A DNA stretch of 53,308 nt, taken from IMG/VR virus record IMGVR_UViG_3300005836_000021, positions 1 through 53,308 of that record, one strand, 5' to 3'. Source of the stretch: a virus. The notes beneath the pieces were generated by a model. The model saw nothing but the letters and a program-made list of their open reading frames with translations. It searched no databases and was not told where the DNA came from. The position numbers and the translations under genes were made by a program. Below are positions 1 to 53,308 of the stretch, piece after piece (position 1 is the first letter of the stretch; every line of letters starts with the position of its first letter).

Positions 1-120
1 GTGCCCGAAGGCCCAAGAGCCTCCTGCCGTACGGCGCAGGAGGCTCAAAAACCTGCGCGCGCGGGCACGGTATGACGCGCTGCGCAGCCTGGGCCTCAAG
101 CGCACGCCCTACGGGTGGGA
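1..120. repeat. Terminal overlap, left copy (identical to 53189-53308). The contig circularises.
   Basis: Read directly. Both copies run gtgcccgaaggcccaagagcc...cgccctacgggtggga. Confidence 0.95.
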
Positions 121-124
121 ATGA
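2..124 (+). CDS. 3' end (41 codons) of the junction-spanning zinc-ribbon ORF that starts at 53031
   Basis: The frame continues from 53031..53308 and ends ...tgg gaa tga with the stop at 122-124. It is a duplicate of the right-end sequence. Confidence 0.5.
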   Translation, partial: CPKAQEPPAVRRRRLKNLRARARYDALRSLGLKRTPYGWE

Positions 125-193
125 TGGACTTGCACCGTGGTGCGGACTGGAGTACACTTTAGGATGTGGGGCGGACGCCCCCGGGAGGGTGTG

Positions 194-430
194 ATGACCG
201 AGGAACAGAAGGCGAAGCGGAAGGCCAGCGCGGACAAGCGGGCCAAGGCGGCCAAGCGGCAGCGGGGCCTGTGGCGCGACCTGGCCAACACCGAGCGCGC
301 ACGGGTGCGGAAGTGGCGCAAGGCCCAGGCCAAGGACGGAAAGGCGCTGCCCAAGTGCTGGCACGTGCGGTGCAACGACCCCGAGGCCCCCGGACGCGCG
401 GGCGTGTGCCTCACGGCAGCGGCCAAGTAG
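194..430 (+). CDS. Small Lys/Arg-rich protein (78 aa), function unknown
   Basis: ATG at 194 follows GGGAGGG. Sequence begins MTEEQKAKRKASADKRAKAAKRQR. The track ORF 137..430 gives an alternative upstream start. Confidence 0.5.
   Translation: MTEEQKAKRKASADKRAKAAKRQRGLWRDLANTERARVRKWRKAQAKDGKALPKCWHVRCNDPEAPGRAGVCLTAAAK
359..375 (+). promoter_or_regulatory. Weaker sigma54-like -24/-12 match (TGGCACGTGCGGTGCAA)
   Basis: The GG and GC dinucleotides have the canonical spacing, but the site lacks the TGCATA(T)GG extension and the +14 start codon seen at the other copies. The next start is at 431. Confidence 0.25.
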
Positions 431-601
431 ATGCGCTGCCCCAACTGCGGGTATCGGTCTCGCGTGGGGATCACGTCTCAGTGGAAGGACAACACCCATT
501 GCGGGTGGTGCGGGTGGCAGGCGCCCAAGGAGAACCCACGCCCGGGCCTGCACCCCAAGGTGCGCAGCGAGCGCTTCGGGGGCCTGCGCCCCGATGCCTG
601 A
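431..601 (+). CDS. Small zinc-ribbon protein (56 aa)
   Basis: MRCPNCGYRS...HCGWCGWQ carries two CxxC pairs. It starts right after the stop at 430, and its end overlaps the next start (ATGCCTGA). It is below the track size cut-off. Confidence 0.5.
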   Translation: MRCPNCGYRSRVGITSQWKDNTHCGWCGWQAPKENPRPGLHPKVRSERFGGLRPDA

Positions 602-1142
602 GACGGGCAAAAGCGCCAAGGCCGTGCAGTGGTTGGCCTGGCTGCGCAGCGGCCTGGGCGGCAGGTGTTGCCGCCTGGGCTGCACCCGTTCCGACCATCT
701 CGAGTTCGCGCACACCGGGCCAACCGCCGTGAAGAGCGGTCGGGGCCGTGGGGCCAAGGAGCGCGAGCGGGACATCCGACAGTACCCCGACCGGTACGCC
801 CTGCTGTGCCGTACGTGCCACAGGGCACTGGACCAGGGGTGGCCCCAGGCCCGCGGGTGGGACGTGGTCAGCGTGGCCGACCAGGCCGCCGTGCGCTGCC
901 TGCCCCTGGCCTGGGGTGGGCGCAAGGACGGCCACGGGGCAAGGGGCAGGGTCGCAGCAAAAATCGGCGCATGGCAAACCCCTACGACACAGGGGGTTGC
1001 CAAAGATTGGCACAGCCTGCCGCAAAGTTGCAACGTCGGGGAGGAGCAGCCAACGGCCTCAATCCCCGTAACCCCTTGGTTCGATGAGGAGGGGGCCTGG
1101 CCGGAACAACTGGCACGCACCATGCATATGGTACCGGCATGA
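594..1142 (+). CDS. HNH-family endonuclease
   Basis: CCRLGC...DHLEFAH...LLCRTCHRALD resembles the Cys-rich HNH beta-beta-alpha-metal signature. Confidence 0.6.
   Translation: MPETGKSAKAVQWLAWLRSGLGGRCCRLGCTRSDHLEFAHTGPTAVKSGRGRGAKERERDIRQYPDRYALLCRTCHRALDQGWPQARGWDVVSVADQAAVRCLPLAWGGRKDGHGARGRVAAKIGAWQTPTTQGVAKDWHSLPQSCNVGEEQPTASIPVTPWFDEEGAWPEQLARTMHMVPA
1111..1131 (+). promoter_or_regulatory. Sigma54-type -24/-12 promoter motif, copy 1
   Basis: TGGCACGCACCATGCATATGG. The GG and GC have the consensus spacing, and ATG 1139 lies exactly 14 nt after the C of the GC. Confidence 0.55.
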
Positions 1143-1381
1143 AGACCCCAACCAACCACGAGCCGGTACTGGAGATGGTGACGGCCGAGCTGATGCGCAC
1201 GGCATGCCCGAACTGCACCTGGGCCAGCAGCATCACCACCGACATTAACCGGGCCCTGCTCGAGGGCAATGCGCACCACACAGTGACCTGGGCCTACCGC
1301 GCCTCGGTTGCCCACTACAAAGACCGCCTTCGCACCGCCGGACGTGGCAGCGCCAACCGCGCGGGAGATTGGAACAAGTGA
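1139..1381 (+). CDS. Hypothetical protein (80 aa)
   Basis: ATGA overlap with the upstream stop. The composition looks coding. Confidence 0.5.
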   Translation: MKTPTNHEPVLEMVTAELMRTACPNCTWASSITTDINRALLEGNAHHTVTWAYRASVAHYKDRLRTAGRGSANRAGDWNK

Positions 1382-1557
1382 TGTACTACATACTCCCGGT
1401 AACGGGGCAGCACTGCACCTGCGGCCAGCCCGCAGCGGCCCGCCTGGTGGACCTGCGCACCAGCGAGCAGGACCTCTTCGAGTGCAGGCCCTGCCTGGCC
1501 AAGCGCCCAGCCACCCAGTTGGTGCTGGCGTACACCTGGCAAAAGGAGGCCGCGTGA
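1381..1557 (+). CDS. Hypothetical small Cys-containing protein (58 aa)
   Basis: TGATG junction with the upstream stop. Sequence MYYILPVTGQHCTCGQ...CRPC. Confidence 0.45.
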   Translation: MYYILPVTGQHCTCGQPAAARLVDLRTSEQDLFECRPCLAKRPATQLVLAYTWQKEAA

Positions 1558-1859
1558 GCATCATCGGCAAGCTGAAGCACAAAGTGGAAATGGCCCTGCT
1601 CGAGGACCAGGCCTCCGAGGAGCGACTGTGCCGCGCCACGCGGCTGCGTGCCCTGGTGGCCGACGCCATGTGCACTTCTTCGGTGGAGTGGTACCTGGGC
1701 AGCGAGCGCGCCACTGTGTCCGACGTGGCCAACGCTTTCCGCGCGGAGCGCGAGTGGCCCTTCACCCGGTGCAGCTTGCGCGTGGTGACCGAGGGCGGTG
1801 GTATGGCCTCGGTGCACACCACCCTGGGCGAGCTGGTGAAGGAACTGGAACGAGCATGA
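1554..1859 (+). CDS. Hypothetical protein (101 aa)
   Basis: GTG start in a GTGA overlap with the upstream stop. It is in frame with track ORF 1308..1859. Confidence 0.5.
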   Translation: MSIIGKLKHKVEMALLEDQASEERLCRATRLRALVADAMCTSSVEWYLGSERATVSDVANAFRAEREWPFTRCSLRVVTEGGGMASVHTTLGELVKELERA

Positions 1860-1890
1860 GCACCCCGCGAGGACCCGTAACAAAGGAGGC

Positions 1891-2244
1891 GTGATGAGAA
1901 AGAGAATCCGTAACAGGGCGAGCATCTTTTTGGGGCCCAGACCCACCCCGGTGGCGGGGGCCACGTGGTTGCTCATCCGAAGCTGCGGCAACTGCAAGCA
2001 GAACCAACAGCGTGGTGCAGCGGTCACTGTTGTGGCCGTGGGGCCTTTGGGGCCTGGGGAACTGTTTGTGCACTACCACTACAGCGACGGCGCCCCGCAC
2101 GTGGTGACACTTTCGGCCTTCTTGAACCGCTTCTGCCTGAAAGGAGAACTGCGGAGGCCGACGCGAGCGGAACTCGAAGCTCACTGGGTGGCGACCCACC
2201 AGCAACAGGCCCAGCCTCTCCTGGCGGTGAACATATTCTCATAA
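1891..2244 (+). CDS. Hypothetical protein (117 aa)
   Basis: AAAGGAGG lies 3-10 nt upstream of the ATG. Confidence 0.55.
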   Translation: MMRKRIRNRASIFLGPRPTPVAGATWLLIRSCGNCKQNQQRGAAVTVVAVGPLGPGELFVHYHYSDGAPHVVTLSAFLNRFCLKGELRRPTRAELEAHWVATHQQQAQPLLAVNIFS

Positions 2245-2250
2245 GCACCC

Positions 2251-2270
2251 AGGCACGCGCTGTGCATAGG
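2251..2270 (+). promoter_or_regulatory. Sigma54-type -24/-12 promoter motif, copy 2
   Basis: AGGCACGCGCTGTGCATAGG. ATG 2279 is 14 nt after the C of the GC. Confidence 0.5.
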
Positions 2271-2278
2271 TAAAGGCC

Positions 2279-2461
2279 ATGGATACCCCAACGACCTGGA
2301 CCGGCACGATGCACAGCGTGTGCTGCGTGTGCGGTGTGGAGTACGGCACCAAGCCATGCGAGCCCGAACAGGACGGCGCCCTCAGCCACGGCATATGCCC
2401 CAGCCCCCAGTGCCTGGAGGACTTCAAGCATGGGCGCAAGCATACAAAGGAGGCCCAGTGA
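2279..2461 (+). CDS. Small Cys-rich protein (60 aa)
   Basis: MDTPTTWTGTMHSVCCVCGVEYGTKPC...HGICPSPQC. It is the first gene behind motif copy 2. Confidence 0.5.
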   Translation: MDTPTTWTGTMHSVCCVCGVEYGTKPCEPEQDGALSHGICPSPQCLEDFKHGRKHTKEAQ

Positions 2462-3219
2462 ACGACCTGACCCCCGTAGAGCGGCACGGCGACATCTGGC
2501 TGAAGCGCGACGACCTTTTCGAGGTGTCGGGCGTGCGCGGAGGCAAGGTGCGTACCTGTTACGCCTTGGCCCAGGGAGCCAAGGGCCTGGCCACCAGCAG
2601 CCACAGGGCCTCTCCGATGGCTGCATACGTGGCCAACATCGCCCGCGGCCTGGGCATCCCGTGCCGGGTGCACATACCGCAAGGGCCCACGACCCCAGAG
2701 ATGGAGGCGGCCAAAGCCGCGGGTGCCGAAATGGTGCCGTGGCGCGCGGGGTACACCAGCGTCCTGAGCGCTCGAGCACGCGAGGACGCCCTGGCCCGGG
2801 GCTGGACCGAGATACCCTTCGGCATGCAAAGCACCACCGCGGTGGAACAGACCGCTGGCCAGGTGGCCAACCTGCCCGAGGAAGCCACCCGGCTGGTGGT
2901 GTCCGTGGGCAGCGGCCTGTCGATCTCGGGCATATTGCACGGCCTGGACCGCGTGGGCCGTAGCACGTTGCCGGTGCTGGGCGTGGTGGTGCGTGCCTCG
3001 CCCCTCAAGCGCCTGGCCCAGTTTGCGCCCAAGGGCTGGGAGCAGCGGGCCACCCTGGTGCAAAGCGTGCACCCCTACGAGCGGCACGTTGACGCCATGA
3101 TCGACGACGTAGTGCTGGACCCGGTGTACGAAGGCAAGTGCAAGGAATACCTGCTGCCGGGCGACGTGTTTTGGATGATCGGCCTGAGCCGCAGCGTGCT
3201 GGACCGACTGGAGGCTTGA
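2458..3219 (+). CDS. PLP-dependent fold-type II enzyme, ACC deaminase / D-cysteine desulfhydrase-like
   Basis: GTG start in a GTGA overlap. IWLKRDDLFEVSGVRGGKVR resembles the family's KRDDL...GGNKxR PLP-lysine region. A Gly-rich VSVGSGLS loop is also present. Confidence 0.65.
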   Translation: MNDLTPVERHGDIWLKRDDLFEVSGVRGGKVRTCYALAQGAKGLATSSHRASPMAAYVANIARGLGIPCRVHIPQGPTTPEMEAAKAAGAEMVPWRAGYTSVLSARAREDALARGWTEIPFGMQSTTAVEQTAGQVANLPEEATRLVVSVGSGLSISGILHGLDRVGRSTLPVLGVVVRASPLKRLAQFAPKGWEQRATLVQSVHPYERHVDAMIDDVVLDPVYEGKCKEYLLPGDVFWMIGLSRSVLDRLEA

Positions 3220-4862
3220 TGCGAATCCTGTTTGTGATACCGCCGTACCGCACCACCGACGCCCTGGTGGCGCAGTTGTACCCCATGCCACTGGCTGCCA
3301 CCCAGTTGGCTGCGGTGGTGCGGCAGCAGCGGCCCGACTGGGGAATCGAGATCAAGGACTTCCTCCTGCCGGCGGGCAAGAGCACCACGCCAGCCCCGCC
3401 CACGTTTGCGGGCAAGGGGGCGCCTCCGTACATCCATTACGGGATGCCCATGCCCCAGGTGCAGGAGTGGCTGCGCACCAACCTGCCCCGCTTCGACGTG
3501 GTGGGCCTGTGCGCAGGGCAGTGCAACCTGTGGGAAACCTCAGAACTGATCGCTGCTGAGGTACGCGCAGCGGGAAAGCCCCTGGTGGTGGGAGGCCCGT
3601 TTGCCAGCACGGCACCGGAGGAGGCCCGCAGGCGCTTCCAGCCCAACATCATCGTCAAGGGCGAGGGCGAGGGCGTGGTGGTGGCTGCCTTTGAGGCGGC
3701 CCTGGCTGGCAAGAGCCTGGACATGGTGGGCGTTGCGGTACAGGACTTGAACACCCTGCCGCTGCCCGCCTGGGACCTGGCCCCGCCCACCGAGTACCCC
3801 GCCTTCAACGGGCGCAAGCGGGGGGTGCTGTGCATCTCCAGGGGCTGCCCGTGGAACTGCACCTTCTGCGCAGTGTGGACCATGATGTCGCGCAAGCACA
3901 GGCGCCTGCACGCCGAACGGGCCAAGGCCGAGATACTGCACCTGTTCAAGCTGGGGGTGCGGTACTTCTCCTTCCTGGACGACAACCTGTTCATATCACG
4001 GGCAGCCACGGCGGAGCTGCTGGCCATACTGGATGACCTGCGGGCCACCGTACCGGGCTTCAAGAAGTGCCGGTTCTACATGGAGGAGGGCCTGGAGGTG
4101 CGCATGGCGGCCGAGCCCGGCATCGTGCGTGACATCGTGGCGGCAGGCTTCGACAACGTGGCCATCGGCATGGAGACCGTGAACGCTGCCCAGGCACGGG
4201 ACTCCAAGAAGCCATACACCCCGGAGCAAATGGCCAGGGCGCTGGTGGAGTGCGACGCGGCTGGGGTGGTGGTGAAGGCGTTTTACATTGTAGGCTTTCC
4301 GCGGGACACGGTGGCCTCGGTGTGCCGGGACCTGGTGCACTTTGGGAAGCTGGGGCTGGCAGCCAGGCCGAACAACCTGAAGCTTTACCCCGGAACCGAT
4401 GTGGCCACCGACTACCAGAAAGCGGGGTGGATCGGAGCCGACTACGACTGGCGCCTTTCAACCTTCTGGACGCCCACCACCCCCGGGCTGCGCTACGAGC
4501 AGATCAAGAAGCTGAAGACGGTGCTGGGCGGCATAGGCTTTGCCGCGGACACCTTCGGAATCCGGGTGTTTGGCGACACGGGTGCCCAGGCCCTGGCCAA
4601 GCTACGGGCGCACAAGTACCAGGCCGAGGTAACGGTGGGTGCCGACGGTGTGTGGGACGCCTTGACCATTACGGGCAACATGTTCCGCCCCACCCCATAC
4701 CGCCACATGGCGGAGGCACTGGTGCTGGCCAGCGGGGCCAACGGTTGCGAGTCTACGGTGTACGGGCAAGGCGTGGGCACCGTGAGAGTGGTGCGAACGC
4801 TGATGCCGAAAAACGAGGTGCAGGCTGGCATCGTTGCGGCCTTGCAGGAGGTGAAGCCATGA
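3219..4862 (+). CDS. Class B (cobalamin-binding-domain) radical SAM enzyme
   Basis: The N-terminal MRILFVIPPY...PLVVGGPF region looks like a B12-binding Rossmann domain. SRGCPWNCTFC supplies the CxxxCxxC cluster. TGATG junction with the PLP gene. Confidence 0.75.
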   Translation: MRILFVIPPYRTTDALVAQLYPMPLAATQLAAVVRQQRPDWGIEIKDFLLPAGKSTTPAPPTFAGKGAPPYIHYGMPMPQVQEWLRTNLPRFDVVGLCAGQCNLWETSELIAAEVRAAGKPLVVGGPFASTAPEEARRRFQPNIIVKGEGEGVVVAAFEAALAGKSLDMVGVAVQDLNTLPLPAWDLAPPTEYPAFNGRKRGVLCISRGCPWNCTFCAVWTMMSRKHRRLHAERAKAEILHLFKLGVRYFSFLDDNLFISRAATAELLAILDDLRATVPGFKKCRFYMEEGLEVRMAAEPGIVRDIVAAGFDNVAIGMETVNAAQARDSKKPYTPEQMARALVECDAAGVVVKAFYIVGFPRDTVASVCRDLVHFGKLGLAARPNNLKLYPGTDVATDYQKAGWIGADYDWRLSTFWTPTTPGLRYEQIKKLKTVLGGIGFAADTFGIRVFGDTGAQALAKLRAHKYQAEVTVGADGVWDALTITGNMFRPTPYRHMAEALVLASGANGCESTVYGQGVGTVRVVRTLMPKNEVQAGIVAALQEVKP

Positions 4863-5032
4863 AGCCTGAGCTGCCGTTGGAGGTGTTGCTGTTGGCCGGC
4901 GGGTGCGCGGCTGGCGCCGTTGCGGGTGTGGTGGTGATGCTGTGGCCCCAGGTGGCCCTGTTGGCTTTGGGCATCTTCGGTGTGGTGCGCTTGGCCGAGT
5001 GGCTGCAAGACCACAGCGTGGAGCCGTGGTGA
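4859..5032 (+). CDS. Small membrane protein (57 aa)
   Basis: ATGA overlap. The hydrophobic stretch LLLAGGCAAGAVAGVVVMLWPQVALLALGIFGVV suggests membrane insertion. Confidence 0.45.
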   Translation: MKPELPLEVLLLAGGCAAGAVAGVVVMLWPQVALLALGIFGVVRLAEWLQDHSVEPW

Positions 5033-5229
5033 GAGTCAGGCATGGGTGGCTGTTCGTTGGCCACTTGGGGTGGCTATTTCTGACCGCCAGACTGGTGTGG
5101 AGGCTGGACACAGGACATCCACCTGTGGGCTTTGGTGTGCGGGTCTTTCTGTGGGAAGGCGACACCGCTGTGGTGGACCTGCTGCTGGGCCCGCTGGACG
5201 TGCAGTTTGGCTTGCGGCGGCTGGAATGA
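5029..5229 (+). CDS. Hypothetical small protein (66 aa)
   Basis: GTGA overlap upstream and ATGA overlap downstream. There is no other support. Confidence 0.35.
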   Translation: MRVRHGWLFVGHLGWLFLTARLVWRLDTGHPPVGFGVRVFLWEGDTAVVDLLLGPLDVQFGLRRLE

Positions 5230-5669
5230 AGCCTCGCACCAGTGCCTTCGCGAAACGCCTGGTGGCAGCCCTGTGGGCACCGCGCACCCTGGAAGATGCC
5301 TGGGCCACGTGCCAGCGCATGCTGGACGAGCAGCAAAAAGTGGCGCGACGTAAGGGCAAACGGGTCAAGCGTTTGCCAAAACGTGGCGCAGCGGAGCGCG
5401 ATCCTGCAACATCCGAGGGGCGTGCAGGGGATGAGGCCGAGATCGTGCGGCGTCGTGAGCTATACCGGATTGTCGAGGAGGCATCGGTCGCTCGCAAGGA
5501 GCGCGCCGAGACTGCCGAGCGGGAGCTGGCCTCCCTCCGCGACAAGGTCGGCAGCGTACAGCGGCCCATTGCTGCACTTAAGGCAGGAGCAACCCAACCA
5601 ACCACACAGTGCGGGGAGGCATCTGAAATAGGCCACATGGCACGCGGCCTGCATATGGGTGAGGCATGA
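5226..5669 (+). CDS. Hypothetical charged, coiled-coil-like protein (147 aa)
   Basis: ATGA overlap. It is in frame with track ORF 4980..5669. Confidence 0.45.
   Translation: MKPRTSAFAKRLVAALWAPRTLEDAWATCQRMLDEQQKVARRKGKRVKRLPKRGAAERDPATSEGRAGDEAEIVRRRELYRIVEEASVARKERAETAERELASLRDKVGSVQRPIAALKAGATQPTTQCGEASEIGHMARGLHMGEA
5638..5658 (+). promoter_or_regulatory. Sigma54-type -24/-12 promoter motif, copy 3 (best match)
   Basis: TGGCACGCGGCCTGCATATGG. ATG 5666 is 14 nt after the C of the GC. Confidence 0.6.
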
Positions 5670-5911
5670 AGACCAAGGCACTTTACCCGCTCCCTACCTA
5701 CGCAGACGCCCACGCCCAAATGGTGAAGGGGCTTGCCCCCGCGGAGCGTGCAAAGTACAACACCGACTCCAAGGTGTACGAGGTGAAGAGCTGCCCCAAA
5801 TGCCCCACGTGCGGCAACAGCCCCACCCCGGACGGGCGCCGGTACTGGGTGCAGGTGCTGAACCGCTGGGCGTACTGCCCGCACCCCTGCCATCAGGTGC
5901 TGGCCAAGTGA
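5666..5911 (+). CDS. Small Cys/His-rich (zinc-binding?) protein (81 aa)
   Basis: CPKCPTCG...CPHPCH. Confidence 0.5.
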   Translation: MKTKALYPLPTYADAHAQMVKGLAPAERAKYNTDSKVYEVKSCPKCPTCGNSPTPDGRRYWVQVLNRWAYCPHPCHQVLAK

Positions 5912-6504
5912 CCCGCGAGGAATGGTTGGCCAAAGCCGCGGGGCCCTTGAGCGCGCTGCTGGTGCAGCGTGCTCACGTGACAGCGCCCCAGTGCTACCTG
6001 AGCGTGGGGTGGCCCAAGAGCAAGCCCGGCAAGGGCCGCAAGGTGCTGGGCGAGTGCTGGAACGGGGCCCGCAGCGAGGACGGTGCCCCGCACATATTCC
6101 TGACCCCGGAAATGAAGGAGGTGGTTCAGGTGCTGGCCACCCTCCTGCACGAGCTGGTGCACGCTGCCGTGGAGCCCAACCTGGGAGAGGGCAAGCGGCC
6201 CGTGGGGCATAAGGGGGCCTTTGTGAAGGCCGCCAAGGCCGCGGGGCTGCTCAAACCGTGGACGGCCACCACCCCGGACGACGGCCTGGTGAACGACCTC
6301 CAGGCCATCGCTGAGGCCCTGGGCCCGTACCCGCATGCGGTGCTGACCCAGGCCCCGCGGGGCACCAAGAAGACCGGCAGGCTGCGGCTGTACAAGTGCC
6401 AGTGCGAACCCCCCGTAAAAGTGCGGGTGGCGCGCGACGCAGACCGCTTCCACGCTACCTGTGACGATTGCTGCGCTACCTTCAGGCGCAAGGAGGAAGA
6501 ATGA
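5908..6504 (+). CDS. SprT-like zinc-metallopeptidase-domain protein with a C-terminal zinc ribbon
   Basis: HELVHAA is an HExxH motif, and YKCQC...CDDCC forms the ribbon. GTG start in a GTGA overlap. Confidence 0.55.
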   Translation: MTREEWLAKAAGPLSALLVQRAHVTAPQCYLSVGWPKSKPGKGRKVLGECWNGARSEDGAPHIFLTPEMKEVVQVLATLLHELVHAAVEPNLGEGKRPVGHKGAFVKAAKAAGLLKPWTATTPDDGLVNDLQAIAEALGPYPHAVLTQAPRGTKKTGRLRLYKCQCEPPVKVRVARDADRFHATCDDCCATFRRKEEE

Positions 6505-6698
6505 CGATCCTGGCTGTGGTGCTGTATACCGTGGGCATACTGCTGGCCGCTTTGGCCCTGGAACTGCTGGGCAAGGTGGCCCCGCCGCTGCTGCCCCTTC
6601 GGGTGCGGTTGGTGGTGATGGCCCTGTGGCCCGTGGTGGTGTTGGTGCTGTGGTGGCTGGCGGGCAGCGAGTACCTCGTGGAACTCGAACGCAGATGA
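6501..6698 (+). CDS. Small two-TM membrane protein (65 aa)
   Basis: MTILAVVLYTVGILLAALALELL...LVVMALWPVVVLVLWWLAG. ATGA overlap. Confidence 0.5.
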   Translation: MTILAVVLYTVGILLAALALELLGKVAPPLLPLRVRLVVMALWPVVVLVLWWLAGSEYLVELERR

Positions 6699-7108
6699 CC
6701 ACCCTCCTGCTGGCCCTGCTGTTGGCCACCCCAAAGCCCGCCTGCACCGCGTGGCGCGCTACCGAGGCCCGCCACGACAACGCCCGCCCGGTGGTGCTGG
6801 GGGCACGGTGCACTGAGCCACCTCCCAAGGGGCTGGAATGCCCAGCCATCATCTGGGAGGTGTGGGCAGGCCGCCCGGGCGACACGGCTGAGCCGGCCAG
6901 CAGGGCCACGTGGGAGCCCGACTGCGACGATAACGTGGGGTGGGAGGCACCGGCAGCGCGCCGGTACCTGCTGCCCGAGGGCATGCAGTGGACCGGGAGG
7001 GTGTGGTTTTGCGGGGGCGGGCTGCAAGGCGCCGAGCGCGGCCCCGCGGGGGCCAGTTGCAAACCTGGCCCCAGGGTGTACAATGACGTTATTTTGCTGG
7101 TGAGGTGA
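6695..7108 (+). CDS. Putative exported Cys-containing protein (137 aa)
   Basis: The N-terminus MTTLLLALLLATPKPAC looks like a signal peptide. ATGA overlap. Confidence 0.45.
   Translation: MTTLLLALLLATPKPACTAWRATEARHDNARPVVLGARCTEPPPKGLECPAIIWEVWAGRPGDTAEPASRATWEPDCDDNVGWEAPAARRYLLPEGMQWTGRVWFCGGGLQGAERGPAGASCKPGPRVYNDVILLVR
7057..7084 (+). promoter_or_regulatory. Sigma70-like promoter TTGCAA-N16-TACAAT
   Basis: Both hexamers were read directly, and such AT-rich hexamers are rare in this GC-rich DNA. It sits 28 nt upstream of ATG 7112, which is preceded by GGTGAGG. Confidence 0.35.
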
Positions 7109-7111
7109 CCG

Positions 7112-7438
7112 ATGAGCATCGATGACACCGCCCGTACGATGGAACGCACCAACGAACACTTCGGGCAGCACCTCGACGACCTGGCCCGCACCGGCGCGCT
7201 GGTGCAGGTGGTGCCCGCGCACAGGCCCGGGGTGGAACAGGTGGACCCATTGGCGCAGGTGCTGGACCCCTGGAACCACCCTTGGGAGGCCGCCCGGCAG
7301 GCCGCCGCGGTGGACTGGGATCGGTACTGGGCGTGGCTGGCCAGCGGACAACAGGGCCTTGGCCCCGACTTCTTCGACACCGACCCCCGCACACCGGCAC
7401 AGCGTTTGCAACAGTACGCACTGGAGGTGAGGCCGTGA
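7112..7438 (+). CDS. Hypothetical protein (108 aa)
   Basis: Track ORF with an SD-like GGTGAGG upstream. Confidence 0.5.
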   Translation: MSIDDTARTMERTNEHFGQHLDDLARTGALVQVVPAHRPGVEQVDPLAQVLDPWNHPWEAARQAAAVDWDRYWAWLASGQQGLGPDFFDTDPRTPAQRLQQYALEVRP

Positions 7439-7590
7439 CACAGACAGGCAAGAAGATGCGCCGGCAATTTGGCACCAGGGCAGCGGCAAAGCGTGCGAAG
7501 GCGCGCAAGGCGAGCCGCAAACGCTTCGGCGAGCTGCCCGTGTCGGAGAAGAAGGGCAACGCGGCCCCGTGGCGAAGTGGGGCGCTGTGA
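7435..7590 (+). CDS. Small basic protein (51 aa)
   Basis: GTG start in a GTGA overlap. KKMRRQFGTRAAAKRAKARKASRKRF. Confidence 0.35.
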   Translation: MTQTGKKMRRQFGTRAAAKRAKARKASRKRFGELPVSEKKGNAAPWRSGAL

Positions 7591-7904
7591 AGCCCCCCGT
7601 GAAGAAGATCGACGTGCTCCGCAGGTACATGGTGGAGGGAGAGTACCGGGCCGCCCTGCGCATGGCGGCCAACTTCCCGCGGCTGCCGGCCAAGGAGCGC
7701 AACACCATCCGCACGGCCTGGGCCGCGTGCAGTAACCCCAACCTGTACGACCAGATGGGCAAGGACCCCGCCACGCTGGTGCAGGCGGGGGTGCAGGCCC
7801 TGCGCAGGGTGTACGAGACGCAGGCCATGGCGTACGCCCGCGGGCTGCGTGACGGTGCGGCCCTGGACGCGCTGCTGCACCCGCTGCGGAACCTACACGC
7901 ATGA
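7587..7904 (+). CDS. Hypothetical protein (about 105 aa; alternative GTG start at 7569)
   Basis: GTGA overlap at 7587. The track ORF is 7569..7904. Confidence 0.5.
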   Translation: MKPPVKKIDVLRRYMVEGEYRAALRMAANFPRLPAKERNTIRTAWAACSNPNLYDQMGKDPATLVQAGVQALRRVYETQAMAYARGLRDGAALDALLHPLRNLHA

Positions 7905-8827
7905 ACGAACTCGACCTGTTTGGAAACACAACGGAGGGGGCCCGGGCTGCGGGCCCCCTGGGCAGTCGGTTCATATTCCCTCCCTTCACAGTGCTGCGTG
8001 GCGACAGCGACACGTGGCTGAGCCGAAAGGCTCACTGGCTGGGCATGGGCATCAAGTCCGAGGTCAGCCGCGAAGATGTCAAAACCTACAGCGTGCCGGG
8101 GTACATGCAGAAGTCCGAGGCCACCGTGTCGGTGTTCGACCCCTGCCTGGCCGAGGTGGCGTACAGGTGGTTCTGCCCCACGGGTGGCCAGGTGGTGGAC
8201 CCGTTTGCCGGGGGCAGCGTGCGCGGCATCGTGGCCAGCTTCCTGGGCCTGCCGTACTGGGGGTGTGACCTGCGCGAGGAACAGGTGCAGGCAAACCGGG
8301 AGCAGGCCGCCGAACTATGCACCCCTGGGCTACCCACACCGGTGTGGGTCACGGGCGATGCCCTGGTGGTGCTGGACCAGGCCCCCGAGGCGGACCTGCT
8401 GTTCAGTTGCCCACCCTATGGCGACCTGGAGGTGTACAGCGAAGACGGCGCCGACTTGAGCACCATGCCCCACGAACAGTTCCTGGAGGTGTACGCGGCC
8501 ATCATCAAGAAGGCCGTGGGCAAGCTGCGGGTGGGCGGCATGGCGGCCTGGGTGGTGGGTGAGTTCCGCGACAAGCGCACGGGGGCCTACCGGGAATTCG
8601 TGCCCGACACCGTGGCGGCCTTCACCCTGGCTGGGCTGCAATACTGGAACGAGGTGACCTACATGACCCCCGTGGGCACCCTGGCCATGCGCACCAGCGC
8701 CAAATTCGAGACCAACCGCAAGCTGGGCAAGAACCATCAGAACATGCTAGTCTTTACCAAGGGCAGGCCCATGGTGGCTGGCATACCCGTAAGCACCACC
8801 ACCCCGATGGGTGGCAAGGAGGAATGA
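7901..8827 (+). CDS. DNA (N4/N6 amino) methyltransferase
   Basis: VVDPFAGGSVRG is motif I (FxGxG type) and LLFSCPPYGDLE is motif IV ((D/S)PPY type). ATGA overlap. Confidence 0.75.
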   Translation: MNELDLFGNTTEGARAAGPLGSRFIFPPFTVLRGDSDTWLSRKAHWLGMGIKSEVSREDVKTYSVPGYMQKSEATVSVFDPCLAEVAYRWFCPTGGQVVDPFAGGSVRGIVASFLGLPYWGCDLREEQVQANREQAAELCTPGLPTPVWVTGDALVVLDQAPEADLLFSCPPYGDLEVYSEDGADLSTMPHEQFLEVYAAIIKKAVGKLRVGGMAAWVVGEFRDKRTGAYREFVPDTVAAFTLAGLQYWNEVTYMTPVGTLAMRTSAKFETNRKLGKNHQNMLVFTKGRPMVAGIPVSTTTPMGGKEE

Positions 8828-9297
8828 TGCGAGCTTTGCTGGTGTACCCGAACGGCGCCCAGGCACAGGTGCTGGAAGTGAACCAGACCCCAGGGCAGTT
8901 GCTCACGCCTGTGGCCAACGAGGATTGGTTCTCCATAAACATGGCCATCCCGGTGTATTGCCCGCCCGTGGTGGACGTGTGGAAAAGGGTAAGCACAGGG
9001 GCACCGGACTTCCCTGTGTACGTGTGGGACCGCCGCGAGGGTGGCCCGCGAGAGGGCCCGGCCGAAGGGCTGCCGTTGGTGCGGGGCCTGCAAGCCTACC
9101 TGCGCACTATGCCCGGGGTCAAGACCTTGGGGGTGCAGGTGGACACGAACGGCGACGTGGCCGTGACCCTACAGGGGCCCACCAAGGCCAGCAGGTATCA
9201 CATGAGTCGATACGGGGTGGAACAGGCTCGGTTCGACCCGCTGCGCACGGCCTTGGAATACGCGGCCACACAATTGCGCAGGGCAGGCGACCTGTGA
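8824..9297 (+). CDS. Hypothetical protein (157 aa)
   Basis: Track ORF with an ATGA overlap. Confidence 0.5.
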   Translation: MMRALLVYPNGAQAQVLEVNQTPGQLLTPVANEDWFSINMAIPVYCPPVVDVWKRVSTGAPDFPVYVWDRREGGPREGPAEGLPLVRGLQAYLRTMPGVKTLGVQVDTNGDVAVTLQGPTKASRYHMSRYGVEQARFDPLRTALEYAATQLRRAGDL

Positions 9298-9872
9298 TCG
9301 ACCTGGCCAAGGTGCCCCTGATCGAAAGCGAGAACCAGACACCGAACCCACCCCGCCGTACTGTGGACCTGGTGGTGCTGCACAGCACCGAGGGAAAGGA
9401 ATACCGCGGCAGCGCCCGCAACGTCGCGGACTGGTTCCAAGACGACCGATGCCACGCCAGCGCCCACTATGTGGTCGACCCTGGTGAGGTGGTGCAGTGC
9501 GTGCCCGACGTGGCCGTGGCATGGCACGCCTACGGGTGCAATGCCCGCGGCATCGGGGTGGAGATGTGCGGCCTGGCCGAACAGACCGTGGCACAGTGGG
9601 CAGACCCCGACAGCCTGGCCATCATCGCCCGCACCGCTGACCTGGTGGCAGCAATATGCCTCAAGTGGCAGATACCTGCAACCGGGATGGCCATTTCGCA
9701 AAACACCGGATGGCAGTGGGTGCTTCAAAATCAGAAAGGTAGAGGCCTTCTGACCCACGCACAAGCCAGTGCGGCGTTCCCGGGCCACGGCAACCATTGG
9801 GATCCAGGGCCCAACTTCCCCTGGGCCGCATTCGTCGAAAAGGTGGCCCGCTTGCTGGAGGGAACGCGATGA
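9294..9872 (+). CDS. N-acetylmuramoyl-L-alanine amidase (Amidase_2 / PGRP, T7-lysozyme-like)
   Basis: VVLHSTEG...ASAHYVV...AWHAYGCNARGIGVE...HGNHWDPGPNFPW carries the zinc-ligand pattern. GTG start in a GTGA overlap. Confidence 0.75.
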   Translation: MIDLAKVPLIESENQTPNPPRRTVDLVVLHSTEGKEYRGSARNVADWFQDDRCHASAHYVVDPGEVVQCVPDVAVAWHAYGCNARGIGVEMCGLAEQTVAQWADPDSLAIIARTADLVAAICLKWQIPATGMAISQNTGWQWVLQNQKGRGLLTHAQASAAFPGHGNHWDPGPNFPWAAFVEKVARLLEGTR

Positions 9873-10114
9873 TGAAATGGAACAAGCGCCGAAAGAAGGG
9901 GCGCAAGCTGAACCTCGTTGTGCAGCAGCACCCGTGGTCGCTGGGCATTGCGGCATGCATCCTCCTGCACGTGCTGCGCTGCCCCACCTTCGCGGGCTGG
10001 GTGCCAATCGGGCGGATGGGCATTGGCCCACGCCCAGCCGTCTGGTACCCCAGGCCCCGGTACGTGTGGCGCATCATCTGGGGCAGCACCATGGGCAAGC
10101 CCCGTGCCCGTTAG
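9869..10114 (+). CDS. Small basic protein with one hydrophobic segment (81 aa)
   Basis: ATGA overlap with the amidase gene. MMKWNKRRKKGRK...WSLGIAACILLHVL. A holin role is only a guess. Confidence 0.4.
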   Translation: MMKWNKRRKKGRKLNLVVQQHPWSLGIAACILLHVLRCPTFAGWVPIGRMGIGPRPAVWYPRPRYVWRIIWGSTMGKPRAR

Positions 10115-10298
10115 GCTGTTGGTCAAGGTGGGCACGGCCTTCATCAGTCAGTGGGGCTTTGGGTGCGTGGTAGCCCTAGGGGCTGATGGGTGGTGTGCGG
10201 TGGCATTCCAGAACGGGGTCACAGGGCGCCTGCCCACCGAGGCGGTACAGGTTTTGCATGAGCGGCTGTTGGCGTTTTGCCGAGTGGGGGTGCAGTGA
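10104..10298 (+). CDS. Possible small protein (64 aa)
   Basis: A GTG in frame with track ORF 9918..10298. It mainly fills a gap. Confidence 0.25.
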   Translation: MPVRLLVKVGTAFISQWGFGCVVALGADGWCAVAFQNGVTGRLPTEAVQVLHERLLAFCRVGVQ

Positions 10299-10891
10299 TG
10301 GCGGAAATTGGCTCCACGACGATCGTGGTGAACGTGCGCTCCGGGTGTGGCCATTGGAGGGCGGATGGCCAGGGCAACAAAGCATACTGTGACCGGGTGG
10401 AGGGCCACGCGGGGCGGCATGCAAGCGGAAACAAATGGTGGCACCAGGGGGCAGAGGGCCTCGAATACCCCGTGGCCGTGTGCGGGGAACACCTGGCCGA
10501 CCATGTGTCATTCAAGCACATCAGCCTGAGCTGTGACAGGCCCAACGGCCACGAGGGACTGCACACCGATAAGGGGTGGTGCTGGGCCACCGGGGCTACG
10601 GCGCCGTGCCCCATGCGCAAGAAGGTGGTGCCCAAGGTGGTGTCGTGGGAGGAGGACGGGCTGCGCACATCGTTGGCTTTTGCCCGCAGCGACCTGGCAG
10701 TGATGAGGCAGGAACGAGACGCCCTGCGCGCAGGCTTGGACGAGGCGGAAAGTGATGCGAAGCGGGCCCAGGCGGACGGGGCGGTGTTGCGCCAAGCAAA
10801 CCGCACGCAATACAAGGACCTCGAGAACAGCAGGGAGGCCACCCGCGAGCTGGGGGCCAAGCTGGCGGCCATCCGTAAGGTGGTGCTGTAG
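10298..10891 (+). CDS. Hypothetical protein with a His/Cys-rich N-terminal half and a coiled-coil C-terminus (197 aa)
   Basis: TGATG junction. GCGHW...CDRVEGHAGRH...CGEHLADH...CDRPNGHEGLH. Confidence 0.5.
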   Translation: MAEIGSTTIVVNVRSGCGHWRADGQGNKAYCDRVEGHAGRHASGNKWWHQGAEGLEYPVAVCGEHLADHVSFKHISLSCDRPNGHEGLHTDKGWCWATGATAPCPMRKKVVPKVVSWEEDGLRTSLAFARSDLAVMRQERDALRAGLDEAESDAKRAQADGAVLRQANRTQYKDLENSREATRELGAKLAAIRKVVL

Positions 10892-11211
10892 TGCGGGCCT
10901 GGGCTGTGATCCGGTACCGGATGGGGCATTGGCTGCGGTGCTTCATTCGACGGATAGTACTGGCCGCAGGTGCGGCGGCCAGTACACGCGGGGAAGCCAA
11001 GCGCAGGCACCTGGCCCGGTTGCTGCGCGCCGAACACGAGGCGCGCTTGCACGAGGTTGGCCGGTGGCGCGAGCACTTGCCCCTGGGGGCGCACGCACGC
11101 CTGCGGTACTACCGGGTCATGCGCCCCAGCGGCCTGCGTCCTGACGGACTGTTACCCAAGGACTTCGAAGATGACCTGGCACCGGTTGTGCATAGGAAAC
11201 AGGCGTGCTGA
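10891..11211 (+). CDS. Hypothetical protein (106 aa)
   Basis: GTG start abutting the upstream TAG stop. Confidence 0.4.
   Translation: MRAWAVIRYRMGHWLRCFIRRIVLAAGAAASTRGEAKRRHLARLLRAEHEARLHEVGRWREHLPLGAHARLRYYRVMRPSGLRPDGLLPKDFEDDLAPVVHRKQAC
11177..11196 (+). promoter_or_regulatory. Sigma54-type -24/-12 promoter motif, copy 4
   Basis: TGGCACCGGTTGTGCATAGG. GTG 11205 is 14 nt after the C of the GC. Confidence 0.5.
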
Positions 11212-11621
11212 TGCCCGCTGCTGTGGTGCTACTGGCCAGCGTACTCGAGGCCCCGCTGTTGGCCCGTGTGGCCAAAAGCGAAGACCCCAGCGCGGGGGCT
11301 GCGGTAATGTGGACGGTGCTGAACCGGGCCCGGGAGTACCGCACCAGCATCTTCGAGGAGGTGACCCGCCCTGGGCAGTATCAGGGCATCTGGACCGTAC
11401 AGGCCAAGGCGTGGTTGGACAACCCCCTGGACGCGGCCCAACTTCAGGCCCTGGAGCGGACCGCGCGGCAGGTGCTGCGGGGTGCGCTCCCAGACCCTAC
11501 AGGCGGCGCCACCCACTTCCACAGGGTGGGCACGGCTGACCCACCGTGGGCACCGGAGGAAGCAAAACGAATACTCGTAGGGAAGCACTGGTTTTACAAG
11601 GAGAAGAAAGATGGCCGATAG
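11205..11621 (+). CDS. SleB-like cell-wall hydrolase (Hydrolase_2 family)
   Basis: VLNRA...RPGQYQG...DPTGGATHFH follows the family pattern NR...PGQF...DPT.GA..F. Confidence 0.65.
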   Translation: MLMPAAVVLLASVLEAPLLARVAKSEDPSAGAAVMWTVLNRAREYRTSIFEEVTRPGQYQGIWTVQAKAWLDNPLDAAQLQALERTARQVLRGALPDPTGGATHFHRVGTADPPWAPEEAKRILVGKHWFYKEKKDGR

Positions 11622-11904
11622 GCAGGCGTACAGGTTGCTGGGTGGGTTCCGCAGCGCGATGGCGCAGGTGCTGCGGGGCGCCAAGGTGTTGGCGGCCAAG
11701 GCCGCGGACCTGATCAAGCTGAAGGGTCCCGGTCGCGACACCGCGGCAGTGCGGCGGGCCCGGCGCGCTTTGGCGCGCTGGGCAAGCGGATACCAGGCCA
11801 CCGAGTACCAGAAGGGCCCCACCTGCGCGCCGGCACAGCGGCGCCTGCGTGCGGCCCTGCGAGCGCGGGGTGGGTGCAGCACGGTGGGCCTGGTGGCCCT
11901 ATGA
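11611..11904 (+). CDS. Hypothetical basic protein (97 aa)
   Basis: Track ORF. Confidence 0.4.
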   Translation: MADRQAYRLLGGFRSAMAQVLRGAKVLAAKAADLIKLKGPGRDTAAVRRARRALARWASGYQATEYQKGPTCAPAQRRLRAALRARGGCSTVGLVAL

Positions 11905-12335
11905 GCCGCGAACTGGGGCGGAGCGACTTCTGGAAGGCCCGGTACGACGAGGCCCAGGAGGAGATCGCGAAGGTCGTGCGCGAACGTGATGCGTTTCGCG
12001 AAGGCCTCACGCACGCGGGCCTGCGGATCAGCGAACTGAACACCCACGTGTCCCTCCTGCAAGGGGACCTCGACGAGGCGGCCACCCGGTTGGTGGCCAA
12101 CACCAAGGACCTGGAACACAAGGCACTCATGCTGCGCCTGGCCCAAGGGGCCAACGTCAGCCTGGCCAGGGCCCTGGATGTGGCACGTGCGCGCACCCGG
12201 GTGGTGGAAGGGGAGGGCCGTGCCCTGGTCAGGCTGGGATTGGAGCTGTGTAACTGGATCGAGGCCGACCTGGGCTCACCATGCTTTTTCTCCCGGGCGG
12301 ACCTGGCAAAAAGTGGCGAGGTGCTGGGCCTGTAG
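11901..12335 (+). CDS. Hypothetical coiled-coil protein (144 aa)
   Basis: ATGA overlap. It is in frame with track ORF 11874..12335. Confidence 0.5.
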   Translation: MSRELGRSDFWKARYDEAQEEIAKVVRERDAFREGLTHAGLRISELNTHVSLLQGDLDEAATRLVANTKDLEHKALMLRLAQGANVSLARALDVARARTRVVEGEGRALVRLGLELCNWIEADLGSPCFFSRADLAKSGEVLGL

Positions 12336-12394
12336 GGTCAACACGTTGCCACTTATTGGCTCCACGGAGCGCGGTTTTGCAACATCACAAGCTC

Positions 12395-12426
12395 CCGCTG
12401 TTTGCTGAACCCCCAGCAAACAGCGG
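12395..12426 (+). terminator. Perfect 12-bp stem-loop (ccgctgtttgct / agcaaacagcgg, 8-nt loop) with no U-tract
   Basis: Read directly in the 152-bp gap after gene 11901..12335. It lies 10 nt upstream of sigma54-like copy 5. Confidence 0.4.
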
Positions 12427-12436
12427 AGCAGGGCCC

Positions 12437-12457
12437 TGGCACACACCCTGCATATGG
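12437..12457 (+). promoter_or_regulatory. Sigma54-type -24/-12 promoter motif, copy 5
   Basis: TGGCACACACCCTGCATATGG. ATG 12465 (an 8-codon mini-ORF) is 14 nt after the C of the GC, and the main gene starts at 12488. Confidence 0.55.
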
Positions 12458-12487
12458 GTAAGGCATGACCCAGGCAAAGGAGACCAA

Positions 12488-12982
12488 ATGACCAAGGGAA
12501 TGAGGTTTGCGGAACTGCCCACGGGGGCCCCCTTTGTGTACCAAGTGGGTGGGCCCGAACAGACCAAGCTGGGCCCCCGGCGTGCGCAGCAGCACGGGGC
12601 CCCGGGACCCTACCGCGTGAAGCCCAACACCTACATCCTCGCAGTGCTGCCCGACCCCACCCCCGAACAGGTGCAGGCCAAGCGGGCCACGAATATGACC
12701 CGCCACCTCGAGGGCACGCGGGCCTACGCCCAGGGGCTGGTAGAGGCGTGGGGCACCAAGTTTGCCAACGCCCCAGCCTACGCCTTCGAGTGGGCAGACC
12801 AGGCCATGGAAGCGGCCGCCCGGGTGGCGGTGTACACCGAGGCCCAGCGCATACTGGCGGCCAGCGGCCTGGACAAGCTGATGGTGGTGGCCCGCGGCCC
12901 TACGCGGCGCGCGGCCAACACCATGGCCCAGTACATGAACCAGGCGTGGGCGGAGATTGCGGCCCAGGAGGAGGAGCTGTGA
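12488..12982 (+). CDS. Hypothetical protein (164 aa)
   Basis: AAAGGAG lies upstream of the ATG. It is in frame with track ORF 12281..12982. Confidence 0.55.
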   Translation: MTKGMRFAELPTGAPFVYQVGGPEQTKLGPRRAQQHGAPGPYRVKPNTYILAVLPDPTPEQVQAKRATNMTRHLEGTRAYAQGLVEAWGTKFANAPAYAFEWADQAMEAAARVAVYTEAQRILAASGLDKLMVVARGPTRRAANTMAQYMNQAWAEIAAQEEEL

Positions 12983-13155
12983 AGGAGCTCGAGGCGGTAG
13001 TGAACCAGGCCGTGGCACACGGGTTGACCGGCTCCCAGGCCGTGCAGGCGCTCAGCGTGGTGCAGGCCATCCAGATGGGCTTCAGCGTGGTGTACCCCGC
13101 AGACCTGCGCGCCACGGTGGACGCCGTGTTGGCACAACTGAAGGAGGCAGCGTGA
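12979..13155 (+). CDS. Hypothetical small protein (58 aa)
   Basis: GTG start in a GTGA overlap. Confidence 0.4.
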   Translation: MKELEAVVNQAVAHGLTGSQAVQALSVVQAIQMGFSVVYPADLRATVDAVLAQLKEAA

Positions 13156-13499
13156 CGGACAAAGTGCTCGAGCGCGACAAGGCGGGCAAGCCCCTGGTGG
13201 TGGCCAAGCGGCCACCCAAGCCCGAGCCCGGGGTGCTGGTGGCGGGGCAACGCTTCCGCCTCCAGCCCGGTGGCCCGGTGTGCACGGTGGTGCGGGTGAC
13301 CCCCGCTGCCGCGTACTACCGCGGGGGCACGGTGCGAGAGGTGCCCGCCTTCGACGGCAAGTGCAGCAAATGCAAGGGCGCCGCAAAGCTGGGCTGCACC
13401 GTGTGCGGTAGCACCGGTGTGGAACACCGCGCGGCCTTCCAGGCCCAAGACAATACGGTGCTGCCGATGAGCCGGCGCGCCTTTGTGTACCCCGAATGA
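13152..13499 (+). CDS. Protein with a DnaJ-type CxxCxGxG zinc-finger pair (115 aa)
   Basis: CSKCKGAAKLGCTVCGSTG. GTG start in a GTGA overlap. It sits directly upstream of the polymerase. Confidence 0.5.
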   Translation: MTDKVLERDKAGKPLVVAKRPPKPEPGVLVAGQRFRLQPGGPVCTVVRVTPAAAYYRGGTVREVPAFDGKCSKCKGAAKLGCTVCGSTGVEHRAAFQAQDNTVLPMSRRAFVYPE

Positions 13500-15487
13500 C
13501 CATGGGCCTGGCCCAGCAGCGGCTCCTCGACAAGGTGCAGGGCTTGGTGGCTGCACCCCAGGTGCCCATAGAGCCCCAGGCCAGCAGGCCGAGGGCCCAG
13601 GTGCAGGCGCCCGTGCCACAGGCCACCGAGCCTCCACCGGGCTGGGCCCCTGACGCCCTGCCCAACCTGGCCAGCGCCCGGCGCCTGGGGTATGACCTCG
13701 AGACCACGGGGATCGAGTGGTGGAGGGGGCACCGCCCTGTGGGCGTGGCCGTGGCCGCCCAGCGCGACGACAACCCCGACCATATCGACGCGTGGTACCT
13801 GCCCACGGGGCACGTGGGGGGCAACCACGACCCGGAGCAGGTGCTGGCCTGGGCGCGCAGCCCCAGCGGCCTGGCTGGTAAGCACCTGTTCGGGCTCAAC
13901 GTGCCGTTCGATGCGCACCACAGCCGGGAATGGGGCTTGGGCCTAGAGGCCCTGGGCTGCACGCTGGGCGACATAGGGCACCGTGCCGCGCTGCTGGACG
14001 ACCACCGGCAGTCGTTCAGCCTGGAAAGCATTGCCCAGGACCTGCTGGGCGAGGGCAAAGTCAAGGGCCTGGACATGCGGCACGGCGCCGGGGTGTACCA
14101 CGCCCACCAGGTCACGGAGTACGCCCGGCAGGACGCGCGCCTGGTGCTGCGGTGCCTGGCCGTGCAAGAGCCCCTGCTGGCCGTCGAGGGCCTGGGCAGG
14201 GTGGTGGCGCTCGAGGACGCGACCATCTGGCCCGTGCTGGAGATGGAGCGCAACGCCATACCCCTGGACCTGGAAAAGCTGGACCGGTGGGTGGCAGACA
14301 TGGCCGCCCTGTCCGAGCAGCTTGCCGCGGGGGTGCGCACGGGGGCAGGCTTCCCGGTCAACCCCGACAGCCCCGAGGACATGGCCCGGCTGTGGGCAAG
14401 CTGCGGGCTCAAGCTACGGCACACGGCCAAAGGCGCGCCCAGCTTCACAGAGGAGATCGTCCTGGAGGCCGCAGCGGCACACCCGCTGATCGCGCAGGCG
14501 TGGCGCGCGGGCAAGGTCAAGGACCTGCACAAGGTGCTGGCAGGGTACCAGCGGAAGGTAAGCCCTGACGGGCGCCTACGGTTCGCACTGAACCAGCTCA
14601 AGGGTGAGAGGGACGAGTACGGTGCCAAAGGCACCGTGTCAGGCAGGTTCAGCGCCAGTGCGGCCAGCCGAGAGGAGGGCGACAACCCACAGCAGGTCCT
14701 CGCCTGGGACAAGTACGCCCGCACCTACCTGCCCATTGTGGGACAAGGGTACTACCCCAGGGAGCTGTTTGTGCCTGGCCCGGGGGCCACCCTGTGCGCC
14801 GCGGATGCGAAGCAGATTGAGTTTCGGATCTTTGCCCACTACAGCAAGTCGGCCAGCCTGCTGGCGGCCTATGCCGCTGACCCGGAGACGGACTTCCACA
14901 ACCAGGTCACGGAAATGGCCCACGCCACGAACAAAACCTTGACCCGGAAGCAGTGCAAGTTCCTAAATTTTGCGCTGATCTTTGCGGCAGGGCGCAAGCG
15001 TGGCGCAGCCATGATGGAGTGCAGCCTGGACGACTTTGACAGCTTCCTGGCCATGTATCGGCAAGCGTTTCCAGAGGCACAGGCCCTGCTGCACCAGGCC
15101 CAGCGCAAGGCCAAGGAGCGCAAGTGGGTCAAGACCGCCCTGGGCCGCCGGGCCCGGTTCAAGCCTGGGTGCATGTGCGGGTGCAGGTTCAAGCGCAAGG
15201 AGAAGGACAACCGCGAGCCGGAGCCCCCGTACCACAAGGCCCTGAACGCTGTGATCCAGGGCACCGCCGCAGACCTGAACAAGCTCAAGTTGTGCCGTTT
15301 ATACGCCATGCGGCACGAGTTGGGCTTCACCATGCGGCTGACCGTACACGACGAGGTCGTTGGCGACCTGCCCGACGCGGAGGCCGCCAGCAGGCTGGCC
15401 GCCGTGCTGGCGGTGCAGGAGGTGGACTTCAAGGTGCCGATACTGTGGGACCTGAAAACGGGGCCCAACTGGGCAGCTTGCAAGTGA
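13496..15487 (+). CDS. Family A DNA polymerase with a 3'-5' exonuclease domain
   Basis: Exo I is YDLETTG. Motif A is DAKQIEFRIFAH, motif B is RKQCKFLNFALIFAAG and motif C is LTVHDEVV. Confidence 0.9.
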   Translation: MTMGLAQQRLLDKVQGLVAAPQVPIEPQASRPRAQVQAPVPQATEPPPGWAPDALPNLASARRLGYDLETTGIEWWRGHRPVGVAVAAQRDDNPDHIDAWYLPTGHVGGNHDPEQVLAWARSPSGLAGKHLFGLNVPFDAHHSREWGLGLEALGCTLGDIGHRAALLDDHRQSFSLESIAQDLLGEGKVKGLDMRHGAGVYHAHQVTEYARQDARLVLRCLAVQEPLLAVEGLGRVVALEDATIWPVLEMERNAIPLDLEKLDRWVADMAALSEQLAAGVRTGAGFPVNPDSPEDMARLWASCGLKLRHTAKGAPSFTEEIVLEAAAAHPLIAQAWRAGKVKDLHKVLAGYQRKVSPDGRLRFALNQLKGERDEYGAKGTVSGRFSASAASREEGDNPQQVLAWDKYARTYLPIVGQGYYPRELFVPGPGATLCAADAKQIEFRIFAHYSKSASLLAAYAADPETDFHNQVTEMAHATNKTLTRKQCKFLNFALIFAAGRKRGAAMMECSLDDFDSFLAMYRQAFPEAQALLHQAQRKAKERKWVKTALGRRARFKPGCMCGCRFKRKEKDNREPEPPYHKALNAVIQGTAADLNKLKLCRLYAMRHELGFTMRLTVHDEVVGDLPDAEAASRLAAVLAVQEVDFKVPILWDLKTGPNWAACK

Positions 15488-15490
15488 GGC

Positions 15491-15748
15491 ATGGGTTGTG
15501 CTACACTACGAGGAGAGGGCATGCTGAAGGAATTTGAAACCGAGTACGGGAAGGGCCTTGACGAACCCACCACCCTGCGCCTGCTGCCACCGCAGGCCGA
15601 CCTGCCACCCGGGCGCACGTACGAGTGCAGCGCCTGCCGCACGCGGGTGCGCGAGGGCCAACCCCACACCGCCAGCGAGCCCCACCCCCATCAAACGTAT
15701 GCCGCTCTGATACATAATGAGGTGGACTGTGACCCAAACGCTGAGTGA
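15491..15748 (+). CDS. Hypothetical small protein (85 aa; alternative ATG at 15521)
   Basis: Track ORF containing a CSAC motif. Confidence 0.4.
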   Translation: MGCATLRGEGMLKEFETEYGKGLDEPTTLRLLPPQADLPPGRTYECSACRTRVREGQPHTASEPHPHQTYAALIHNEVDCDPNAE

Positions 15749-16187
15749 CTGGCAGTACCGACATGGGTGCTACTACCGCCGGGGCCTGTACCAGCCCACG
15801 GCGGCTCGCGTGGCCCGCGACCTGCGCGCCGACGCCGACAACGTACTGGCCCCAGGGGCACAGGCTGACGCCGAGGCCCTGGTGAGCGACTGCTACGTGG
15901 GCGTGGGGTACGTGCCCGTGGAGCCAGGGCAAAAGCCCACCCGCGGGCGGGTCTTCGAACTGGCCGGCAAACGCCTGAACGCCATGGCCATGGCCGAGGA
16001 GCTGTGGTTGCGGTACTTCAGCGACGTGCACCCGCTGGACCCCACAGGCTTACCCCTGCGCACGTACTACTGGCTCCACCGCGTGCTGTGCAAGGACGGG
16101 CGCCGGGCCCAGCCCTACACCATCCGCGCGGAAGCGTGGCGCCACGTGGCCCGCATGCGGCAGGTGCCCGTGCGCGAGGCCCTATGA
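15717..16187 (+). CDS. Hypothetical protein (156 aa)
   Basis: Track ORF. The start is uncertain because it overlaps the upstream gene by 32 nt. Confidence 0.45.
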   Translation: MRWTVTQTLSDWQYRHGCYYRRGLYQPTAARVARDLRADADNVLAPGAQADAEALVSDCYVGVGYVPVEPGQKPTRGRVFELAGKRLNAMAMAEELWLRYFSDVHPLDPTGLPLRTYYWLHRVLCKDGRRAQPYTIRAEAWRHVARMRQVPVREAL

Positions 16188-16576
16188 ACGAGGCCACCTG
16201 CAAGGCAGCCCTCTGCAAGCTGCTGCGGGCCACGTTGCCTGGGGCCGTGGTGTACCGGCACGAGGACCAGTTCACGGCGGGCATCCCAGACATCAGCGTC
16301 ACGTGGCGCGGGCGTACGGTGTGGGTCGAGGTCAAGCTGGACCGCCCCGGGCGCCGCGCTGTGGTGACCGCAGCCCAGGCCCTGGCACTGCGCCAGTTGG
16401 AGGGCATGCTGGTGACCTACGGCATCGCGCGCGATGGGTCCTACTGGGTGAGGGTGCAAGATGGAGGCTTCGACTGTGTGTACCCCTACGCCCAGGGAGC
16501 CCGCCGCAATTCGTTCAACCATGTCGCGGTGGTCGGCCGGATCAGCGATGCAGTGCAACGACAAAGGGGGGCCTGA
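16184..16576 (+). CDS. VRR-NUC domain nuclease (PD-(D/E)xK)
   Basis: GIPDISVTWRGRTVWVEVK matches the GxPD...E.K core. ATGA overlap. Confidence 0.65.
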   Translation: MNEATCKAALCKLLRATLPGAVVYRHEDQFTAGIPDISVTWRGRTVWVEVKLDRPGRRAVVTAAQALALRQLEGMLVTYGIARDGSYWVRVQDGGFDCVYPYAQGARRNSFNHVAVVGRISDAVQRQRGA

Positions 16577-17214
16577 TGGCGGACAAACCCAGAACGAAGC
16601 CCTACATTTGGGTCTCGTGGATCACCAAATTGCTCAGCAGGGAAGACCGGTGCTGGTACAAGGGGTGGTTCAAGGCGCACCACCAGTACGACCGGGTTCC
16701 GGACGACCCAGAGCGCAAGGACTTCTTCAAGAAGTACCAAGAGCTGCACGACGCCATCACCACCATGCGGGCCAACCAACTGCGTGCCGAGGGGTACACC
16801 GTAAAGGTAGAGGACGACGCGGCCTTCAAGCTGGTGGGCGACAAGGCTGACGTAGCGGCCAAGCCCGACCTGGCCGCCGTCAAGGACGGCACCGTGCTGG
16901 TGTGTGACGCCAAGTCCGGCAAGCCCCGCGACAGCGACCACTGGCAGGTGCTCATCTACATGCTGGGCCTTCCCATGTCCTGGGCCAAGGGGTTGGCCGT
17001 GCGTGGCGAGGTGCAGTACAAGGACGGGCCCCCTGTGCCCGTGCGCCCGTTGGGCAAGGTGGAGCGCGAGGCCATCGTGGCCACAGTGCAGCGGTTGGCA
17101 CAGGATGCCGCGCCCGAACCCGTGCCCAGCCCGGGCGAGTGCAGGTACTGCGACGTGGCCAGTTGCACGGCCAGGTACACCGCCCCCGAGGGCAGTGCGG
17201 CGGGGCTGTTTTGA
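16576..17214 (+). CDS. Cas4 / RecB-like PD-(D/E)xK exonuclease with a C-terminal Cys cluster
   Basis: VLVCDAKSGKP...HWQVLIY is the nuclease core, and CRYCDVASC is an Fe-S-type Cys cluster. An N-terminal Cys is at REDRCWY. Confidence 0.65.
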   Translation: MADKPRTKPYIWVSWITKLLSREDRCWYKGWFKAHHQYDRVPDDPERKDFFKKYQELHDAITTMRANQLRAEGYTVKVEDDAAFKLVGDKADVAAKPDLAAVKDGTVLVCDAKSGKPRDSDHWQVLIYMLGLPMSWAKGLAVRGEVQYKDGPPVPVRPLGKVEREAIVATVQRLAQDAAPEPVPSPGECRYCDVASCTARYTAPEGSAAGLF

Positions 17215-17453
17215 TTCCCGGGTCCAGGGCCTTGTTCGATTTCCCGCGCAGCAAACCGGGGGTGCCTTGCCGCGTGTGCCAATTGCCCCCCGCAGTGCTG
17301 GCCGAGATCATGGCCGAACGTGCCAAGCCCAACCCCCGGTCGTTCAGCACCATCAGCAGATGGCTGCTGGCAGAACACAACATCCAAATCGGATTCCAGT
17401 CCCTGGGGCACCACGTGCGTGAGGGGCATCCCAACACAGGAGGTAAACCTTGA
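17211..17453 (+). CDS. Small putative DNA-binding protein (80 aa)
   Basis: TTG start in a TTGA overlap. CRVCQLPPAVLAEIMAERA...STISRWLLAEHNI looks HTH-like. Confidence 0.4.
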   Translation: MIPGSRALFDFPRSKPGVPCRVCQLPPAVLAEIMAERAKPNPRSFSTISRWLLAEHNIQIGFQSLGHHVREGHPNTGGKP

Positions 17454-18535
17454 GCACACCCCTTGCCGAGTTCGATGCTGCGCCCGATGACGTGACCGCG
17501 AAGTTGGCGCGGCTGGAGGACGACCTACGCCTGGCCCGGGCGGCCACCGCGGGAGCGAACAAACGTGCAGCCGCAGCCGAACGCCTGCGCGAACTGGTAT
17601 TCGGGCTTCGCAGCGCCCCGGTGGAAACCCCGGACTGGGCCCTGGAGCGCAGCCAGGCCAGCGGAGCCCCCCACGTGGCAGTGCTGGTCACCAGCGACTT
17701 CCAGTGGGGAGAGGTGATCGACCCCGAAAACATGGATGGCGTGAACCAGTTCAACGTGGCCATCGCTGAGCAGCGGTACCGCACGCTGGTGGAACGCACC
17801 ATCGACATCAGCTTCAAACACCTGCCGGCCAACCGGTACAGCGGCCTGGTGTACCTGCGCCTGGGCGACCAGGTCAGTGGGGACATCCACGCCGACCTCA
17901 GGGAAAGCAACGAGCTGAGCGCCATCCCAGCGGTGCGCAGCCTGGTGGCAGCGGAGACCTGGGGCTTGCAGCAACTGGCCGACGCCTTCGGAAAGGTGCA
18001 CGTGGTCAGCGTGCCGGGCAACCACGGGCGGTACCAGGTCAAACCACCAACGAAGAAGATCAGCGATAACTACGACACCCTCAGCGCCTGGTGGCTGCAA
18101 AGCGAGTTCAAGGGTGACCCCAGGTTCACGTGGCAGACCCCCAACAGCACCGACGCGGTGTTCGAGCTGCACGGGCGCCTATACCTGGCCACCCATGGTG
18201 ACAACATCGGCAGCCGGGGTGGCCAGGGCTTCATTGGGCCCGCGGCCACCATTCTGCGGGGCATGAAGATGACCATGGACGAATACGCCACCCGCGGGGT
18301 GGCCCTTTCCAAGATGTTCGTTGGGCACTTCCATAGCGCCTTCGACCTGGGGCGCGGCTGGTCGAATGGCAGCCTTCCGGGATACAGCGAGTTCGCCCGG
18401 GTCAACCGCATGACCCCCGAGCCACCCATCCAGTGGCTGATCTACTTCCACCCGCGCTATGGGGCCACCAGCCAATGGAAACTTCTGCTGGCGACGGAGC
18501 CCCAGGGCGCCCCAAAGGAGGAACCATTCGCATGA
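17450..18535 (+). CDS. Calcineurin-like metallophosphoesterase (Mre11/SbcD-type fold)
   Basis: The ordered motifs are VLVTSDFQWG, GDQVSGD, VPGNHG, ATHGD and VGHFH. Confidence 0.7.
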   Translation: MSTPLAEFDAAPDDVTAKLARLEDDLRLARAATAGANKRAAAAERLRELVFGLRSAPVETPDWALERSQASGAPHVAVLVTSDFQWGEVIDPENMDGVNQFNVAIAEQRYRTLVERTIDISFKHLPANRYSGLVYLRLGDQVSGDIHADLRESNELSAIPAVRSLVAAETWGLQQLADAFGKVHVVSVPGNHGRYQVKPPTKKISDNYDTLSAWWLQSEFKGDPRFTWQTPNSTDAVFELHGRLYLATHGDNIGSRGGQGFIGPAATILRGMKMTMDEYATRGVALSKMFVGHFHSAFDLGRGWSNGSLPGYSEFARVNRMTPEPPIQWLIYFHPRYGATSQWKLLLATEPQGAPKEEPFA

Positions 18536-18870
18536 AGGTTGCCTATGTTGCCGGGCCGTTCCGGGGGCCCAACGCCTGGGTCATCGAAGAGAACATCCGC
18601 AGGGCCGAGCGCCTGGCCCTGGACCTGTGGGCGGCAGGGTTTGCAGTGATCTGCCCCCACACCAACACCCGGTTCTATCAGGGTGCGCTGCCAGACAACG
18701 TGTGGCTGGACGGCGACCTCGAGATCCTGGCCCGGTGCGACTTGCTGGTGTGCACGCCCGACTGGGAGCGCAGCAGCGGGGCACGAGCTGAGGTGGCCTT
18801 TGCACGCAGCCGAGGTATACCGGTGGTGGCCACGGTAGAAGAGGCGCGTCGGCATAGGGAGGGGCAATGA
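18532..18870 (+). CDS. Nucleoside 2-deoxyribosyltransferase-like protein (DUF4406-like)
   Basis: MKVAYVAGPFRGPN...AVICPHTN...DLLVC is the typical short NDT-like layout. ATGA overlap. Confidence 0.55.
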   Translation: MKVAYVAGPFRGPNAWVIEENIRRAERLALDLWAAGFAVICPHTNTRFYQGALPDNVWLDGDLEILARCDLLVCTPDWERSSGARAEVAFARSRGIPVVATVEEARRHREGQ

Positions 18871-19295
18871 GCGACCTGCCTGCGTGGTGCGTGTCGCACC
18901 AGCGCCACGGGTGTCCCACCTGCACCACGGCCAACCCAAAGGACTTGATTGGGGTCACCAAGACCCCCGCCCTGTCCGTGGTGCCGGCGGCCAGCCTGTT
19001 GTACGAGGCCCAGGCCATGCGGGACGGGGCCCGCAAGTACGGGGCGTACAACTGGCGCGAGCACCCCGTGCGTGCCAGCATCTATATCGACGCCTGTGTG
19101 CGGCACCTGATGGCCTGGTACGACGGTGAGGCCGTGGCCAGCGACAGCGGACAGCCGCACCTTGGCCACGCCAAGGCGTGCCTGGGCATCTTGGCCGATG
19201 CCATCGAGACCGGCAACCTGGTCGACGACCGGCCAACCCCCGGGCCCGCGGCTGCCCTGCTCGAACGGTACAAGGTGCAGGGGCCTGGGAAGTGA
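18867..19295 (+). CDS. dATP/dGTP diphosphohydrolase-like (MazZ N-terminal / DUF5664-like) protein
   Basis: GARKYGAYNWRE...YIDACVRHLMAWYDGE..DSGQPHLGHA resembles that family as I recall it. This needs an HMM check. Confidence 0.45.
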   Translation: MSDLPAWCVSHQRHGCPTCTTANPKDLIGVTKTPALSVVPAASLLYEAQAMRDGARKYGAYNWREHPVRASIYIDACVRHLMAWYDGEAVASDSGQPHLGHAKACLGILADAIETGNLVDDRPTPGPAAALLERYKVQGPGK

Positions 19296-20833
19296 CTTCA
19301 GATCTGTACGCCCACCAGGCCGTGGGCGTACAACGCATCAAGGCACAGCCCGAGTTCTGGATCGGCGACGAGCCAGGGGCAGGCAAAACCAGGCAGGCCA
19401 TCAAGGCTGCTCAGGACCTGTATCTGGCCGGTGCCGTGGACCACGTGGTGGTGGTGGCGCCCGCCCAGGTGTTCCGTACGGTGTGGTACGACCCGGGCCT
19501 GGGCCAGATACGCGAGTACCTTGACGTTCCCTCCATGGTGCGCGAGTACCGCCCCAAGGGCCGCACCTGGGCCACCCCCGACGCAGGGCCCAAGGCACTG
19601 GCCTGGACGGTGGCCAACTACGAACTGGTGCGCAAGCCCGAGCGCATGGCGCCACTGATGCGCGCAGCGGGGCCCAACACCATGCTCATACTGGATGAGA
19701 GCCTGGCTGTGAAGTCGCCCACCAGCCAAACCACCCACGCCATCTATGACCTGCGCCAACGGTGTGGCCGCGTGCTGTTACTGAACGGAACCGAGGGTGG
19801 TGGCGACACCCCGGGCGATGTGTATGCCCAGGCCAAGATCATGAGCCCCAAGATACTGGGGTGTCGCCACTGGTACGAGTTCCGCGCACGGTACGCGGTC
19901 ATGGGAGGGTACCGCCGGCTTCAAAACGTGCGGCAGCCAGACGGCAAGTGGCGCAAGCAGTGGGTACCCATGGAGGTTGAGCGCTGGGTGAACATCGACG
20001 ACCTGTGGCAGCGCATGGCTCCGTACTACCTGCGCAGGACGAAGGCCGAATGCCTGGACCTGCCGGCCAAGATACCGCCCGTGGCTATAGAGGTGCCGCT
20101 GCGCGCCAGCACCTGGTCGCTGTACAAGGCCATGCGTGCAGACAGCATGGCGTACCTGCGCGGGGGTGGGCTGGTAACTGCACAGCAAGCGGGCGTCAGG
20201 GGCCTGCGTTTGGCTCAGTTGTGCAGTGGGTTCCTGGGCGGGGTGCGGGCCCTTGACGACGAGGGCATGCCGTACGGCGAGCCCGATACCAAGGAAGTCG
20301 GCACCGAGAAACAAGAGGCCCTGCTCGAGTGGTTTGCCGGGCGCCTGGTGGCCGACCCCAACGCGAAGCTGCTGCTGTGGTGTCGATTCCGTGGCGAGGC
20401 CGAGCGCACCGCCCGGGCGTTCGCTGAAGCGTTTGAGGGCCTGGCTGTGGGCAAGCTGGTGGGCGGCCAAACCCGCGACGAGCGAGATGCGGCTGTTGCC
20501 CTGCTGGACCCGCGCACGGCGCCCACGGGGCCCGTGGTGCTGGTAGGTACCGAAACAGCGGGGCGGTTCGGGCTCAACCTGTCGGCCGCGTACCTTGTGG
20601 CACACTTGAGCAGCGGGTTCAGCCACATCGACCGCACACAGGCCGACGACAGGCCGCACCGCCCAGGGCAGGTGCACCACATTGAATACTTCGACTTCGT
20701 GGCCACAGGGCCACAGGGCCAGCGCACCCTCGACCACGTGGTGCTGCGCGAGCTGCGCGACAAAGGCAACGTGGCCGCCTGGGGCGCGGCCGAGTGGTTG
20801 CGCGCCTTGCAAGAGGAGCGGGTTCCGTGGTAG
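19292..20833 (+). CDS. SNF2-family (SF2) helicase/translocase
   Basis: GDEPGAGKT is Walker A and MLILDESLAV is the DExx box, followed by a C-terminal helicase domain. GTG start in a GTGA overlap. Confidence 0.8.
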   Translation: MTSDLYAHQAVGVQRIKAQPEFWIGDEPGAGKTRQAIKAAQDLYLAGAVDHVVVVAPAQVFRTVWYDPGLGQIREYLDVPSMVREYRPKGRTWATPDAGPKALAWTVANYELVRKPERMAPLMRAAGPNTMLILDESLAVKSPTSQTTHAIYDLRQRCGRVLLLNGTEGGGDTPGDVYAQAKIMSPKILGCRHWYEFRARYAVMGGYRRLQNVRQPDGKWRKQWVPMEVERWVNIDDLWQRMAPYYLRRTKAECLDLPAKIPPVAIEVPLRASTWSLYKAMRADSMAYLRGGGLVTAQQAGVRGLRLAQLCSGFLGGVRALDDEGMPYGEPDTKEVGTEKQEALLEWFAGRLVADPNAKLLLWCRFRGEAERTARAFAEAFEGLAVGKLVGGQTRDERDAAVALLDPRTAPTGPVVLVGTETAGRFGLNLSAAYLVAHLSSGFSHIDRTQADDRPHRPGQVHHIEYFDFVATGPQGQRTLDHVVLRELRDKGNVAAWGAAEWLRALQEERVPW

Positions 20834-20852
20834 GCTTACAGAAGGAGGCCAA

Positions 20853-21380
20853 ATGGCTGGGAAATACGCAGTTCTAGCGGCACGGATCCCCAAGGCCACG
20901 GCCTGGGGTGGCAGGTTTGCCGACGCCGAGGAGAGCGCACGGCAGGGAAAGATCGAGGAGCACAAGGCCACCATCAAGGACCGGAGGCCCAGCGCCCTGG
21001 CCAAGCTGTATGACAGCCTGCGGGCCAAGCTGGACACGGCCTCGGCCGTCACCAAGGCCCTGGGGGTGCAGGTGGCTGCGGCGGAACAACTGCTGTGGGA
21101 AGCCTACGAGGGCGAAGGGATCGAAAAGCTGGACCTGGCCGGAGGGGGCCTGGTCAGCGTGACCGAGGACATTACCGTGGCTGTGGAGAACAGGACCGCG
21201 TTGAACGCCTGGGCCATGGCCAACGGGCTGGGCAGCATGATGACCCTGTACAGCGCCACCGTGGAGTCGGTCACCAAGGAGCGCCTGCTGGCGGGCGCAC
21301 CGCTGCCGAAAGGGGTCAAGGTGGGTTCGTACAAGAAGACAACGTACCGCAGGGGCAAGGCCCCAGTGGCAACCGAATAA
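20853..21380 (+). CDS. Hypothetical protein (175 aa), possibly Gp157-like
   Basis: AAGGAGG lies upstream. It sits next to an SSB-like gene. The family assignment is only a recollection. Confidence 0.4.
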   Translation: MAGKYAVLAARIPKATAWGGRFADAEESARQGKIEEHKATIKDRRPSALAKLYDSLRAKLDTASAVTKALGVQVAAAEQLLWEAYEGEGIEKLDLAGGGLVSVTEDITVAVENRTALNAWAMANGLGSMMTLYSATVESVTKERLLAGAPLPKGVKVGSYKKTTYRRGKAPVATE

Positions 21381-21390
21381 ACGAGGTAAC

Positions 21391-22152
21391 ATGGCACAAA
21401 ACAAGACGACCGCAGTTGCGAAGGCGCCCACGGGGGCGCTGGCACGGCCCAGCTTCATCAAAGCTGGGGACACCAGGGGCACCGAGAACATCAGCCCCGA
21501 GGATCTCCGCATTCCACGCCTGGCCTTGGCCCAGGCCCTGTCGCCCGAACTGAAGAAGGGCGACCCGAAGTACATCGAGGAGCTGGAGTTCGGCCAGGCG
21601 TTCAACAGCATCACGGGCCAGGTGTACGGCAAGGGCCCCGTGGAGGTGGTGGTGGTGCGCGCCGACAAGGCGCGCTGGATCGAGTTCGACCCCAAGAACA
21701 GGGGCGTGATCCTGGACCGCGACGTGCCGGCGGGCGACAAGCGCACCGAGTGGGGCAGTGGCGAAGACGGCAAGCCCGCGGCCACCAAGTTCCTGGAGTT
21801 CGTGGCGCTGTTGCTGCCCACCCTGGAGCCGATCGCGCTCAGCTTCAAGGGCAGCGGCATCAAGGCGGGCCAGTTGGTGAGCACCTTGATCAAGCTGAAG
21901 GCTGCCCAGTTGGGTGGCGCCCCCAGCTTTGCGTTCAAGCTCAGCTTGACCACGGGGCTGGAGAAGAACGCGAAGGGCGAGTACGCGGTGTTCGTGCCGC
22001 GCCTGACCGACACCGTGGGCGAGGAAACCTACGCAGCGGCCAGCGCCTTCTATGACAGCATCAAGGACCAGGCCCTGGCCCCTGACGAAACCGCGGCTGG
22101 CGAGCCCGAGTCCCACCCGGCTGACAGCGACAAGGACGACGTCCCCTTCTAG
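21391..22152 (+). CDS. Putative ssDNA-binding / recombination-associated protein with an acidic SSB-type tail
   Basis: The C-terminus ...DSDKDDVPF resembles the SSB tip DDDIPF. Confidence 0.45.
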   Translation: MAQNKTTAVAKAPTGALARPSFIKAGDTRGTENISPEDLRIPRLALAQALSPELKKGDPKYIEELEFGQAFNSITGQVYGKGPVEVVVVRADKARWIEFDPKNRGVILDRDVPAGDKRTEWGSGEDGKPAATKFLEFVALLLPTLEPIALSFKGSGIKAGQLVSTLIKLKAAQLGGAPSFAFKLSLTTGLEKNAKGEYAVFVPRLTDTVGEETYAAASAFYDSIKDQALAPDETAAGEPESHPADSDKDDVPF

Positions 22153-22171
22153 CACGGCGCACATGCCGCAG

Positions 22172-22198
22172 GGGGTGCAGGCGTAGGGCCTGCACCCC
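22172..22198 (+). terminator. GC-rich hairpin (ggggtgcaggc / gcctgcacccc, 5-nt loop)
   Basis: Read directly, 20 nt after the stop at 22152. No U-tract follows. Confidence 0.45.
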
Positions 22199-22220
22199 AC
22201 CACCTACACCAAGGAGGCGC

Positions 22221-23078
22221 ATGGGCTGCCCTGCTGGTTTGGAAGCGAAGCGGTGTTGGGCCCACTTCGACCTGGTTCCGCGCCCAGGTAAGAAGCCGGC
22301 CAAGGTTCCGACCGCACGGGTCAACGACCCCAGCGGCTGGCTGTTGTACAGCGAGGCCGTGGCCACCATGGGGCGGCACGCTGGGCTGGCCGTGCTGCTG
22401 GGCGACGGCCTGGCCGGAATTGACGTGGACGGATGCGACAAGGACCCCGACAAGGTGGAGGCCCTGCTGGACCAGTGCAAGGGAGCCTATGTGGAGCCCA
22501 GCATCAGCGGGGGTGGCCTGCACATTCTGGGCGCCGCGCCCAGGCTGGGGTTCGAACTGGACCTGCGGGGCACGCCCCACATATGCACGGCCTGGACCAC
22601 TGCGCGGTTCTTCGTGTACCTGGGCACGGGGCGGGGGTCGGTTGCGCGCGATCTGACCGGGGTTGTCGACCGGTGGGCACCGGCACCGGCGGCCTTGCCC
22701 GCTGCGCCGGTGGGCGACCTGCGGTGGCAGTTCGACGATGAACGGGTGGTGGTGCACGCCACCCTGGCCGCCAATGGTGACAAGTTCGCCCAGTTGTACG
22801 CGGCGGGCAACCTAGAGGGGTTCGCCAGCCAAAGCGAGGCCGACTGCGCCCTGGCCAGCATGCTGGCCTTTTGGTGTAACAGCACGGAGCAGATCGACCG
22901 GGTGTTTCGCACCAGCGCGCTGTACCGCCCCAAGTGGGAAGTGAACACCTATCGCAACAGCACCCTGCGCAGGGCGGCCCGGTTCATTCAACGGGTTGCG
23001 CCTGCGGGCCCGCGCGAGCGGGCTGACGCCCCCGTGGTGCAGCGCGAACGGTTGGATGCCCCAGTGGTGGCTCGATGA
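22221..23078 (+). CDS. Primase-polymerase (AEP) with a PriCT-2-like domain
   Basis: AGIDVDGCD is the DxD motif and SISGGGLHIL the sGxGxH motif. SQSEADCALASMLAFW is PriCT-like. AAGGAGG lies upstream. Confidence 0.7.
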   Translation: MGCPAGLEAKRCWAHFDLVPRPGKKPAKVPTARVNDPSGWLLYSEAVATMGRHAGLAVLLGDGLAGIDVDGCDKDPDKVEALLDQCKGAYVEPSISGGGLHILGAAPRLGFELDLRGTPHICTAWTTARFFVYLGTGRGSVARDLTGVVDRWAPAPAALPAAPVGDLRWQFDDERVVVHATLAANGDKFAQLYAAGNLEGFASQSEADCALASMLAFWCNSTEQIDRVFRTSALYRPKWEVNTYRNSTLRRAARFIQRVAPAGPRERADAPVVQRERLDAPVVAR

Positions 23079-24622
23079 TCCGCATTGTGGCGGGCGAGAT
23101 CCCGCGCATGACCGATGAGGCAGAGGCCGAACTACTGGCCCAGGGCACCGCCATCTATGTGCGCGGTGGGGAACTGGTGCACCCGGTGCACCTTGACCAT
23201 GCCACGATCGAGGGGGTGCGCAGGCCAGCGGGTGCCGTGATGCTGGTGCCATGTACCCAGGCTTGGACTTACGAGCAGACTTGCAAAGTTGCCACCTGGC
23301 TGAAGTACCTGCCGGGCCAGGGTGGCCGCTGGGTCAACGCCGACCCCCCGCCCGTGGTCACCACCACCTTGCTGGGCCGCACCGCGGCGGGGTGGCGGTT
23401 CCCGACACTGCGGGGGGTCAGCACTACCCCCACCCTGACGGCCACCGGCAGGCTGCTGCAAGACCCTGGGTTCGACCCGGACAGTGGCATGCTGCTGGAC
23501 CTACAGGATCAGTTCCCACGGGTGCCCGAACACCCCACGCAGGCCGATGCGGGGGCGGCCCTGGCCGTGCTGGCCCACCCCCTGCGCGCCATGCCCTTCT
23601 GTACCCCCGCCGACAAGGCCGTGGCCCTGTCGGCAGTGCTCACGGCCCTGATACGGCCTGCGCTGCACACGGCGCCGCTGCATGCGTTCGATGCACCCAC
23701 CGCAGGCACGGGCAAGTCGCTGCTGTGCGACTACATTGGAATCGTGAAGACCGGGCACACCCTGCCGGCCATGTCCCAGGGCAAGACGGACGAGGAAAAC
23801 GAAAAGCGCCTCAGCGCGGTGTTGCGCGCAGGCGACCCGGTGCTGCTGATCGACAACTGCGACCGCCCCCTGGAGGGCGACTTCCTGTGCAGCCTGCTGA
23901 CCCAGGAGGTGGTGCAAGCCCGAATCCTGGGGCTCAGCGAACGCATGGTATTGCCCAGTACCAGCCTGGTGGTGGCCAGCGGGAACAACATCATCACCCG
24001 CGGCGACGTAACCAGGCGCACGGTGGTGTGTAGGATCGACGCCCAGGCCGAGCGCCCTGACGAACGGGCCTTCGACTTCGACCTGCTGGCCGAGGCCAGG
24101 GACACCCGTGGGGCCCTGGTGGTGGCGGGCCTGACCGTGCTGCTGGCATACCACCAAGCGGGCAGGCCCGTGCCCTCGGGGTTCAAGCCCATGGGTTCGT
24201 TCAATGATTGGGCCTGGGTGCGTGGCGCCCTGCTGTGGGCTGGTGCTGCCGACCCCGCCGACACCCGCATGGCTGTGGCCTCGGTGGACAGCGACAAGTC
24301 AGAATTGCTCGACATCATGCACCTGTGGGAACAGGCATTTGGCCAGCAGTGGCACCCAGTCAAGGACGTGCACTGGGCCAACGACATGGACAACCACACC
24401 CAAGGCGCCCAGCCCGAGGGCATTGCGGCTCTGGAGGCCATGTTCCTCGAGGTCACCAATCGGCACGACTGGTCTCCCAAGGCTGTGGGCCGTTGGCTGT
24501 TGCGGCACAAGGGGCGCATGGTTGCTGGCAAGGTGTTCAACGGCAAGTTGAACCCGAACGGGGTCATGGTGTGGCAATTGGCCCGGCCCACCGAGGAACG
24601 AGAACCAGGGGAAGAGGGATGA
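23075..24622 (+). CDS. P-loop NTPase / replicative helicase partner of the primase (SF3-like)
   Basis: DAPTAGTGKSLL is Walker A and PVLLIDNCD is Walker B. ATGA overlap with the primase gene. Confidence 0.65.
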   Translation: MIRIVAGEIPRMTDEAEAELLAQGTAIYVRGGELVHPVHLDHATIEGVRRPAGAVMLVPCTQAWTYEQTCKVATWLKYLPGQGGRWVNADPPPVVTTTLLGRTAAGWRFPTLRGVSTTPTLTATGRLLQDPGFDPDSGMLLDLQDQFPRVPEHPTQADAGAALAVLAHPLRAMPFCTPADKAVALSAVLTALIRPALHTAPLHAFDAPTAGTGKSLLCDYIGIVKTGHTLPAMSQGKTDEENEKRLSAVLRAGDPVLLIDNCDRPLEGDFLCSLLTQEVVQARILGLSERMVLPSTSLVVASGNNIITRGDVTRRTVVCRIDAQAERPDERAFDFDLLAEARDTRGALVVAGLTVLLAYHQAGRPVPSGFKPMGSFNDWAWVRGALLWAGAADPADTRMAVASVDSDKSELLDIMHLWEQAFGQQWHPVKDVHWANDMDNHTQGAQPEGIAALEAMFLEVTNRHDWSPKAVGRWLLRHKGRMVAGKVFNGKLNPNGVMVWQLARPTEEREPGEEG

Positions 24623-24924
24623 GGCGCAAGCCCGCCATCCGCATCGTGTTTGCCCCACTGGCGCGGCGGGGTGCCATCAAAGGAGACCTGCGGCACCTAC
24701 ACGGTCAGGCGCAGGGCCGCACCATCTGGCTGGACCCCAGGCTGCCCGACGTGGGCGCCACGCTGCTGCACGAACTGCTGCACGTGCGGCACCCTGGGTG
24801 GCCCGAGGAAAAGGTGGTGGCCGAAGAAACCCTACGCTGGCAGCGCATGGGGTGGCGCCAGAAGGCCCGGCTGTACCAGATGCTGGGTGGCGCGATCTTG
24901 GAGGGTGAGCAACCCCAGGGTTAG
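24619..24924 (+). CDS. Small HExxH metallopeptidase-like protein (101 aa)
   Basis: LLHELLHVRHPGW. ATGA overlap. Confidence 0.5.
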   Translation: MRRKPAIRIVFAPLARRGAIKGDLRHLHGQAQGRTIWLDPRLPDVGATLLHELLHVRHPGWPEEKVVAEETLRWQRMGWRQKARLYQMLGGAILEGEQPQG

Positions 24925-24939
24925 GGCCCTGGGGTTGCT
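24908..24939. terminator. Bidirectional terminator hairpin between the convergent arms
   Basis: The 13-bp arms agcaaccccaggg / ccctggggttgct were read directly. The loop contains the stop codon of 24619..24924, and the hairpin ends 9 nt before the minus-strand stop at 24948. Confidence 0.6.
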
Positions 24940-24947
24940 GCTAGGTG

Positions 24948-25214
24948 TTACTCGCTGAAGGCCTCGCGGGGCGCTGGCTCTGCCACGCCCGGGTCCCAGG
25001 TGCGTGGGATGTGGTATTCGATGCCGGCATCGGCCAGGGTTTGGATGGCCGCTGCGCGGGTGGTAACATCTCCGGCGCTGACGTTTTCGTCAGCTTCCGC
25101 ATCCAGCGCCACCACGGTGGCCACGGTGGCCGCCACGGCGCCCACGCGCTCCGCGTAGGACTTACCGTCATCCTGGGGCTGCACCCCCAGGCGTTCCTCG
25201 TTCAGGATGGACAT
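24948..25214 (-). CDS. Hypothetical acidic protein (88 aa), last gene of the late operon
   Basis: Track ORF. Confidence 0.5.
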   Translation of the reverse strand: MSILNEERLGVQPQDDGKSYAERVGAVAATVATVVALDAEADENVSAGDVTTRAAAIQTLADAGIEYHIPRTWDPGVAEPAPREAFSE

Positions 25215-25228
25215 CTAGTTCACCTCCT

Positions 25229-25420
25229 TCATACCTGGGTGGGCACACACACCCAGGGTCGTTCGGGGCACAGGTCCAACGGCCTGCGCTTCTCGACTTG
25301 TGGGCTGGGGCTGGGCACGGGTTCGGGTGCGGGTACCACCACGCGGCCCGCGGTGTAGAAACCCAGGCCGACCCACGCAGCCAACCACACCAGCAACGCC
25401 ACCAGCACCAGGGCCCGCAT
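25229..25420 (-). CDS. Small membrane-anchored Pro-rich protein (63 aa; alternative start at 25435)
   Basis: MRALVLVALLVWLAAWVGLGFY is a TM segment, followed by PAPEPVPSPSP. TGATG junction with the upstream fibre gene. Confidence 0.45.
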   Translation of the reverse strand: MRALVLVALLVWLAAWVGLGFYTAGRVVVPAPEPVPSPSPQVEKRRPLDLCPERPWVCVPTQV

Positions 25421-26034
25421 CAGTCCACCGGCCACACGATACCCCAGCTCCCCGAGTATATGATGCTGTTCGACCCGGTGCTGACCAACTGCGCTGCCTG
25501 GAACTGTACCGTTCCCGCGTTTGCGCCGTTCACGAGGTACCCGTGGATGGTTTCAGTTTGTGCGTTGGGAGCAGCGGACGTGGGCCAATCGATCTGAGTG
25601 CCAAAAGCGACGGCCGGTCCGCCGGTCGTTTGAAAGGACGTGTTCAGGAAGACAATCGACGTTGGCGACGCAGGCCCAGTAAATGTCGCCTTCCAGTCTG
25701 CGGCGCCCGCCCCTGTGTGCATGATGTAGAGCACAAAGGCATACGTTTTGCCGGCGGCCACCGCGAACGCTAGGCCCGTCACGTCGCTCAAGGTGGTGTT
25801 GGAGTTCTTGGTGAAGTTGGAAGTGGTACGGAAGAACGAAGGCGTACGGACGGTCAGGTTAGTGAGCGCGGACCCGTCCAGGCTGGCCAGGTACGTGCTG
25901 TTCAAGGCCCGGATCTTCCCGTTGTCATCGATGGGGGTTTTCAGGACGTTGAGGTTGTCCCGGATGTGGGTGTTCATCAGCGAGGCCGTAACGGTCTCAC
26001 CAGGCGACCAGGTGCGGGGGGTGGTCCAGGCCAT
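25420..26034 (-). CDS. Tail fibre / receptor-binding protein, paralog C (204 aa)
   Basis: The N-terminus MAWTTPRTWSPGETVTASLMNTHIRDNLNVLK is shared with 29059..29991 and 29993..30280. Confidence 0.6.
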   Translation of the reverse strand: MAWTTPRTWSPGETVTASLMNTHIRDNLNVLKTPIDDNGKIRALNSTYLASLDGSALTNLTVRTPSFFRTTSNFTKNSNTTLSDVTGLAFAVAAGKTYAFVLYIMHTGAGAADWKATFTGPASPTSIVFLNTSFQTTGGPAVAFGTQIDWPTSAAPNAQTETIHGYLVNGANAGTVQFQAAQLVSTGSNSIIYSGSWGIVWPVD

Positions 26035-26037
26035 GGG

Positions 26038-26592
26038 TTATGCGCCTCCAAAAAAGGACTTCAGGTTCTCCAACAGCGTGGCGTTTTCCGCCACCGGAAC
26101 GGGGTCTTCCGCTGCAACCTCGACGGCCAGTTGTGTAGCAGCCTGCACCAGCACCGACTTGAAAAAGGCAGCGCACTGGGGACACAGGTGCGCGCCTGTG
26201 ATCTCGGGGTGCGGTTCGGTGGCTGGAACCTTGGGGTGGCTGCACAGCCAGCAACTATCGGGGTCGGTAGCCACAGGCCAGGCCACGGCGCCGCTGCGGT
26301 AGGGGTCGAGGAATCCCGTGCTGCCGGTTTGTCGCTCGATCGGTTCCAGGTCCTGCGCCTTTGGCACCTTGCCGCACGTGCCGCATGCCACCTGAACAGC
26401 GCGCACCCCGTTGAGGTCGATCACGTGTCGCAGTGCGGGAAGGTTGGCCTTGTGCGTGGCCGGCGCGAAGTCCCCGGGCATAAGGGCGCGCAGGTAGAAC
26501 GCTGGGTGCCCCTTGTGCTCCACGGCCCACCAAACCTCGCCGATGTTCGGCGTGGTGGGAAGGCCGTACCAGTCCAGCATTGGCCGCTTCAT
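26038..26592 (-). CDS. Cys-rich hypothetical protein (184 aa)
   Basis: CGTCG and CWLC...CPQC are zinc-ribbon-like pairs. TGATG junction with the upstream gene. Confidence 0.5.
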   Translation of the reverse strand: MKRPMLDWYGLPTTPNIGEVWWAVEHKGHPAFYLRALMPGDFAPATHKANLPALRHVIDLNGVRAVQVACGTCGKVPKAQDLEPIERQTGSTGFLDPYRSGAVAWPVATDPDSCWLCSHPKVPATEPHPEITGAHLCPQCAAFFKSVLVQAATQLAVEVAAEDPVPVAENATLLENLKSFFGGA

Positions 26593-27830
26593 CAAACTCC
26601 TCCCAGGTGCACCACAGCCTGCACCACAGCCTCAGATGCCTGAGCCCCGGGGCCTGACACCAGTTCACCAACCAACCGCAGCCCCGCCTCTTCGGCCAAG
26701 CCAGCCAACCCATCCTTGCGCAGCAGGGTGTCACCATAGGCGTACACCACCAGGCGCCGGGCGACCCGCGGCAACGTGGCGCGAACCAAAGCGGCATCCG
26801 CCGGCGCCACCTCGAGCAGGCGCCCAGGCATCAGCAACACCACGTCGAAAGGGGTGGGTGGTGGCACATGATTGCGGCAGAAGTCAACCAGGTTGCCCTG
26901 CTGCACACCGGGGCCGCCCTGGGCCGCACGGGCGGGGTCGATTTCCACACCCTGTCCATGGCCTCCCAACTGGCGCAGCAAGGCGCCGTCACCACAACCC
27001 AGGTCCAAGGCACTGCCCACTGGGCCCACCGCGCGGGCCACGACGGCATGTGCCGCCTGCATGGCGCCGTAGGTGGCGAACCCGTTCAATTCGTGTGACG
27101 GTGCGGGTGGCAGCGCGTTGCCCTGGCCTGCCCTGACGAGCGTTGTCGAGCCTGCCTTGTCAGTGCCCAGCATGAACCTGAAGTGGGGTGTGGTCACGAT
27201 CGCCAGCGGCCCGTCGGCATCGTACGTGACCGGCAGCCGCAGCAAAGCCTCGATGGCCGCCACGTCAGCCTCAACCTCACGGCCCAGGGCCAGATAGGCA
27301 CGGGCTTGCGCGATGGTAGCCTCACAGGTCGCACTGCACGGCAGGTGCGGCACCAGGCGCACGCCCAGCCACCTCAGCAGGATGTTGGTTTCCCAGGGGC
27401 CCTCAACAGTGGCCATGGCCCGGGTGGTGTCGGTGCTTTGCCGCGCAATCCATTCGCGTGCGAAGAACTCACGGCAGCACTGCGGGAAGCCCAGCAACTG
27501 GCCCACCTGGTCATCGTCGGGCCCCGCGGCCCACGCCTTGTGCCAGGACGCGGCCAGGGCTGCCGTCAGCGTGACTGCGGCCCGGTAGTTGCCCTCGGGG
27601 CGCTGCCCCAAGATGACCAGATGCAGGCCCTGCCGGGCGCAGTCGGCCGATGCCTGGGCCAGCTCGTGCGGCTCCAGCACCACCAGGGCGCTGGTGCGCA
27701 AACGGCCCACGCTGGCCAGCTCGATCTGTTGCCATGCCTCTCGCGCGCGCTCGAGCACGGGCCCCCACGCGGTGCGGTCGGCCGTAGTCGGCCACTGGGG
27801 CCCGTGGGCCCACTCTTGCAAACCGTTCAT
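26592..27830 (-). CDS. Two-domain protein: unknown N-terminal domain (GFPQCCREFF motif) plus a C-terminal class I SAM-dependent methyltransferase
   Basis: ALDLGCGDGALLRQL is motif I and FDVVLLMPG follows. ATGA overlap with the rSAM gene. Confidence 0.6.
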   Translation of the reverse strand: MNGLQEWAHGPQWPTTADRTAWGPVLERAREAWQQIELASVGRLRTSALVVLEPHELAQASADCARQGLHLVILGQRPEGNYRAAVTLTAALAASWHKAWAAGPDDDQVGQLLGFPQCCREFFAREWIARQSTDTTRAMATVEGPWETNILLRWLGVRLVPHLPCSATCEATIAQARAYLALGREVEADVAAIEALLRLPVTYDADGPLAIVTTPHFRFMLGTDKAGSTTLVRAGQGNALPPAPSHELNGFATYGAMQAAHAVVARAVGPVGSALDLGCGDGALLRQLGGHGQGVEIDPARAAQGGPGVQQGNLVDFCRNHVPPPTPFDVVLLMPGRLLEVAPADAALVRATLPRVARRLVVYAYGDTLLRKDGLAGLAEEAGLRLVGELVSGPGAQASEAVVQAVVHLGGV

Positions 27831-29062
27831 GTTACCACCTCTCCACCCAGTATACCACCCAGGTCGGTGTGGTCGCCATGCGGCACGTCACCATGGTCGC
27901 CATGGTCGTGGTGCACCACCTTGGCCGTGTGAACTACCAGGGCCATGTTAAGGCGGTCGGCGATGCGGGCCTGTAGGTCGGGTGCCAGGCTGGCGGGCTG
28001 CACACCCTTGGCCACCAGTTCTTGTTCCACGCGCTCGAGCACCGCGAACCAGGTCGGGCAGTCGACGCTGCGCTTGCGCCAGTCACCACCGATGGCCGTG
28101 CCTGGGCACTGACCCCCGCACTGCAAGAAGAACCGGCACCCGTGGCACCCACCCTCAGCCTGGGGTGTCTGCCACAACACCACCTGCCGCACCTTGACCG
28201 TCGTGTCGGCTGGCAGCCATTGCTTTCCGTCCTTGTGCACCCGTTGGCACAGGCCGCGGGTACCGTCGGCCTCGATGCCGTGCACCGCTGGGGTCGACCA
28301 GGGGTCGCAGTCCGACCACACACACCCCGCGTCGGCGTCAGCGTTGCGCAGCTTGGCCTCCACATCCGTGAATAGGTCAAAGCGCAGGCGCAGGCTGGCC
28401 TCTAGGTCATGCGCAGCAAACAGGGCCGCCACGTTCTGGCCGCTGGGCAAGGCAAGCATGCGCCCAGGGCCATCCAGTTCCAGCAGGTGCAGCCGGGCGT
28501 GCTTCAGCCCCACCGCGTCCAGGTCGCGGAACCATTGCAGCAGAACCGGAAGGCGCTCAGGCGTGGCGTTCAGCTTGTGTAGGGTCACGATAAGGCTGGC
28601 CCCGATACCATCGGCCAGACACCTGCGCAGCATTGCCTCGCTGTGCGCCGTGGCCGCGCGGGTCTGCTCCTGCGTTCCCGCCACGCGGGCGTCGTTCAAA
28701 GGGCCTGGGCCGTCGATCGAGAACCCCACGTGCACCCGGTACTTCTTGAAGGCGGCCAGGTGTTCCTCTGTGATTGGGCGCCCGCTGGTCTGGACCCCAT
28801 TGTGGCCATACCGCTCCAGGCCAAAGGCCCACAGCTTTTCCAGATCGGCCAACGGAGCCAGCAGCGGCTCCCCTCCGAACACGCTGAACCCATCGGGGCC
28901 CGCAGCGGCCTGCACCGCGGCCTGCACCGCAGCATGATCGATACCCGCGGGCGCCGCGTTGCCGCTGGCCCGCCGCACGGTGTGCTGATAGCAATACGTG
29001 CAGGACAGCCCACCAACCTGGGCGCCACAGCGCATTCCCGTGACGTTTACCTCAACGCTCAC
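27827..29062 (-). CDS. Radical SAM enzyme with a SPASM-type C-terminal domain and a His-x-Asp tail
   Basis: The Cys pattern RCGAQVGGLSCTYCY is a non-canonical Cx8CxxC. FGGEPLL is the SAM GGE motif. CHGCRFFLQCGGQCPG is the SPASM CxxCx5Cx3C. The C-terminus is HHDHGDHGDVPHGDHTD. GTG start in a GTGA overlap with the fibre gene. Confidence 0.7.
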   Translation of the reverse strand: MSVEVNVTGMRCGAQVGGLSCTYCYQHTVRRASGNAAPAGIDHAAVQAAVQAAAGPDGFSVFGGEPLLAPLADLEKLWAFGLERYGHNGVQTSGRPITEEHLAAFKKYRVHVGFSIDGPGPLNDARVAGTQEQTRAATAHSEAMLRRCLADGIGASLIVTLHKLNATPERLPVLLQWFRDLDAVGLKHARLHLLELDGPGRMLALPSGQNVAALFAAHDLEASLRLRFDLFTDVEAKLRNADADAGCVWSDCDPWSTPAVHGIEADGTRGLCQRVHKDGKQWLPADTTVKVRQVVLWQTPQAEGGCHGCRFFLQCGGQCPGTAIGGDWRKRSVDCPTWFAVLERVEQELVAKGVQPASLAPDLQARIADRLNMALVVHTAKVVHHDHGDHGDVPHGDHTDLGGILGGEVVT

Positions 29063-29991
29063 GGCACCACCGTGGGCTGCGAAATCGCCACCGTATCGCC
29101 ATGGTCGCTATGGTCACCATGGGGGGCATCGCTGTGCGGGGTGTCGGTGTGTGGCACGTCGCTGTGCGACACATCTCCATGGGGCACACTGGCTGTGTCT
29201 CCGTGGGCCGCGTCGCCATGGGCCAGGTCCGCGTGGCCAGGGCCGTCGTTGTGGTCTTGATGTGTTATGTCGTTGTGGGCCGCGTCGGTGTGTGGGATGC
29301 CGGCGGTGTCCGTGTGTGCCACATCCCCATGGGCATCCCCGTGGCTCACGCTGTCGGTGTGGTCGTCGTGCACCGTGCCGTCCGCATGAGCCACGTCGTT
29401 GTGGCCACGGCGCTCGAGCGTACCCGATTCCCGCACCCAGTGGGTATAGGTTTCCACCCACAGACTTCCTCCGATGGCTGAGGCGTCGGTGTGGCTGGCC
29501 GCCGTGCTGTCGCTGCTGTGGCACAAGCGCTCATCCCCACTGGCGTCAATGTAGTGGAAATCGTTTCCCTCCGCCCACACGCTGCCTGCCACCGCGCCAG
29601 CGGGGGTGCTCACGTACGTGCCCAGGAACCGGTACTCGGTTGTCTGGTTGCTGGCAATGTGGTGCAGGTACTGGCCCTCGATCCAGTTTCCCCTCCGTAG
29701 ACCCCCGCCCAGGTCCTCGTACTTGTCCGCACCCACCGGCAGCACCAGCCGGCTGGTGCCTTGGAACCGGTTGCGCCCCGCGGTGTAAGAGGTGCCTGCG
29801 GTGCGGGTGGCCAACCCCGTCAGTGCGGTGGGATCTAGGCTGGCCAAGGTGGTGCTGCTCAGGTCGGTCAACCGCCCTGCATCGTCCCTAGTGGTTTTGA
29901 GAACCAACAGGTTGTCACGCAGGTGGGCGTTCATGATCGCCGCGGTCACTATCTCGCCGTTGGTCCACGTGCGGGGGGCGGTCCAGGCCAT
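29059..29991 (-). CDS. Tail fibre paralog B (310 aa) with a C-terminal His-x-Asp repeat domain
   Basis: It has the shared N-terminal MAWTAPRTW...RDNLLVLK domain. Residues 197-299 contain 21 H-x-D triplets. Confidence 0.65.
   Translation of the reverse strand: MAWTAPRTWTNGEIVTAAIMNAHLRDNLLVLKTTRDDAGRLTDLSSTTLASLDPTALTGLATRTAGTSYTAGRNRFQGTSRLVLPVGADKYEDLGGGLRRGNWIEGQYLHHIASNQTTEYRFLGTYVSTPAGAVAGSVWAEGNDFHYIDASGDERLCHSSDSTAASHTDASAIGGSLWVETYTHWVRESGTLERRGHNDVAHADGTVHDDHTDSVSHGDAHGDVAHTDTAGIPHTDAAHNDITHQDHNDGPGHADLAHGDAAHGDTASVPHGDVSHSDVPHTDTPHSDAPHGDHSDHGDTVAISQPTVVP
29095..29403 (-). repeat. Degenerate ~15-nt (pentapeptide H-x-D-x-x) coding repeat
   Basis: Translation reads HNDVAHADGTVHDDHTDSVSHGDAHGDVAHTDTAGIPHTDAAHNDITHQDHNDGPGHADLAHGDAAHGDTASVPHGDVSHSDVPHTDTPHSDAPHGDHSDHGD. 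Confidence 0.85.
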
Positions 29992-29992
29992 G

Positions 29993-30280
29993 TTAGATGG
30001 CCCACTTATCGGCGCCCACAGGCACCACCACGCGAGTGGTACCCCCGCCGTTGAAGTTCTGCACCCCCGCCGTAAAGTCGTTTCCGGCGGCCAGCTTGGC
30101 CACGCCCGTCAGGTTGACCCCGCTGGTGTCGCCCAGGTACGTGCTGTTCAGAGCGGGGATCTTACCGTCGTTGTCGACTAGCAGCTTCAGGTGCGTGAAG
30201 TTGTCTCGGACCTGTTCGTTCAGGTCCGAGGCACCCACCAACTGCCCTATTGCCCAGGTTTTGGGCGTTGCCCATGCCAT
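29993..30280 (-). CDS. Short tail-fibre paralog A (95 aa; anchor domain only)
   Basis: MAWATPKTWAIGQLVGASDLNEQVRDNF...RVVVPVGADKWAI parallels residues 1-90 of paralog B. Its stop is 1 nt before the ATG of B. Confidence 0.55.
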   Translation of the reverse strand: MAWATPKTWAIGQLVGASDLNEQVRDNFTHLKLLVDNDGKIPALNSTYLGDTSGVNLTGVAKLAAGNDFTAGVQNFNGGGTTRVVVPVGADKWAI

Positions 30281-30290
30281 GCCTGTACCC

Positions 30291-31964
30291 TCAGTTCAAG
30301 AACGTGTTGCTGTTCAAGGTGCTGCTGTCCAACACCCAACCCACCGCGAACAGGCCATACCCCAGCACTGTGGTCTCATCCAGCTCCGTACGGCCCGGCA
30401 AATCCAGTACCCAGAACTGGGCCTTGTTCACAGGGGCCAGATCCCAGGTCACCATCACCACCCCTTCGGGCCGCAGCTCCAACGTGACCCCGTTGATGAA
30501 GTACGGGTCCGCCACCAGCCCCACGCTGCCACTAGTGACCGAAATTCGGTCGCTTATCTCTGCGTTGAATGCCTGCTCCACCGTTTCATCGTCCCAGTTG
30601 GCCATAAACGTAACCGTTTCCACCCGGGTGGTGGCGTCCTTGTGCAGGCTGATTATGAACTGGGCCAAGTCCACCGCGTTGCTGGGACTGCTCTGGTAGG
30701 GCATGTCGTACCCGTACACGTTTTCCCCATAGGTGGCCAGGCTGTCCGCGTCGTTCAGGTCGGCCAGCACGGGCTCGAAGTCGTACAAGCCACGCCCGCG
30801 CAACTGCAAGAACCACACGTGCCCGTCGTTGGGGCCATTGTTCGTGATAGTAACGTCGGCGCTGTTGCCCCCAAAGGTAGGGGTCACGGTAAGCTGGGCG
30901 CTGTAGTCGCTGCCACTGCCGTCGGCTGCGCTGTTGAACTTGTAGTCGGTGGTGACCACAGGTGCCACCATGTCCACCCCGCCCACCCGCTGGGCGACCT
31001 GTGCGGGGTCCCGATAGGGGCAGTTGATGGTGACGCTGGTGTTGCGCTGGATTTCGATGCTGCTGCCCAAGTTGAACAACACGCTGGTGGCCGCTGCGTC
31101 GCGCCTGCGCGGGTGAATGCTTACCTGGCACCGGTTGATGACGTTGTCGCGGGCGTGGGTTACGGTCATGCCCAGGATCTGTTCATCCTCGTCCATGGCG
31201 AACCGAATGCTGCCCTCGCCACCCCGGCGCTTGCGGCCCTCAAACACGGCCACACCAGCCGACACAAACATGATGCCATATTCCGACATCACCAGCTTTT
31301 GCAGTTCCGACAGCACCCGGCTGGTTTCGTCCTGGGTGTTGTCCAGAGCGTACGGGTACACGTCAGATCCGGTGCCGCTGATCGTACCCCCGGGTGGCTG
31401 TCGGTCAACGGCTGCCACCAGGGTGGCAAACAGGGCGTCGGACTGCACGCTGGTTTGCACGGCCAGGCCCTTCAGCTTGGCCCGCGCGGCCTCGTCCATC
31501 CAGTCAACACAGTGCACCTGCACCGTGGGCCGCTCGACCCCGGGGTTTGGGATCACCTGGTCAATGGTGCCCTGCCACTTGATCTTGTCGCCATACAGCG
31601 GGTGGTTCAACACCAGGCGCACAGGCAGCCCGATGTCAAAGCCTGCCAGAGCGGCACCGCCCCCGGGGCTGTAGTACCCGCGCACCCCGCCGCGGTTGTT
31701 CTCGGTGTTGTCCATCTCGAACGAAAGCTCGCCCGGGTCCGCGACCCGGTCCTTGGGTGTGTTGCCGTGGATGCCCCAGCTTGCCTTCACGGGGCCCACG
31801 ATGTCGGTGGAGAAGTCCACCCACCCGTCGATGTCGAACTCCACCCGGCTGCGGGTGCCCCCGCTGGTGGTGGGGCCAGTGCCACCACTGCCCGCACCGG
31901 TGCGCGGGCCGATGGTGGCCGCCCCGCCAATGGTGCTTCCGATGCTGAAGGGGTTGGTGCCCAT
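30291..31964 (-). CDS. Distal tail (Dit-like) / baseplate protein, extended (557 aa)
   Basis: It lies downstream of the tape measure. The N-terminal half resembles siphovirus tail-family proteins (recollection only). Confidence 0.5.
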   Translation of the reverse strand: MGTNPFSIGSTIGGAATIGPRTGAGSGGTGPTTSGGTRSRVEFDIDGWVDFSTDIVGPVKASWGIHGNTPKDRVADPGELSFEMDNTENNRGGVRGYYSPGGGAALAGFDIGLPVRLVLNHPLYGDKIKWQGTIDQVIPNPGVERPTVQVHCVDWMDEAARAKLKGLAVQTSVQSDALFATLVAAVDRQPPGGTISGTGSDVYPYALDNTQDETSRVLSELQKLVMSEYGIMFVSAGVAVFEGRKRRGGEGSIRFAMDEDEQILGMTVTHARDNVINRCQVSIHPRRRDAAATSVLFNLGSSIEIQRNTSVTINCPYRDPAQVAQRVGGVDMVAPVVTTDYKFNSAADGSGSDYSAQLTVTPTFGGNSADVTITNNGPNDGHVWFLQLRGRGLYDFEPVLADLNDADSLATYGENVYGYDMPYQSSPSNAVDLAQFIISLHKDATTRVETVTFMANWDDETVEQAFNAEISDRISVTSGSVGLVADPYFINGVTLELRPEGVVMVTWDLAPVNKAQFWVLDLPGRTELDETTVLGYGLFAVGWVLDSSTLNSNTFLN

Positions 31965-31971
31965 GGCCTGG

Positions 31972-32976
31972 TTACATGCCCATCGCGAAGATGTTCAACG
32001 ACATGAGGGTGGCGTTGTTCGTCCCACTTGTGTTTCCAACGTACAACTCCAGATAGTCATTGGTAGCCAGCGTGACCACCACGTGTATGGCGTTGCCCTG
32101 CACCGAACTAGTGGTCAGGTCTTGCATCACCTTGCTGGCCGCAACGACCGTTCCGTTCTTGGCCACACCAATGACATATCGGTTGCTGGCTGCGCCCTTG
32201 CTGGACCAGGTACATGCAACGTGGAACACCTTTGTGACTGCCCCTGTATACCTCAAACGCCCATTGTCGGCGCCCCCGTTGTCGAACTCGTGGTCGAAGT
32301 TGCCCGCCGTTGTCACCGCCGCCTTGACCATGTTGGTGCTGCCGTCGCTTTGTGCGGAAATGGTCACGGTGGTGCCCGTGGTGTCAAAGTACGAAACCTC
32401 GCCCATGGGCAGCATCCACCTACCGTACGGGGTTCCGCCCGCGATGGTGTTGGGAAGCACAACTCGCTTCGGCACAATGTTCTGAGCGTGAATGGCCGTG
32501 GCTCCAGGCGTAACCCACACCGCGGCCAGGGCTACGCTATTGGCGGGCACACCTGGGATGCGGGGGTTGACTGCCGGAGTGCCCGCGGTGACCGCTTTGG
32601 TGCCGCTACTGTTGACCGTGATCAGGTCCCACCGAGGTTGAAAGTTGTCGGGCGTGCTGATGGTGAGGTTTCCGCTGCCCACGGTGGCCAACACGTCAGC
32701 AACGAACACCTGTCCACTGCTGACCGCCACGGTCAGGTCAGGCGTGCCCTGGGGCGTAACCACAGCGCCGCTCACCACCCCGTACCCCGCTGCCCCCTGC
32801 GCCTGGATCACCAGGTCGGTCTCGTTGAACCTAGCCTCCCGGGCGTCGTCCAGGCCGCTGGTGTTGGCATCAGGGATGCAGAACGTTTGTGCGGCTGCGC
32901 CCAGACAGTTCTGTGCAGCAGCCGGTGCAGCCAAGGCGCCCACCAGCGCCACCGCAACGAGGAACCTCTTGACCAT
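31972..32976 (-). CDS. Tail-module protein with an N-terminal signal-peptide-like segment and a C-terminal C1q/TNF-like jelly-roll pattern
   Basis: MVKRFLVAVALVGALAAPAAAQ. GGAGGGGG lies upstream of ATG 32976 (the track start is TTG 32982). The C-terminus is ...NDYLELYVGNTSG...LNIFAMGM. Confidence 0.5.
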   Translation of the reverse strand: MVKRFLVAVALVGALAAPAAAQNCLGAAAQTFCIPDANTSGLDDAREARFNETDLVIQAQGAAGYGVVSGAVVTPQGTPDLTVAVSSGQVFVADVLATVGSGNLTISTPDNFQPRWDLITVNSSGTKAVTAGTPAVNPRIPGVPANSVALAAVWVTPGATAIHAQNIVPKRVVLPNTIAGGTPYGRWMLPMGEVSYFDTTGTTVTISAQSDGSTNMVKAAVTTAGNFDHEFDNGGADNGRLRYTGAVTKVFHVACTWSSKGAASNRYVIGVAKNGTVVAASKVMQDLTTSSVQGNAIHVVVTLATNDYLELYVGNTSGTNNATLMSLNIFAMGM

Positions 32977-32991
32977 GCCCAACCCCCTCCG

Positions 32992-35436
32992 TTACTGCGT
33001 TTGCAACAGGCCATCGCGCATGGCCCGCTTCATGGTATACGGCAACCGCTCCATGGCCTGGATCAGCTTGTCCAACTTGCCCAGGGCCTGGTCGCCACTG
33101 AGCCCACGGCCACCCATGGCGCCCGCGATCTCGCCGGCCAAAACGTGGCCTTTGCCCTGTGGGATCACGGCCTCGGGCCCGTGCAGCAGCGTGGCGCTCT
33201 CGCTCCCGAAGTTCACGAAGTCCAGGCCCGGGGTACCTTCCTTGAAGCCCGCGGGCTGGGATCGGATCTTGTTCACGTTCGCCATGCCTGCGGCCAGCGC
33301 GGCAGCCACCGCGGGCAGGCTGGCAGGCCAGGGGATGCTGGCCATGGTCTTGGCGACGGCCATGTAGGTGCTGATCAAGGCGCCGGCGATGGCCGCCGAC
33401 TTGTGCTTGCCACCCAACGACCCGAGGATGCTGACCGTGGCGTCACCCCACCGCTCCATGGAATCCGTCATACCCAGGGTGGCCTTACCCGTGGCCTCCC
33501 GCTTGGCCTTTTCTGCTGCCACCCACGCGTCCTCCAGCTCCTTGGTGGTGTACAACTGGCTGGTCCTCATGGCGTCGTACAACTGCCGGGCGTTGTCCGC
33601 CGTAGTGGCCAGCTCCGACTGCTCCTTGAAGCCAGCCTGTTCCGCAGCACGCTCACGCCCCTTGTAACTGTTGGTGGCATCCTGCCGCATGCCGTCATAC
33701 TTTTGCTTGATCAAGGCGGCCAGCCGGGTGTACTCGGCGGTCTCGCCCTGGGTCATGGCCAACAGGTTCCTCAGTTCCAGGTCCTCGCTGGCCTTCAGGT
33801 CTGCCAGGCGCTTGGCCTGCCCTGCCAGGGCGTTGCCCGTGATCTGTCGCTGGAGGTTGAACTCCAGTTGCATGATCGCGTCCGTGGACGTGCGGGCAAT
33901 GCGCACCTGTGCCACATAGTGCTGATTGATGGCCGCCACCATTTTGGCGTACTCGTTGCCCTTGCCCCCGGTCAGCTCGCGGGCCTTGAGCAACTCCATG
34001 TTCTTTTCGTTTTCGATCTCTTGCAGGCGCTTGGCCATGCCCACCTTGCCGTCCAGGGCCACCTGCTGCTGCAACTTGAGCAGGGTTTCAGCAATCTGCT
34101 TCGCGTTCTTGATGCGCTTCTTGCTGATCTCCTCGTCAGCCCCGCCCAGGTCAATGATGGCCCGCTTGGTTCCCTCCGTGGCATGGGTTTGCGCACCCTG
34201 GGCATCAACCATGGCCTTTCGGGTGGTGACGATAACCCCGTTTACCTTGGCCAGCACCCCCAGTTGTTCCTGGCCGGACTTGAGTGCCGCCTGGCCTTGA
34301 GCTGTGAACCCACCAGCCAGCTCGCGGGTGCTGGTGGCCAGTTCCTTCATGGCCGCGACGTCTTCCTTGTGCACCCCGGAAATGGTGGGGCCCAACTTGG
34401 CCGCCACCTCACCCAGCTTCACCAGGCCGTCCATGGCCGTGGCAACGCCCAGCACCATGCCCGCGATGAACGCATTGAACGCGAAGTTGGCACCAGCCCA
34501 GGCCAGCACGAACTGGCCCGCACCAAACACCGCGGCCTGGGCCACGTACGTGGCCACGATGACCACCTTCTCGAGGGCATGCACCAGCAGGTCAATCAGG
34601 GTAGTTTGTGCCCCACCGAACGCCTTCTGGATGGCCGTGGCTGCGCTGTTCATGCCCGCCATAAGCACGGGGCTACGACTGATCCCAACGCCCAGGGCGT
34701 CGGTGAAGTTCTGCATGGCCGCCTTAGCCTGCTCCACCCGATCCCCAAAGCGGACCGCTTGGTCGTGACCCGTGCCCAGTTGCTTGTGCAGCACGCTGGT
34801 GACCGCGGCAGCGGTGGCGGCCGCCTTTTCGTGCGCAGTGAGTGCTTTGGCGTCCAGGCCATGCGCGTCCGCATACGCCTGAGCGGCCGCCTTGCCGTCC
34901 ACCATCAGGCCCAACTGCTTCAGGTGCGTGGTACGCCCCGTGGCGATGCTGTTGGTCAGGGTTTCGAAGGCCTCCTTGGCGTTGCCCCCCGTGCGCTCAG
35001 CCAACATTTTGGCCCCCTCGGCCAGGGTGCGCATGTCGGCCTCGCTGGTCTTGAGGCCGTACGACAGCATCTTGGTGCCCACCTGCATGAGGTCGAAGTC
35101 GGACACCGTGCCGCGCACACCCTCGCGCATGGCGCCCAGCATAACCTGGGCGGTGCTGCCGGCGGCCTCCGACATCTGGTGGAAGCCCTCAGCAACCTCG
35201 TCCACCCTAGTACCGCGTTCGCCCAGCTCCACCACCCCAACGACCACTTCCTTCAGCACGCTGATGGCTTCGCTGCCCCAATGTTCAATGGCGGCAGCGT
35301 TCACCACCGTGTTCAGGCCGCTAAGGTGCTCCTTGGTTTTGTCAGCCTCTTGGCGGACGCCCTCCATGGCGAACTTGTACTGCTTGTCGTCGACGGTGAT
35401 CTCCAGTACCGCCCGCCCGAGCTTTTCGTCAGCCAC
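32992..35436 (-). CDS. Tail tape measure protein (814 aa)
   Basis: Supported by its size, its position after the chaperones, and a long Ala/Gly/Lys/Glu-rich helical composition with hydrophobic segments. Confidence 0.8.
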   Translation of the reverse strand: MADEKLGRAVLEITVDDKQYKFAMEGVRQEADKTKEHLSGLNTVVNAAAIEHWGSEAISVLKEVVVGVVELGERGTRVDEVAEGFHQMSEAAGSTAQVMLGAMREGVRGTVSDFDLMQVGTKMLSYGLKTSEADMRTLAEGAKMLAERTGGNAKEAFETLTNSIATGRTTHLKQLGLMVDGKAAAQAYADAHGLDAKALTAHEKAAATAAAVTSVLHKQLGTGHDQAVRFGDRVEQAKAAMQNFTDALGVGISRSPVLMAGMNSAATAIQKAFGGAQTTLIDLLVHALEKVVIVATYVAQAAVFGAGQFVLAWAGANFAFNAFIAGMVLGVATAMDGLVKLGEVAAKLGPTISGVHKEDVAAMKELATSTRELAGGFTAQGQAALKSGQEQLGVLAKVNGVIVTTRKAMVDAQGAQTHATEGTKRAIIDLGGADEEISKKRIKNAKQIAETLLKLQQQVALDGKVGMAKRLQEIENEKNMELLKARELTGGKGNEYAKMVAAINQHYVAQVRIARTSTDAIMQLEFNLQRQITGNALAGQAKRLADLKASEDLELRNLLAMTQGETAEYTRLAALIKQKYDGMRQDATNSYKGRERAAEQAGFKEQSELATTADNARQLYDAMRTSQLYTTKELEDAWVAAEKAKREATGKATLGMTDSMERWGDATVSILGSLGGKHKSAAIAGALISTYMAVAKTMASIPWPASLPAVAAALAAGMANVNKIRSQPAGFKEGTPGLDFVNFGSESATLLHGPEAVIPQGKGHVLAGEIAGAMGGRGLSGDQALGKLDKLIQAMERLPYTMKRAMRDGLLQTQ

Positions 35437-35710
35437 GCTGCACCACCTTTATGCCCATGCCCTGCGGCAAAGGCCCCTTGACCACGGCCTCAGGCCCCAG
35501 CGCACGGCGCCACCGGCCCAACTGCTTCTCCGCCCAGTCGCCATTCGACCCCAACGCTGCACCCACCCCGCTCACGGATGCCCCGTACAAAGCCTCCTCG
35601 GCCTCCAGGCTGTCCATCATCTCCAGGCACGCCCGCACCATAACCACGGGCGTTTCCGCCAACCAGGCCCACGGGCTGCCACCGTAGAAACGAACCAGGC
35701 GTGGCACCAC
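35429..35710 (-). CDS. Tail assembly chaperone, gpT-like position (93 aa)
   Basis: It lies between the gpG-like gene and the tape measure, has its own GTG start with GGGGAGAGG upstream, and is in the -1 frame relative to the upstream gene. Confidence 0.45.
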   Translation of the reverse strand: MVPRLVRFYGGSPWAWLAETPVVMVRACLEMMDSLEAEEALYGASVSGVGAALGSNGDWAEKQLGRWRRALGPEAVVKGPLPQGMGIKVVQRG

Positions 35711-35721
35711 CTCTCCCCAGT

Positions 35722-36129
35722 CTACTGGCTTGCGCTCGCGGGGGGCAGGCTTTCCGTCGGGCCCGAGGATTCTGCCGCTGGTGCTGCTGGTGCTTCGGCT
35801 GGCTGCGGCTGCGCCTGCTGAAGCCCGGTAAAAGCCTGGACGATGTTCAGCTTGTGCTTGCTGTACAACACCCCCAGCACCTCGTCAGGCAACTGTGGCA
35901 GCAGCAGACGCACCAACCCGTCCACCAGCGCCTCCACGGCGGCCAGCTTTTCCTCGTTCAGGTCCGTGTCTGCCAGTATGGCGTACACCTGGCCCGCTTG
36001 CTTCACCACCCGGTGTTCCTCGAGCAGCGACAAGCTCTCGGGCGTGCGCAGGTTGTACGGGTGGCCATTGATGACCACCGTGGGGGGCACCGCTAGGGTG
36101 CTGAGGTTGAGGATTTCATTCTCGGCCAT
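35722..36129 (-). CDS. Tail assembly chaperone, gpG-like (135 aa)
   Basis: ATG 36129 follows AAGGGGAG. The protein is acidic with a Pro/Ala-rich tail and sits after the major tail gene. Confidence 0.5.
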   Translation of the reverse strand: MAENEILNLSTLAVPPTVVINGHPYNLRTPESLSLLEEHRVVKQAGQVYAILADTDLNEEKLAAVEALVDGLVRLLLPQLPDEVLGVLYSKHKLNIVQAFTGLQQAQPQPAEAPAAPAAESSGPTESLPPASASQ

Positions 36130-36294
36130 GGGTTCTCCCCTTCGCCTACCACCAAAAGTTTGATCCCCGCGGGGCATTCCAGCGCCACCAGCGCGGACTT
36201 CGCAAGGGCGAGCAGGGTGCGGTGCCGGCGGATCGCAGCCTTGTGTGCCTTGATCTCTGCCAGCAGCGCAACCCTAGCCCGCCCGTCCTGCACC

Positions 36295-36909
36295 TTACGT
36301 CCCGGGTTCGGTGTGCTGTGCCACCAGGCGCCCGAACTTCTCGTCGTCGCTGGTTGCGTCGGGGTCCTCGAGACCCATGAACTCCAGGGCCAGCGCGGCG
36401 GGCTTGCCCTTGGTGTACACGGCCTCGGGGTCGCCCACCTGCACGGCCACAGGGATCTCGTACTGCACGGTCCAGTCAGCGCCGTACGGGCTGGCCCCTG
36501 CCCCACGCACCAGCAGGGCACGTTGCGCCACACTGAGCCCACGGGTCAGGCCGAGAGTCTTATACCCCGCCGTGCCAACCCCCGCGGGAGTGGTGCTGAC
36601 CGTGTTGTAGTTGAGGGCGTTGGCGTACTGCTCCAGGCTGATGTCCGCCAGCTTGAAGCCAACCGAGATCTCCTCCTCGGTGCGGAACGACTTGCGGGCC
36701 GCGGTGCTGCCCAGGGGCTTGAAGTAGTCGACCTTGTCCTTGTGCTTGACGCTGACCCCGTCCTCGGTGTAGTTCAGGTCGCCACTGGTACCAACCAGCA
36801 CCCAGGGCGCAGTGGGGTCCTCGTCGATGGCGGGGAACGCGGTGCCCACCGGAGCGGTGTACACCTCGAACGGCGCCGCAACGATCTCGTATGGTGCGGT
36901 GTTGCTCAC
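36295..36909 (-). CDS. Major tail protein (204 aa)
   Basis: Supported by its position between the tail-completion genes and the chaperones, and by size and composition. Confidence 0.6.
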   Translation of the reverse strand: MSNTAPYEIVAAPFEVYTAPVGTAFPAIDEDPTAPWVLVGTSGDLNYTEDGVSVKHKDKVDYFKPLGSTAARKSFRTEEEISVGFKLADISLEQYANALNYNTVSTTPAGVGTAGYKTLGLTRGLSVAQRALLVRGAGASPYGADWTVQYEIPVAVQVGDPEAVYTKGKPAALALEFMGLEDPDATSDDEKFGRLVAQHTEPGT

Positions 36910-36911
36910 TT

Positions 36912-37493
36912 TTACCTCCTGCTCAGCGCGAACTGTATTTCGTGCTGAAGATTTTTCATCAAAGCCTCGGCCGCTACGGTTGCCCCGAGCGGGAGGAACT
37001 TCTCGAACACTTTCACAATGGACGGCCCAAACAGTTCGCGGATCGTCTCCCTGTTGACGGGCATGCCCCCGCGCTTGCTGGGCCTCCGGGTGAACCGCCC
37101 TGTGCGCTCAAAGACCCCGCGGTGGCCGCTGGGCATGGTGGAGATGAAAGCATGCTCGGCCCGCTGTTTGCCTCCCGGCAGGGTATATGTGACCCCACGG
37201 CCTTTGCCCCTGCTGGGTTCCGGCCCGCGGGCACGGAAGTCGATCAACGGGATGCGTTTGCCGGTGCACACCAACTGCACCCCCTGGTCAGCAAACCGCT
37301 GCGAGATTGCCTCCTTGATCTTACCCACAGGCAGGGCGGTATCCTGAACCATGGCGCGGGCCATAGCGGCCTCCGCAGTGGTTGCCGTACGTGCCAGGGC
37401 CCGTTTGAAGGTTTGCGGGAACCGTTTGCCCAGGGCGTCGATGCCAGCGCGCAGGTCCTCGTCGCGTAGTTGCACCCTCATGGATGGCCCCAC
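36912..37493 (-). CDS. Minor tail / tail-completion protein (gpZ-like)
   Basis: ...AFISTMPSGHRGVFERTG...RETIRELFGPSI resembles the prophage minor tail protein Z family (recollection only). Confidence 0.5.
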   Translation of the reverse strand: MGPSMRVQLRDEDLRAGIDALGKRFPQTFKRALARTATTAEAAMARAMVQDTALPVGKIKEAISQRFADQGVQLVCTGKRIPLIDFRARGPEPSRGKGRGVTYTLPGGKQRAEHAFISTMPSGHRGVFERTGRFTRRPSKRGGMPVNRETIRELFGPSIVKVFEKFLPLGATVAAEALMKNLQHEIQFALSRR

Positions 37494-37921
37494 CCCTCAC
37501 GATATTGCAGGGTGTATTCAACTTCCACCCCTACGAACTGGCTGCCCGCCTCCCGGTCCATTGGCACGGTGCTGCCGCGCTCGAGGCCCCTAGGGATCAG
37601 CGTTTTTCCCAGGTCATGGTCTTGTTCCACGGCCGTTTTCACGTCGGCGATTGCCGCCTCCTGCGTGGCCCAGGCGTCGGGGCCCGCCTTGACAATCACC
37701 TGCACCGCCACGGGCACAATCACGTGGGCGGCCTCGCCTTGGTACACCAGGCGGTCAGCGCGCACCACCACGGCCAGGCTAGCGTCAGGGTCGCTGTCGC
37801 CCAGCACGGGGTGCTCTCCCATGAACACCAAGGCCCCCGCGTCGGTGCTGTACCCGTTGGTCACAAGGATGCCTTGCAACCGGGTGCGCAATACCGTAAG
37901 GGCCGCCTGCCTGTTGCTCAT
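37478..37921 (-). CDS. Head-tail connector / tail terminator-like protein (147 aa)
   Basis: Position in the module. 16-nt overlap with the next gene. Confidence 0.45.
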   Translation of the reverse strand: MSNRQAALTVLRTRLQGILVTNGYSTDAGALVFMGEHPVLGDSDPDASLAVVVRADRLVYQGEAAHVIVPVAVQVIVKAGPDAWATQEAAIADVKTAVEQDHDLGKTLIPRGLERGSTVPMDREAGSQFVGVEVEYTLQYREGWGHP

Positions 37922-38244
37922 GTCACCTCGGGTACAACCAACAGCCTATGATGATCGAAGTCGATCCGTTCCGTCTCGTCTACGGTCCAGGCCACCAGGG
38001 GCCCGCCATCCTCCTCGGCCACTACTACCAAGGTGCCACGTGGCACCTGAGGCACCTCGCTTGCCGCCAGCGCCAGCAGCCGCTTCGGTTCCGCACGCCG
38101 GTAATCCTGCCCCGTTGGGTAGTCCACCGTCACAGGTGGCAGCCACACGGCCACCACCTGCACGGTGGGCCCCCCGGGAGGGGTTACGCTGGCGGGCAGC
38201 CCGAAAGCTGCCTGCGCTGCTGCAAACGAGGGCCTCAGATCCAC
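37918..38244 (-). CDS. Head-tail adaptor / head-completion protein (108 aa)
   Basis: It lies directly downstream of the capsid gene and has a 4-nt overlap with the next gene. Confidence 0.45.
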   Translation of the reverse strand: MDLRPSFAAAQAAFGLPASVTPPGGPTVQVVAVWLPPVTVDYPTGQDYRRAEPKRLLALAASEVPQVPRGTLVVVAEEDGGPLVAWTVDETERIDFDHHRLLVVPEVT

Positions 38245-38253
38245 GCGGGGCCC

Positions 38254-39270
38254 TTACGTGGCCAGTGTGACCTTGACCACCGCGCGGGGGCGGAGGCACA
38301 GGGCCAGGGGGTTCGACTGGGTGTGCAGCTTGGTGTAGCGGTTCAGCTCGTCGTCCACCACCACCTTCGCGTAGATGGGCAGGCCAACCGTGTTCACGGT
38401 TTCCTGGAAGTCCGCCGGCGCGAAATAGGTGCTGAAGATGTTGCTGCCCTCGGGGAACAGGTACGCTTCCGCATCGGGGAAGAAGGGGGTTCCGCCCGTG
38501 CTGCCGCGGTACTCCTCCCACGTGACCCCGCCGTACACGAACGAGCGGGCGTTGGCCTGCTGCTGAAGAAGCGACTGGGGGTCGGCGAAGCGCAGGGTCT
38601 TGACCACGCCCAGGTCCGCGCGCAGCGTGTCGAAGAAGTCCTTGCCGCAGAACGCCCGATACCCGCTGATGGGTTCGGCTCCCAGTTCGTTCTCGATGAG
38701 CCGCTGCAAGGCCACAACCTCCCCGCGCAGGTCGCCACCCTCGTCGGTGGTGCTGTTGGGGCTGACGGTGCCGGTCTGCTGCGCCACGTTGAACTCCGTG
38801 AACAGGTTGTGCAGCGTGCTGCCGTCAGCGTCCTTCACCAGGCCCTGGATGGCCCCCGCGCGCAGGTGCTCGAGCGTGACCTCGTGCATGGCACGCAGGT
38901 CCGTGAGCCGCTCATTCACGATCGCGCTGATGGCGTCGTTGCTGTTGGGGCTACCAAACGCACGCACGCCCTGGATCTCGTCGGCCAGGACCTTGCTTTC
39001 GCGCTCGAGGTGCGACACCACAAACGACCGGGCGGTGCGCTTCTGCGCGCCGATGGTGCTGCCAGGCCCGCCGCGGGGGCTGGTCTGGATCAGGGAGAGG
39101 CGGCCATCCTTTTCCTCGATCACGATCGTGGTCGTGGTGATGCCCCGCTCGCGGAACAGCCCAAGGGCGCCAATGCGCCCAGGCTTGTACGGCGCCTTCA
39201 GGATCGCGTCGGTCAGCGACGTGAAGCTGAAAGCGTCGTTCTTGAAGATGTCCAACGCCAACGATGCCAT
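38254..39270 (-). CDS. Major capsid protein, lambda gpE-like family
   Basis: 338 aa. LFRERGITTTTIVIEEKDGRLSLIQTSPRGGP fits the major-capsid-protein-E pattern. It follows a gpD-like gene. Confidence 0.8.
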   Translation of the reverse strand: MASLALDIFKNDAFSFTSLTDAILKAPYKPGRIGALGLFRERGITTTTIVIEEKDGRLSLIQTSPRGGPGSTIGAQKRTARSFVVSHLERESKVLADEIQGVRAFGSPNSNDAISAIVNERLTDLRAMHEVTLEHLRAGAIQGLVKDADGSTLHNLFTEFNVAQQTGTVSPNSTTDEGGDLRGEVVALQRLIENELGAEPISGYRAFCGKDFFDTLRADLGVVKTLRFADPQSLLQQQANARSFVYGGVTWEEYRGSTGGTPFFPDAEAYLFPEGSNIFSTYFAPADFQETVNTVGLPIYAKVVVDDELNRYTKLHTQSNPLALCLRPRAVVKVTLAT

Positions 39271-39317
39271 ATGTTAGCTCCTTTGCTGGGCCGCTAAGGC
39301 CCGCAGTTAACCCGCGG

Positions 39318-39689
39318 TCAGCCGCGGACCTTGATCCCAACGGCAAAGAGGTCGGCTGCGCCCAACACCGGGTCCGCGCCACCCCACACCAGATCCGCCC
39401 CGCGCACCTCGGCGGCGAAGTCGATCACGACCGCCTCGAAGTCGACGGGTGCCACGCTGCCGCTGTTGTCGAGCGGGGCGTAGTTGATGGCCTTGGCCGT
39501 ACCGCTGCCGTCCGTGTTGGCGTCGTCATACGGCACGTACTTGCCGCCGATGGTGAGCACGCCCAGCACCTGGCCAGGCTTGAGCAGTGTGGCCGCGGGC
39601 ACCGTGATAGTGACGGTGTCCCGGCTGATGGTGCCGTCCAGCTCCGTGAGGATGAACTCCCCGGTGTACTTCCCTTCGCTAAGGGCCAT
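39318..39689 (-). CDS. Head decoration protein (gpD-like)
   Basis: 123 aa, located between the protease and the capsid gene. Confidence 0.6.
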   Translation of the reverse strand: MALSEGKYTGEFILTELDGTISRDTVTITVPAATLLKPGQVLGVLTIGGKYVPYDDANTDGSGTAKAINYAPLDNSGSVAPVDFEAVVIDFAAEVRGADLVWGGADPVLGAADLFAVGIKVRG

Positions 39690-39700
39690 ACGTTTTCTCC

Positions 39701-40924
39701 TTAATGCTGCTGGTTACGCAGCCGATAAATCGCCTGTACGTCGATGGCCGGTGCCGCCCGCCGGGGGGCCCCGCCGTCCGGTCCCAGCCCGGCATTCACA
39801 ACCACTGCCGCGTCAACCTGGGCCGTTACTTCCGCCACCACAGCCTTCGCCTCGTCCACGCCCACTCCCGCCGCAACCAACCGAGCGGCCAGCTTGGGCT
39901 GATTGTACCGTTCGCCCAGAGCCGTGATGGTGCTGCATCGCAGCGCCTCCGCAGCCCGCTTGTCGCGTTCCACCTGTACCGCATGGGCAGCCTGTGCCTC
40001 GGTGGGCTTGATACCAACCAGGGCAGCAGTGAAAGCCACGTCAAGGCCCGCGCCTGCACACAGGGCCAGCACCTGCTCTGCCGACGCCTGCGCCTGAACC
40101 TGCGGCAGCACAGCCAAGGCTTCCGGAGCGTCTTCCACCTCTGCAATCGGCAGAGGGGTTTCCGGCGGGGGCGGCACAGGCGCCGGAGGTGGCTCCGGAG
40201 TCACACAAGCCACAGGGTCTTCAGCCAGGGGCGCCCCGGGGGTTTCCCGCGGGGCCAGCAAGGCATCGACCCGCGCCTTGAACTGTTCGGGCACCTTGAG
40301 GCCCAAGGTGGCGAACACCCTGGGGTCCAGACTGGCATTGGCTTGTGCGCCCTGCACCACCTCGTCGGCGAACCCGTTGGCCACGGCCTCGTCAGCGGTC
40401 ATCCAGGTTTCGGCATCCATCAAGGCGATCAGCTCCTTGTGTGCCAGCTTCGACTTCTGCCGGTAGGTGGCCACGATGGTATCACGGAAGGTGTCCAGGG
40501 TGTCGGCGGCCTTGCGCATTTCATCGGCGTTGCCCATGGCCATCGACCAGGGGTTGTGCACCATGATGATCGCGTTGTCCGCCACCTGCACCGGGGCGCC
40601 TGCCACCATAACCAAGGTGGCAGCGCTGGCCGCCATTCCGTCAACCAACACCTGCACCGTGCGGCCCTTGGCCTGTTGGTCGCGCAGCAGGTTATTGATC
40701 GCCATGGCCGCGGTCACGTCCCCGCCGGGGCTGTTGATACGCACCTTGATGTTCCGCACCTCGGCAGGCAGCGCCGACAGGTCCTCCGCAAACTGCTTCG
40801 CGGTCACCACACCCGGGCCCCCACCCATGTACTCGTCGAGGAAGTCGCCGATGAAGTCGAACAGCAGCACCTCCGCGGTGGGCTCGCCTGCCAGGTTCTT
40901 GATCGAATACCACGGCCTCATCAC
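39701..40924 (-). CDS. ClpP/S49-type prohead protease fused to a scaffold-like C-terminus (gpC-like)
   Basis: INSPGGDVTAAMAI...VDGMAASAATLV...IMVHNPW is the serine protease core. The C-terminal half is Ala/Pro-rich. Confidence 0.8.
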   Translation of the reverse strand: MMRPWYSIKNLAGEPTAEVLLFDFIGDFLDEYMGGGPGVVTAKQFAEDLSALPAEVRNIKVRINSPGGDVTAAMAINNLLRDQQAKGRTVQVLVDGMAASAATLVMVAGAPVQVADNAIIMVHNPWSMAMGNADEMRKAADTLDTFRDTIVATYRQKSKLAHKELIALMDAETWMTADEAVANGFADEVVQGAQANASLDPRVFATLGLKVPEQFKARVDALLAPRETPGAPLAEDPVACVTPEPPPAPVPPPPETPLPIAEVEDAPEALAVLPQVQAQASAEQVLALCAGAGLDVAFTAALVGIKPTEAQAAHAVQVERDKRAAEALRCSTITALGERYNQPKLAARLVAAGVGVDEAKAVVAEVTAQVDAAVVVNAGLGPDGGAPRRAAPAIDVQAIYRLRNQQH

Positions 40925-42459
40925 TCGCCTCCTGGCCCAGCCGGGGCAGGGGCAGGCGCCGCGCCCGCCACCTTTCCGCCCGGGGCAAACCTACCGTCGG
41001 AATCGTACTTGATGCCCAGGGCGTCCGCCCTCTGGGCGTCCACCTTTTGCTGGGCATCGATCAGCTCAGCGTCCTCGCCCTGCTCAGCCACCACGTCGGT
41101 GCGGCTGGTCAAACCACTACGGATGGCCGCATTGGCCGCCTGCACGTCTTGCACTGGGTGGATGTATGCCCACCCCTGAGGCATCCACTTTGCTGCCTGC
41201 CATGCGTCTGGGTTGGTCAGGTAGTCGGGCCCAAAGGGCAGGGCGCCGTCAAGGTACGCCCGGTCCATCCAGGCGGCCCACACCGGGCGGCACAACTGGA
41301 AGGCCACGGTCTCGTGCTGCTCTGCCATCACGTACCGCCGGAACTCGTGCAGGATCACACGCATGACCCGATCGTTCAACCCCGACATGTCGCCGGTGAG
41401 CACCTCGTAGGGCACCCCCGCAGCCGCGCACGCACTGCGCAACTGGGACTTCATGTACTCCACATAGCCCGTCTGCATGTCGGGCGGGTCGCTGAACGTA
41501 ACCTTCTCGCCTGCGTTCAGTTCCTGGAAGATGCCAGGCTGCAACCCCAACGTTGGGCGGTCCCCAGTGCCCTGGTTCCCTGCAATACCCTCTTGCCCCA
41601 GGATTGGCACCTCGCCCAGCACGTCAGTAGTGGGGTGCTCCAAAAAGGCCACAAACATGGCCGACAACTGCTGGCGCAGCAAGGTGGCGTCGTCGAACTT
41701 ATCCAGTTCCCGCAACCGGATCATAGCCTGCGTGAGGTGCGGCACGCCCCGCAACTGGCCGGCGCGCAGCGGCTTGAATACGTGCAGGATCTGCTCCGCG
41801 GGAATGCGCTTGACCACCCCCGGGTTCCAGTCGTTGATTTCCCCTGGCCGCTGGTCGTAAAAGTAGTACGCCACCCTTCGGCCAATGGCGTCCAGCTCGA
41901 TGCCGCCTTTGTAGTAGTTTCCATTGGGCGCAATGCCTGCCCAGTTCAACGGGCACATCTCTGGCTCCAGCACCTGCAACTGAAGCGACACGGCCAAGTT
42001 GTCCTTGGGCAACCGGGGGCGCAGTCGCACGAACACCTCACCAGCCTCCAACCAGCAGCGCACGGCCTGGGCCTGCTGGCCATACCACCCCTGGGTCCCG
42101 TCAGCGTCGCTGTGGTTGGCCCACGCAGCGAACAGGGCCTGGGCCTTCTCACGGAACGCAGGGTCGGGTGCCTGGCTGAGGGGCTTGATGCCGGTGCCCA
42201 CGATGTTGGTCACCAGCTTTGTGATAGCGCCCGACGCAAACCCATTGTTGCGCACGGCCTCACGGCTGCGGCGCCGCATGGCGTCGAGGTCGAACAGGAT
42301 CTGGTTCGGGGTTACGGTGGGGGCTCGCCAGCCCGCGGTGCGCCTGCCGTGGCTGCCAACCTCGTAGGTACTGGGACCCCCGATGATGTTCTTTGCCTTG
42401 CGGGTGGCCCCGCCACGGTGGCGCGGCTTGGCCTTGGTTGGAACAGGTGCAGTGGCCAT
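40921..42459 (-). CDS. Portal protein (lambda gpB family)
   Basis: 512 aa, located between the gpW-like gene and the protease. 4-nt overlap with the protease gene. Confidence 0.8.
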   Translation of the reverse strand: MATAPVPTKAKPRHRGGATRKAKNIIGGPSTYEVGSHGRRTAGWRAPTVTPNQILFDLDAMRRRSREAVRNNGFASGAITKLVTNIVGTGIKPLSQAPDPAFREKAQALFAAWANHSDADGTQGWYGQQAQAVRCWLEAGEVFVRLRPRLPKDNLAVSLQLQVLEPEMCPLNWAGIAPNGNYYKGGIELDAIGRRVAYYFYDQRPGEINDWNPGVVKRIPAEQILHVFKPLRAGQLRGVPHLTQAMIRLRELDKFDDATLLRQQLSAMFVAFLEHPTTDVLGEVPILGQEGIAGNQGTGDRPTLGLQPGIFQELNAGEKVTFSDPPDMQTGYVEYMKSQLRSACAAAGVPYEVLTGDMSGLNDRVMRVILHEFRRYVMAEQHETVAFQLCRPVWAAWMDRAYLDGALPFGPDYLTNPDAWQAAKWMPQGWAYIHPVQDVQAANAAIRSGLTSRTDVVAEQGEDAELIDAQQKVDAQRADALGIKYDSDGRFAPGGKVAGAAPAPAPAGPGGE

Positions 42460-42668
42460 CAGAACCCCTTGGTGGCAAAGCCCAGGGTCTGCTTCCTGTG
42501 CCCTACCGCTGCACGCAGTTGGGACGAAATGAACTCCTCCGCCTGCATCAACTGCGTGATGGACCTGTACGTGACCGATCGGTCAGCAAACTGAACGGTC
42601 TGTTCACCACGGGCGATGGCCAGGCGCACGCGGTCAAGGTCATCTTGCGTGTACGTGGGGTCAGCCAT
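42459..42668 (-). CDS. gpW-like head-tail joining protein (69 aa)
   Basis: Supported by its size, its position immediately upstream of the portal (1-nt overlap), and the sequence DLDRVRLAIARGEQTVQFADRSVTYRS. Confidence 0.6.
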   Translation of the reverse strand: MADPTYTQDDLDRVRLAIARGEQTVQFADRSVTYRSITQLMQAEEFISSQLRAAVGHRKQTLGFATKGF

Positions 42669-42674
42669 ACCGTA

Positions 42675-43433
42675 TTATCGCATATCGGCACCGAATTTGC
42701 AAGCAGAAACTAGGCCCCTTTCTTCCTGGGCCCACAGGCCCGCAAGCCCTTGCACCCCCTTGGTTGCCTTCATACAGATATTTGGATGGCCGAAAATCCG
42801 CATCCGGAGCGCAGACTTTACGTGCACAACCCGCGTCACTGCGGGGTCAAACTGGTCCCAGCAGGTGTCCTCGCAGTTCCACACCAGACAAGGCACCCCC
42901 ACCACGCGGGCGCCCTCGGGGCTGGCCAGCATGCAACCGAGGCTTGCCTGGTTGTAACCCCCATACACCCGGCGCCAAGGGGCTGCGGCAGGCGTGTCGT
43001 GCAGGAACTGGTCATCAACCTCAGCCCACCGCTGCATGAACCTCTTGCCCGCCACGGTGGCACGCACCGCCACGACACCCCCGTTCAACGGAAACCGGGC
43101 TGCCTTGCGTGCCGTGAACGCCACGTCGAAGGGTATTTCCCACAGGGGGTCAAGGGGCCCCGTGACGAAGGTGTCGGCGTCAACCAGCAGGACCGGGGCA
43201 CCCTCGGGGGCGGCCAGCACCGCGTCACGCCACAGGCGCAGCTTGTGCCAGTTGGCTGCGTGGCTCTCGCTGCCGGTGGCGGCCCGCACGGTGGTGGGCG
43301 GCACGGCCTGGACCCGTACGTCCCACCCTGGGTTATGCCGCCGGGCCGTGTGCTCGAGCACGGCAGCCATGCGCTGGAACTCGGTGCCCCCACCCGTGCC
43401 CGTGAACCACACCGACACCAGGCGAGGAGTCAC
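42675..43433 (-). CDS. GT-A-fold glycosyltransferase-like protein (DxD)
   Basis: GTG start in a GTGA overlap with the upstream stop. LVSVWFTGTGG...PVLLVDADTFV contains the DxD motif. Confidence 0.5.
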   Translation of the reverse strand: MTPRLVSVWFTGTGGGTEFQRMAAVLEHTARRHNPGWDVRVQAVPPTTVRAATGSESHAANWHKLRLWRDAVLAAPEGAPVLLVDADTFVTGPLDPLWEIPFDVAFTARKAARFPLNGGVVAVRATVAGKRFMQRWAEVDDQFLHDTPAAAPWRRVYGGYNQASLGCMLASPEGARVVGVPCLVWNCEDTCWDQFDPAVTRVVHVKSALRMRIFGHPNICMKATKGVQGLAGLWAQEERGLVSACKFGADMR

Positions 43434-44023
43434 AGGGTTATGCGGCGCCGGGGCACCACCTCGGTTCTTCGAATTTTCAGGCAGGGGCAGTCTTTGGCCC
43501 TGGGCGCATTTGCCGGCGGGGCGTCTCCGTTCGCCCGGCGCCAGTGGTACACGTACAGGCCCTCGTGCACGTACACCTTGTAACCCAGCTTCGCCAGCGC
43601 GAAGTGCATTCCATGGTCCACGCAGTACATGCCGTCCACGAACCCACCAGCGGCCAGCCAAGCCCGCTGAGAGATCACCATTACCACGCCCGCGATCCCT
43701 GAGGCCGCGGTCACGTCCAGCAAGGTTCTGACCTTCAGCTTTTCCTTGCCACGCTGCCGGTGGTACGCCATGTCGTGATTGTCTGGGCTGGGGTTACTCC
43801 ACTGCCAGGTCTGCCACCCGCGGCTGGCGATGGCCGTTATGATTCCCGCGTCGGGCACCTTGGCCACGGCCTCCTGGATTTGCTTGTACCATTCGCGAGT
43901 GGTCCAAATGGCGTCATGGTCAAGGAACACCGCCCAGTCGTCCTCTCCCAGCAGCCCCATGGCCTCGTTATAGGCGCGGCCCAGGTTCATGTCGGGGGCA
44001 AACGGCATCATCGTGTAGATCAC
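43430..44023 (-). CDS. GT2-like glycosyltransferase (197 aa)
   Basis: DWAVFLDHDAIW is DxD-type and sits in a GT-A-like context. Confidence 0.5.
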   Translation of the reverse strand: MIYTMMPFAPDMNLGRAYNEAMGLLGEDDWAVFLDHDAIWTTREWYKQIQEAVAKVPDAGIITAIASRGWQTWQWSNPSPDNHDMAYHRQRGKEKLKVRTLLDVTAASGIAGVVMVISQRAWLAAGGFVDGMYCVDHGMHFALAKLGYKVYVHEGLYVYHWRRANGDAPPANAPRAKDCPCLKIRRTEVVPRRRITL

Positions 44024-44562
44024 TTCGTGGCCTCCACCCGAAAGTCACGGCCCATGGCGTACGTGTGGTATTGCTGCGGCAGGGCTTGCACCCGCGCCCA
44101 GGGGGCCACGTGGTGCAGAAGGGCACACAGGGTGTCAGGGGTGTACCCCCACCGGTGCATATACCCAGGGTCCCGGTGTGCTGGGTCTCCGTAGATGGGC
44201 CACATGGTGAGCCGCATTGGATCGTCCACCGCGGCAGGCTGCAAGCTGGCAAAGGTTTCCATCTGCCGCGGGGCCAGAGCCGCCATGGCCTTGACCGCGT
44301 GCGCTAGGTTTGGCTGCTCGAGCACCAGCACCCCACCCGGGCGCAGCACCGAATACACCTCAGCCAGCAGGGGGCCTGCATCCCACAGCCAGAAATGCTC
44401 AATGCCGTGGATCAATTCGATCAGATCCCACGGCTCTGCATGCACCGCAGCGGGTAGCGGTGGCACGGTGGCCAGTATGTCAGGCTTGTGCTCTGGGTTC
44501 TGGTCCAGGCGCACAAAGCCCACGGGCCTGGTGGGCCCCGCGCACAACAGCAGCTTACGCAT
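44020..44562 (-). CDS. Class I SAM-dependent methyltransferase (180 aa)
   Basis: KLLLCAGPT...VRLD and LRPGGVLVLEQPN match the Methyltransf_11-like pattern. Confidence 0.5.
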   Translation of the reverse strand: MRKLLLCAGPTRPVGFVRLDQNPEHKPDILATVPPLPAAVHAEPWDLIELIHGIEHFWLWDAGPLLAEVYSVLRPGGVLVLEQPNLAHAVKAMAALAPRQMETFASLQPAAVDDPMRLTMWPIYGDPAHRDPGYMHRWGYTPDTLCALLHHVAPWARVQALPQQYHTYAMGRDFRVEATK

Positions 44563-45247
44563 GCGGCACCCTCGCCCAGTGCTCGTTCTTGAACAGGTTC
44601 ACGTCGTACGGGGCCACCTCAATGCGGTGCCGCTCCAGCAGGGGCGTGATGGCCGCCTGGTCGAAGATGGAAAACGTGTTCACGGTGCGCCACCAGTCGT
44701 CGAGAAACATATGCACCCGGGGCACGTTGGGCAGCAACCACACCCCGCCCGCCCACAGCGGGCAATGTCCCAGGTCAGCCTCGCGTGAGAAGTGGTTGCG
44801 CTCTGCGATCAGCGTTCCTTCGTCGTACCGTGCGGACAGGTACGGGCTTGACCCACGGGCCAGGTGCCCCAGGATATAGTCGTATTCCTCTGCCACCGTT
44901 TTGCGGTCTGGGTGGGGCACCAACACCGCGCGTTCCCTTCCGGCCAGGTTGGCCCACGTGGCCAGGAACTCCAGGTCGTTGAGTTGTAGACATGCGTCCA
45001 CCCAGGCCAGCCACTTGTGGCCCTGTACCGCACGCAGCCGGTGGATCTGACATTTATAGTATTTCGCAGCCAAGCGGGGGTTGAGCGCTGGGTGCTGAGT
45101 GGCGATCACATCCCACCCCGAGGCCTTGACCCCAGGTTGGTCAGTGTAACAGTACGTGGCTGCCCGCACACGCTTGCGCCTGGGCAGCGGCAGCACGGGG
45201 TCCAGGCCCCCAAAGGAGGCCGTTACAAGGGCAACCTGTGGAACCAT
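44555..45247 (-). CDS. DUF616-like putative glycosyltransferase (230 aa; alternative start at 45289)
   Basis: VALVTASFGG...NPRLAAKYYKCQIH...WLAWVDACL resembles the DUF616 pattern. Confidence 0.5.
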   Translation of the reverse strand: MVPQVALVTASFGGLDPVLPLPRRKRVRAATYCYTDQPGVKASGWDVIATQHPALNPRLAAKYYKCQIHRLRAVQGHKWLAWVDACLQLNDLEFLATWANLAGRERAVLVPHPDRKTVAEEYDYILGHLARGSSPYLSARYDEGTLIAERNHFSREADLGHCPLWAGGVWLLPNVPRVHMFLDDWWRTVNTFSIFDQAAITPLLERHRIEVAPYDVNLFKNEHWARVPHA

Positions 45248-45249
45248 GG

Positions 45250-45807
45250 TCAGCCCAGGTCTTGATAGATCTTGGGGTGTGTCAGGCAAAATCGGAGCAT
45301 GGTATCAGGGTCAGCCGCGTACCCCGGCAACCCAAAGTCATATCCTTGAGCCCCGTAGGCTTGTGCCACCAGGCGCGAGCAGATGGGCACCTTGTCGCCG
45401 GCGCCCAACGCGCGGGCCACCACCTTGCCCCCGAACAGTTTGCTGTCGACGAGCTGCTCTGCGATGGCGACGTAACTGTACGCTTCGCCCACCCTCTTTT
45501 CCGCCGTTGCCACAATGGCGTCCAGGGCCTCGAGCGGCACGTTGACCGGGCGGAAGGCAAACACCGAGTCCTTGCTGTGGCTGGAGCGCAGGGGCACCCG
45601 CTGCACGTGGCGCATGGCCTCCACGATCGTGGCGTCCCAGTATGCATCGCCAAGGGGTGGGGCACAGGCCACCACGATGGCCGCGTGGTTCACGCTGGGC
45701 GCGGTCTCTCCAGGGCTGCGTTCTCCCCACCGGATCAGCCTTCCCAGCAGTGCGGTGCTGGCCGTGAACAGAATGTCCCCAGGTATCAGGTACCGGTCGC
45801 CCATCAC
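45250..45807 (-). CDS. Permuted papain-fold (YiiX/C92-like) peptidase/amidase
   Basis: LIPGDILF...NHAAIVV...ICSRLVAQAY has the His-then-Cys order typical of permuted NlpC/P60 relatives. Confidence 0.45.
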   Translation of the reverse strand: MMGDRYLIPGDILFTASTALLGRLIRWGERSPGETAPSVNHAAIVVACAPPLGDAYWDATIVEAMRHVQRVPLRSSHSKDSVFAFRPVNVPLEALDAIVATAEKRVGEAYSYVAIAEQLVDSKLFGGKVVARALGAGDKVPICSRLVAQAYGAQGYDFGLPGYAADPDTMLRFCLTHPKIYQDLG

Positions 45808-46106
45808 TTCCTCCTGTCGATCAGGCCCGCGGCGCCCAGCTTGTCGAGCACCGATGCGGCCACGGTTGCGGGCAGGGCCTCGAGCCGGGTCTCCAACTTG
45901 CCCAGCGTTACCTGTACCCCCACCAGTTCCTTTCCCATTTCGTCCAACCTGCGGTTGGCTGCCACGGCCTTGCGGTCTGCCTCATGTGCAGTAGCCCGCG
46001 TTTCGTGCAGGTATAAGAACCTGGAGAACACCCACGCCAGCACGGCGGCTACTGTGGTGCCCACAGCCACCGCGGCCTCCCAGCCCCAGTCCCAGTTCTT
46101 GAACAT
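45804..46106 (-). CDS. N-terminally anchored membrane protein with a coiled coil (100 aa)
   Basis: MFKNWDWGWEAAVAVGTTVAAVLAWVFSRFLYL followed by heptad-like sequence. TGATG junction. Confidence 0.45.
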   Translation of the reverse strand: MFKNWDWGWEAAVAVGTTVAAVLAWVFSRFLYLHETRATAHEADRKAVAANRRLDEMGKELVGVQVTLGKLETRLEALPATVAASVLDKLGAAGLIDRRK

Positions 46107-46549
46107 CAGATGACCTGAGCAGGCGCGGCGGGCCTGCGGTTGCGCATCTTGACCACCTCGTCGCGCAGGCCGTCGATCTGTGCGCCCAACGTGACCATAA
46201 ACCCGTCCACCTTGGCGGGCAGGGTGTGGCTGAGAACCTCCACTGCTTCGGCCAACTCTTGTACCTGTGTGGCACGTGCCGCATCGTTGGTGTTCAAGCT
46301 GGCCACCTGACCCCACACCTTGTTCACGTCGCCACGCAGGTCTGCCAGTTGCTGGTATGCCTGCAATGGCGACACGTGCTCCAACTTGGTGGCCAGTGCC
46401 CCCACCTCCCTGGTATGGGTGGCGCTGCTGTCATCCAGGCGCCTCGTGAACAGGTGGTAGAACAGGCCAAGGGCGGCAAACTGTACCGCGTTGATGAGGA
46501 TCAAAAGTGCAAACACCACGGTCAGCGCGGTTTGACTTTCCAAGTGCAT
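46106..46549 (-). CDS. N-terminally anchored membrane protein with a long coiled coil (147 aa; i-spanin-like?)
   Basis: ALTVVFALLILINAVQFAALGLFYHLF followed by coiled-coil sequence. Confidence 0.45.
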   Translation of the reverse strand: MHLESQTALTVVFALLILINAVQFAALGLFYHLFTRRLDDSSATHTREVGALATKLEHVSPLQAYQQLADLRGDVNKVWGQVASLNTNDAARATQVQELAEAVEVLSHTLPAKVDGFMVTLGAQIDGLRDEVVKMRNRRPAAPAQVI

Positions 46550-46554
46550 GGCCC

Positions 46555-47013
46555 TCAGTCGGCGTAAAGACGGCGCACACCCAGCACACGTCCAAGGGCG
46601 TACGGAGTCAGGGTTACGGTGGCGGGGTCGTTGTGGTTGCCACCAAGAACCAGGATGTGTGAATTGTCCTGGCTGAAGAAGAAGCCCACGTGGCCAGGTG
46701 CGGCCACCACCCCAGGGCCTGGTTGCGGCTCCGCCCCCCGACTGAGCACTACCACGTCCCAGCCTTGCTCCGCCTGCTCGAGCGGCACGGGCGTTCCGAT
46801 CTCGAGCCAGGCGCGGGCATGCTGCGGGCCCCGGGGTACAGGTACACCCAGCAAGCCCGCAACGAACCCCACGAACCCACCAGCCCACGGGATCTCATCT
46901 GCGGGGTGCCACTCGCGACACCGGTCGCGTGCGTTCCACATCTGCAAGATCCCGGCATCGGTAGGGTACACCCCCAGGAACCGACGCGCTATGTCAAGGG
47001 CCGTGGTTTCCAT
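46555..47013 (-). CDS. TIGR02594-like (CHAP/NlpC-P60-related) cell-wall hydrolase homolog
   Basis: DEIPWAGGFV...GHVGFFFSQDNSHILVLGGNHND...VLGVRRL. No Cys is present where the nucleophile is expected. Confidence 0.55.
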   Translation of the reverse strand: METTALDIARRFLGVYPTDAGILQMWNARDRCREWHPADEIPWAGGFVGFVAGLLGVPVPRGPQHARAWLEIGTPVPLEQAEQGWDVVVLSRGAEPQPGPGVVAAPGHVGFFFSQDNSHILVLGGNHNDPATVTLTPYALGRVLGVRRLYAD

Positions 47014-47018
47014 GGTGG

Positions 47019-47378
47019 TCACTTTGCCGGGACATCCCCGCCGTGCACGTATGAGGCCAGGCCAACGCACACCGCAGTGGCCACGATCGTCGGCGCCTGA
47101 TGGAGGAAGTCCACCCCGCACAAGGCCGTAATCTGGTCACGCAGCAGCAGCCATCCCGACCCCAACACGCTCCACACACCGGTATGAGCCGCGGCCACCT
47201 TGCCGCCCTTGCCCTGCCTCAGTGCAAGGTACGCGGCAGCCAAGCCACCGGCCAAGGCAAACAGGCCCTCGGGGCTGAACAAGGCGGGGCATGCCTGAGT
47301 CACTTTGGCCACCACCACCGGTGCCACGGCCAGGGCCGCAGCACGAACCCAACGCCACACCTTCTGCCAGTCCATCAT
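47019..47378 (-). CDS. Multi-TM holin-like membrane protein (119 aa)
   Basis: It has three or four hydrophobic segments and sits directly upstream of the hydrolase homolog. Confidence 0.45.
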   Translation of the reverse strand: MMDWQKVWRWVRAAALAVAPVVVAKVTQACPALFSPEGLFALAGGLAAAYLALRQGKGGKVAAAHTGVWSVLGSGWLLLRDQITALCGVDFLHQAPTIVATAVCVGLASYVHGGDVPAK

Positions 47379-48079
47379 CAACCTCCCCAGCCGGCGCCCA
47401 CGCCTGCCGTGATCACGTTCGTTCTGTGGCCGTATGGGTTTCGTGCGAGGCCCAACACCGCCCGCACCGACAACACCACAGACCCGTTCCCTCGGGTCAG
47501 CACTTTGATCGACCCCTTGACGTGGGCCGTGGGAACCGGGCCCCACCCCGGGCGCTCGTCAGGGCCCAGGCCAATACGCAGGCGCCCGCCGTGGCCGCCC
47601 GCCTTTTCCCGGAACCACACCCCGCAGCTTGCCCACAGGGGTGCGCCTTCCCGCGGCTGCCTGCCGTCGGTTTCCAGCCTGCTGGCGAACCCCGCCTCGC
47701 AGTACCCCGCGGCATGCACCTTGGTACTGGGACGCCAGTTGACACCCACCGACATCTCGATGGCGTCGAAGTCCTTGGCCGTGGTCAGCCGCACTTGGCT
47801 GTCGGGCAGGCCCGTGAGGTCAGCCTCGGCGAAAGCATTCAGCCGCTGCACCACCGGCCAGTCCACAGCCACCCGCACGAACGGACGCACGGGGCCACGG
47901 CCCGTGGTGCCCAGGGTTGTCTGGGTTCCGGCCAACATGGTCACCTCGGGCGCCGCTGCGTCCACAGCGGCCACCTGCCCAGCCCACCAGGCGCCCGCGT
48001 ACAGACCGGGGCCTGGTGCAGCGTGAGCGGTACCGCAGGCTAGGGCCGCAACCAGCAGCCAGGGCGCCAGCATCCTCAT
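47378..48079 (-). CDS. Secreted, beta-rich (outer-membrane-protein-like) protein (233 aa)
   Basis: Signal peptide MRMLAPWLLVAALACGTAHA followed by alternating hydrophobic/polar segments. Confidence 0.45.
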   Translation of the reverse strand: MRMLAPWLLVAALACGTAHAAPGPGLYAGAWWAGQVAAVDAAAPEVTMLAGTQTTLGTTGRGPVRPFVRVAVDWPVVQRLNAFAEADLTGLPDSQVRLTTAKDFDAIEMSVGVNWRPSTKVHAAGYCEAGFASRLETDGRQPREGAPLWASCGVWFREKAGGHGGRLRIGLGPDERPGWGPVPTAHVKGSIKVLTRGNGSVVLSVRAVLGLARNPYGHRTNVITAGVGAGWGG

Positions 48080-48540
48080 CCGATGTACATGACCCACTGG
48101 TCGCAGCCCAGGGCCGCGCCCTCCAGGCTGATGGCGCAAACCTCGAACGTGGCCGCACCCGCCGGCTCGTGGCAGTTCCAGTTCAGCCCCCTGCTCGAAA
48201 GCGACCCGTACGGGGCGCACTGGGCTCCGAAGCCTCCGGTTTGCCGTTGCTGCCACCGTGGAATGACCCCGCAATCGATAGGCTGGCCGCCCTGGTAGCA
48301 CGCGGTCGGGGTGCCCGTGATCTTGAAGTCGGTGCCTGCCTGCACGCCCGTGGTGACCCGGCCGCCCTGCGAACCTTCCGCGCGGACGATCACATAGATC
48401 GGCGCCGGTGTGGGGCTGGGGCTGGGCTCAATGACCGGGTCGGGCAGCACCGGGGTGGTGCTGGAACACGCTGTGTACAGGCACGCGATCACCAGGCCAG
48501 TGGCCAGGCTGCGCAGCATGCCATAAAGGAAACTCTTCAT
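48076..48540 (-). CDS. Putative lipoprotein (154 aa)
   Basis: MKSFLYGMLRSLATGLVIAC carries a lipobox-like VIAC. AAGGAG lies upstream. ATGA overlap with the next gene. Confidence 0.5.
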   Translation of the reverse strand: MKSFLYGMLRSLATGLVIACLYTACSSTTPVLPDPVIEPSPSPTPAPIYVIVRAEGSQGGRVTTGVQAGTDFKITGTPTACYQGGQPIDCGVIPRWQQRQTGGFGAQCAPYGSLSSRGLNWNCHEPAGAATFEVCAISLEGAALGCDQWVMYIG

Positions 48541-48579
48541 TTGGTTTCAACTCCTTCGGGCGTGTAGCCCACATAACCC

Positions 48580-48588
48580 ATTGTACCA
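48580..48588 (-). promoter_or_regulatory. Extended -10 element TGgTACAAT on the minus strand
   Basis: The plus strand reads attgtacca. It lies in the 50-nt gap between the terL stop and the lipoprotein gene. No good -35 element is present. Confidence 0.3.
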
Positions 48589-48590
48589 CA

Positions 48591-50471
48591 TCAGGCGTCT
48601 GGGTTCCAGTTTCTTGTGCGTGCCTGCCGCGGGGCGGGGGGCACCGCGGGGGCCGCAACGGGCACGGCAGCGTCATCGATCTTCTTGGCCAGGGCCGCGA
48701 AGTGTGCGGGGGTCGGGCAGATAACCCGATAGGCGGCCAGGGCCATACCCATGCAATCCAGCGACTCGTTTCGGTCATGCCCCGGGCGCACCGCCCACCG
48801 CTTGCTGGGTACGCCCAGCTTGTTGCGCTGCACCAGCAAGTGCTCGGCCGTCAGCTCGGTAAAGAACGCGTCGCCCACGGTCATCGGGAAGTGGATCACA
48901 CCCGGGCCCGCCGGTTCCTCAAGGCGCAACCGCGAGTAGATCAACCCCTTAACTTGTGACGCGTCAACCACGTACCGCAGCACATTGCCCTGGGCAGTGT
49001 TCAGGATCTTGCTGGCCGACACCAACTGCCCGTTTATACCGCCATCCTTGCCGATGCTGGCGTACACCCGGCGGCCCTGCCGCGGCACGATGGCCGCGTA
49101 CACCGAGGCCGTGCGGTGCCCCAGCGCATCAACCAGGGTGCACTGCACACGGGTGCCGCCTCCCTCCTCGCGCTCCCATAGTTGCAGCAGCAGTTCATCA
49201 AGCTCGCGCCACACGTCTGGCCTGCTGGGGTCTCCAAAGAACGGCGCCGGGCGCTCGAGCACCCAGCTTTCCTCGCCGGCGCCCCAGCCCATCACCAGCG
49301 CCTCGAGCCGGTCATCCTGCGTGTCCACCCCGCAGGTCAACACCTTGCACCCCGCGGGCACGGGTTTGGGGTACACCACCCGTCGCATCAACAGGCTGGC
49401 GCTCTCGATCCTTTCGCTGGGCACCTCCCAACTTTCCCCGCGGGTCAGGTTCACCCAGCTTTGCAGGGTCTCGGGGCGCTTCTTGGCGGCCAGGAAGGCC
49501 GCAACCATTTCGCTCAACCGGGTCCAGGGCGATACGATGGCCCACACCTTATACCCGCGTACCCCCTCGAACGGTGCGGTGGGCACCCACTGGGCCGCCG
49601 CAAACATGGCGGCACGTTCGCTGTCCTCGATCCGCCCTCCGCAACCAGGCGCCGCACCCGCCGCAACCTCGTCGGGGGTCAGGCCCTCGTTGTGCTCAAG
49701 GTGGGCCGTGCTGGGGTCGCCAGCCTCCCACCGCACATGATGCCACCCTACCTCGAACGCCCTGCCACAGCGGGGGCACGGGGCCATCAGCACCCGCTTG
49801 TCGCTGCGGGCGTACCAGTCCTCAATCCGGCTGGCCCCCTTGATGGTGGGGGTGCTGGTCAACACGATCTTGCGGCGCCTGTACGCGGCGGTGCGCTGCA
49901 CCACCAGCGCCAGCGGGTCTCCCTCAGGGGTGGCCGCCGGCCAGCGGTCTACCTCGTCGCACCACACATACCGCACTGGCCTGCTGCTCAGGCCCGCGGT
50001 GCTGTTGGCGCCGGCCAGGGTCAAAGGCAGCCCGTTGATGCGCTTGTGCAGCACCGAGTTATCGGTGGTCTTGGCCTTGTGCGTGCCCACGTTCAAAGCG
50101 GGGCAAGACTTGAGCGCGCCGGCCAGGCGGTCGGTAGACACGGCGCCGGCCAGTTCTAGGGTGGGCAGCACCAGCATGCCAGGCCCGGGGTCGACCCCGT
50201 AGGCGTAGAGCAATGTTCCAAACAGGCCCTCGGTCTTGCCTATCTGGCTGCTGAACAGCAGCACCAGATATTCCACCTCGGGGTCCACGAAGTCGTTCAG
50301 TGGTGCACGCAGGTATGGGGTGCGGCCCGTGCGCCACGGCCCAGGGAAGGGGCTGGGGTAGTCACGGCCCACCACCCGGTTCCCGTCGAGCCAGTCGGCC
50401 ACGTTGAGCCGCGGGGGCGGGGTGTAGGTGCGCGCACTGGCCCGCAGGATGCGGGCCCGGGTCGCGTTCAC
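48591..50471 (-). CDS. terL: Terminase large subunit (lambda GpA family)
   Basis: 626 aa. LLFSSQIGKTEGL is a P-loop. It lies downstream of a Nu1-like gene with a 4-nt overlap. Confidence 0.85.
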   Translation of the reverse strand: MNATRARILRASARTYTPPPRLNVADWLDGNRVVGRDYPSPFPGPWRTGRTPYLRAPLNDFVDPEVEYLVLLFSSQIGKTEGLFGTLLYAYGVDPGPGMLVLPTLELAGAVSTDRLAGALKSCPALNVGTHKAKTTDNSVLHKRINGLPLTLAGANSTAGLSSRPVRYVWCDEVDRWPAATPEGDPLALVVQRTAAYRRRKIVLTSTPTIKGASRIEDWYARSDKRVLMAPCPRCGRAFEVGWHHVRWEAGDPSTAHLEHNEGLTPDEVAAGAAPGCGGRIEDSERAAMFAAAQWVPTAPFEGVRGYKVWAIVSPWTRLSEMVAAFLAAKKRPETLQSWVNLTRGESWEVPSERIESASLLMRRVVYPKPVPAGCKVLTCGVDTQDDRLEALVMGWGAGEESWVLERPAPFFGDPSRPDVWRELDELLLQLWEREEGGGTRVQCTLVDALGHRTASVYAAIVPRQGRRVYASIGKDGGINGQLVSASKILNTAQGNVLRYVVDASQVKGLIYSRLRLEEPAGPGVIHFPMTVGDAFFTELTAEHLLVQRNKLGVPSKRWAVRPGHDRNESLDCMGMALAAYRVICPTPAHFAALAKKIDDAAVPVAAPAVPPAPRQARTRNWNPDA

Positions 50472-50998
50472 TCTTCCTCGTCGGGGGTGTCGGCCAGCAC
50501 GTCAGCAGCGGCCAGCAGGCGCAACGTGACCCCGGTCAGGGCGTCACGGCACAGGGCCTCCAGCTCCATTTCCTTGCCTGGTACCACAGTGCCCTGCTGC
50601 ACCGCGATGCCAGGGATCGCCATGACCCCCTCGCGCACGGCCATGGCCTCCTGTGTGCGGTCGGCCTCCACCTGGTCAGCGCGCACCACCTGGCCCTGCC
50701 GCTCGGCCAGGTCCAATTCCTTCAGCTTGGCCTCGGCCGCGGTCTTGGCGGCACGGGCGCCCTCGGGGTCCGTGCGTGCCCGCAAGGCTTGCATCTCACG
50801 CTCGTGTTTGGCCAGCACCCACTGCACTCCCAGGGCGACGTTCACCATGGCCCGCCGGTCTTCCCTGTCCACAGGCATGCCCGCCTTGAGCCAGTTGGTG
50901 ACGGTGTTCTGGTGCACCCCGCACAGGTCGCCGAAGCGCCCAGCAGTCACTAAGATGGGGGCGTTTGCCCTGGGCGCATCGGGTTCGTTCTTGGGCAT
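50468..50998 (-). CDS. terS: Terminase small subunit (Nu1-like HTH)
   Basis: FGDLCGVHQNTVTNWLKAGMPV is an HTH, followed by a coiled coil and an acidic tail. Confidence 0.7.
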   Translation of the reverse strand: MPKNEPDAPRANAPILVTAGRFGDLCGVHQNTVTNWLKAGMPVDREDRRAMVNVALGVQWVLAKHEREMQALRARTDPEGARAAKTAAEAKLKELDLAERQGQVVRADQVEADRTQEAMAVREGVMAIPGIAVQQGTVVPGKEMELEALCRDALTGVTLRLLAAADVLADTPDEEE

Positions 50999-51215
50999 GG
51001 GCTAAGCCTCAGAGCCACAACGAGTTACAGCAGCACGTCTTCTGGTCGAGGACAGCGCCTCGTTCACCCGCTTTGCGTGGGGAGGTCCTGGGACCCCGGA
51101 CCTGTCGACACAATAACTTACAAAGGAACGTTGTGCTTGCGCGCAGCAAGGGGAGGAGGTATGTTCCGACGCAAAAACAGCAGGGGGTATGCCCCCTCCC
51201 TCCTCCTTATGTGTC

Positions 51216-51291
51216 AATGACTTAGTAGTGCATGCCCTGTGTGTGCGTGCTGTGTGTACAGGGCATAGCCCATGCATGTGCTTATGTGTCA
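51216..51291. repeat. Two copies of CTTATGTGTCA (51216-51226 and 51281-51291) flanking the inverted repeat ATGCCCTGT / ACAGGGCAT (51232-51267)
   Basis: Read directly in the lower-GC region upstream of terS. These are candidate terminase or regulator binding sites. Confidence 0.4.
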
Positions 51292-51305
51292 TATACATAC
51301 GCAGG

Positions 51306-51317
51306 GCAGTATACTGC
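51306..51317. promoter_or_regulatory. Perfect 12-bp palindrome GCAGTATACTGC (candidate operator)
   Basis: Read directly. It overlaps the predicted start region of the leftward promoter. Confidence 0.4.
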
Positions 51318-51325
51318 ATAAGATG

Positions 51326-51354
51326 AGTGTAGCACAGGTCGCTACCATATGCAA
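51326..51354 (-). promoter_or_regulatory. Leftward sigma70-like promoter TTGCAT-N17-(TGc)TACACT
   Basis: The minus strand reads TTGCATatggtagcgacctgTGcTACACT. This is the same architecture as the rightward promoter. Confidence 0.5.
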
Positions 51355-51537
51355 GCCTATTGTGCACAGGGCAGGCCAGGGCGTGTGTGTTAGGGGCGTG
51401 TAGGAGGGTTTAATACGTTTAGGCGGTTGTATTCAAGCGCACGGCCGTCACCACTGTGTGTGGTCAGGGTCGTAGTAGTTTCGTGCGCGAGCTTGAACCA
51501 GGGGGCAGATAAACATTAAACCCCTCTAGCAACCCCC

Positions 51538-51567
51538 TTGCATCAACCCACTAGCCTGTGCTAATAT
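51538..51567 (+). promoter_or_regulatory. Rightward sigma70-like promoter TTGCAT-N18-(TGc)TAATAT
   Basis: TTGCATcaacccactagcctgTGcTAATAT ends about 38 nt upstream of ATG 51606, which is preceded by AAGGGAGG. Confidence 0.5.
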
Positions 51568-51605
51568 GCCACAGGTGGCACTAAGGCCACACAAAGGGAG
51601 GCTTC

Positions 51606-51965
51606 ATGAAGGTTAGGGTCACACCAGAATTCAAGGCTGCGTACCACGCCCGCCCTGCGTCGTTGACCAGGATGTTACTGGCCAGGTGCGCTCAGGTTAC
51701 AAACGACGATTTGGTGGGCTTGTACTTTGCCCCCAGTTTCGCCTTCGTTGACAGCCCCGTGCACATGGCGCGAATCCAGGCATTTGCGCAGGGCCTGCAC
51801 TTCGAGGGCCCTTTGGTGGTGCCCGACGAGGCCTCGGCCCTGCGCGAAGAGGTACGTGCGGCACGCACCGCGCGGCACGCGAAGGCACGTGCGGATGAAA
51901 TCGCGCGGCTCAAGGGCGAGCTGGCCCTGCTGCGCGCGGCACAAGCCCAAAGTCCCAATGAATAA
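51606..51965 (+). CDS. Hypothetical protein (119 aa) with a C-terminal coiled coil
   Basis: Track ORF with a strong SD. Confidence 0.55.
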   Translation: MKVRVTPEFKAAYHARPASLTRMLLARCAQVTNDDLVGLYFAPSFAFVDSPVHMARIQAFAQGLHFEGPLVVPDEASALREEVRAARTARHAKARADEIARLKGELALLRAAQAQSPNE

Positions 51966-51968
51966 GCG

Positions 51969-51986
51969 GCACCCCCAGGGGGGTGC
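51969..51986 (+). terminator. Hairpin gcaccccc / gggggtgc followed by ATTT
   Basis: Read directly, 4 nt after the stop at 51965. Confidence 0.45.
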
Positions 51987-52190
51987 ATTTCTGCGTTGCA
52001 CCCTCGTGAATTTGCTTGATCGCTGGGCAATCGGGTGCAAGCAAAAAGTGGCTTCCTCGTAACCCACTTGAAATCAGTCCTTTGCCAAATATTGGCTTCC
52101 TGGAGCGCGTTTCTGCAACATTCGGGGGTTGGCGCCGGTGCGCCTGCCCCCAGAAACGGCCTGTTCCGCGAGTTTATTTTGGAACAAGGT

Positions 52191-52211
52191 TGGCACGCAG
52201 ACTGCATATGG
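52191..52211 (+). promoter_or_regulatory. Sigma54-type -24/-12 promoter motif, copy 6
   Basis: TGGCACGCAGACTGCATATGG. Coordinates were set from the frame of ORF 52035..53000. The gene start at 52254 has AAGGAGG upstream. Confidence 0.5.
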
Positions 52212-52253
52212 GTAAGGTCGTGCGGGCTGCGATACTTGCCCCAAGGAGGCGAA

Positions 52254-53000
52254 ATGACGAAGGCACTGGCGTTGACCCTGGCCCTGCTGGCCTGCACGGC
52301 CCAGGCGGGCCCCGTGGCTGTGGTACTGGCCGGCCAAAGCAACATGGTGGGCATTGCACCGCTGTTGCCGGAAGATCGCCTGCCTAGCGCCGCACCAATT
52401 GGTGTGGTGAACAGCGTTGGGCGACTTCAAGACTCCGCAGAGCCGTACTCCAAGAAACCCGGCGCGGGCGTCTCCCTGGCCCGCTCCTTCGCGCTGAAGA
52501 TCCTCGCAGACGACCCGACAGTGGATCAGGTCTGGCTCATTGAGTGCGCGGTGGGAGGCACGGGAAGCGAGCTGTGGGTGCCGGGTGCCAGACTGTTCGA
52601 TGCCTGCATCACGCGGGCCCGCGGCATACCAGCCATTTTCAGGGTGCCGGTGGTTGCGGTGCTGTGGCACCAAGGCGAAAGCGACTGCTCGCCTCGCCTA
52701 TCCAAGACCTACGCTGTGCGCTTGGCGGCCATCATTGCGGGCTTCCGTGCTGCGTTTCCGGGGGCCGCGTTTGTGGGCGGGGAACTGGAGAACCCGTACC
52801 GTTGGGGCGATTACACAGCCAGCCAGTGGCACTACATCGTGGACGCCACCCGTGCCCAAGCGGACGCGTTTGTGCCCGCCGCGGACCTGGCCCTGCTGCC
52901 CCGCAGCCAGCATCACTTCGACCGCAACAGCCTGCGCACGCTGGGAGAGCGGTACGCGGAGGCGCTGGAATCGATACGGCCTGCACTCGGCGACTGGTAG
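52254..53000 (+). CDS. SASA/SGNH-type carbohydrate O-acetylesterase (sialate O-acetylesterase-like) with a signal or lipoprotein peptide
   Basis: MTKALALTLALLAC is the signal segment. VVLAGQSNMVG, ECAVGGTGSELW and AVLWHQGESD are the SASA-domain motifs. Confidence 0.7.
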   Translation: MTKALALTLALLACTAQAGPVAVVLAGQSNMVGIAPLLPEDRLPSAAPIGVVNSVGRLQDSAEPYSKKPGAGVSLARSFALKILADDPTVDQVWLIECAVGGTGSELWVPGARLFDACITRARGIPAIFRVPVVAVLWHQGESDCSPRLSKTYAVRLAAIIAGFRAAFPGAAFVGGELENPYRWGDYTASQWHYIVDATRAQADAFVPAADLALLPRSQHHFDRNSLRTLGERYAEALESIRPALGDW

Positions 53001-53001
53001 T

Positions 53002-53022
53002 TGGCATGCACACTGCATAAGG
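53002..53022 (+). promoter_or_regulatory. Sigma54-type -24/-12 promoter motif, copy 7
   Basis: TGGCATGCACACTGCATAAGG. ATG 53031 is 15 nt after the C of the GC. Confidence 0.5.
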
Positions 53023-53030
53023 AACAAGGC

Positions 53031-53308
53031 ATGAGCGACACAACCCGTACCCAGCAACCCCTGACCGAGGACGAGGGCATACGCTGTGCCCAGTGCGGCA
53101 CCCTGGTGCACCGTGGGGAAATAGTGCAGGTGCGGCGCCTGGGGCTGCGGGACGTGTGCCGCCCCTGTGGGCAGCGCGCCGTGGCCGCGTGCCCGAAGGC
53201 CCAAGAGCCTCCTGCCGTACGGCGCAGGAGGCTCAAAAACCTGCGCGCGCGGGCACGGTATGACGCGCTGCGCAGCCTGGGCCTCAAGCGCACGCCCTAC
53301 GGGTGGGA
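53031..53308 (+). CDS. Small zinc-ribbon protein (93 aa); the ORF runs off the window end and finishes at 122-124 across the circular junction
   Basis: MSDTTRTQQPLTEDEGIRCAQCG...CRPCGQ carries two CxxC pairs, followed by a basic tail RRRRLKNLRARARY. Confidence 0.55.
   Translation, partial: MSDTTRTQQPLTEDEGIRCAQCGTLVHRGEIVQVRRLGLRDVCRPCGQRAVAACPKAQEPPAVRRRRLKNLRARARYDALRSLGLKRTPYGW
53189..53308. repeat. Terminal overlap, right copy (identical to 1-120)
   Basis: Read directly. This is either an assembly circularisation overlap or a short direct terminal repeat. Confidence 0.95.

Follow-up and report, generated by a model that had tools for sequence, protein, structure and literature searches.

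Do the genes between terL and the head genes of this phage represent a discrete insertion, or do they fill a slot of long standing? The source is the complete 53-kb genome of an uncultivated phage, which carries 11 extra genes at this site, and the whole stretch of 53,308 nucleotides (the window) was analyzed. The preliminary description proposed that an accessory island with its own promoter had been inserted into a lambda-type packaging and head module. In the present analysis, the module and its split by 11 genes were borne out, whereas a discrete recent insertion was not. We consider it probable that the terL/gpW junction is a lineage-wide, long-standing slot for swappable cargo rather than the trace of one insertion event. 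Here, the slot appears to hold a promoter-equipped cassette of envelope proteins (cassette A; i01-i07, terL-proximal) and a conserved cytoplasmic cassette (cassette B; i08-i11, gpW-proximal) within the late operon of packaging and head genes.

The genes are arranged in the order terS, terL, 11 ORFs (i01 to i11), gpW, and portal, all on the minus strand, and a GC3 frame analysis revealed unbroken minus-strand coding from terS to portal. The small terminase gene terS (50468..50998; phrog_57, 1.8e-18) opens the late arm on the minus strand and was 49-54% identical to terS of the related loci L021, L022, L024, and L074. The upstream border of the slot, terL (48591..50471), encodes a GpA-type large terminase (GpA_ATPase PF05876 and GpA_nuclease PF20454), for which the closest match in an isolated phage was just 38% identical. 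The downstream border is the gene for a gpW-like head-tail adaptor (42459..42668; phrog_2545 head-tail adaptor Ad1, 5.1e-18), with 53-59% identity in L021, L022, L024, and L025. It is followed by a lambda-family portal gene (40921..42459; Phage_portal_2 PF05136, 1.1e-104). Profile matches also identified a ClpP-like protease (9e-30), an HDPD decoration protein (8e-21), and a Phage_cap_E major capsid protein (1e-88). Neighboring island genes (42675-48540) overlap by 1-8 nt or are separated by 2-6 nt, and only terL and i01 are farther apart, at 50 nt. No terminators were found in this tightly packed island.

A comparison with relatives supported the earlier view that the region is accessory and variable. 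The TerL-anchored sample was small, with eight loci showing a readable terL-portal interval (seven besides this genome), and spacing was taken between alignment ends. Among relatives with 60-67% TerL identity, the spacing ranged from 0.6-0.7 kb (L024, at 0.67 kb, and L026) through 5.1 kb (L021) and 8.4 kb (L025) to 9.6 kb (L022). L024 (63% TerL identity) has a single 96-aa ORF between terL and gpW. Other relatives carry 4.8-9.6 kb of mostly different genes at the slot, and the cargo at the same site was ~5.5 kb in L075 and ~9 kb in L076. The central slot genes were mostly without a BLAST or phmmer match between loci.

In these alignments, i11, which adjoins gpW, is the apparent conserved core of the slot. 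Its homologues were located directly upstream of gpW in L021, L022, L025, L075, and L076 (44-55% identity), and i11 was present at the slot in five of the seven other TerL-found relatives with a readable interval. In a survey anchored on glycosyltransferases, which is biased towards enzyme-containing loci, 29 viral contigs carried an i11 homologue with at least 38% identity, in every case no more than ~3.5 kb from a lambda-type portal gene. Of the 20 contigs with both terL and portal visible, 18 had the homologue between the two. No i11 homologue was found among isolated phages. The order i08-i09-i10-i11 was collinear in L025/L054, L028, L032, and L042, and partly in L074. Furthermore, i11 was 41-50% identical where the portal was only 30-33% identical, and 38-55% identical where the portal was 49-63% identical; these ratios indicate exchange between lineages. 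Cassette B probably travels with gpW and portal, and has probably moved between distant lambda-type head modules with its site kept.

We regard it as quite unlikely that a single, fairly recent 6-kb moron insertion interrupted an ancestral order of terL, gpW, and portal in this genome. The lone ORF of L024, the -10-like elements at both island borders, and the absence of this arrangement from the isolated phages searched favor it. However, the composition of the island was indistinguishable from that of the structural genes: its GC content was 65.5% vs 65.4% in the flanks, its RSCU correlation was 0.978 (0.966-0.978 in control blocks), and its 4-mer correlation ranked 23 of 48. The recurrence of i11, often with i10, at the same site in both surveys also argues against a single event, as does the sharing of i01-i03 with L074. 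The gpW-proximal half keeps its position within the clade and outside it, with i08-i11 collinear in six loci, which is close to the shared gene order that would contradict an insertion; the terL-proximal half was variable. Variation is piecewise and not block-wise. Island-bearing genomes scattered in a portal or TerL phylogeny, together with a glycosyltransferase tree congruent within the close clade, would speak against this explanation, and this pattern is partly seen already.

The labels previously given to the cassette B genes were largely retained. The product of i08 (44555..45247) is a glycosyltransferase with a GT-A fold, of the TOD1/MUCI70 (DUF616) type. It had no HMM match and belongs to a small family of 16 proteins; its AF2 model (pLDDT 93.5, pTM 0.90) best matched, among viral structures, a TOD1/MUCI70 protein (TM 0.83) and a DUF616 protein (TM 0.77), and its PDB matches were GT6 ABO transferases (TM 0.55-0.59). 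All glycosyltransferase and methyltransferase HMM matches were below curated thresholds, namely Methyltransf_23 for i09 (1.9e-4), PF00535 for i10 (3.4e-4), and PF03407 for i11 (8e-4). The i09 product (44020..44562) is a class I SAM methyltransferase-like protein, with homologues of 58-66% identity between i08 and i10 in L025, L028, L032, L042, and L074. The i10 product (43430..44023) is a GT2-type (GT-A) glycosyltransferase that also matched the phrog_14179 glycosyltransferase family (3e-13); homologues with 48-75% identity were present in L025, L028, L032, L042, L074, L075, L076, and a distant clade. The i11 product (42675..43433) is a GT-A glycosyltransferase (Nucleotid_trans/GT8-like) with an invariant D85-x-D87 (DxD) motif. 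Folds and motifs suggest that the cassette B proteins are catalytically active. Other than one buried hydrophobic stretch in i10, they have no TM helices.

For cassette A too, most of the early labels stood. The first gene, i01 (48076..48540), encodes a predicted lipoprotein; a signal peptide and a lipobox-like VIAC/YTAC motif were recognized directly in its sequence, and it has both a Pro-rich linker and a beta domain containing Cys. It had no Pfam, PHROG, or NCBIfam match; homologues were the first gene after terL in L074 (49% identity), L022 (2.7e-6), and L005 (2.3e-4). The i02 product (47378..48079) is a secreted all-beta protein with an N-terminal hydrophobic signal and 10 long predicted beta strands. 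Its AF2 model was of low confidence (pLDDT 53) and a fold search with it gave no significant match; the protein is possibly an outer-membrane barrel. Only four homologues are known, of which the L074 copy, in the same position, is 68% identical. i03 (47019..47378) encodes a small Ala/Gly-rich membrane protein with hydrophobic segments that was 61% identical to an L074 protein in the same position and had no match to Pfam, PHROG, or NCBIfam families, holin families included. The left end of the slot is, thus, partly conserved, with i01-i02-i03 homologues of 49-68% identity in L074. i05 (46106..46549) and i06 (45804..46106) each encode an N-terminal TM anchor (residues 11-29 and 13-31, respectively) followed by a coiled coil; i05 had weak coiled-coil-type matches only (IcmG/DotF and JetC) and i06 no family match. 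Non-homologous TM-plus-coiled-coil ORFs occupy the slot center in L022, L025, and L074. i07 (45250..45807) encodes a cytoplasmic C92 (YaeF/YiiX)-like permuted papain-fold protein, in which neither a TM segment nor a signal peptide was found. Its PF05708 match (1.6e-5) scored 25.4 bits, just below the gathering score of 27, and it also matched phrog_1128 (2.7e-9).

The preliminary description assigned lysis functions to the island, which is doubtful. The i04 product (46555..47013) is a TIGR02594/CHAP-like protein, as suggested, with a match (1.2e-14) that scored 54.7 bits against a curated cut-off of 70.55, and it also matched the C-terminal region of the phrog_1259 tail lysozyme (4.8e-12). However, it lacks the catalytic cysteine. 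Position 44, aligned to Tse1 residue 30, is Ala (Cys44Ala) and is Cys in 132 of 138 homologues; position 127 is His (Gln127His) and is Gln in 139 of 147 homologues. The L024 and L032 homologues retain the Cys. Therefore, the i04 product is probably a pseudo-enzyme, as judged from its residues. A canonical Amidase_2 endolysin gene is located on the other arm (9294-9872, plus strand). Cassette A is probably not the main lysis system of this phage.

It is rather doubtful that cassette A is a relocated lysis cassette, shifted from a place before terS to its present one after terL, with i03 as the holin, i04 as the endolysin, i05 and i06 as spanin-like proteins, and a lipoprotein. Its gene types are like those of a Gram-negative lysis set, and in L024, Cys-bearing homologues of i04 and i07 (the latter 35% identical, with NH and ICS motifs in both proteins) are upstream of terS, the classical lysis position. 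The L025 slot contains a 45-aa TM protein beside an M15 (VanY)-like peptidase, recognized by eye from its SxHxxGxAxD and HxH motifs and without an HMM match, as well as a trypsin-like protease, and the L074 slot has a TM-plus-coiled-coil ORF and a trypsin-like protease. However, i04 has lost its nucleophile and conserved Gln, i03 did not match a holin family, no small o-spanin-type lipoprotein was found beside i05 or i06, and the complete endolysin is encoded elsewhere. We instead favor cassette A as a fast-turnover set of genes for proteins predicted to be aimed at the envelope, which they would probably remodel or guard, for example, by excluding superinfecting phages or by assisting lysis.

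The claim of a moron-style promoter was upheld in part. The extended -10-like element TGGTACAAT (48580..48588, minus strand), 6 nt after the terL stop, and AAGGAG (48551-48556, minus strand), ahead of the i01 ATG at 48540, were located where they had been placed. However, the exact extended -10 was not enriched: TGNTANAAT had one match in the window vs 0.83 expected, which alone is not above chance, and its significance derives solely from the comparison with relatives. In five loci (this genome, L022, L005, L025, and L074), a -10-like hexamer was conserved no more than 8 nt from the terL stop; the background frequency was 0.17-0.7 per kb. All five loci in which a gap follows terL and the first gene product is secreted have a TATAAT match of at least 5/6 within 8 nt of the stop, with a per-locus chance of 0.003-0.014. 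At the other border, a consensus scan identified the promoter-like site TTGCAA-17 nt-GATAAT (42674..42702, minus strand), with TG before the -10, which overlaps the stop codon of i11 and reaches to 5 nt before the gpW ATG. A perfect TATAAT precedes the BLAST-extrapolated gpW start by 2-11 nt in L022, L025, L027, L029, L030, and L042 (5-15 nt from the start codon as read directly), and seven loci have a -10-like hexamer within ~15 nt upstream of gpW. The genes overlap at these junctions in L021, L024, L028, L075, and L076, and the hexamers are absent; among these, L021, L075, and L076 bear an island. No consistent -35 element was found with these -10 hexamers. A promoter directly downstream of terL is plausible from the hexamer. 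Such a sigma-70-type -10 would probably give cassette A its own transcription in moron fashion, and the second element would re-start transcription into gpW and portal. A single late operon with plain read-through fits the tight, terminator-free packing equally well.

The three GT-A glycosyltransferases and the methyltransferase of cassette B should build a short methylated glycan. Since the enzymes are soluble, without TM helices, and neither a flippase nor a polyprenol-phosphate transferase is present, we infer a cytoplasmic acceptor, which would be available during head gene expression. Glycosylation of phage DNA ahead of packaging is highly improbable. Cassette B adjoins the packaging genes, and the genome has other oddities of nucleotide metabolism (a MazZ-like dNTP diphosphohydrolase and a DUF4406 protein). 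However, neither a hydroxymethylase nor a base-modifying partner was found, i09 had no DNA-methyltransferase family match, and the GT-A, DUF616, GT2, and GT8 types are typical glycan builders. Furthermore, in described phages, such as LuckyBarnes, DNA-modification genes are located among replication genes (PMC6588365).

Cassette B may instead alter precursors of host surface polysaccharides (LPS, EPS, or capsule) at the cytoplasmic face, changing the receptor and excluding superinfecting phages, which we consider somewhat unlikely. This explanation leaves unexplained why the cassette stays beside gpW and portal in head modules that are ~30% identical. The missing flippase, polyprenol-phosphate transferase, and GtrA/B/C-type partner also argue against it, and an integrase was not found on the plus arm or in the ten minus-arm proteins scanned. 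On the other hand, soluble GT-A enzymes often act on lipid-linked intermediates. A secreted SASA/CE6 carbohydrate esterase encoded at 52179-53000 suggests a polysaccharide receptor. In addition, soil virome studies assign glycosyltransferases of this kind to the host-directed auxiliary genes (PMC11924767). In changing the receptor, cassette B would then resemble the genes of serotype-converting phages.

Eleven ORFs (i01-i11, 42675-48540, minus strand) were located between terL (48591-50471) and the gpW-like gene (42459-42668), as stated in the preliminary description, and the gene annotation given there was largely right. GC3 frame analysis revealed that the minus strand is coding without interruption between terS and the portal gene. 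ORFs within this island overlapped by 1-8 nt or were separated by 2-6 nt, and the sole real gap was the 50 nt after terL. The head module is of the lambda type: a GpA terminase, phrog_57 TerS (Nu1-like), phrog_2545 adaptor (gpW), Phage_portal_2, ClpP-type protease, HDPD (gpD), and Phage_cap_E (gpE) were all present in the lambda order except for the 11 intervening genes, and Minor_tail_Z was also found in the module. An Rfam scan of 42000-51700 returned nothing. The sole match to the defence-system proteins of PADLOC was that of i05 to JetC (coiled-coil-type, E = 0.003), and no defence system was found in the island. We hereafter refer to the terL-proximal genes i01-i07 as cassette A and to the gpW-proximal genes i08-i11, which are predicted to encode three GT-A glycosyltransferases (GTs) and one methyltransferase, as cassette B.

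TerL homologues with 57-67% identity on long contigs provided eight related loci (L numbers below) with a readable terL-portal interval. Five of these (L021, L022, L025, L075, and L076) contained 4.8-9.6 kb between terL and gpW. The phage L024 carried terL, one 96-aa HTH-like ORF, and then gpW, and two small integrated elements (L026 and L077) had one short ORF at this slot. Most slot genes showed no detectable similarity across loci, with two exceptions: the gpW-adjacent gene and the first gene after terL. The gpW-adjacent gene was an i11 homologue (44-55% identity) in 5/5 island-bearing loci, and the block i08-i09-i10-i11 was collinear in L025. L022 and L005 had a gene for an i01-like lipoprotein in first position after terL. 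In L074, which was found through i02, an i01-like first gene was followed by i02 and i03 homologues (61-68% identity). The centre of the L074 slot held a TM-plus-coiled-coil ORF and a trypsin-like protease gene instead of i04-i07, and i08-i10 came thereafter. That of L025 encoded a 45-aa TM protein, a peptidase with M15-like motifs (recognized by eye, with no HMM match), a trypsin-like protease, and others.

The island had previously been described as a moron-style insertion. Its accessory nature was borne out by its absence from the same site in L024. A moron is expected to be absent at the same position in similar phages, and this was found in L024, while L021, L022, L025, L075, and L076 differed in content. 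On the other hand, the relatives carry a variable slot with a conserved i11, which argues against a single insertion. A moron is also expected to differ in composition from its neighbours, and this was not observed. GC content was 65.5% in the island versus 65.4% in the structural genes, their codon usage (RSCU) was correlated with r = 0.978 (0.966-0.978 for control blocks), and the tetranucleotide profile of the island ranked 23rd among 48 equally sized windows. GC content, codon usage, and 4-mers gave no sign of a recent foreign origin; the island resembles its flanks, and this comparison offers no support for a recent insertion. Judging from gene order among the relatives, the late operon of this lineage most likely carries the slot as an established site whose glycosylation core is conserved, and this reading replaces that of an insertion.

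Several further features of the slot and its neighbourhood were noted. A small HTH-like ORF recurs in it: it is the sole occupant in L024 (11908-12198) and is located immediately upstream of the i11 homologue in L021 (15302-15532) and L075 (6739-7041), with 49-56% identity. The window has no copy. This ORF may encode a regulator of the slot. A Cys-rich secreted protein encoded on the replication arm of the window (6650-7108, plus strand) was 39% identical (8e-25) to the product of L022 16379-16735, inside the terL-gpW slot; this similarity indicates that genes move between the slot and other regions of these phage genomes. The elements on the bacterial contigs L026 (3503-13695) and L077 (4588-13804) carried an integrase gene, HTH genes, terL, the short ORF, the portal gene, and few other phage genes, and that of L077 also carried a Prim-Pol/AAA primase. 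These may represent decayed prophages or satellite-like elements using this type of TerL and portal. An HNH endonuclease gene was present between terS and terL in L074 (632-961), whose TerL is 62% identical, and was absent from the window.

We also surveyed the slot from its GT side. A profile constructed from five i11 homologues retrieved 47 viral contigs. The GT was located within ~3.5 kb of a lambda-type portal gene in 29/29 contigs with at least 38% identity. Where terL and portal were both visible (20 loci), 18 loci had it between these two genes and the other two had it immediately after the portal gene. In a distant clade, TerL and portal were just 30-35% identical to those of the window, with i11 at 41-50%; in the close clade, the portal was 49-63% identical and i11 38-55%. 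Since the ratios of i11 to portal identity are unequal, these values indicate that the GT cassette has been exchanged between head-module lineages with its location kept. The linkage is illustrated by L028, in which TerL was 35% identical, yet i08-i11, gpW, and the portal (63%) were kept. The distant GT-bearing clade also had a perfect 16-bp palindrome, TGTTCCACGTGGAACA, ~40 nt past the terL stop codon (L031 7304-7319, L033 1139-1154, L035-L037 9565-9580, L041 8372-8387, and L044 2638-2653), which probably binds a protein at the terL junction, for instance as an operator.

An internal promoter had been suggested for the island. The motif TGGTACAAT at 48588-48580 and AAGGAG at 48556-48551 (both on the minus strand) were present as described. 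However, the extended -10 element alone matched once in the window versus 0.83 matches expected, which is not above chance. The suggestion gains strength from the compared loci. TATAAT-like hexamers (at least 5/6 positions) are rare on the gene strand (0.17-0.7 per kb), and one occurred no more than 8 nt from the terL stop in the window (TACAAT, preceded by TGG), L022 (TGGTATGAT), L005, L025, and L074 (TATAAT in each). These five are all of the loci with a 37-55-nt gap ahead of a secreted first gene. The per-locus probability of such a hexamer by chance was 0.003-0.014; the surrounding bases were not conserved, and no -35 element accompanied the -10 element at the terL stop. A second element was found at the gpW border, where the window has TTGCAA-17-GATAAT ending 5 nt upstream of the gpW ATG. 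A perfect TATAAT preceded gpW in L022, L025, L027, L029, L030, and L042, at 2-11 nt from the start extrapolated from BLAST alignments and 5-15 nt from the start codon read in the sequence. With such spacing, the gpW mRNA of several loci would be leaderless or nearly so. Neither element was present in L021, L024, L028, L075, or L076, in which the genes overlap at these junctions.

Small hairpins followed the first element in four of the five loci; none was significant individually (z -0.2 to -1.9). A moron is expected to have its own terminator; none that was convincing was detected on the minus strand at 42675-48590, with only a 5-bp stem inside i08. We read the -10 elements as putative conserved promoters at the two borders of the slot; they might also act as short homology patches for cassette exchange.

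The preliminary description had also assigned lysis functions to the island, and the genes of cassette A weaken this assignment. A Gram-negative lysis cassette comprises an active muralytic enzyme beside a holin and an i-spanin/o-spanin pair, a combination that was not found here. The i04 protein is clearly homologous to the TIGR02594/CHAP-like family (200 homologues at E <= 1e-10), with a score of 54.7 bits (E = 1.2e-14), below the curated cut-off of 70.55. When up to 150 homologues were aligned, i04 had Ala at the position of the catalytic Cys (Cys in 132/138) and His at the Gln of GGNQ (Gln in 139/147), and the conserved His was kept. In the best PDB match, this Ala aligned with residue 30 of Tse1, and the matched chain also had Ala there; we take residue 30 to be the catalytic Cys of Tse1 and the matched entry to be the C30A mutant. 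The i04 homologues in L024 and L032 retain Cys. Based on these substitutions, i04 is most likely a pseudo-enzyme. The likely real endolysin is an Amidase_2 protein (PF01510, 8.3e-22; matches to endolysin PHROGs as low as 7e-26) whose gene, at 9294-9872 on the plus strand, belongs to the replication arm and is distant from the island. A SleB-like hydrolase had been suspected at 11205-11621; it was dropped because Pfam gave no confirmation.

No holin family match was obtained in the island using Pfam, PHROG, and NCBIfam. In both i05 and i06, an N-terminal TM helix precedes a coiled coil, and no small lipoprotein of the o-spanin type was found within or after their genes. The i01 protein has a signal peptide and lipobox-like motif followed by a Pro-rich linker and Cys-containing domain, and i03 is a small, Ala/Gly-rich membrane protein. 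The i02 protein has a signal peptide and 10 long beta strands predicted in a low-confidence model that matched no known fold; our guess is an outer-membrane barrel. None of i01, i02, i03, and i06 matched a family in Pfam, PHROG, or NCBIfam. The i07 protein is predicted to be cytoplasmic and may be C92/YiiX-like, with a score of 25.4 bits, just below the Pfam gathering score of 27; its His (NH) and Cys (ICS), candidates for the permuted His...Cys pair of YaeF/YiiX, were present and common to the L024 homologue. In the island-less L024, the i04 homologue (with Cys) and an i07 homologue are encoded upstream of terS, the classical lysis position. Since i04 is most likely dead and a normal Amidase_2 is encoded on the other arm, we favour an envelope-modifying or exclusion role for cassette A, at most accessory to lysis, over a main lysis cassette. 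Cassette A would deliver proteins to the envelope, probably from its own promoter, and would turn over rapidly. A tempting annotation is thereby corrected: the island hydrolase is most likely a catalytically dead homologue, and the actual endolysin is probably elsewhere.

Cassette B differs from this envelope cargo. No signal peptide or TM anchor was found in any of i07-i11. The i08 protein had no match in Pfam, including PF04765, even at E <= 1. However, its AF2 model (pLDDT 93.5) had a GT-A fold and matched a TOD1/MUCI70 protein of Indivirus (TM 0.83, rmsd 2.7 A) and a DUF616 protein (TM 0.77), with GT6 enzymes as PDB matches. The predicted structure thus has the GT-A Rossmann-like fold of the TOD1/MUCI70 (DUF616) type, in agreement with the earlier label of i08 as DUF616-like. 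The i09 protein weakly matched class I methyltransferases. The i10 protein scored 21.0 bits against a GT2-type HMM (gathering score 23.3), contained DHD, and matched phrog_14179 (3e-13). The i11 protein is a candidate Nucleotid_trans/GT8-like GT-A (19.9 bits versus a gathering score of 22) with an invariant DxD motif. PDB sequence searches with i07, i08, i09, and i11 gave nothing significant, the best match being the GT77 Skp1 galactosyltransferase (E = 0.15). Isolated phages yielded no i11 homologue; the only relatives of i10 among them, in phAPEC8-like and Cellulophaga phages, were 25% identical.

The three GT-A enzymes and the methyltransferase of cassette B would build a glycan in the cytoplasm; they have no export partners, and they would be expressed and inherited with gpW and the portal gene. 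Its acceptor must then be in the cytoplasm late in infection. Among the candidates, we favour virion proteins as the novel case; lipid-linked precursors of the envelope are the rival, and DNA is the least likely. We tentatively speculate that cassette B glycosylates virion (head) proteins, with its position kept despite moves between ~30%-identical head modules, although we consider this doubtful. A prediction of the glycan target by comparing capsid proteins between GT-bearing and GT-less relatives was set aside because there was one GT-less genome and the capsid proteins were collinear. In L024, the sole phage relative without the GT, the HDPD decoration protein (15281-15940) contains a ~95-aa insertion domain that is absent from the HDPD of GT-bearing genomes (window 39318-39689, L075 10775-11161); this single case is a lead rather than evidence.

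The first 120 bp of the window recur exactly, as a direct repeat, in its last 120 bp (1-120 = 53189-53308), indicating that this phage genome is complete, was assembled as a circle, and measures 53,188 bp; an ORF spans the end junction of this circular assembly. GC content was ~66%. The plus-strand arm runs from ~51663 across the end to 24924 and contains genes for replication and nucleotide functions, including those for a family A DNA polymerase, SNF2 helicase, primase-polymerase, B12-radical SAM enzyme with a PLP enzyme, Amidase_2, and SASA esterase. The minus-strand arm (50998 down to 24948) carries the packaging, head, and tail genes. The closest TerL of isolated phages was 38% identical, a DNA search of the 10-kb region against isolated phages gave merely a 61-bp match at the chance level, and exact-sequence look-ups of TerL and portal found no identical record. 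A GTDB genome scan with TerL revealed no near relative; the top match (39%) was in an Acidobacteriota MAG. A 64%-identical TerL was found inside a degraded integrated element in a Vicinamibacteria MAG. These two MAGs are the nearest genomic hints to the host, and the hosts of this phage group are probably Gram-negative, Acidobacteriota-like soil bacteria. The phage appears to lack an integrase, with none found on the plus-strand arm or among the ten minus-arm proteins scanned; therefore, expression at a prophage stage is doubtful. No lysogeny module was found.

Other genes of both arms were recorded. A PLP-dependent enzyme (PALP, 1.3e-12) and then a B12-binding radical SAM enzyme (Radical_SAM 4.6e-14; B12-binding 7e-5) are encoded in the early arm (2458-4862, plus strand). 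A DUF4406 protein followed by a MazZ-like protein with a dATP/dGTP diphosphohydrolase N-terminal domain (PF18909, 6e-21) at 18532-19295 (plus strand) may point to manipulation of the nucleotide pool; PurZ was not seen. A secreted SASA/CE6 carbohydrate acetylesterase with a signal peptide (52179-53000, plus strand; PF03629, 9e-27) adjoins the divergent control region and may act on an acetylated polysaccharide receptor. On the minus strand, a tail-fibre-like protein (29059-29991) carries at its C terminus a long His/Asp-rich repeat of HxD units, and its N-terminal 'MAWT.PRTW' motif recurs in the proteins of 29993-30280 and 25420-26034. Its gene is followed by those for a radical SAM protein with a His/Asp-rich C terminus (27827-29062; PF04055, 8.8e-9) and then a 412-aa protein with a weak methyltransferase domain (26592-27830). 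This arrangement may reflect post-translational modification of a fibre protein.

Accessory hotspots themselves are known. The present slot represents a new location for cargo, inside the terL-gpW-portal block that is otherwise invariant in lambda-type modules, in a large group of uncultivated soil phages without isolated relatives (best isolate TerL 38%). It combines two behaviours: predicted envelope cargo with promoter-like borders turns over rapidly, and the GT cassette stays head-linked even when exchanged. If cassette B modifies virion proteins, virion glycosylation, so far shown mainly in mycobacteriophages, would be a widespread head-module-linked trait in soil phages with probably Gram-negative hosts. 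GTs in soil viromes are routinely counted as auxiliary genes of host metabolism (e.g., PMC11924767). Under the same condition, many 'carbon-cycling' GT auxiliary genes of these viromes would instead be structural-modification genes. If the enzymes modify the virion or the receptor, the host-metabolism reading would be wrong for this GT family.

The moron concept reportedly comes from Hendrix and colleagues. Among the lambda-type morons, bor encodes a lipoprotein and lom an outer-membrane protein. Similarly, the island adds extra genes, including those for a lipoprotein and a secreted beta protein, to a late structural operon, has a promoter-like element directly upstream, and is missing from some close relatives. 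However, it has no bor/lom homology, no terminator found, and no foreign composition; it is multi-gene, its slot is shared with a conserved cassette, and an integrase is apparently lacking. Prophage GTs also modify the host surface, as in GtrABC O-antigen conversion and TarP of S. aureus. Cassette B is likewise predicted to comprise phage-borne GT-A enzymes that change a glycan. In contrast to those systems, it has no GtrA/GtrC membrane partners, no lysogeny module was found, and it is linked to head genes rather than to attachment/lysogeny regions. Arbiol et al. are said to have described, in 2010, T4-type promoter-stem-loop (PeSL) cassettes flanking shuffled accessory genes. The slot resembles these in the promoter-like elements at both borders of a swappable block and in the hairpins after the -10 element in 4/5 loci; however, the hairpins are not individually significant, no repeat is shared beyond the hexamer region, and the phage group is different.

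Hypervariable hotspots are known in phages, such as P2 old/tin beside the portal gene (PMC9122126; bioRxiv 10.1101/2024.10.15.618418). As in these hotspots, the slot is a fixed site between conserved core genes, one of them on the portal side of the head module, and its cargo differs among close relatives. However, its cargo had no defence-system match, i11 with or without i10 is itself conserved, and the site is within the terL-gpW-portal block of lambda-type modules. Virion-glycosylation cassettes of mycobacteriophages are described for cluster O (Corndog type), in which an O-methyltransferase gene precedes three tandem GT genes, and for Che8 of cluster F1; the O-methyltransferase and three GTs modify capsid and tail-tube proteins, according to the passages of PMC11600133 and PMC11256854 that cite Freeman et al. 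2023. Cassette B shares with these cassettes one methyltransferase and three GTs, a siphovirus-type genome, and all-soluble enzymes with no export machinery; the parallel is one of gene content. It differs in its order (GT-MT-GT-GT), the lack of i11 homology in isolated phages, its fixed place beside gpW/portal, and its probable hosts, Gram-negative bacteria of soil. The present slot is a variant, in an unstudied phage group, of kinds that are already known, namely accessory hotspots or morons and GT cassettes of phages.
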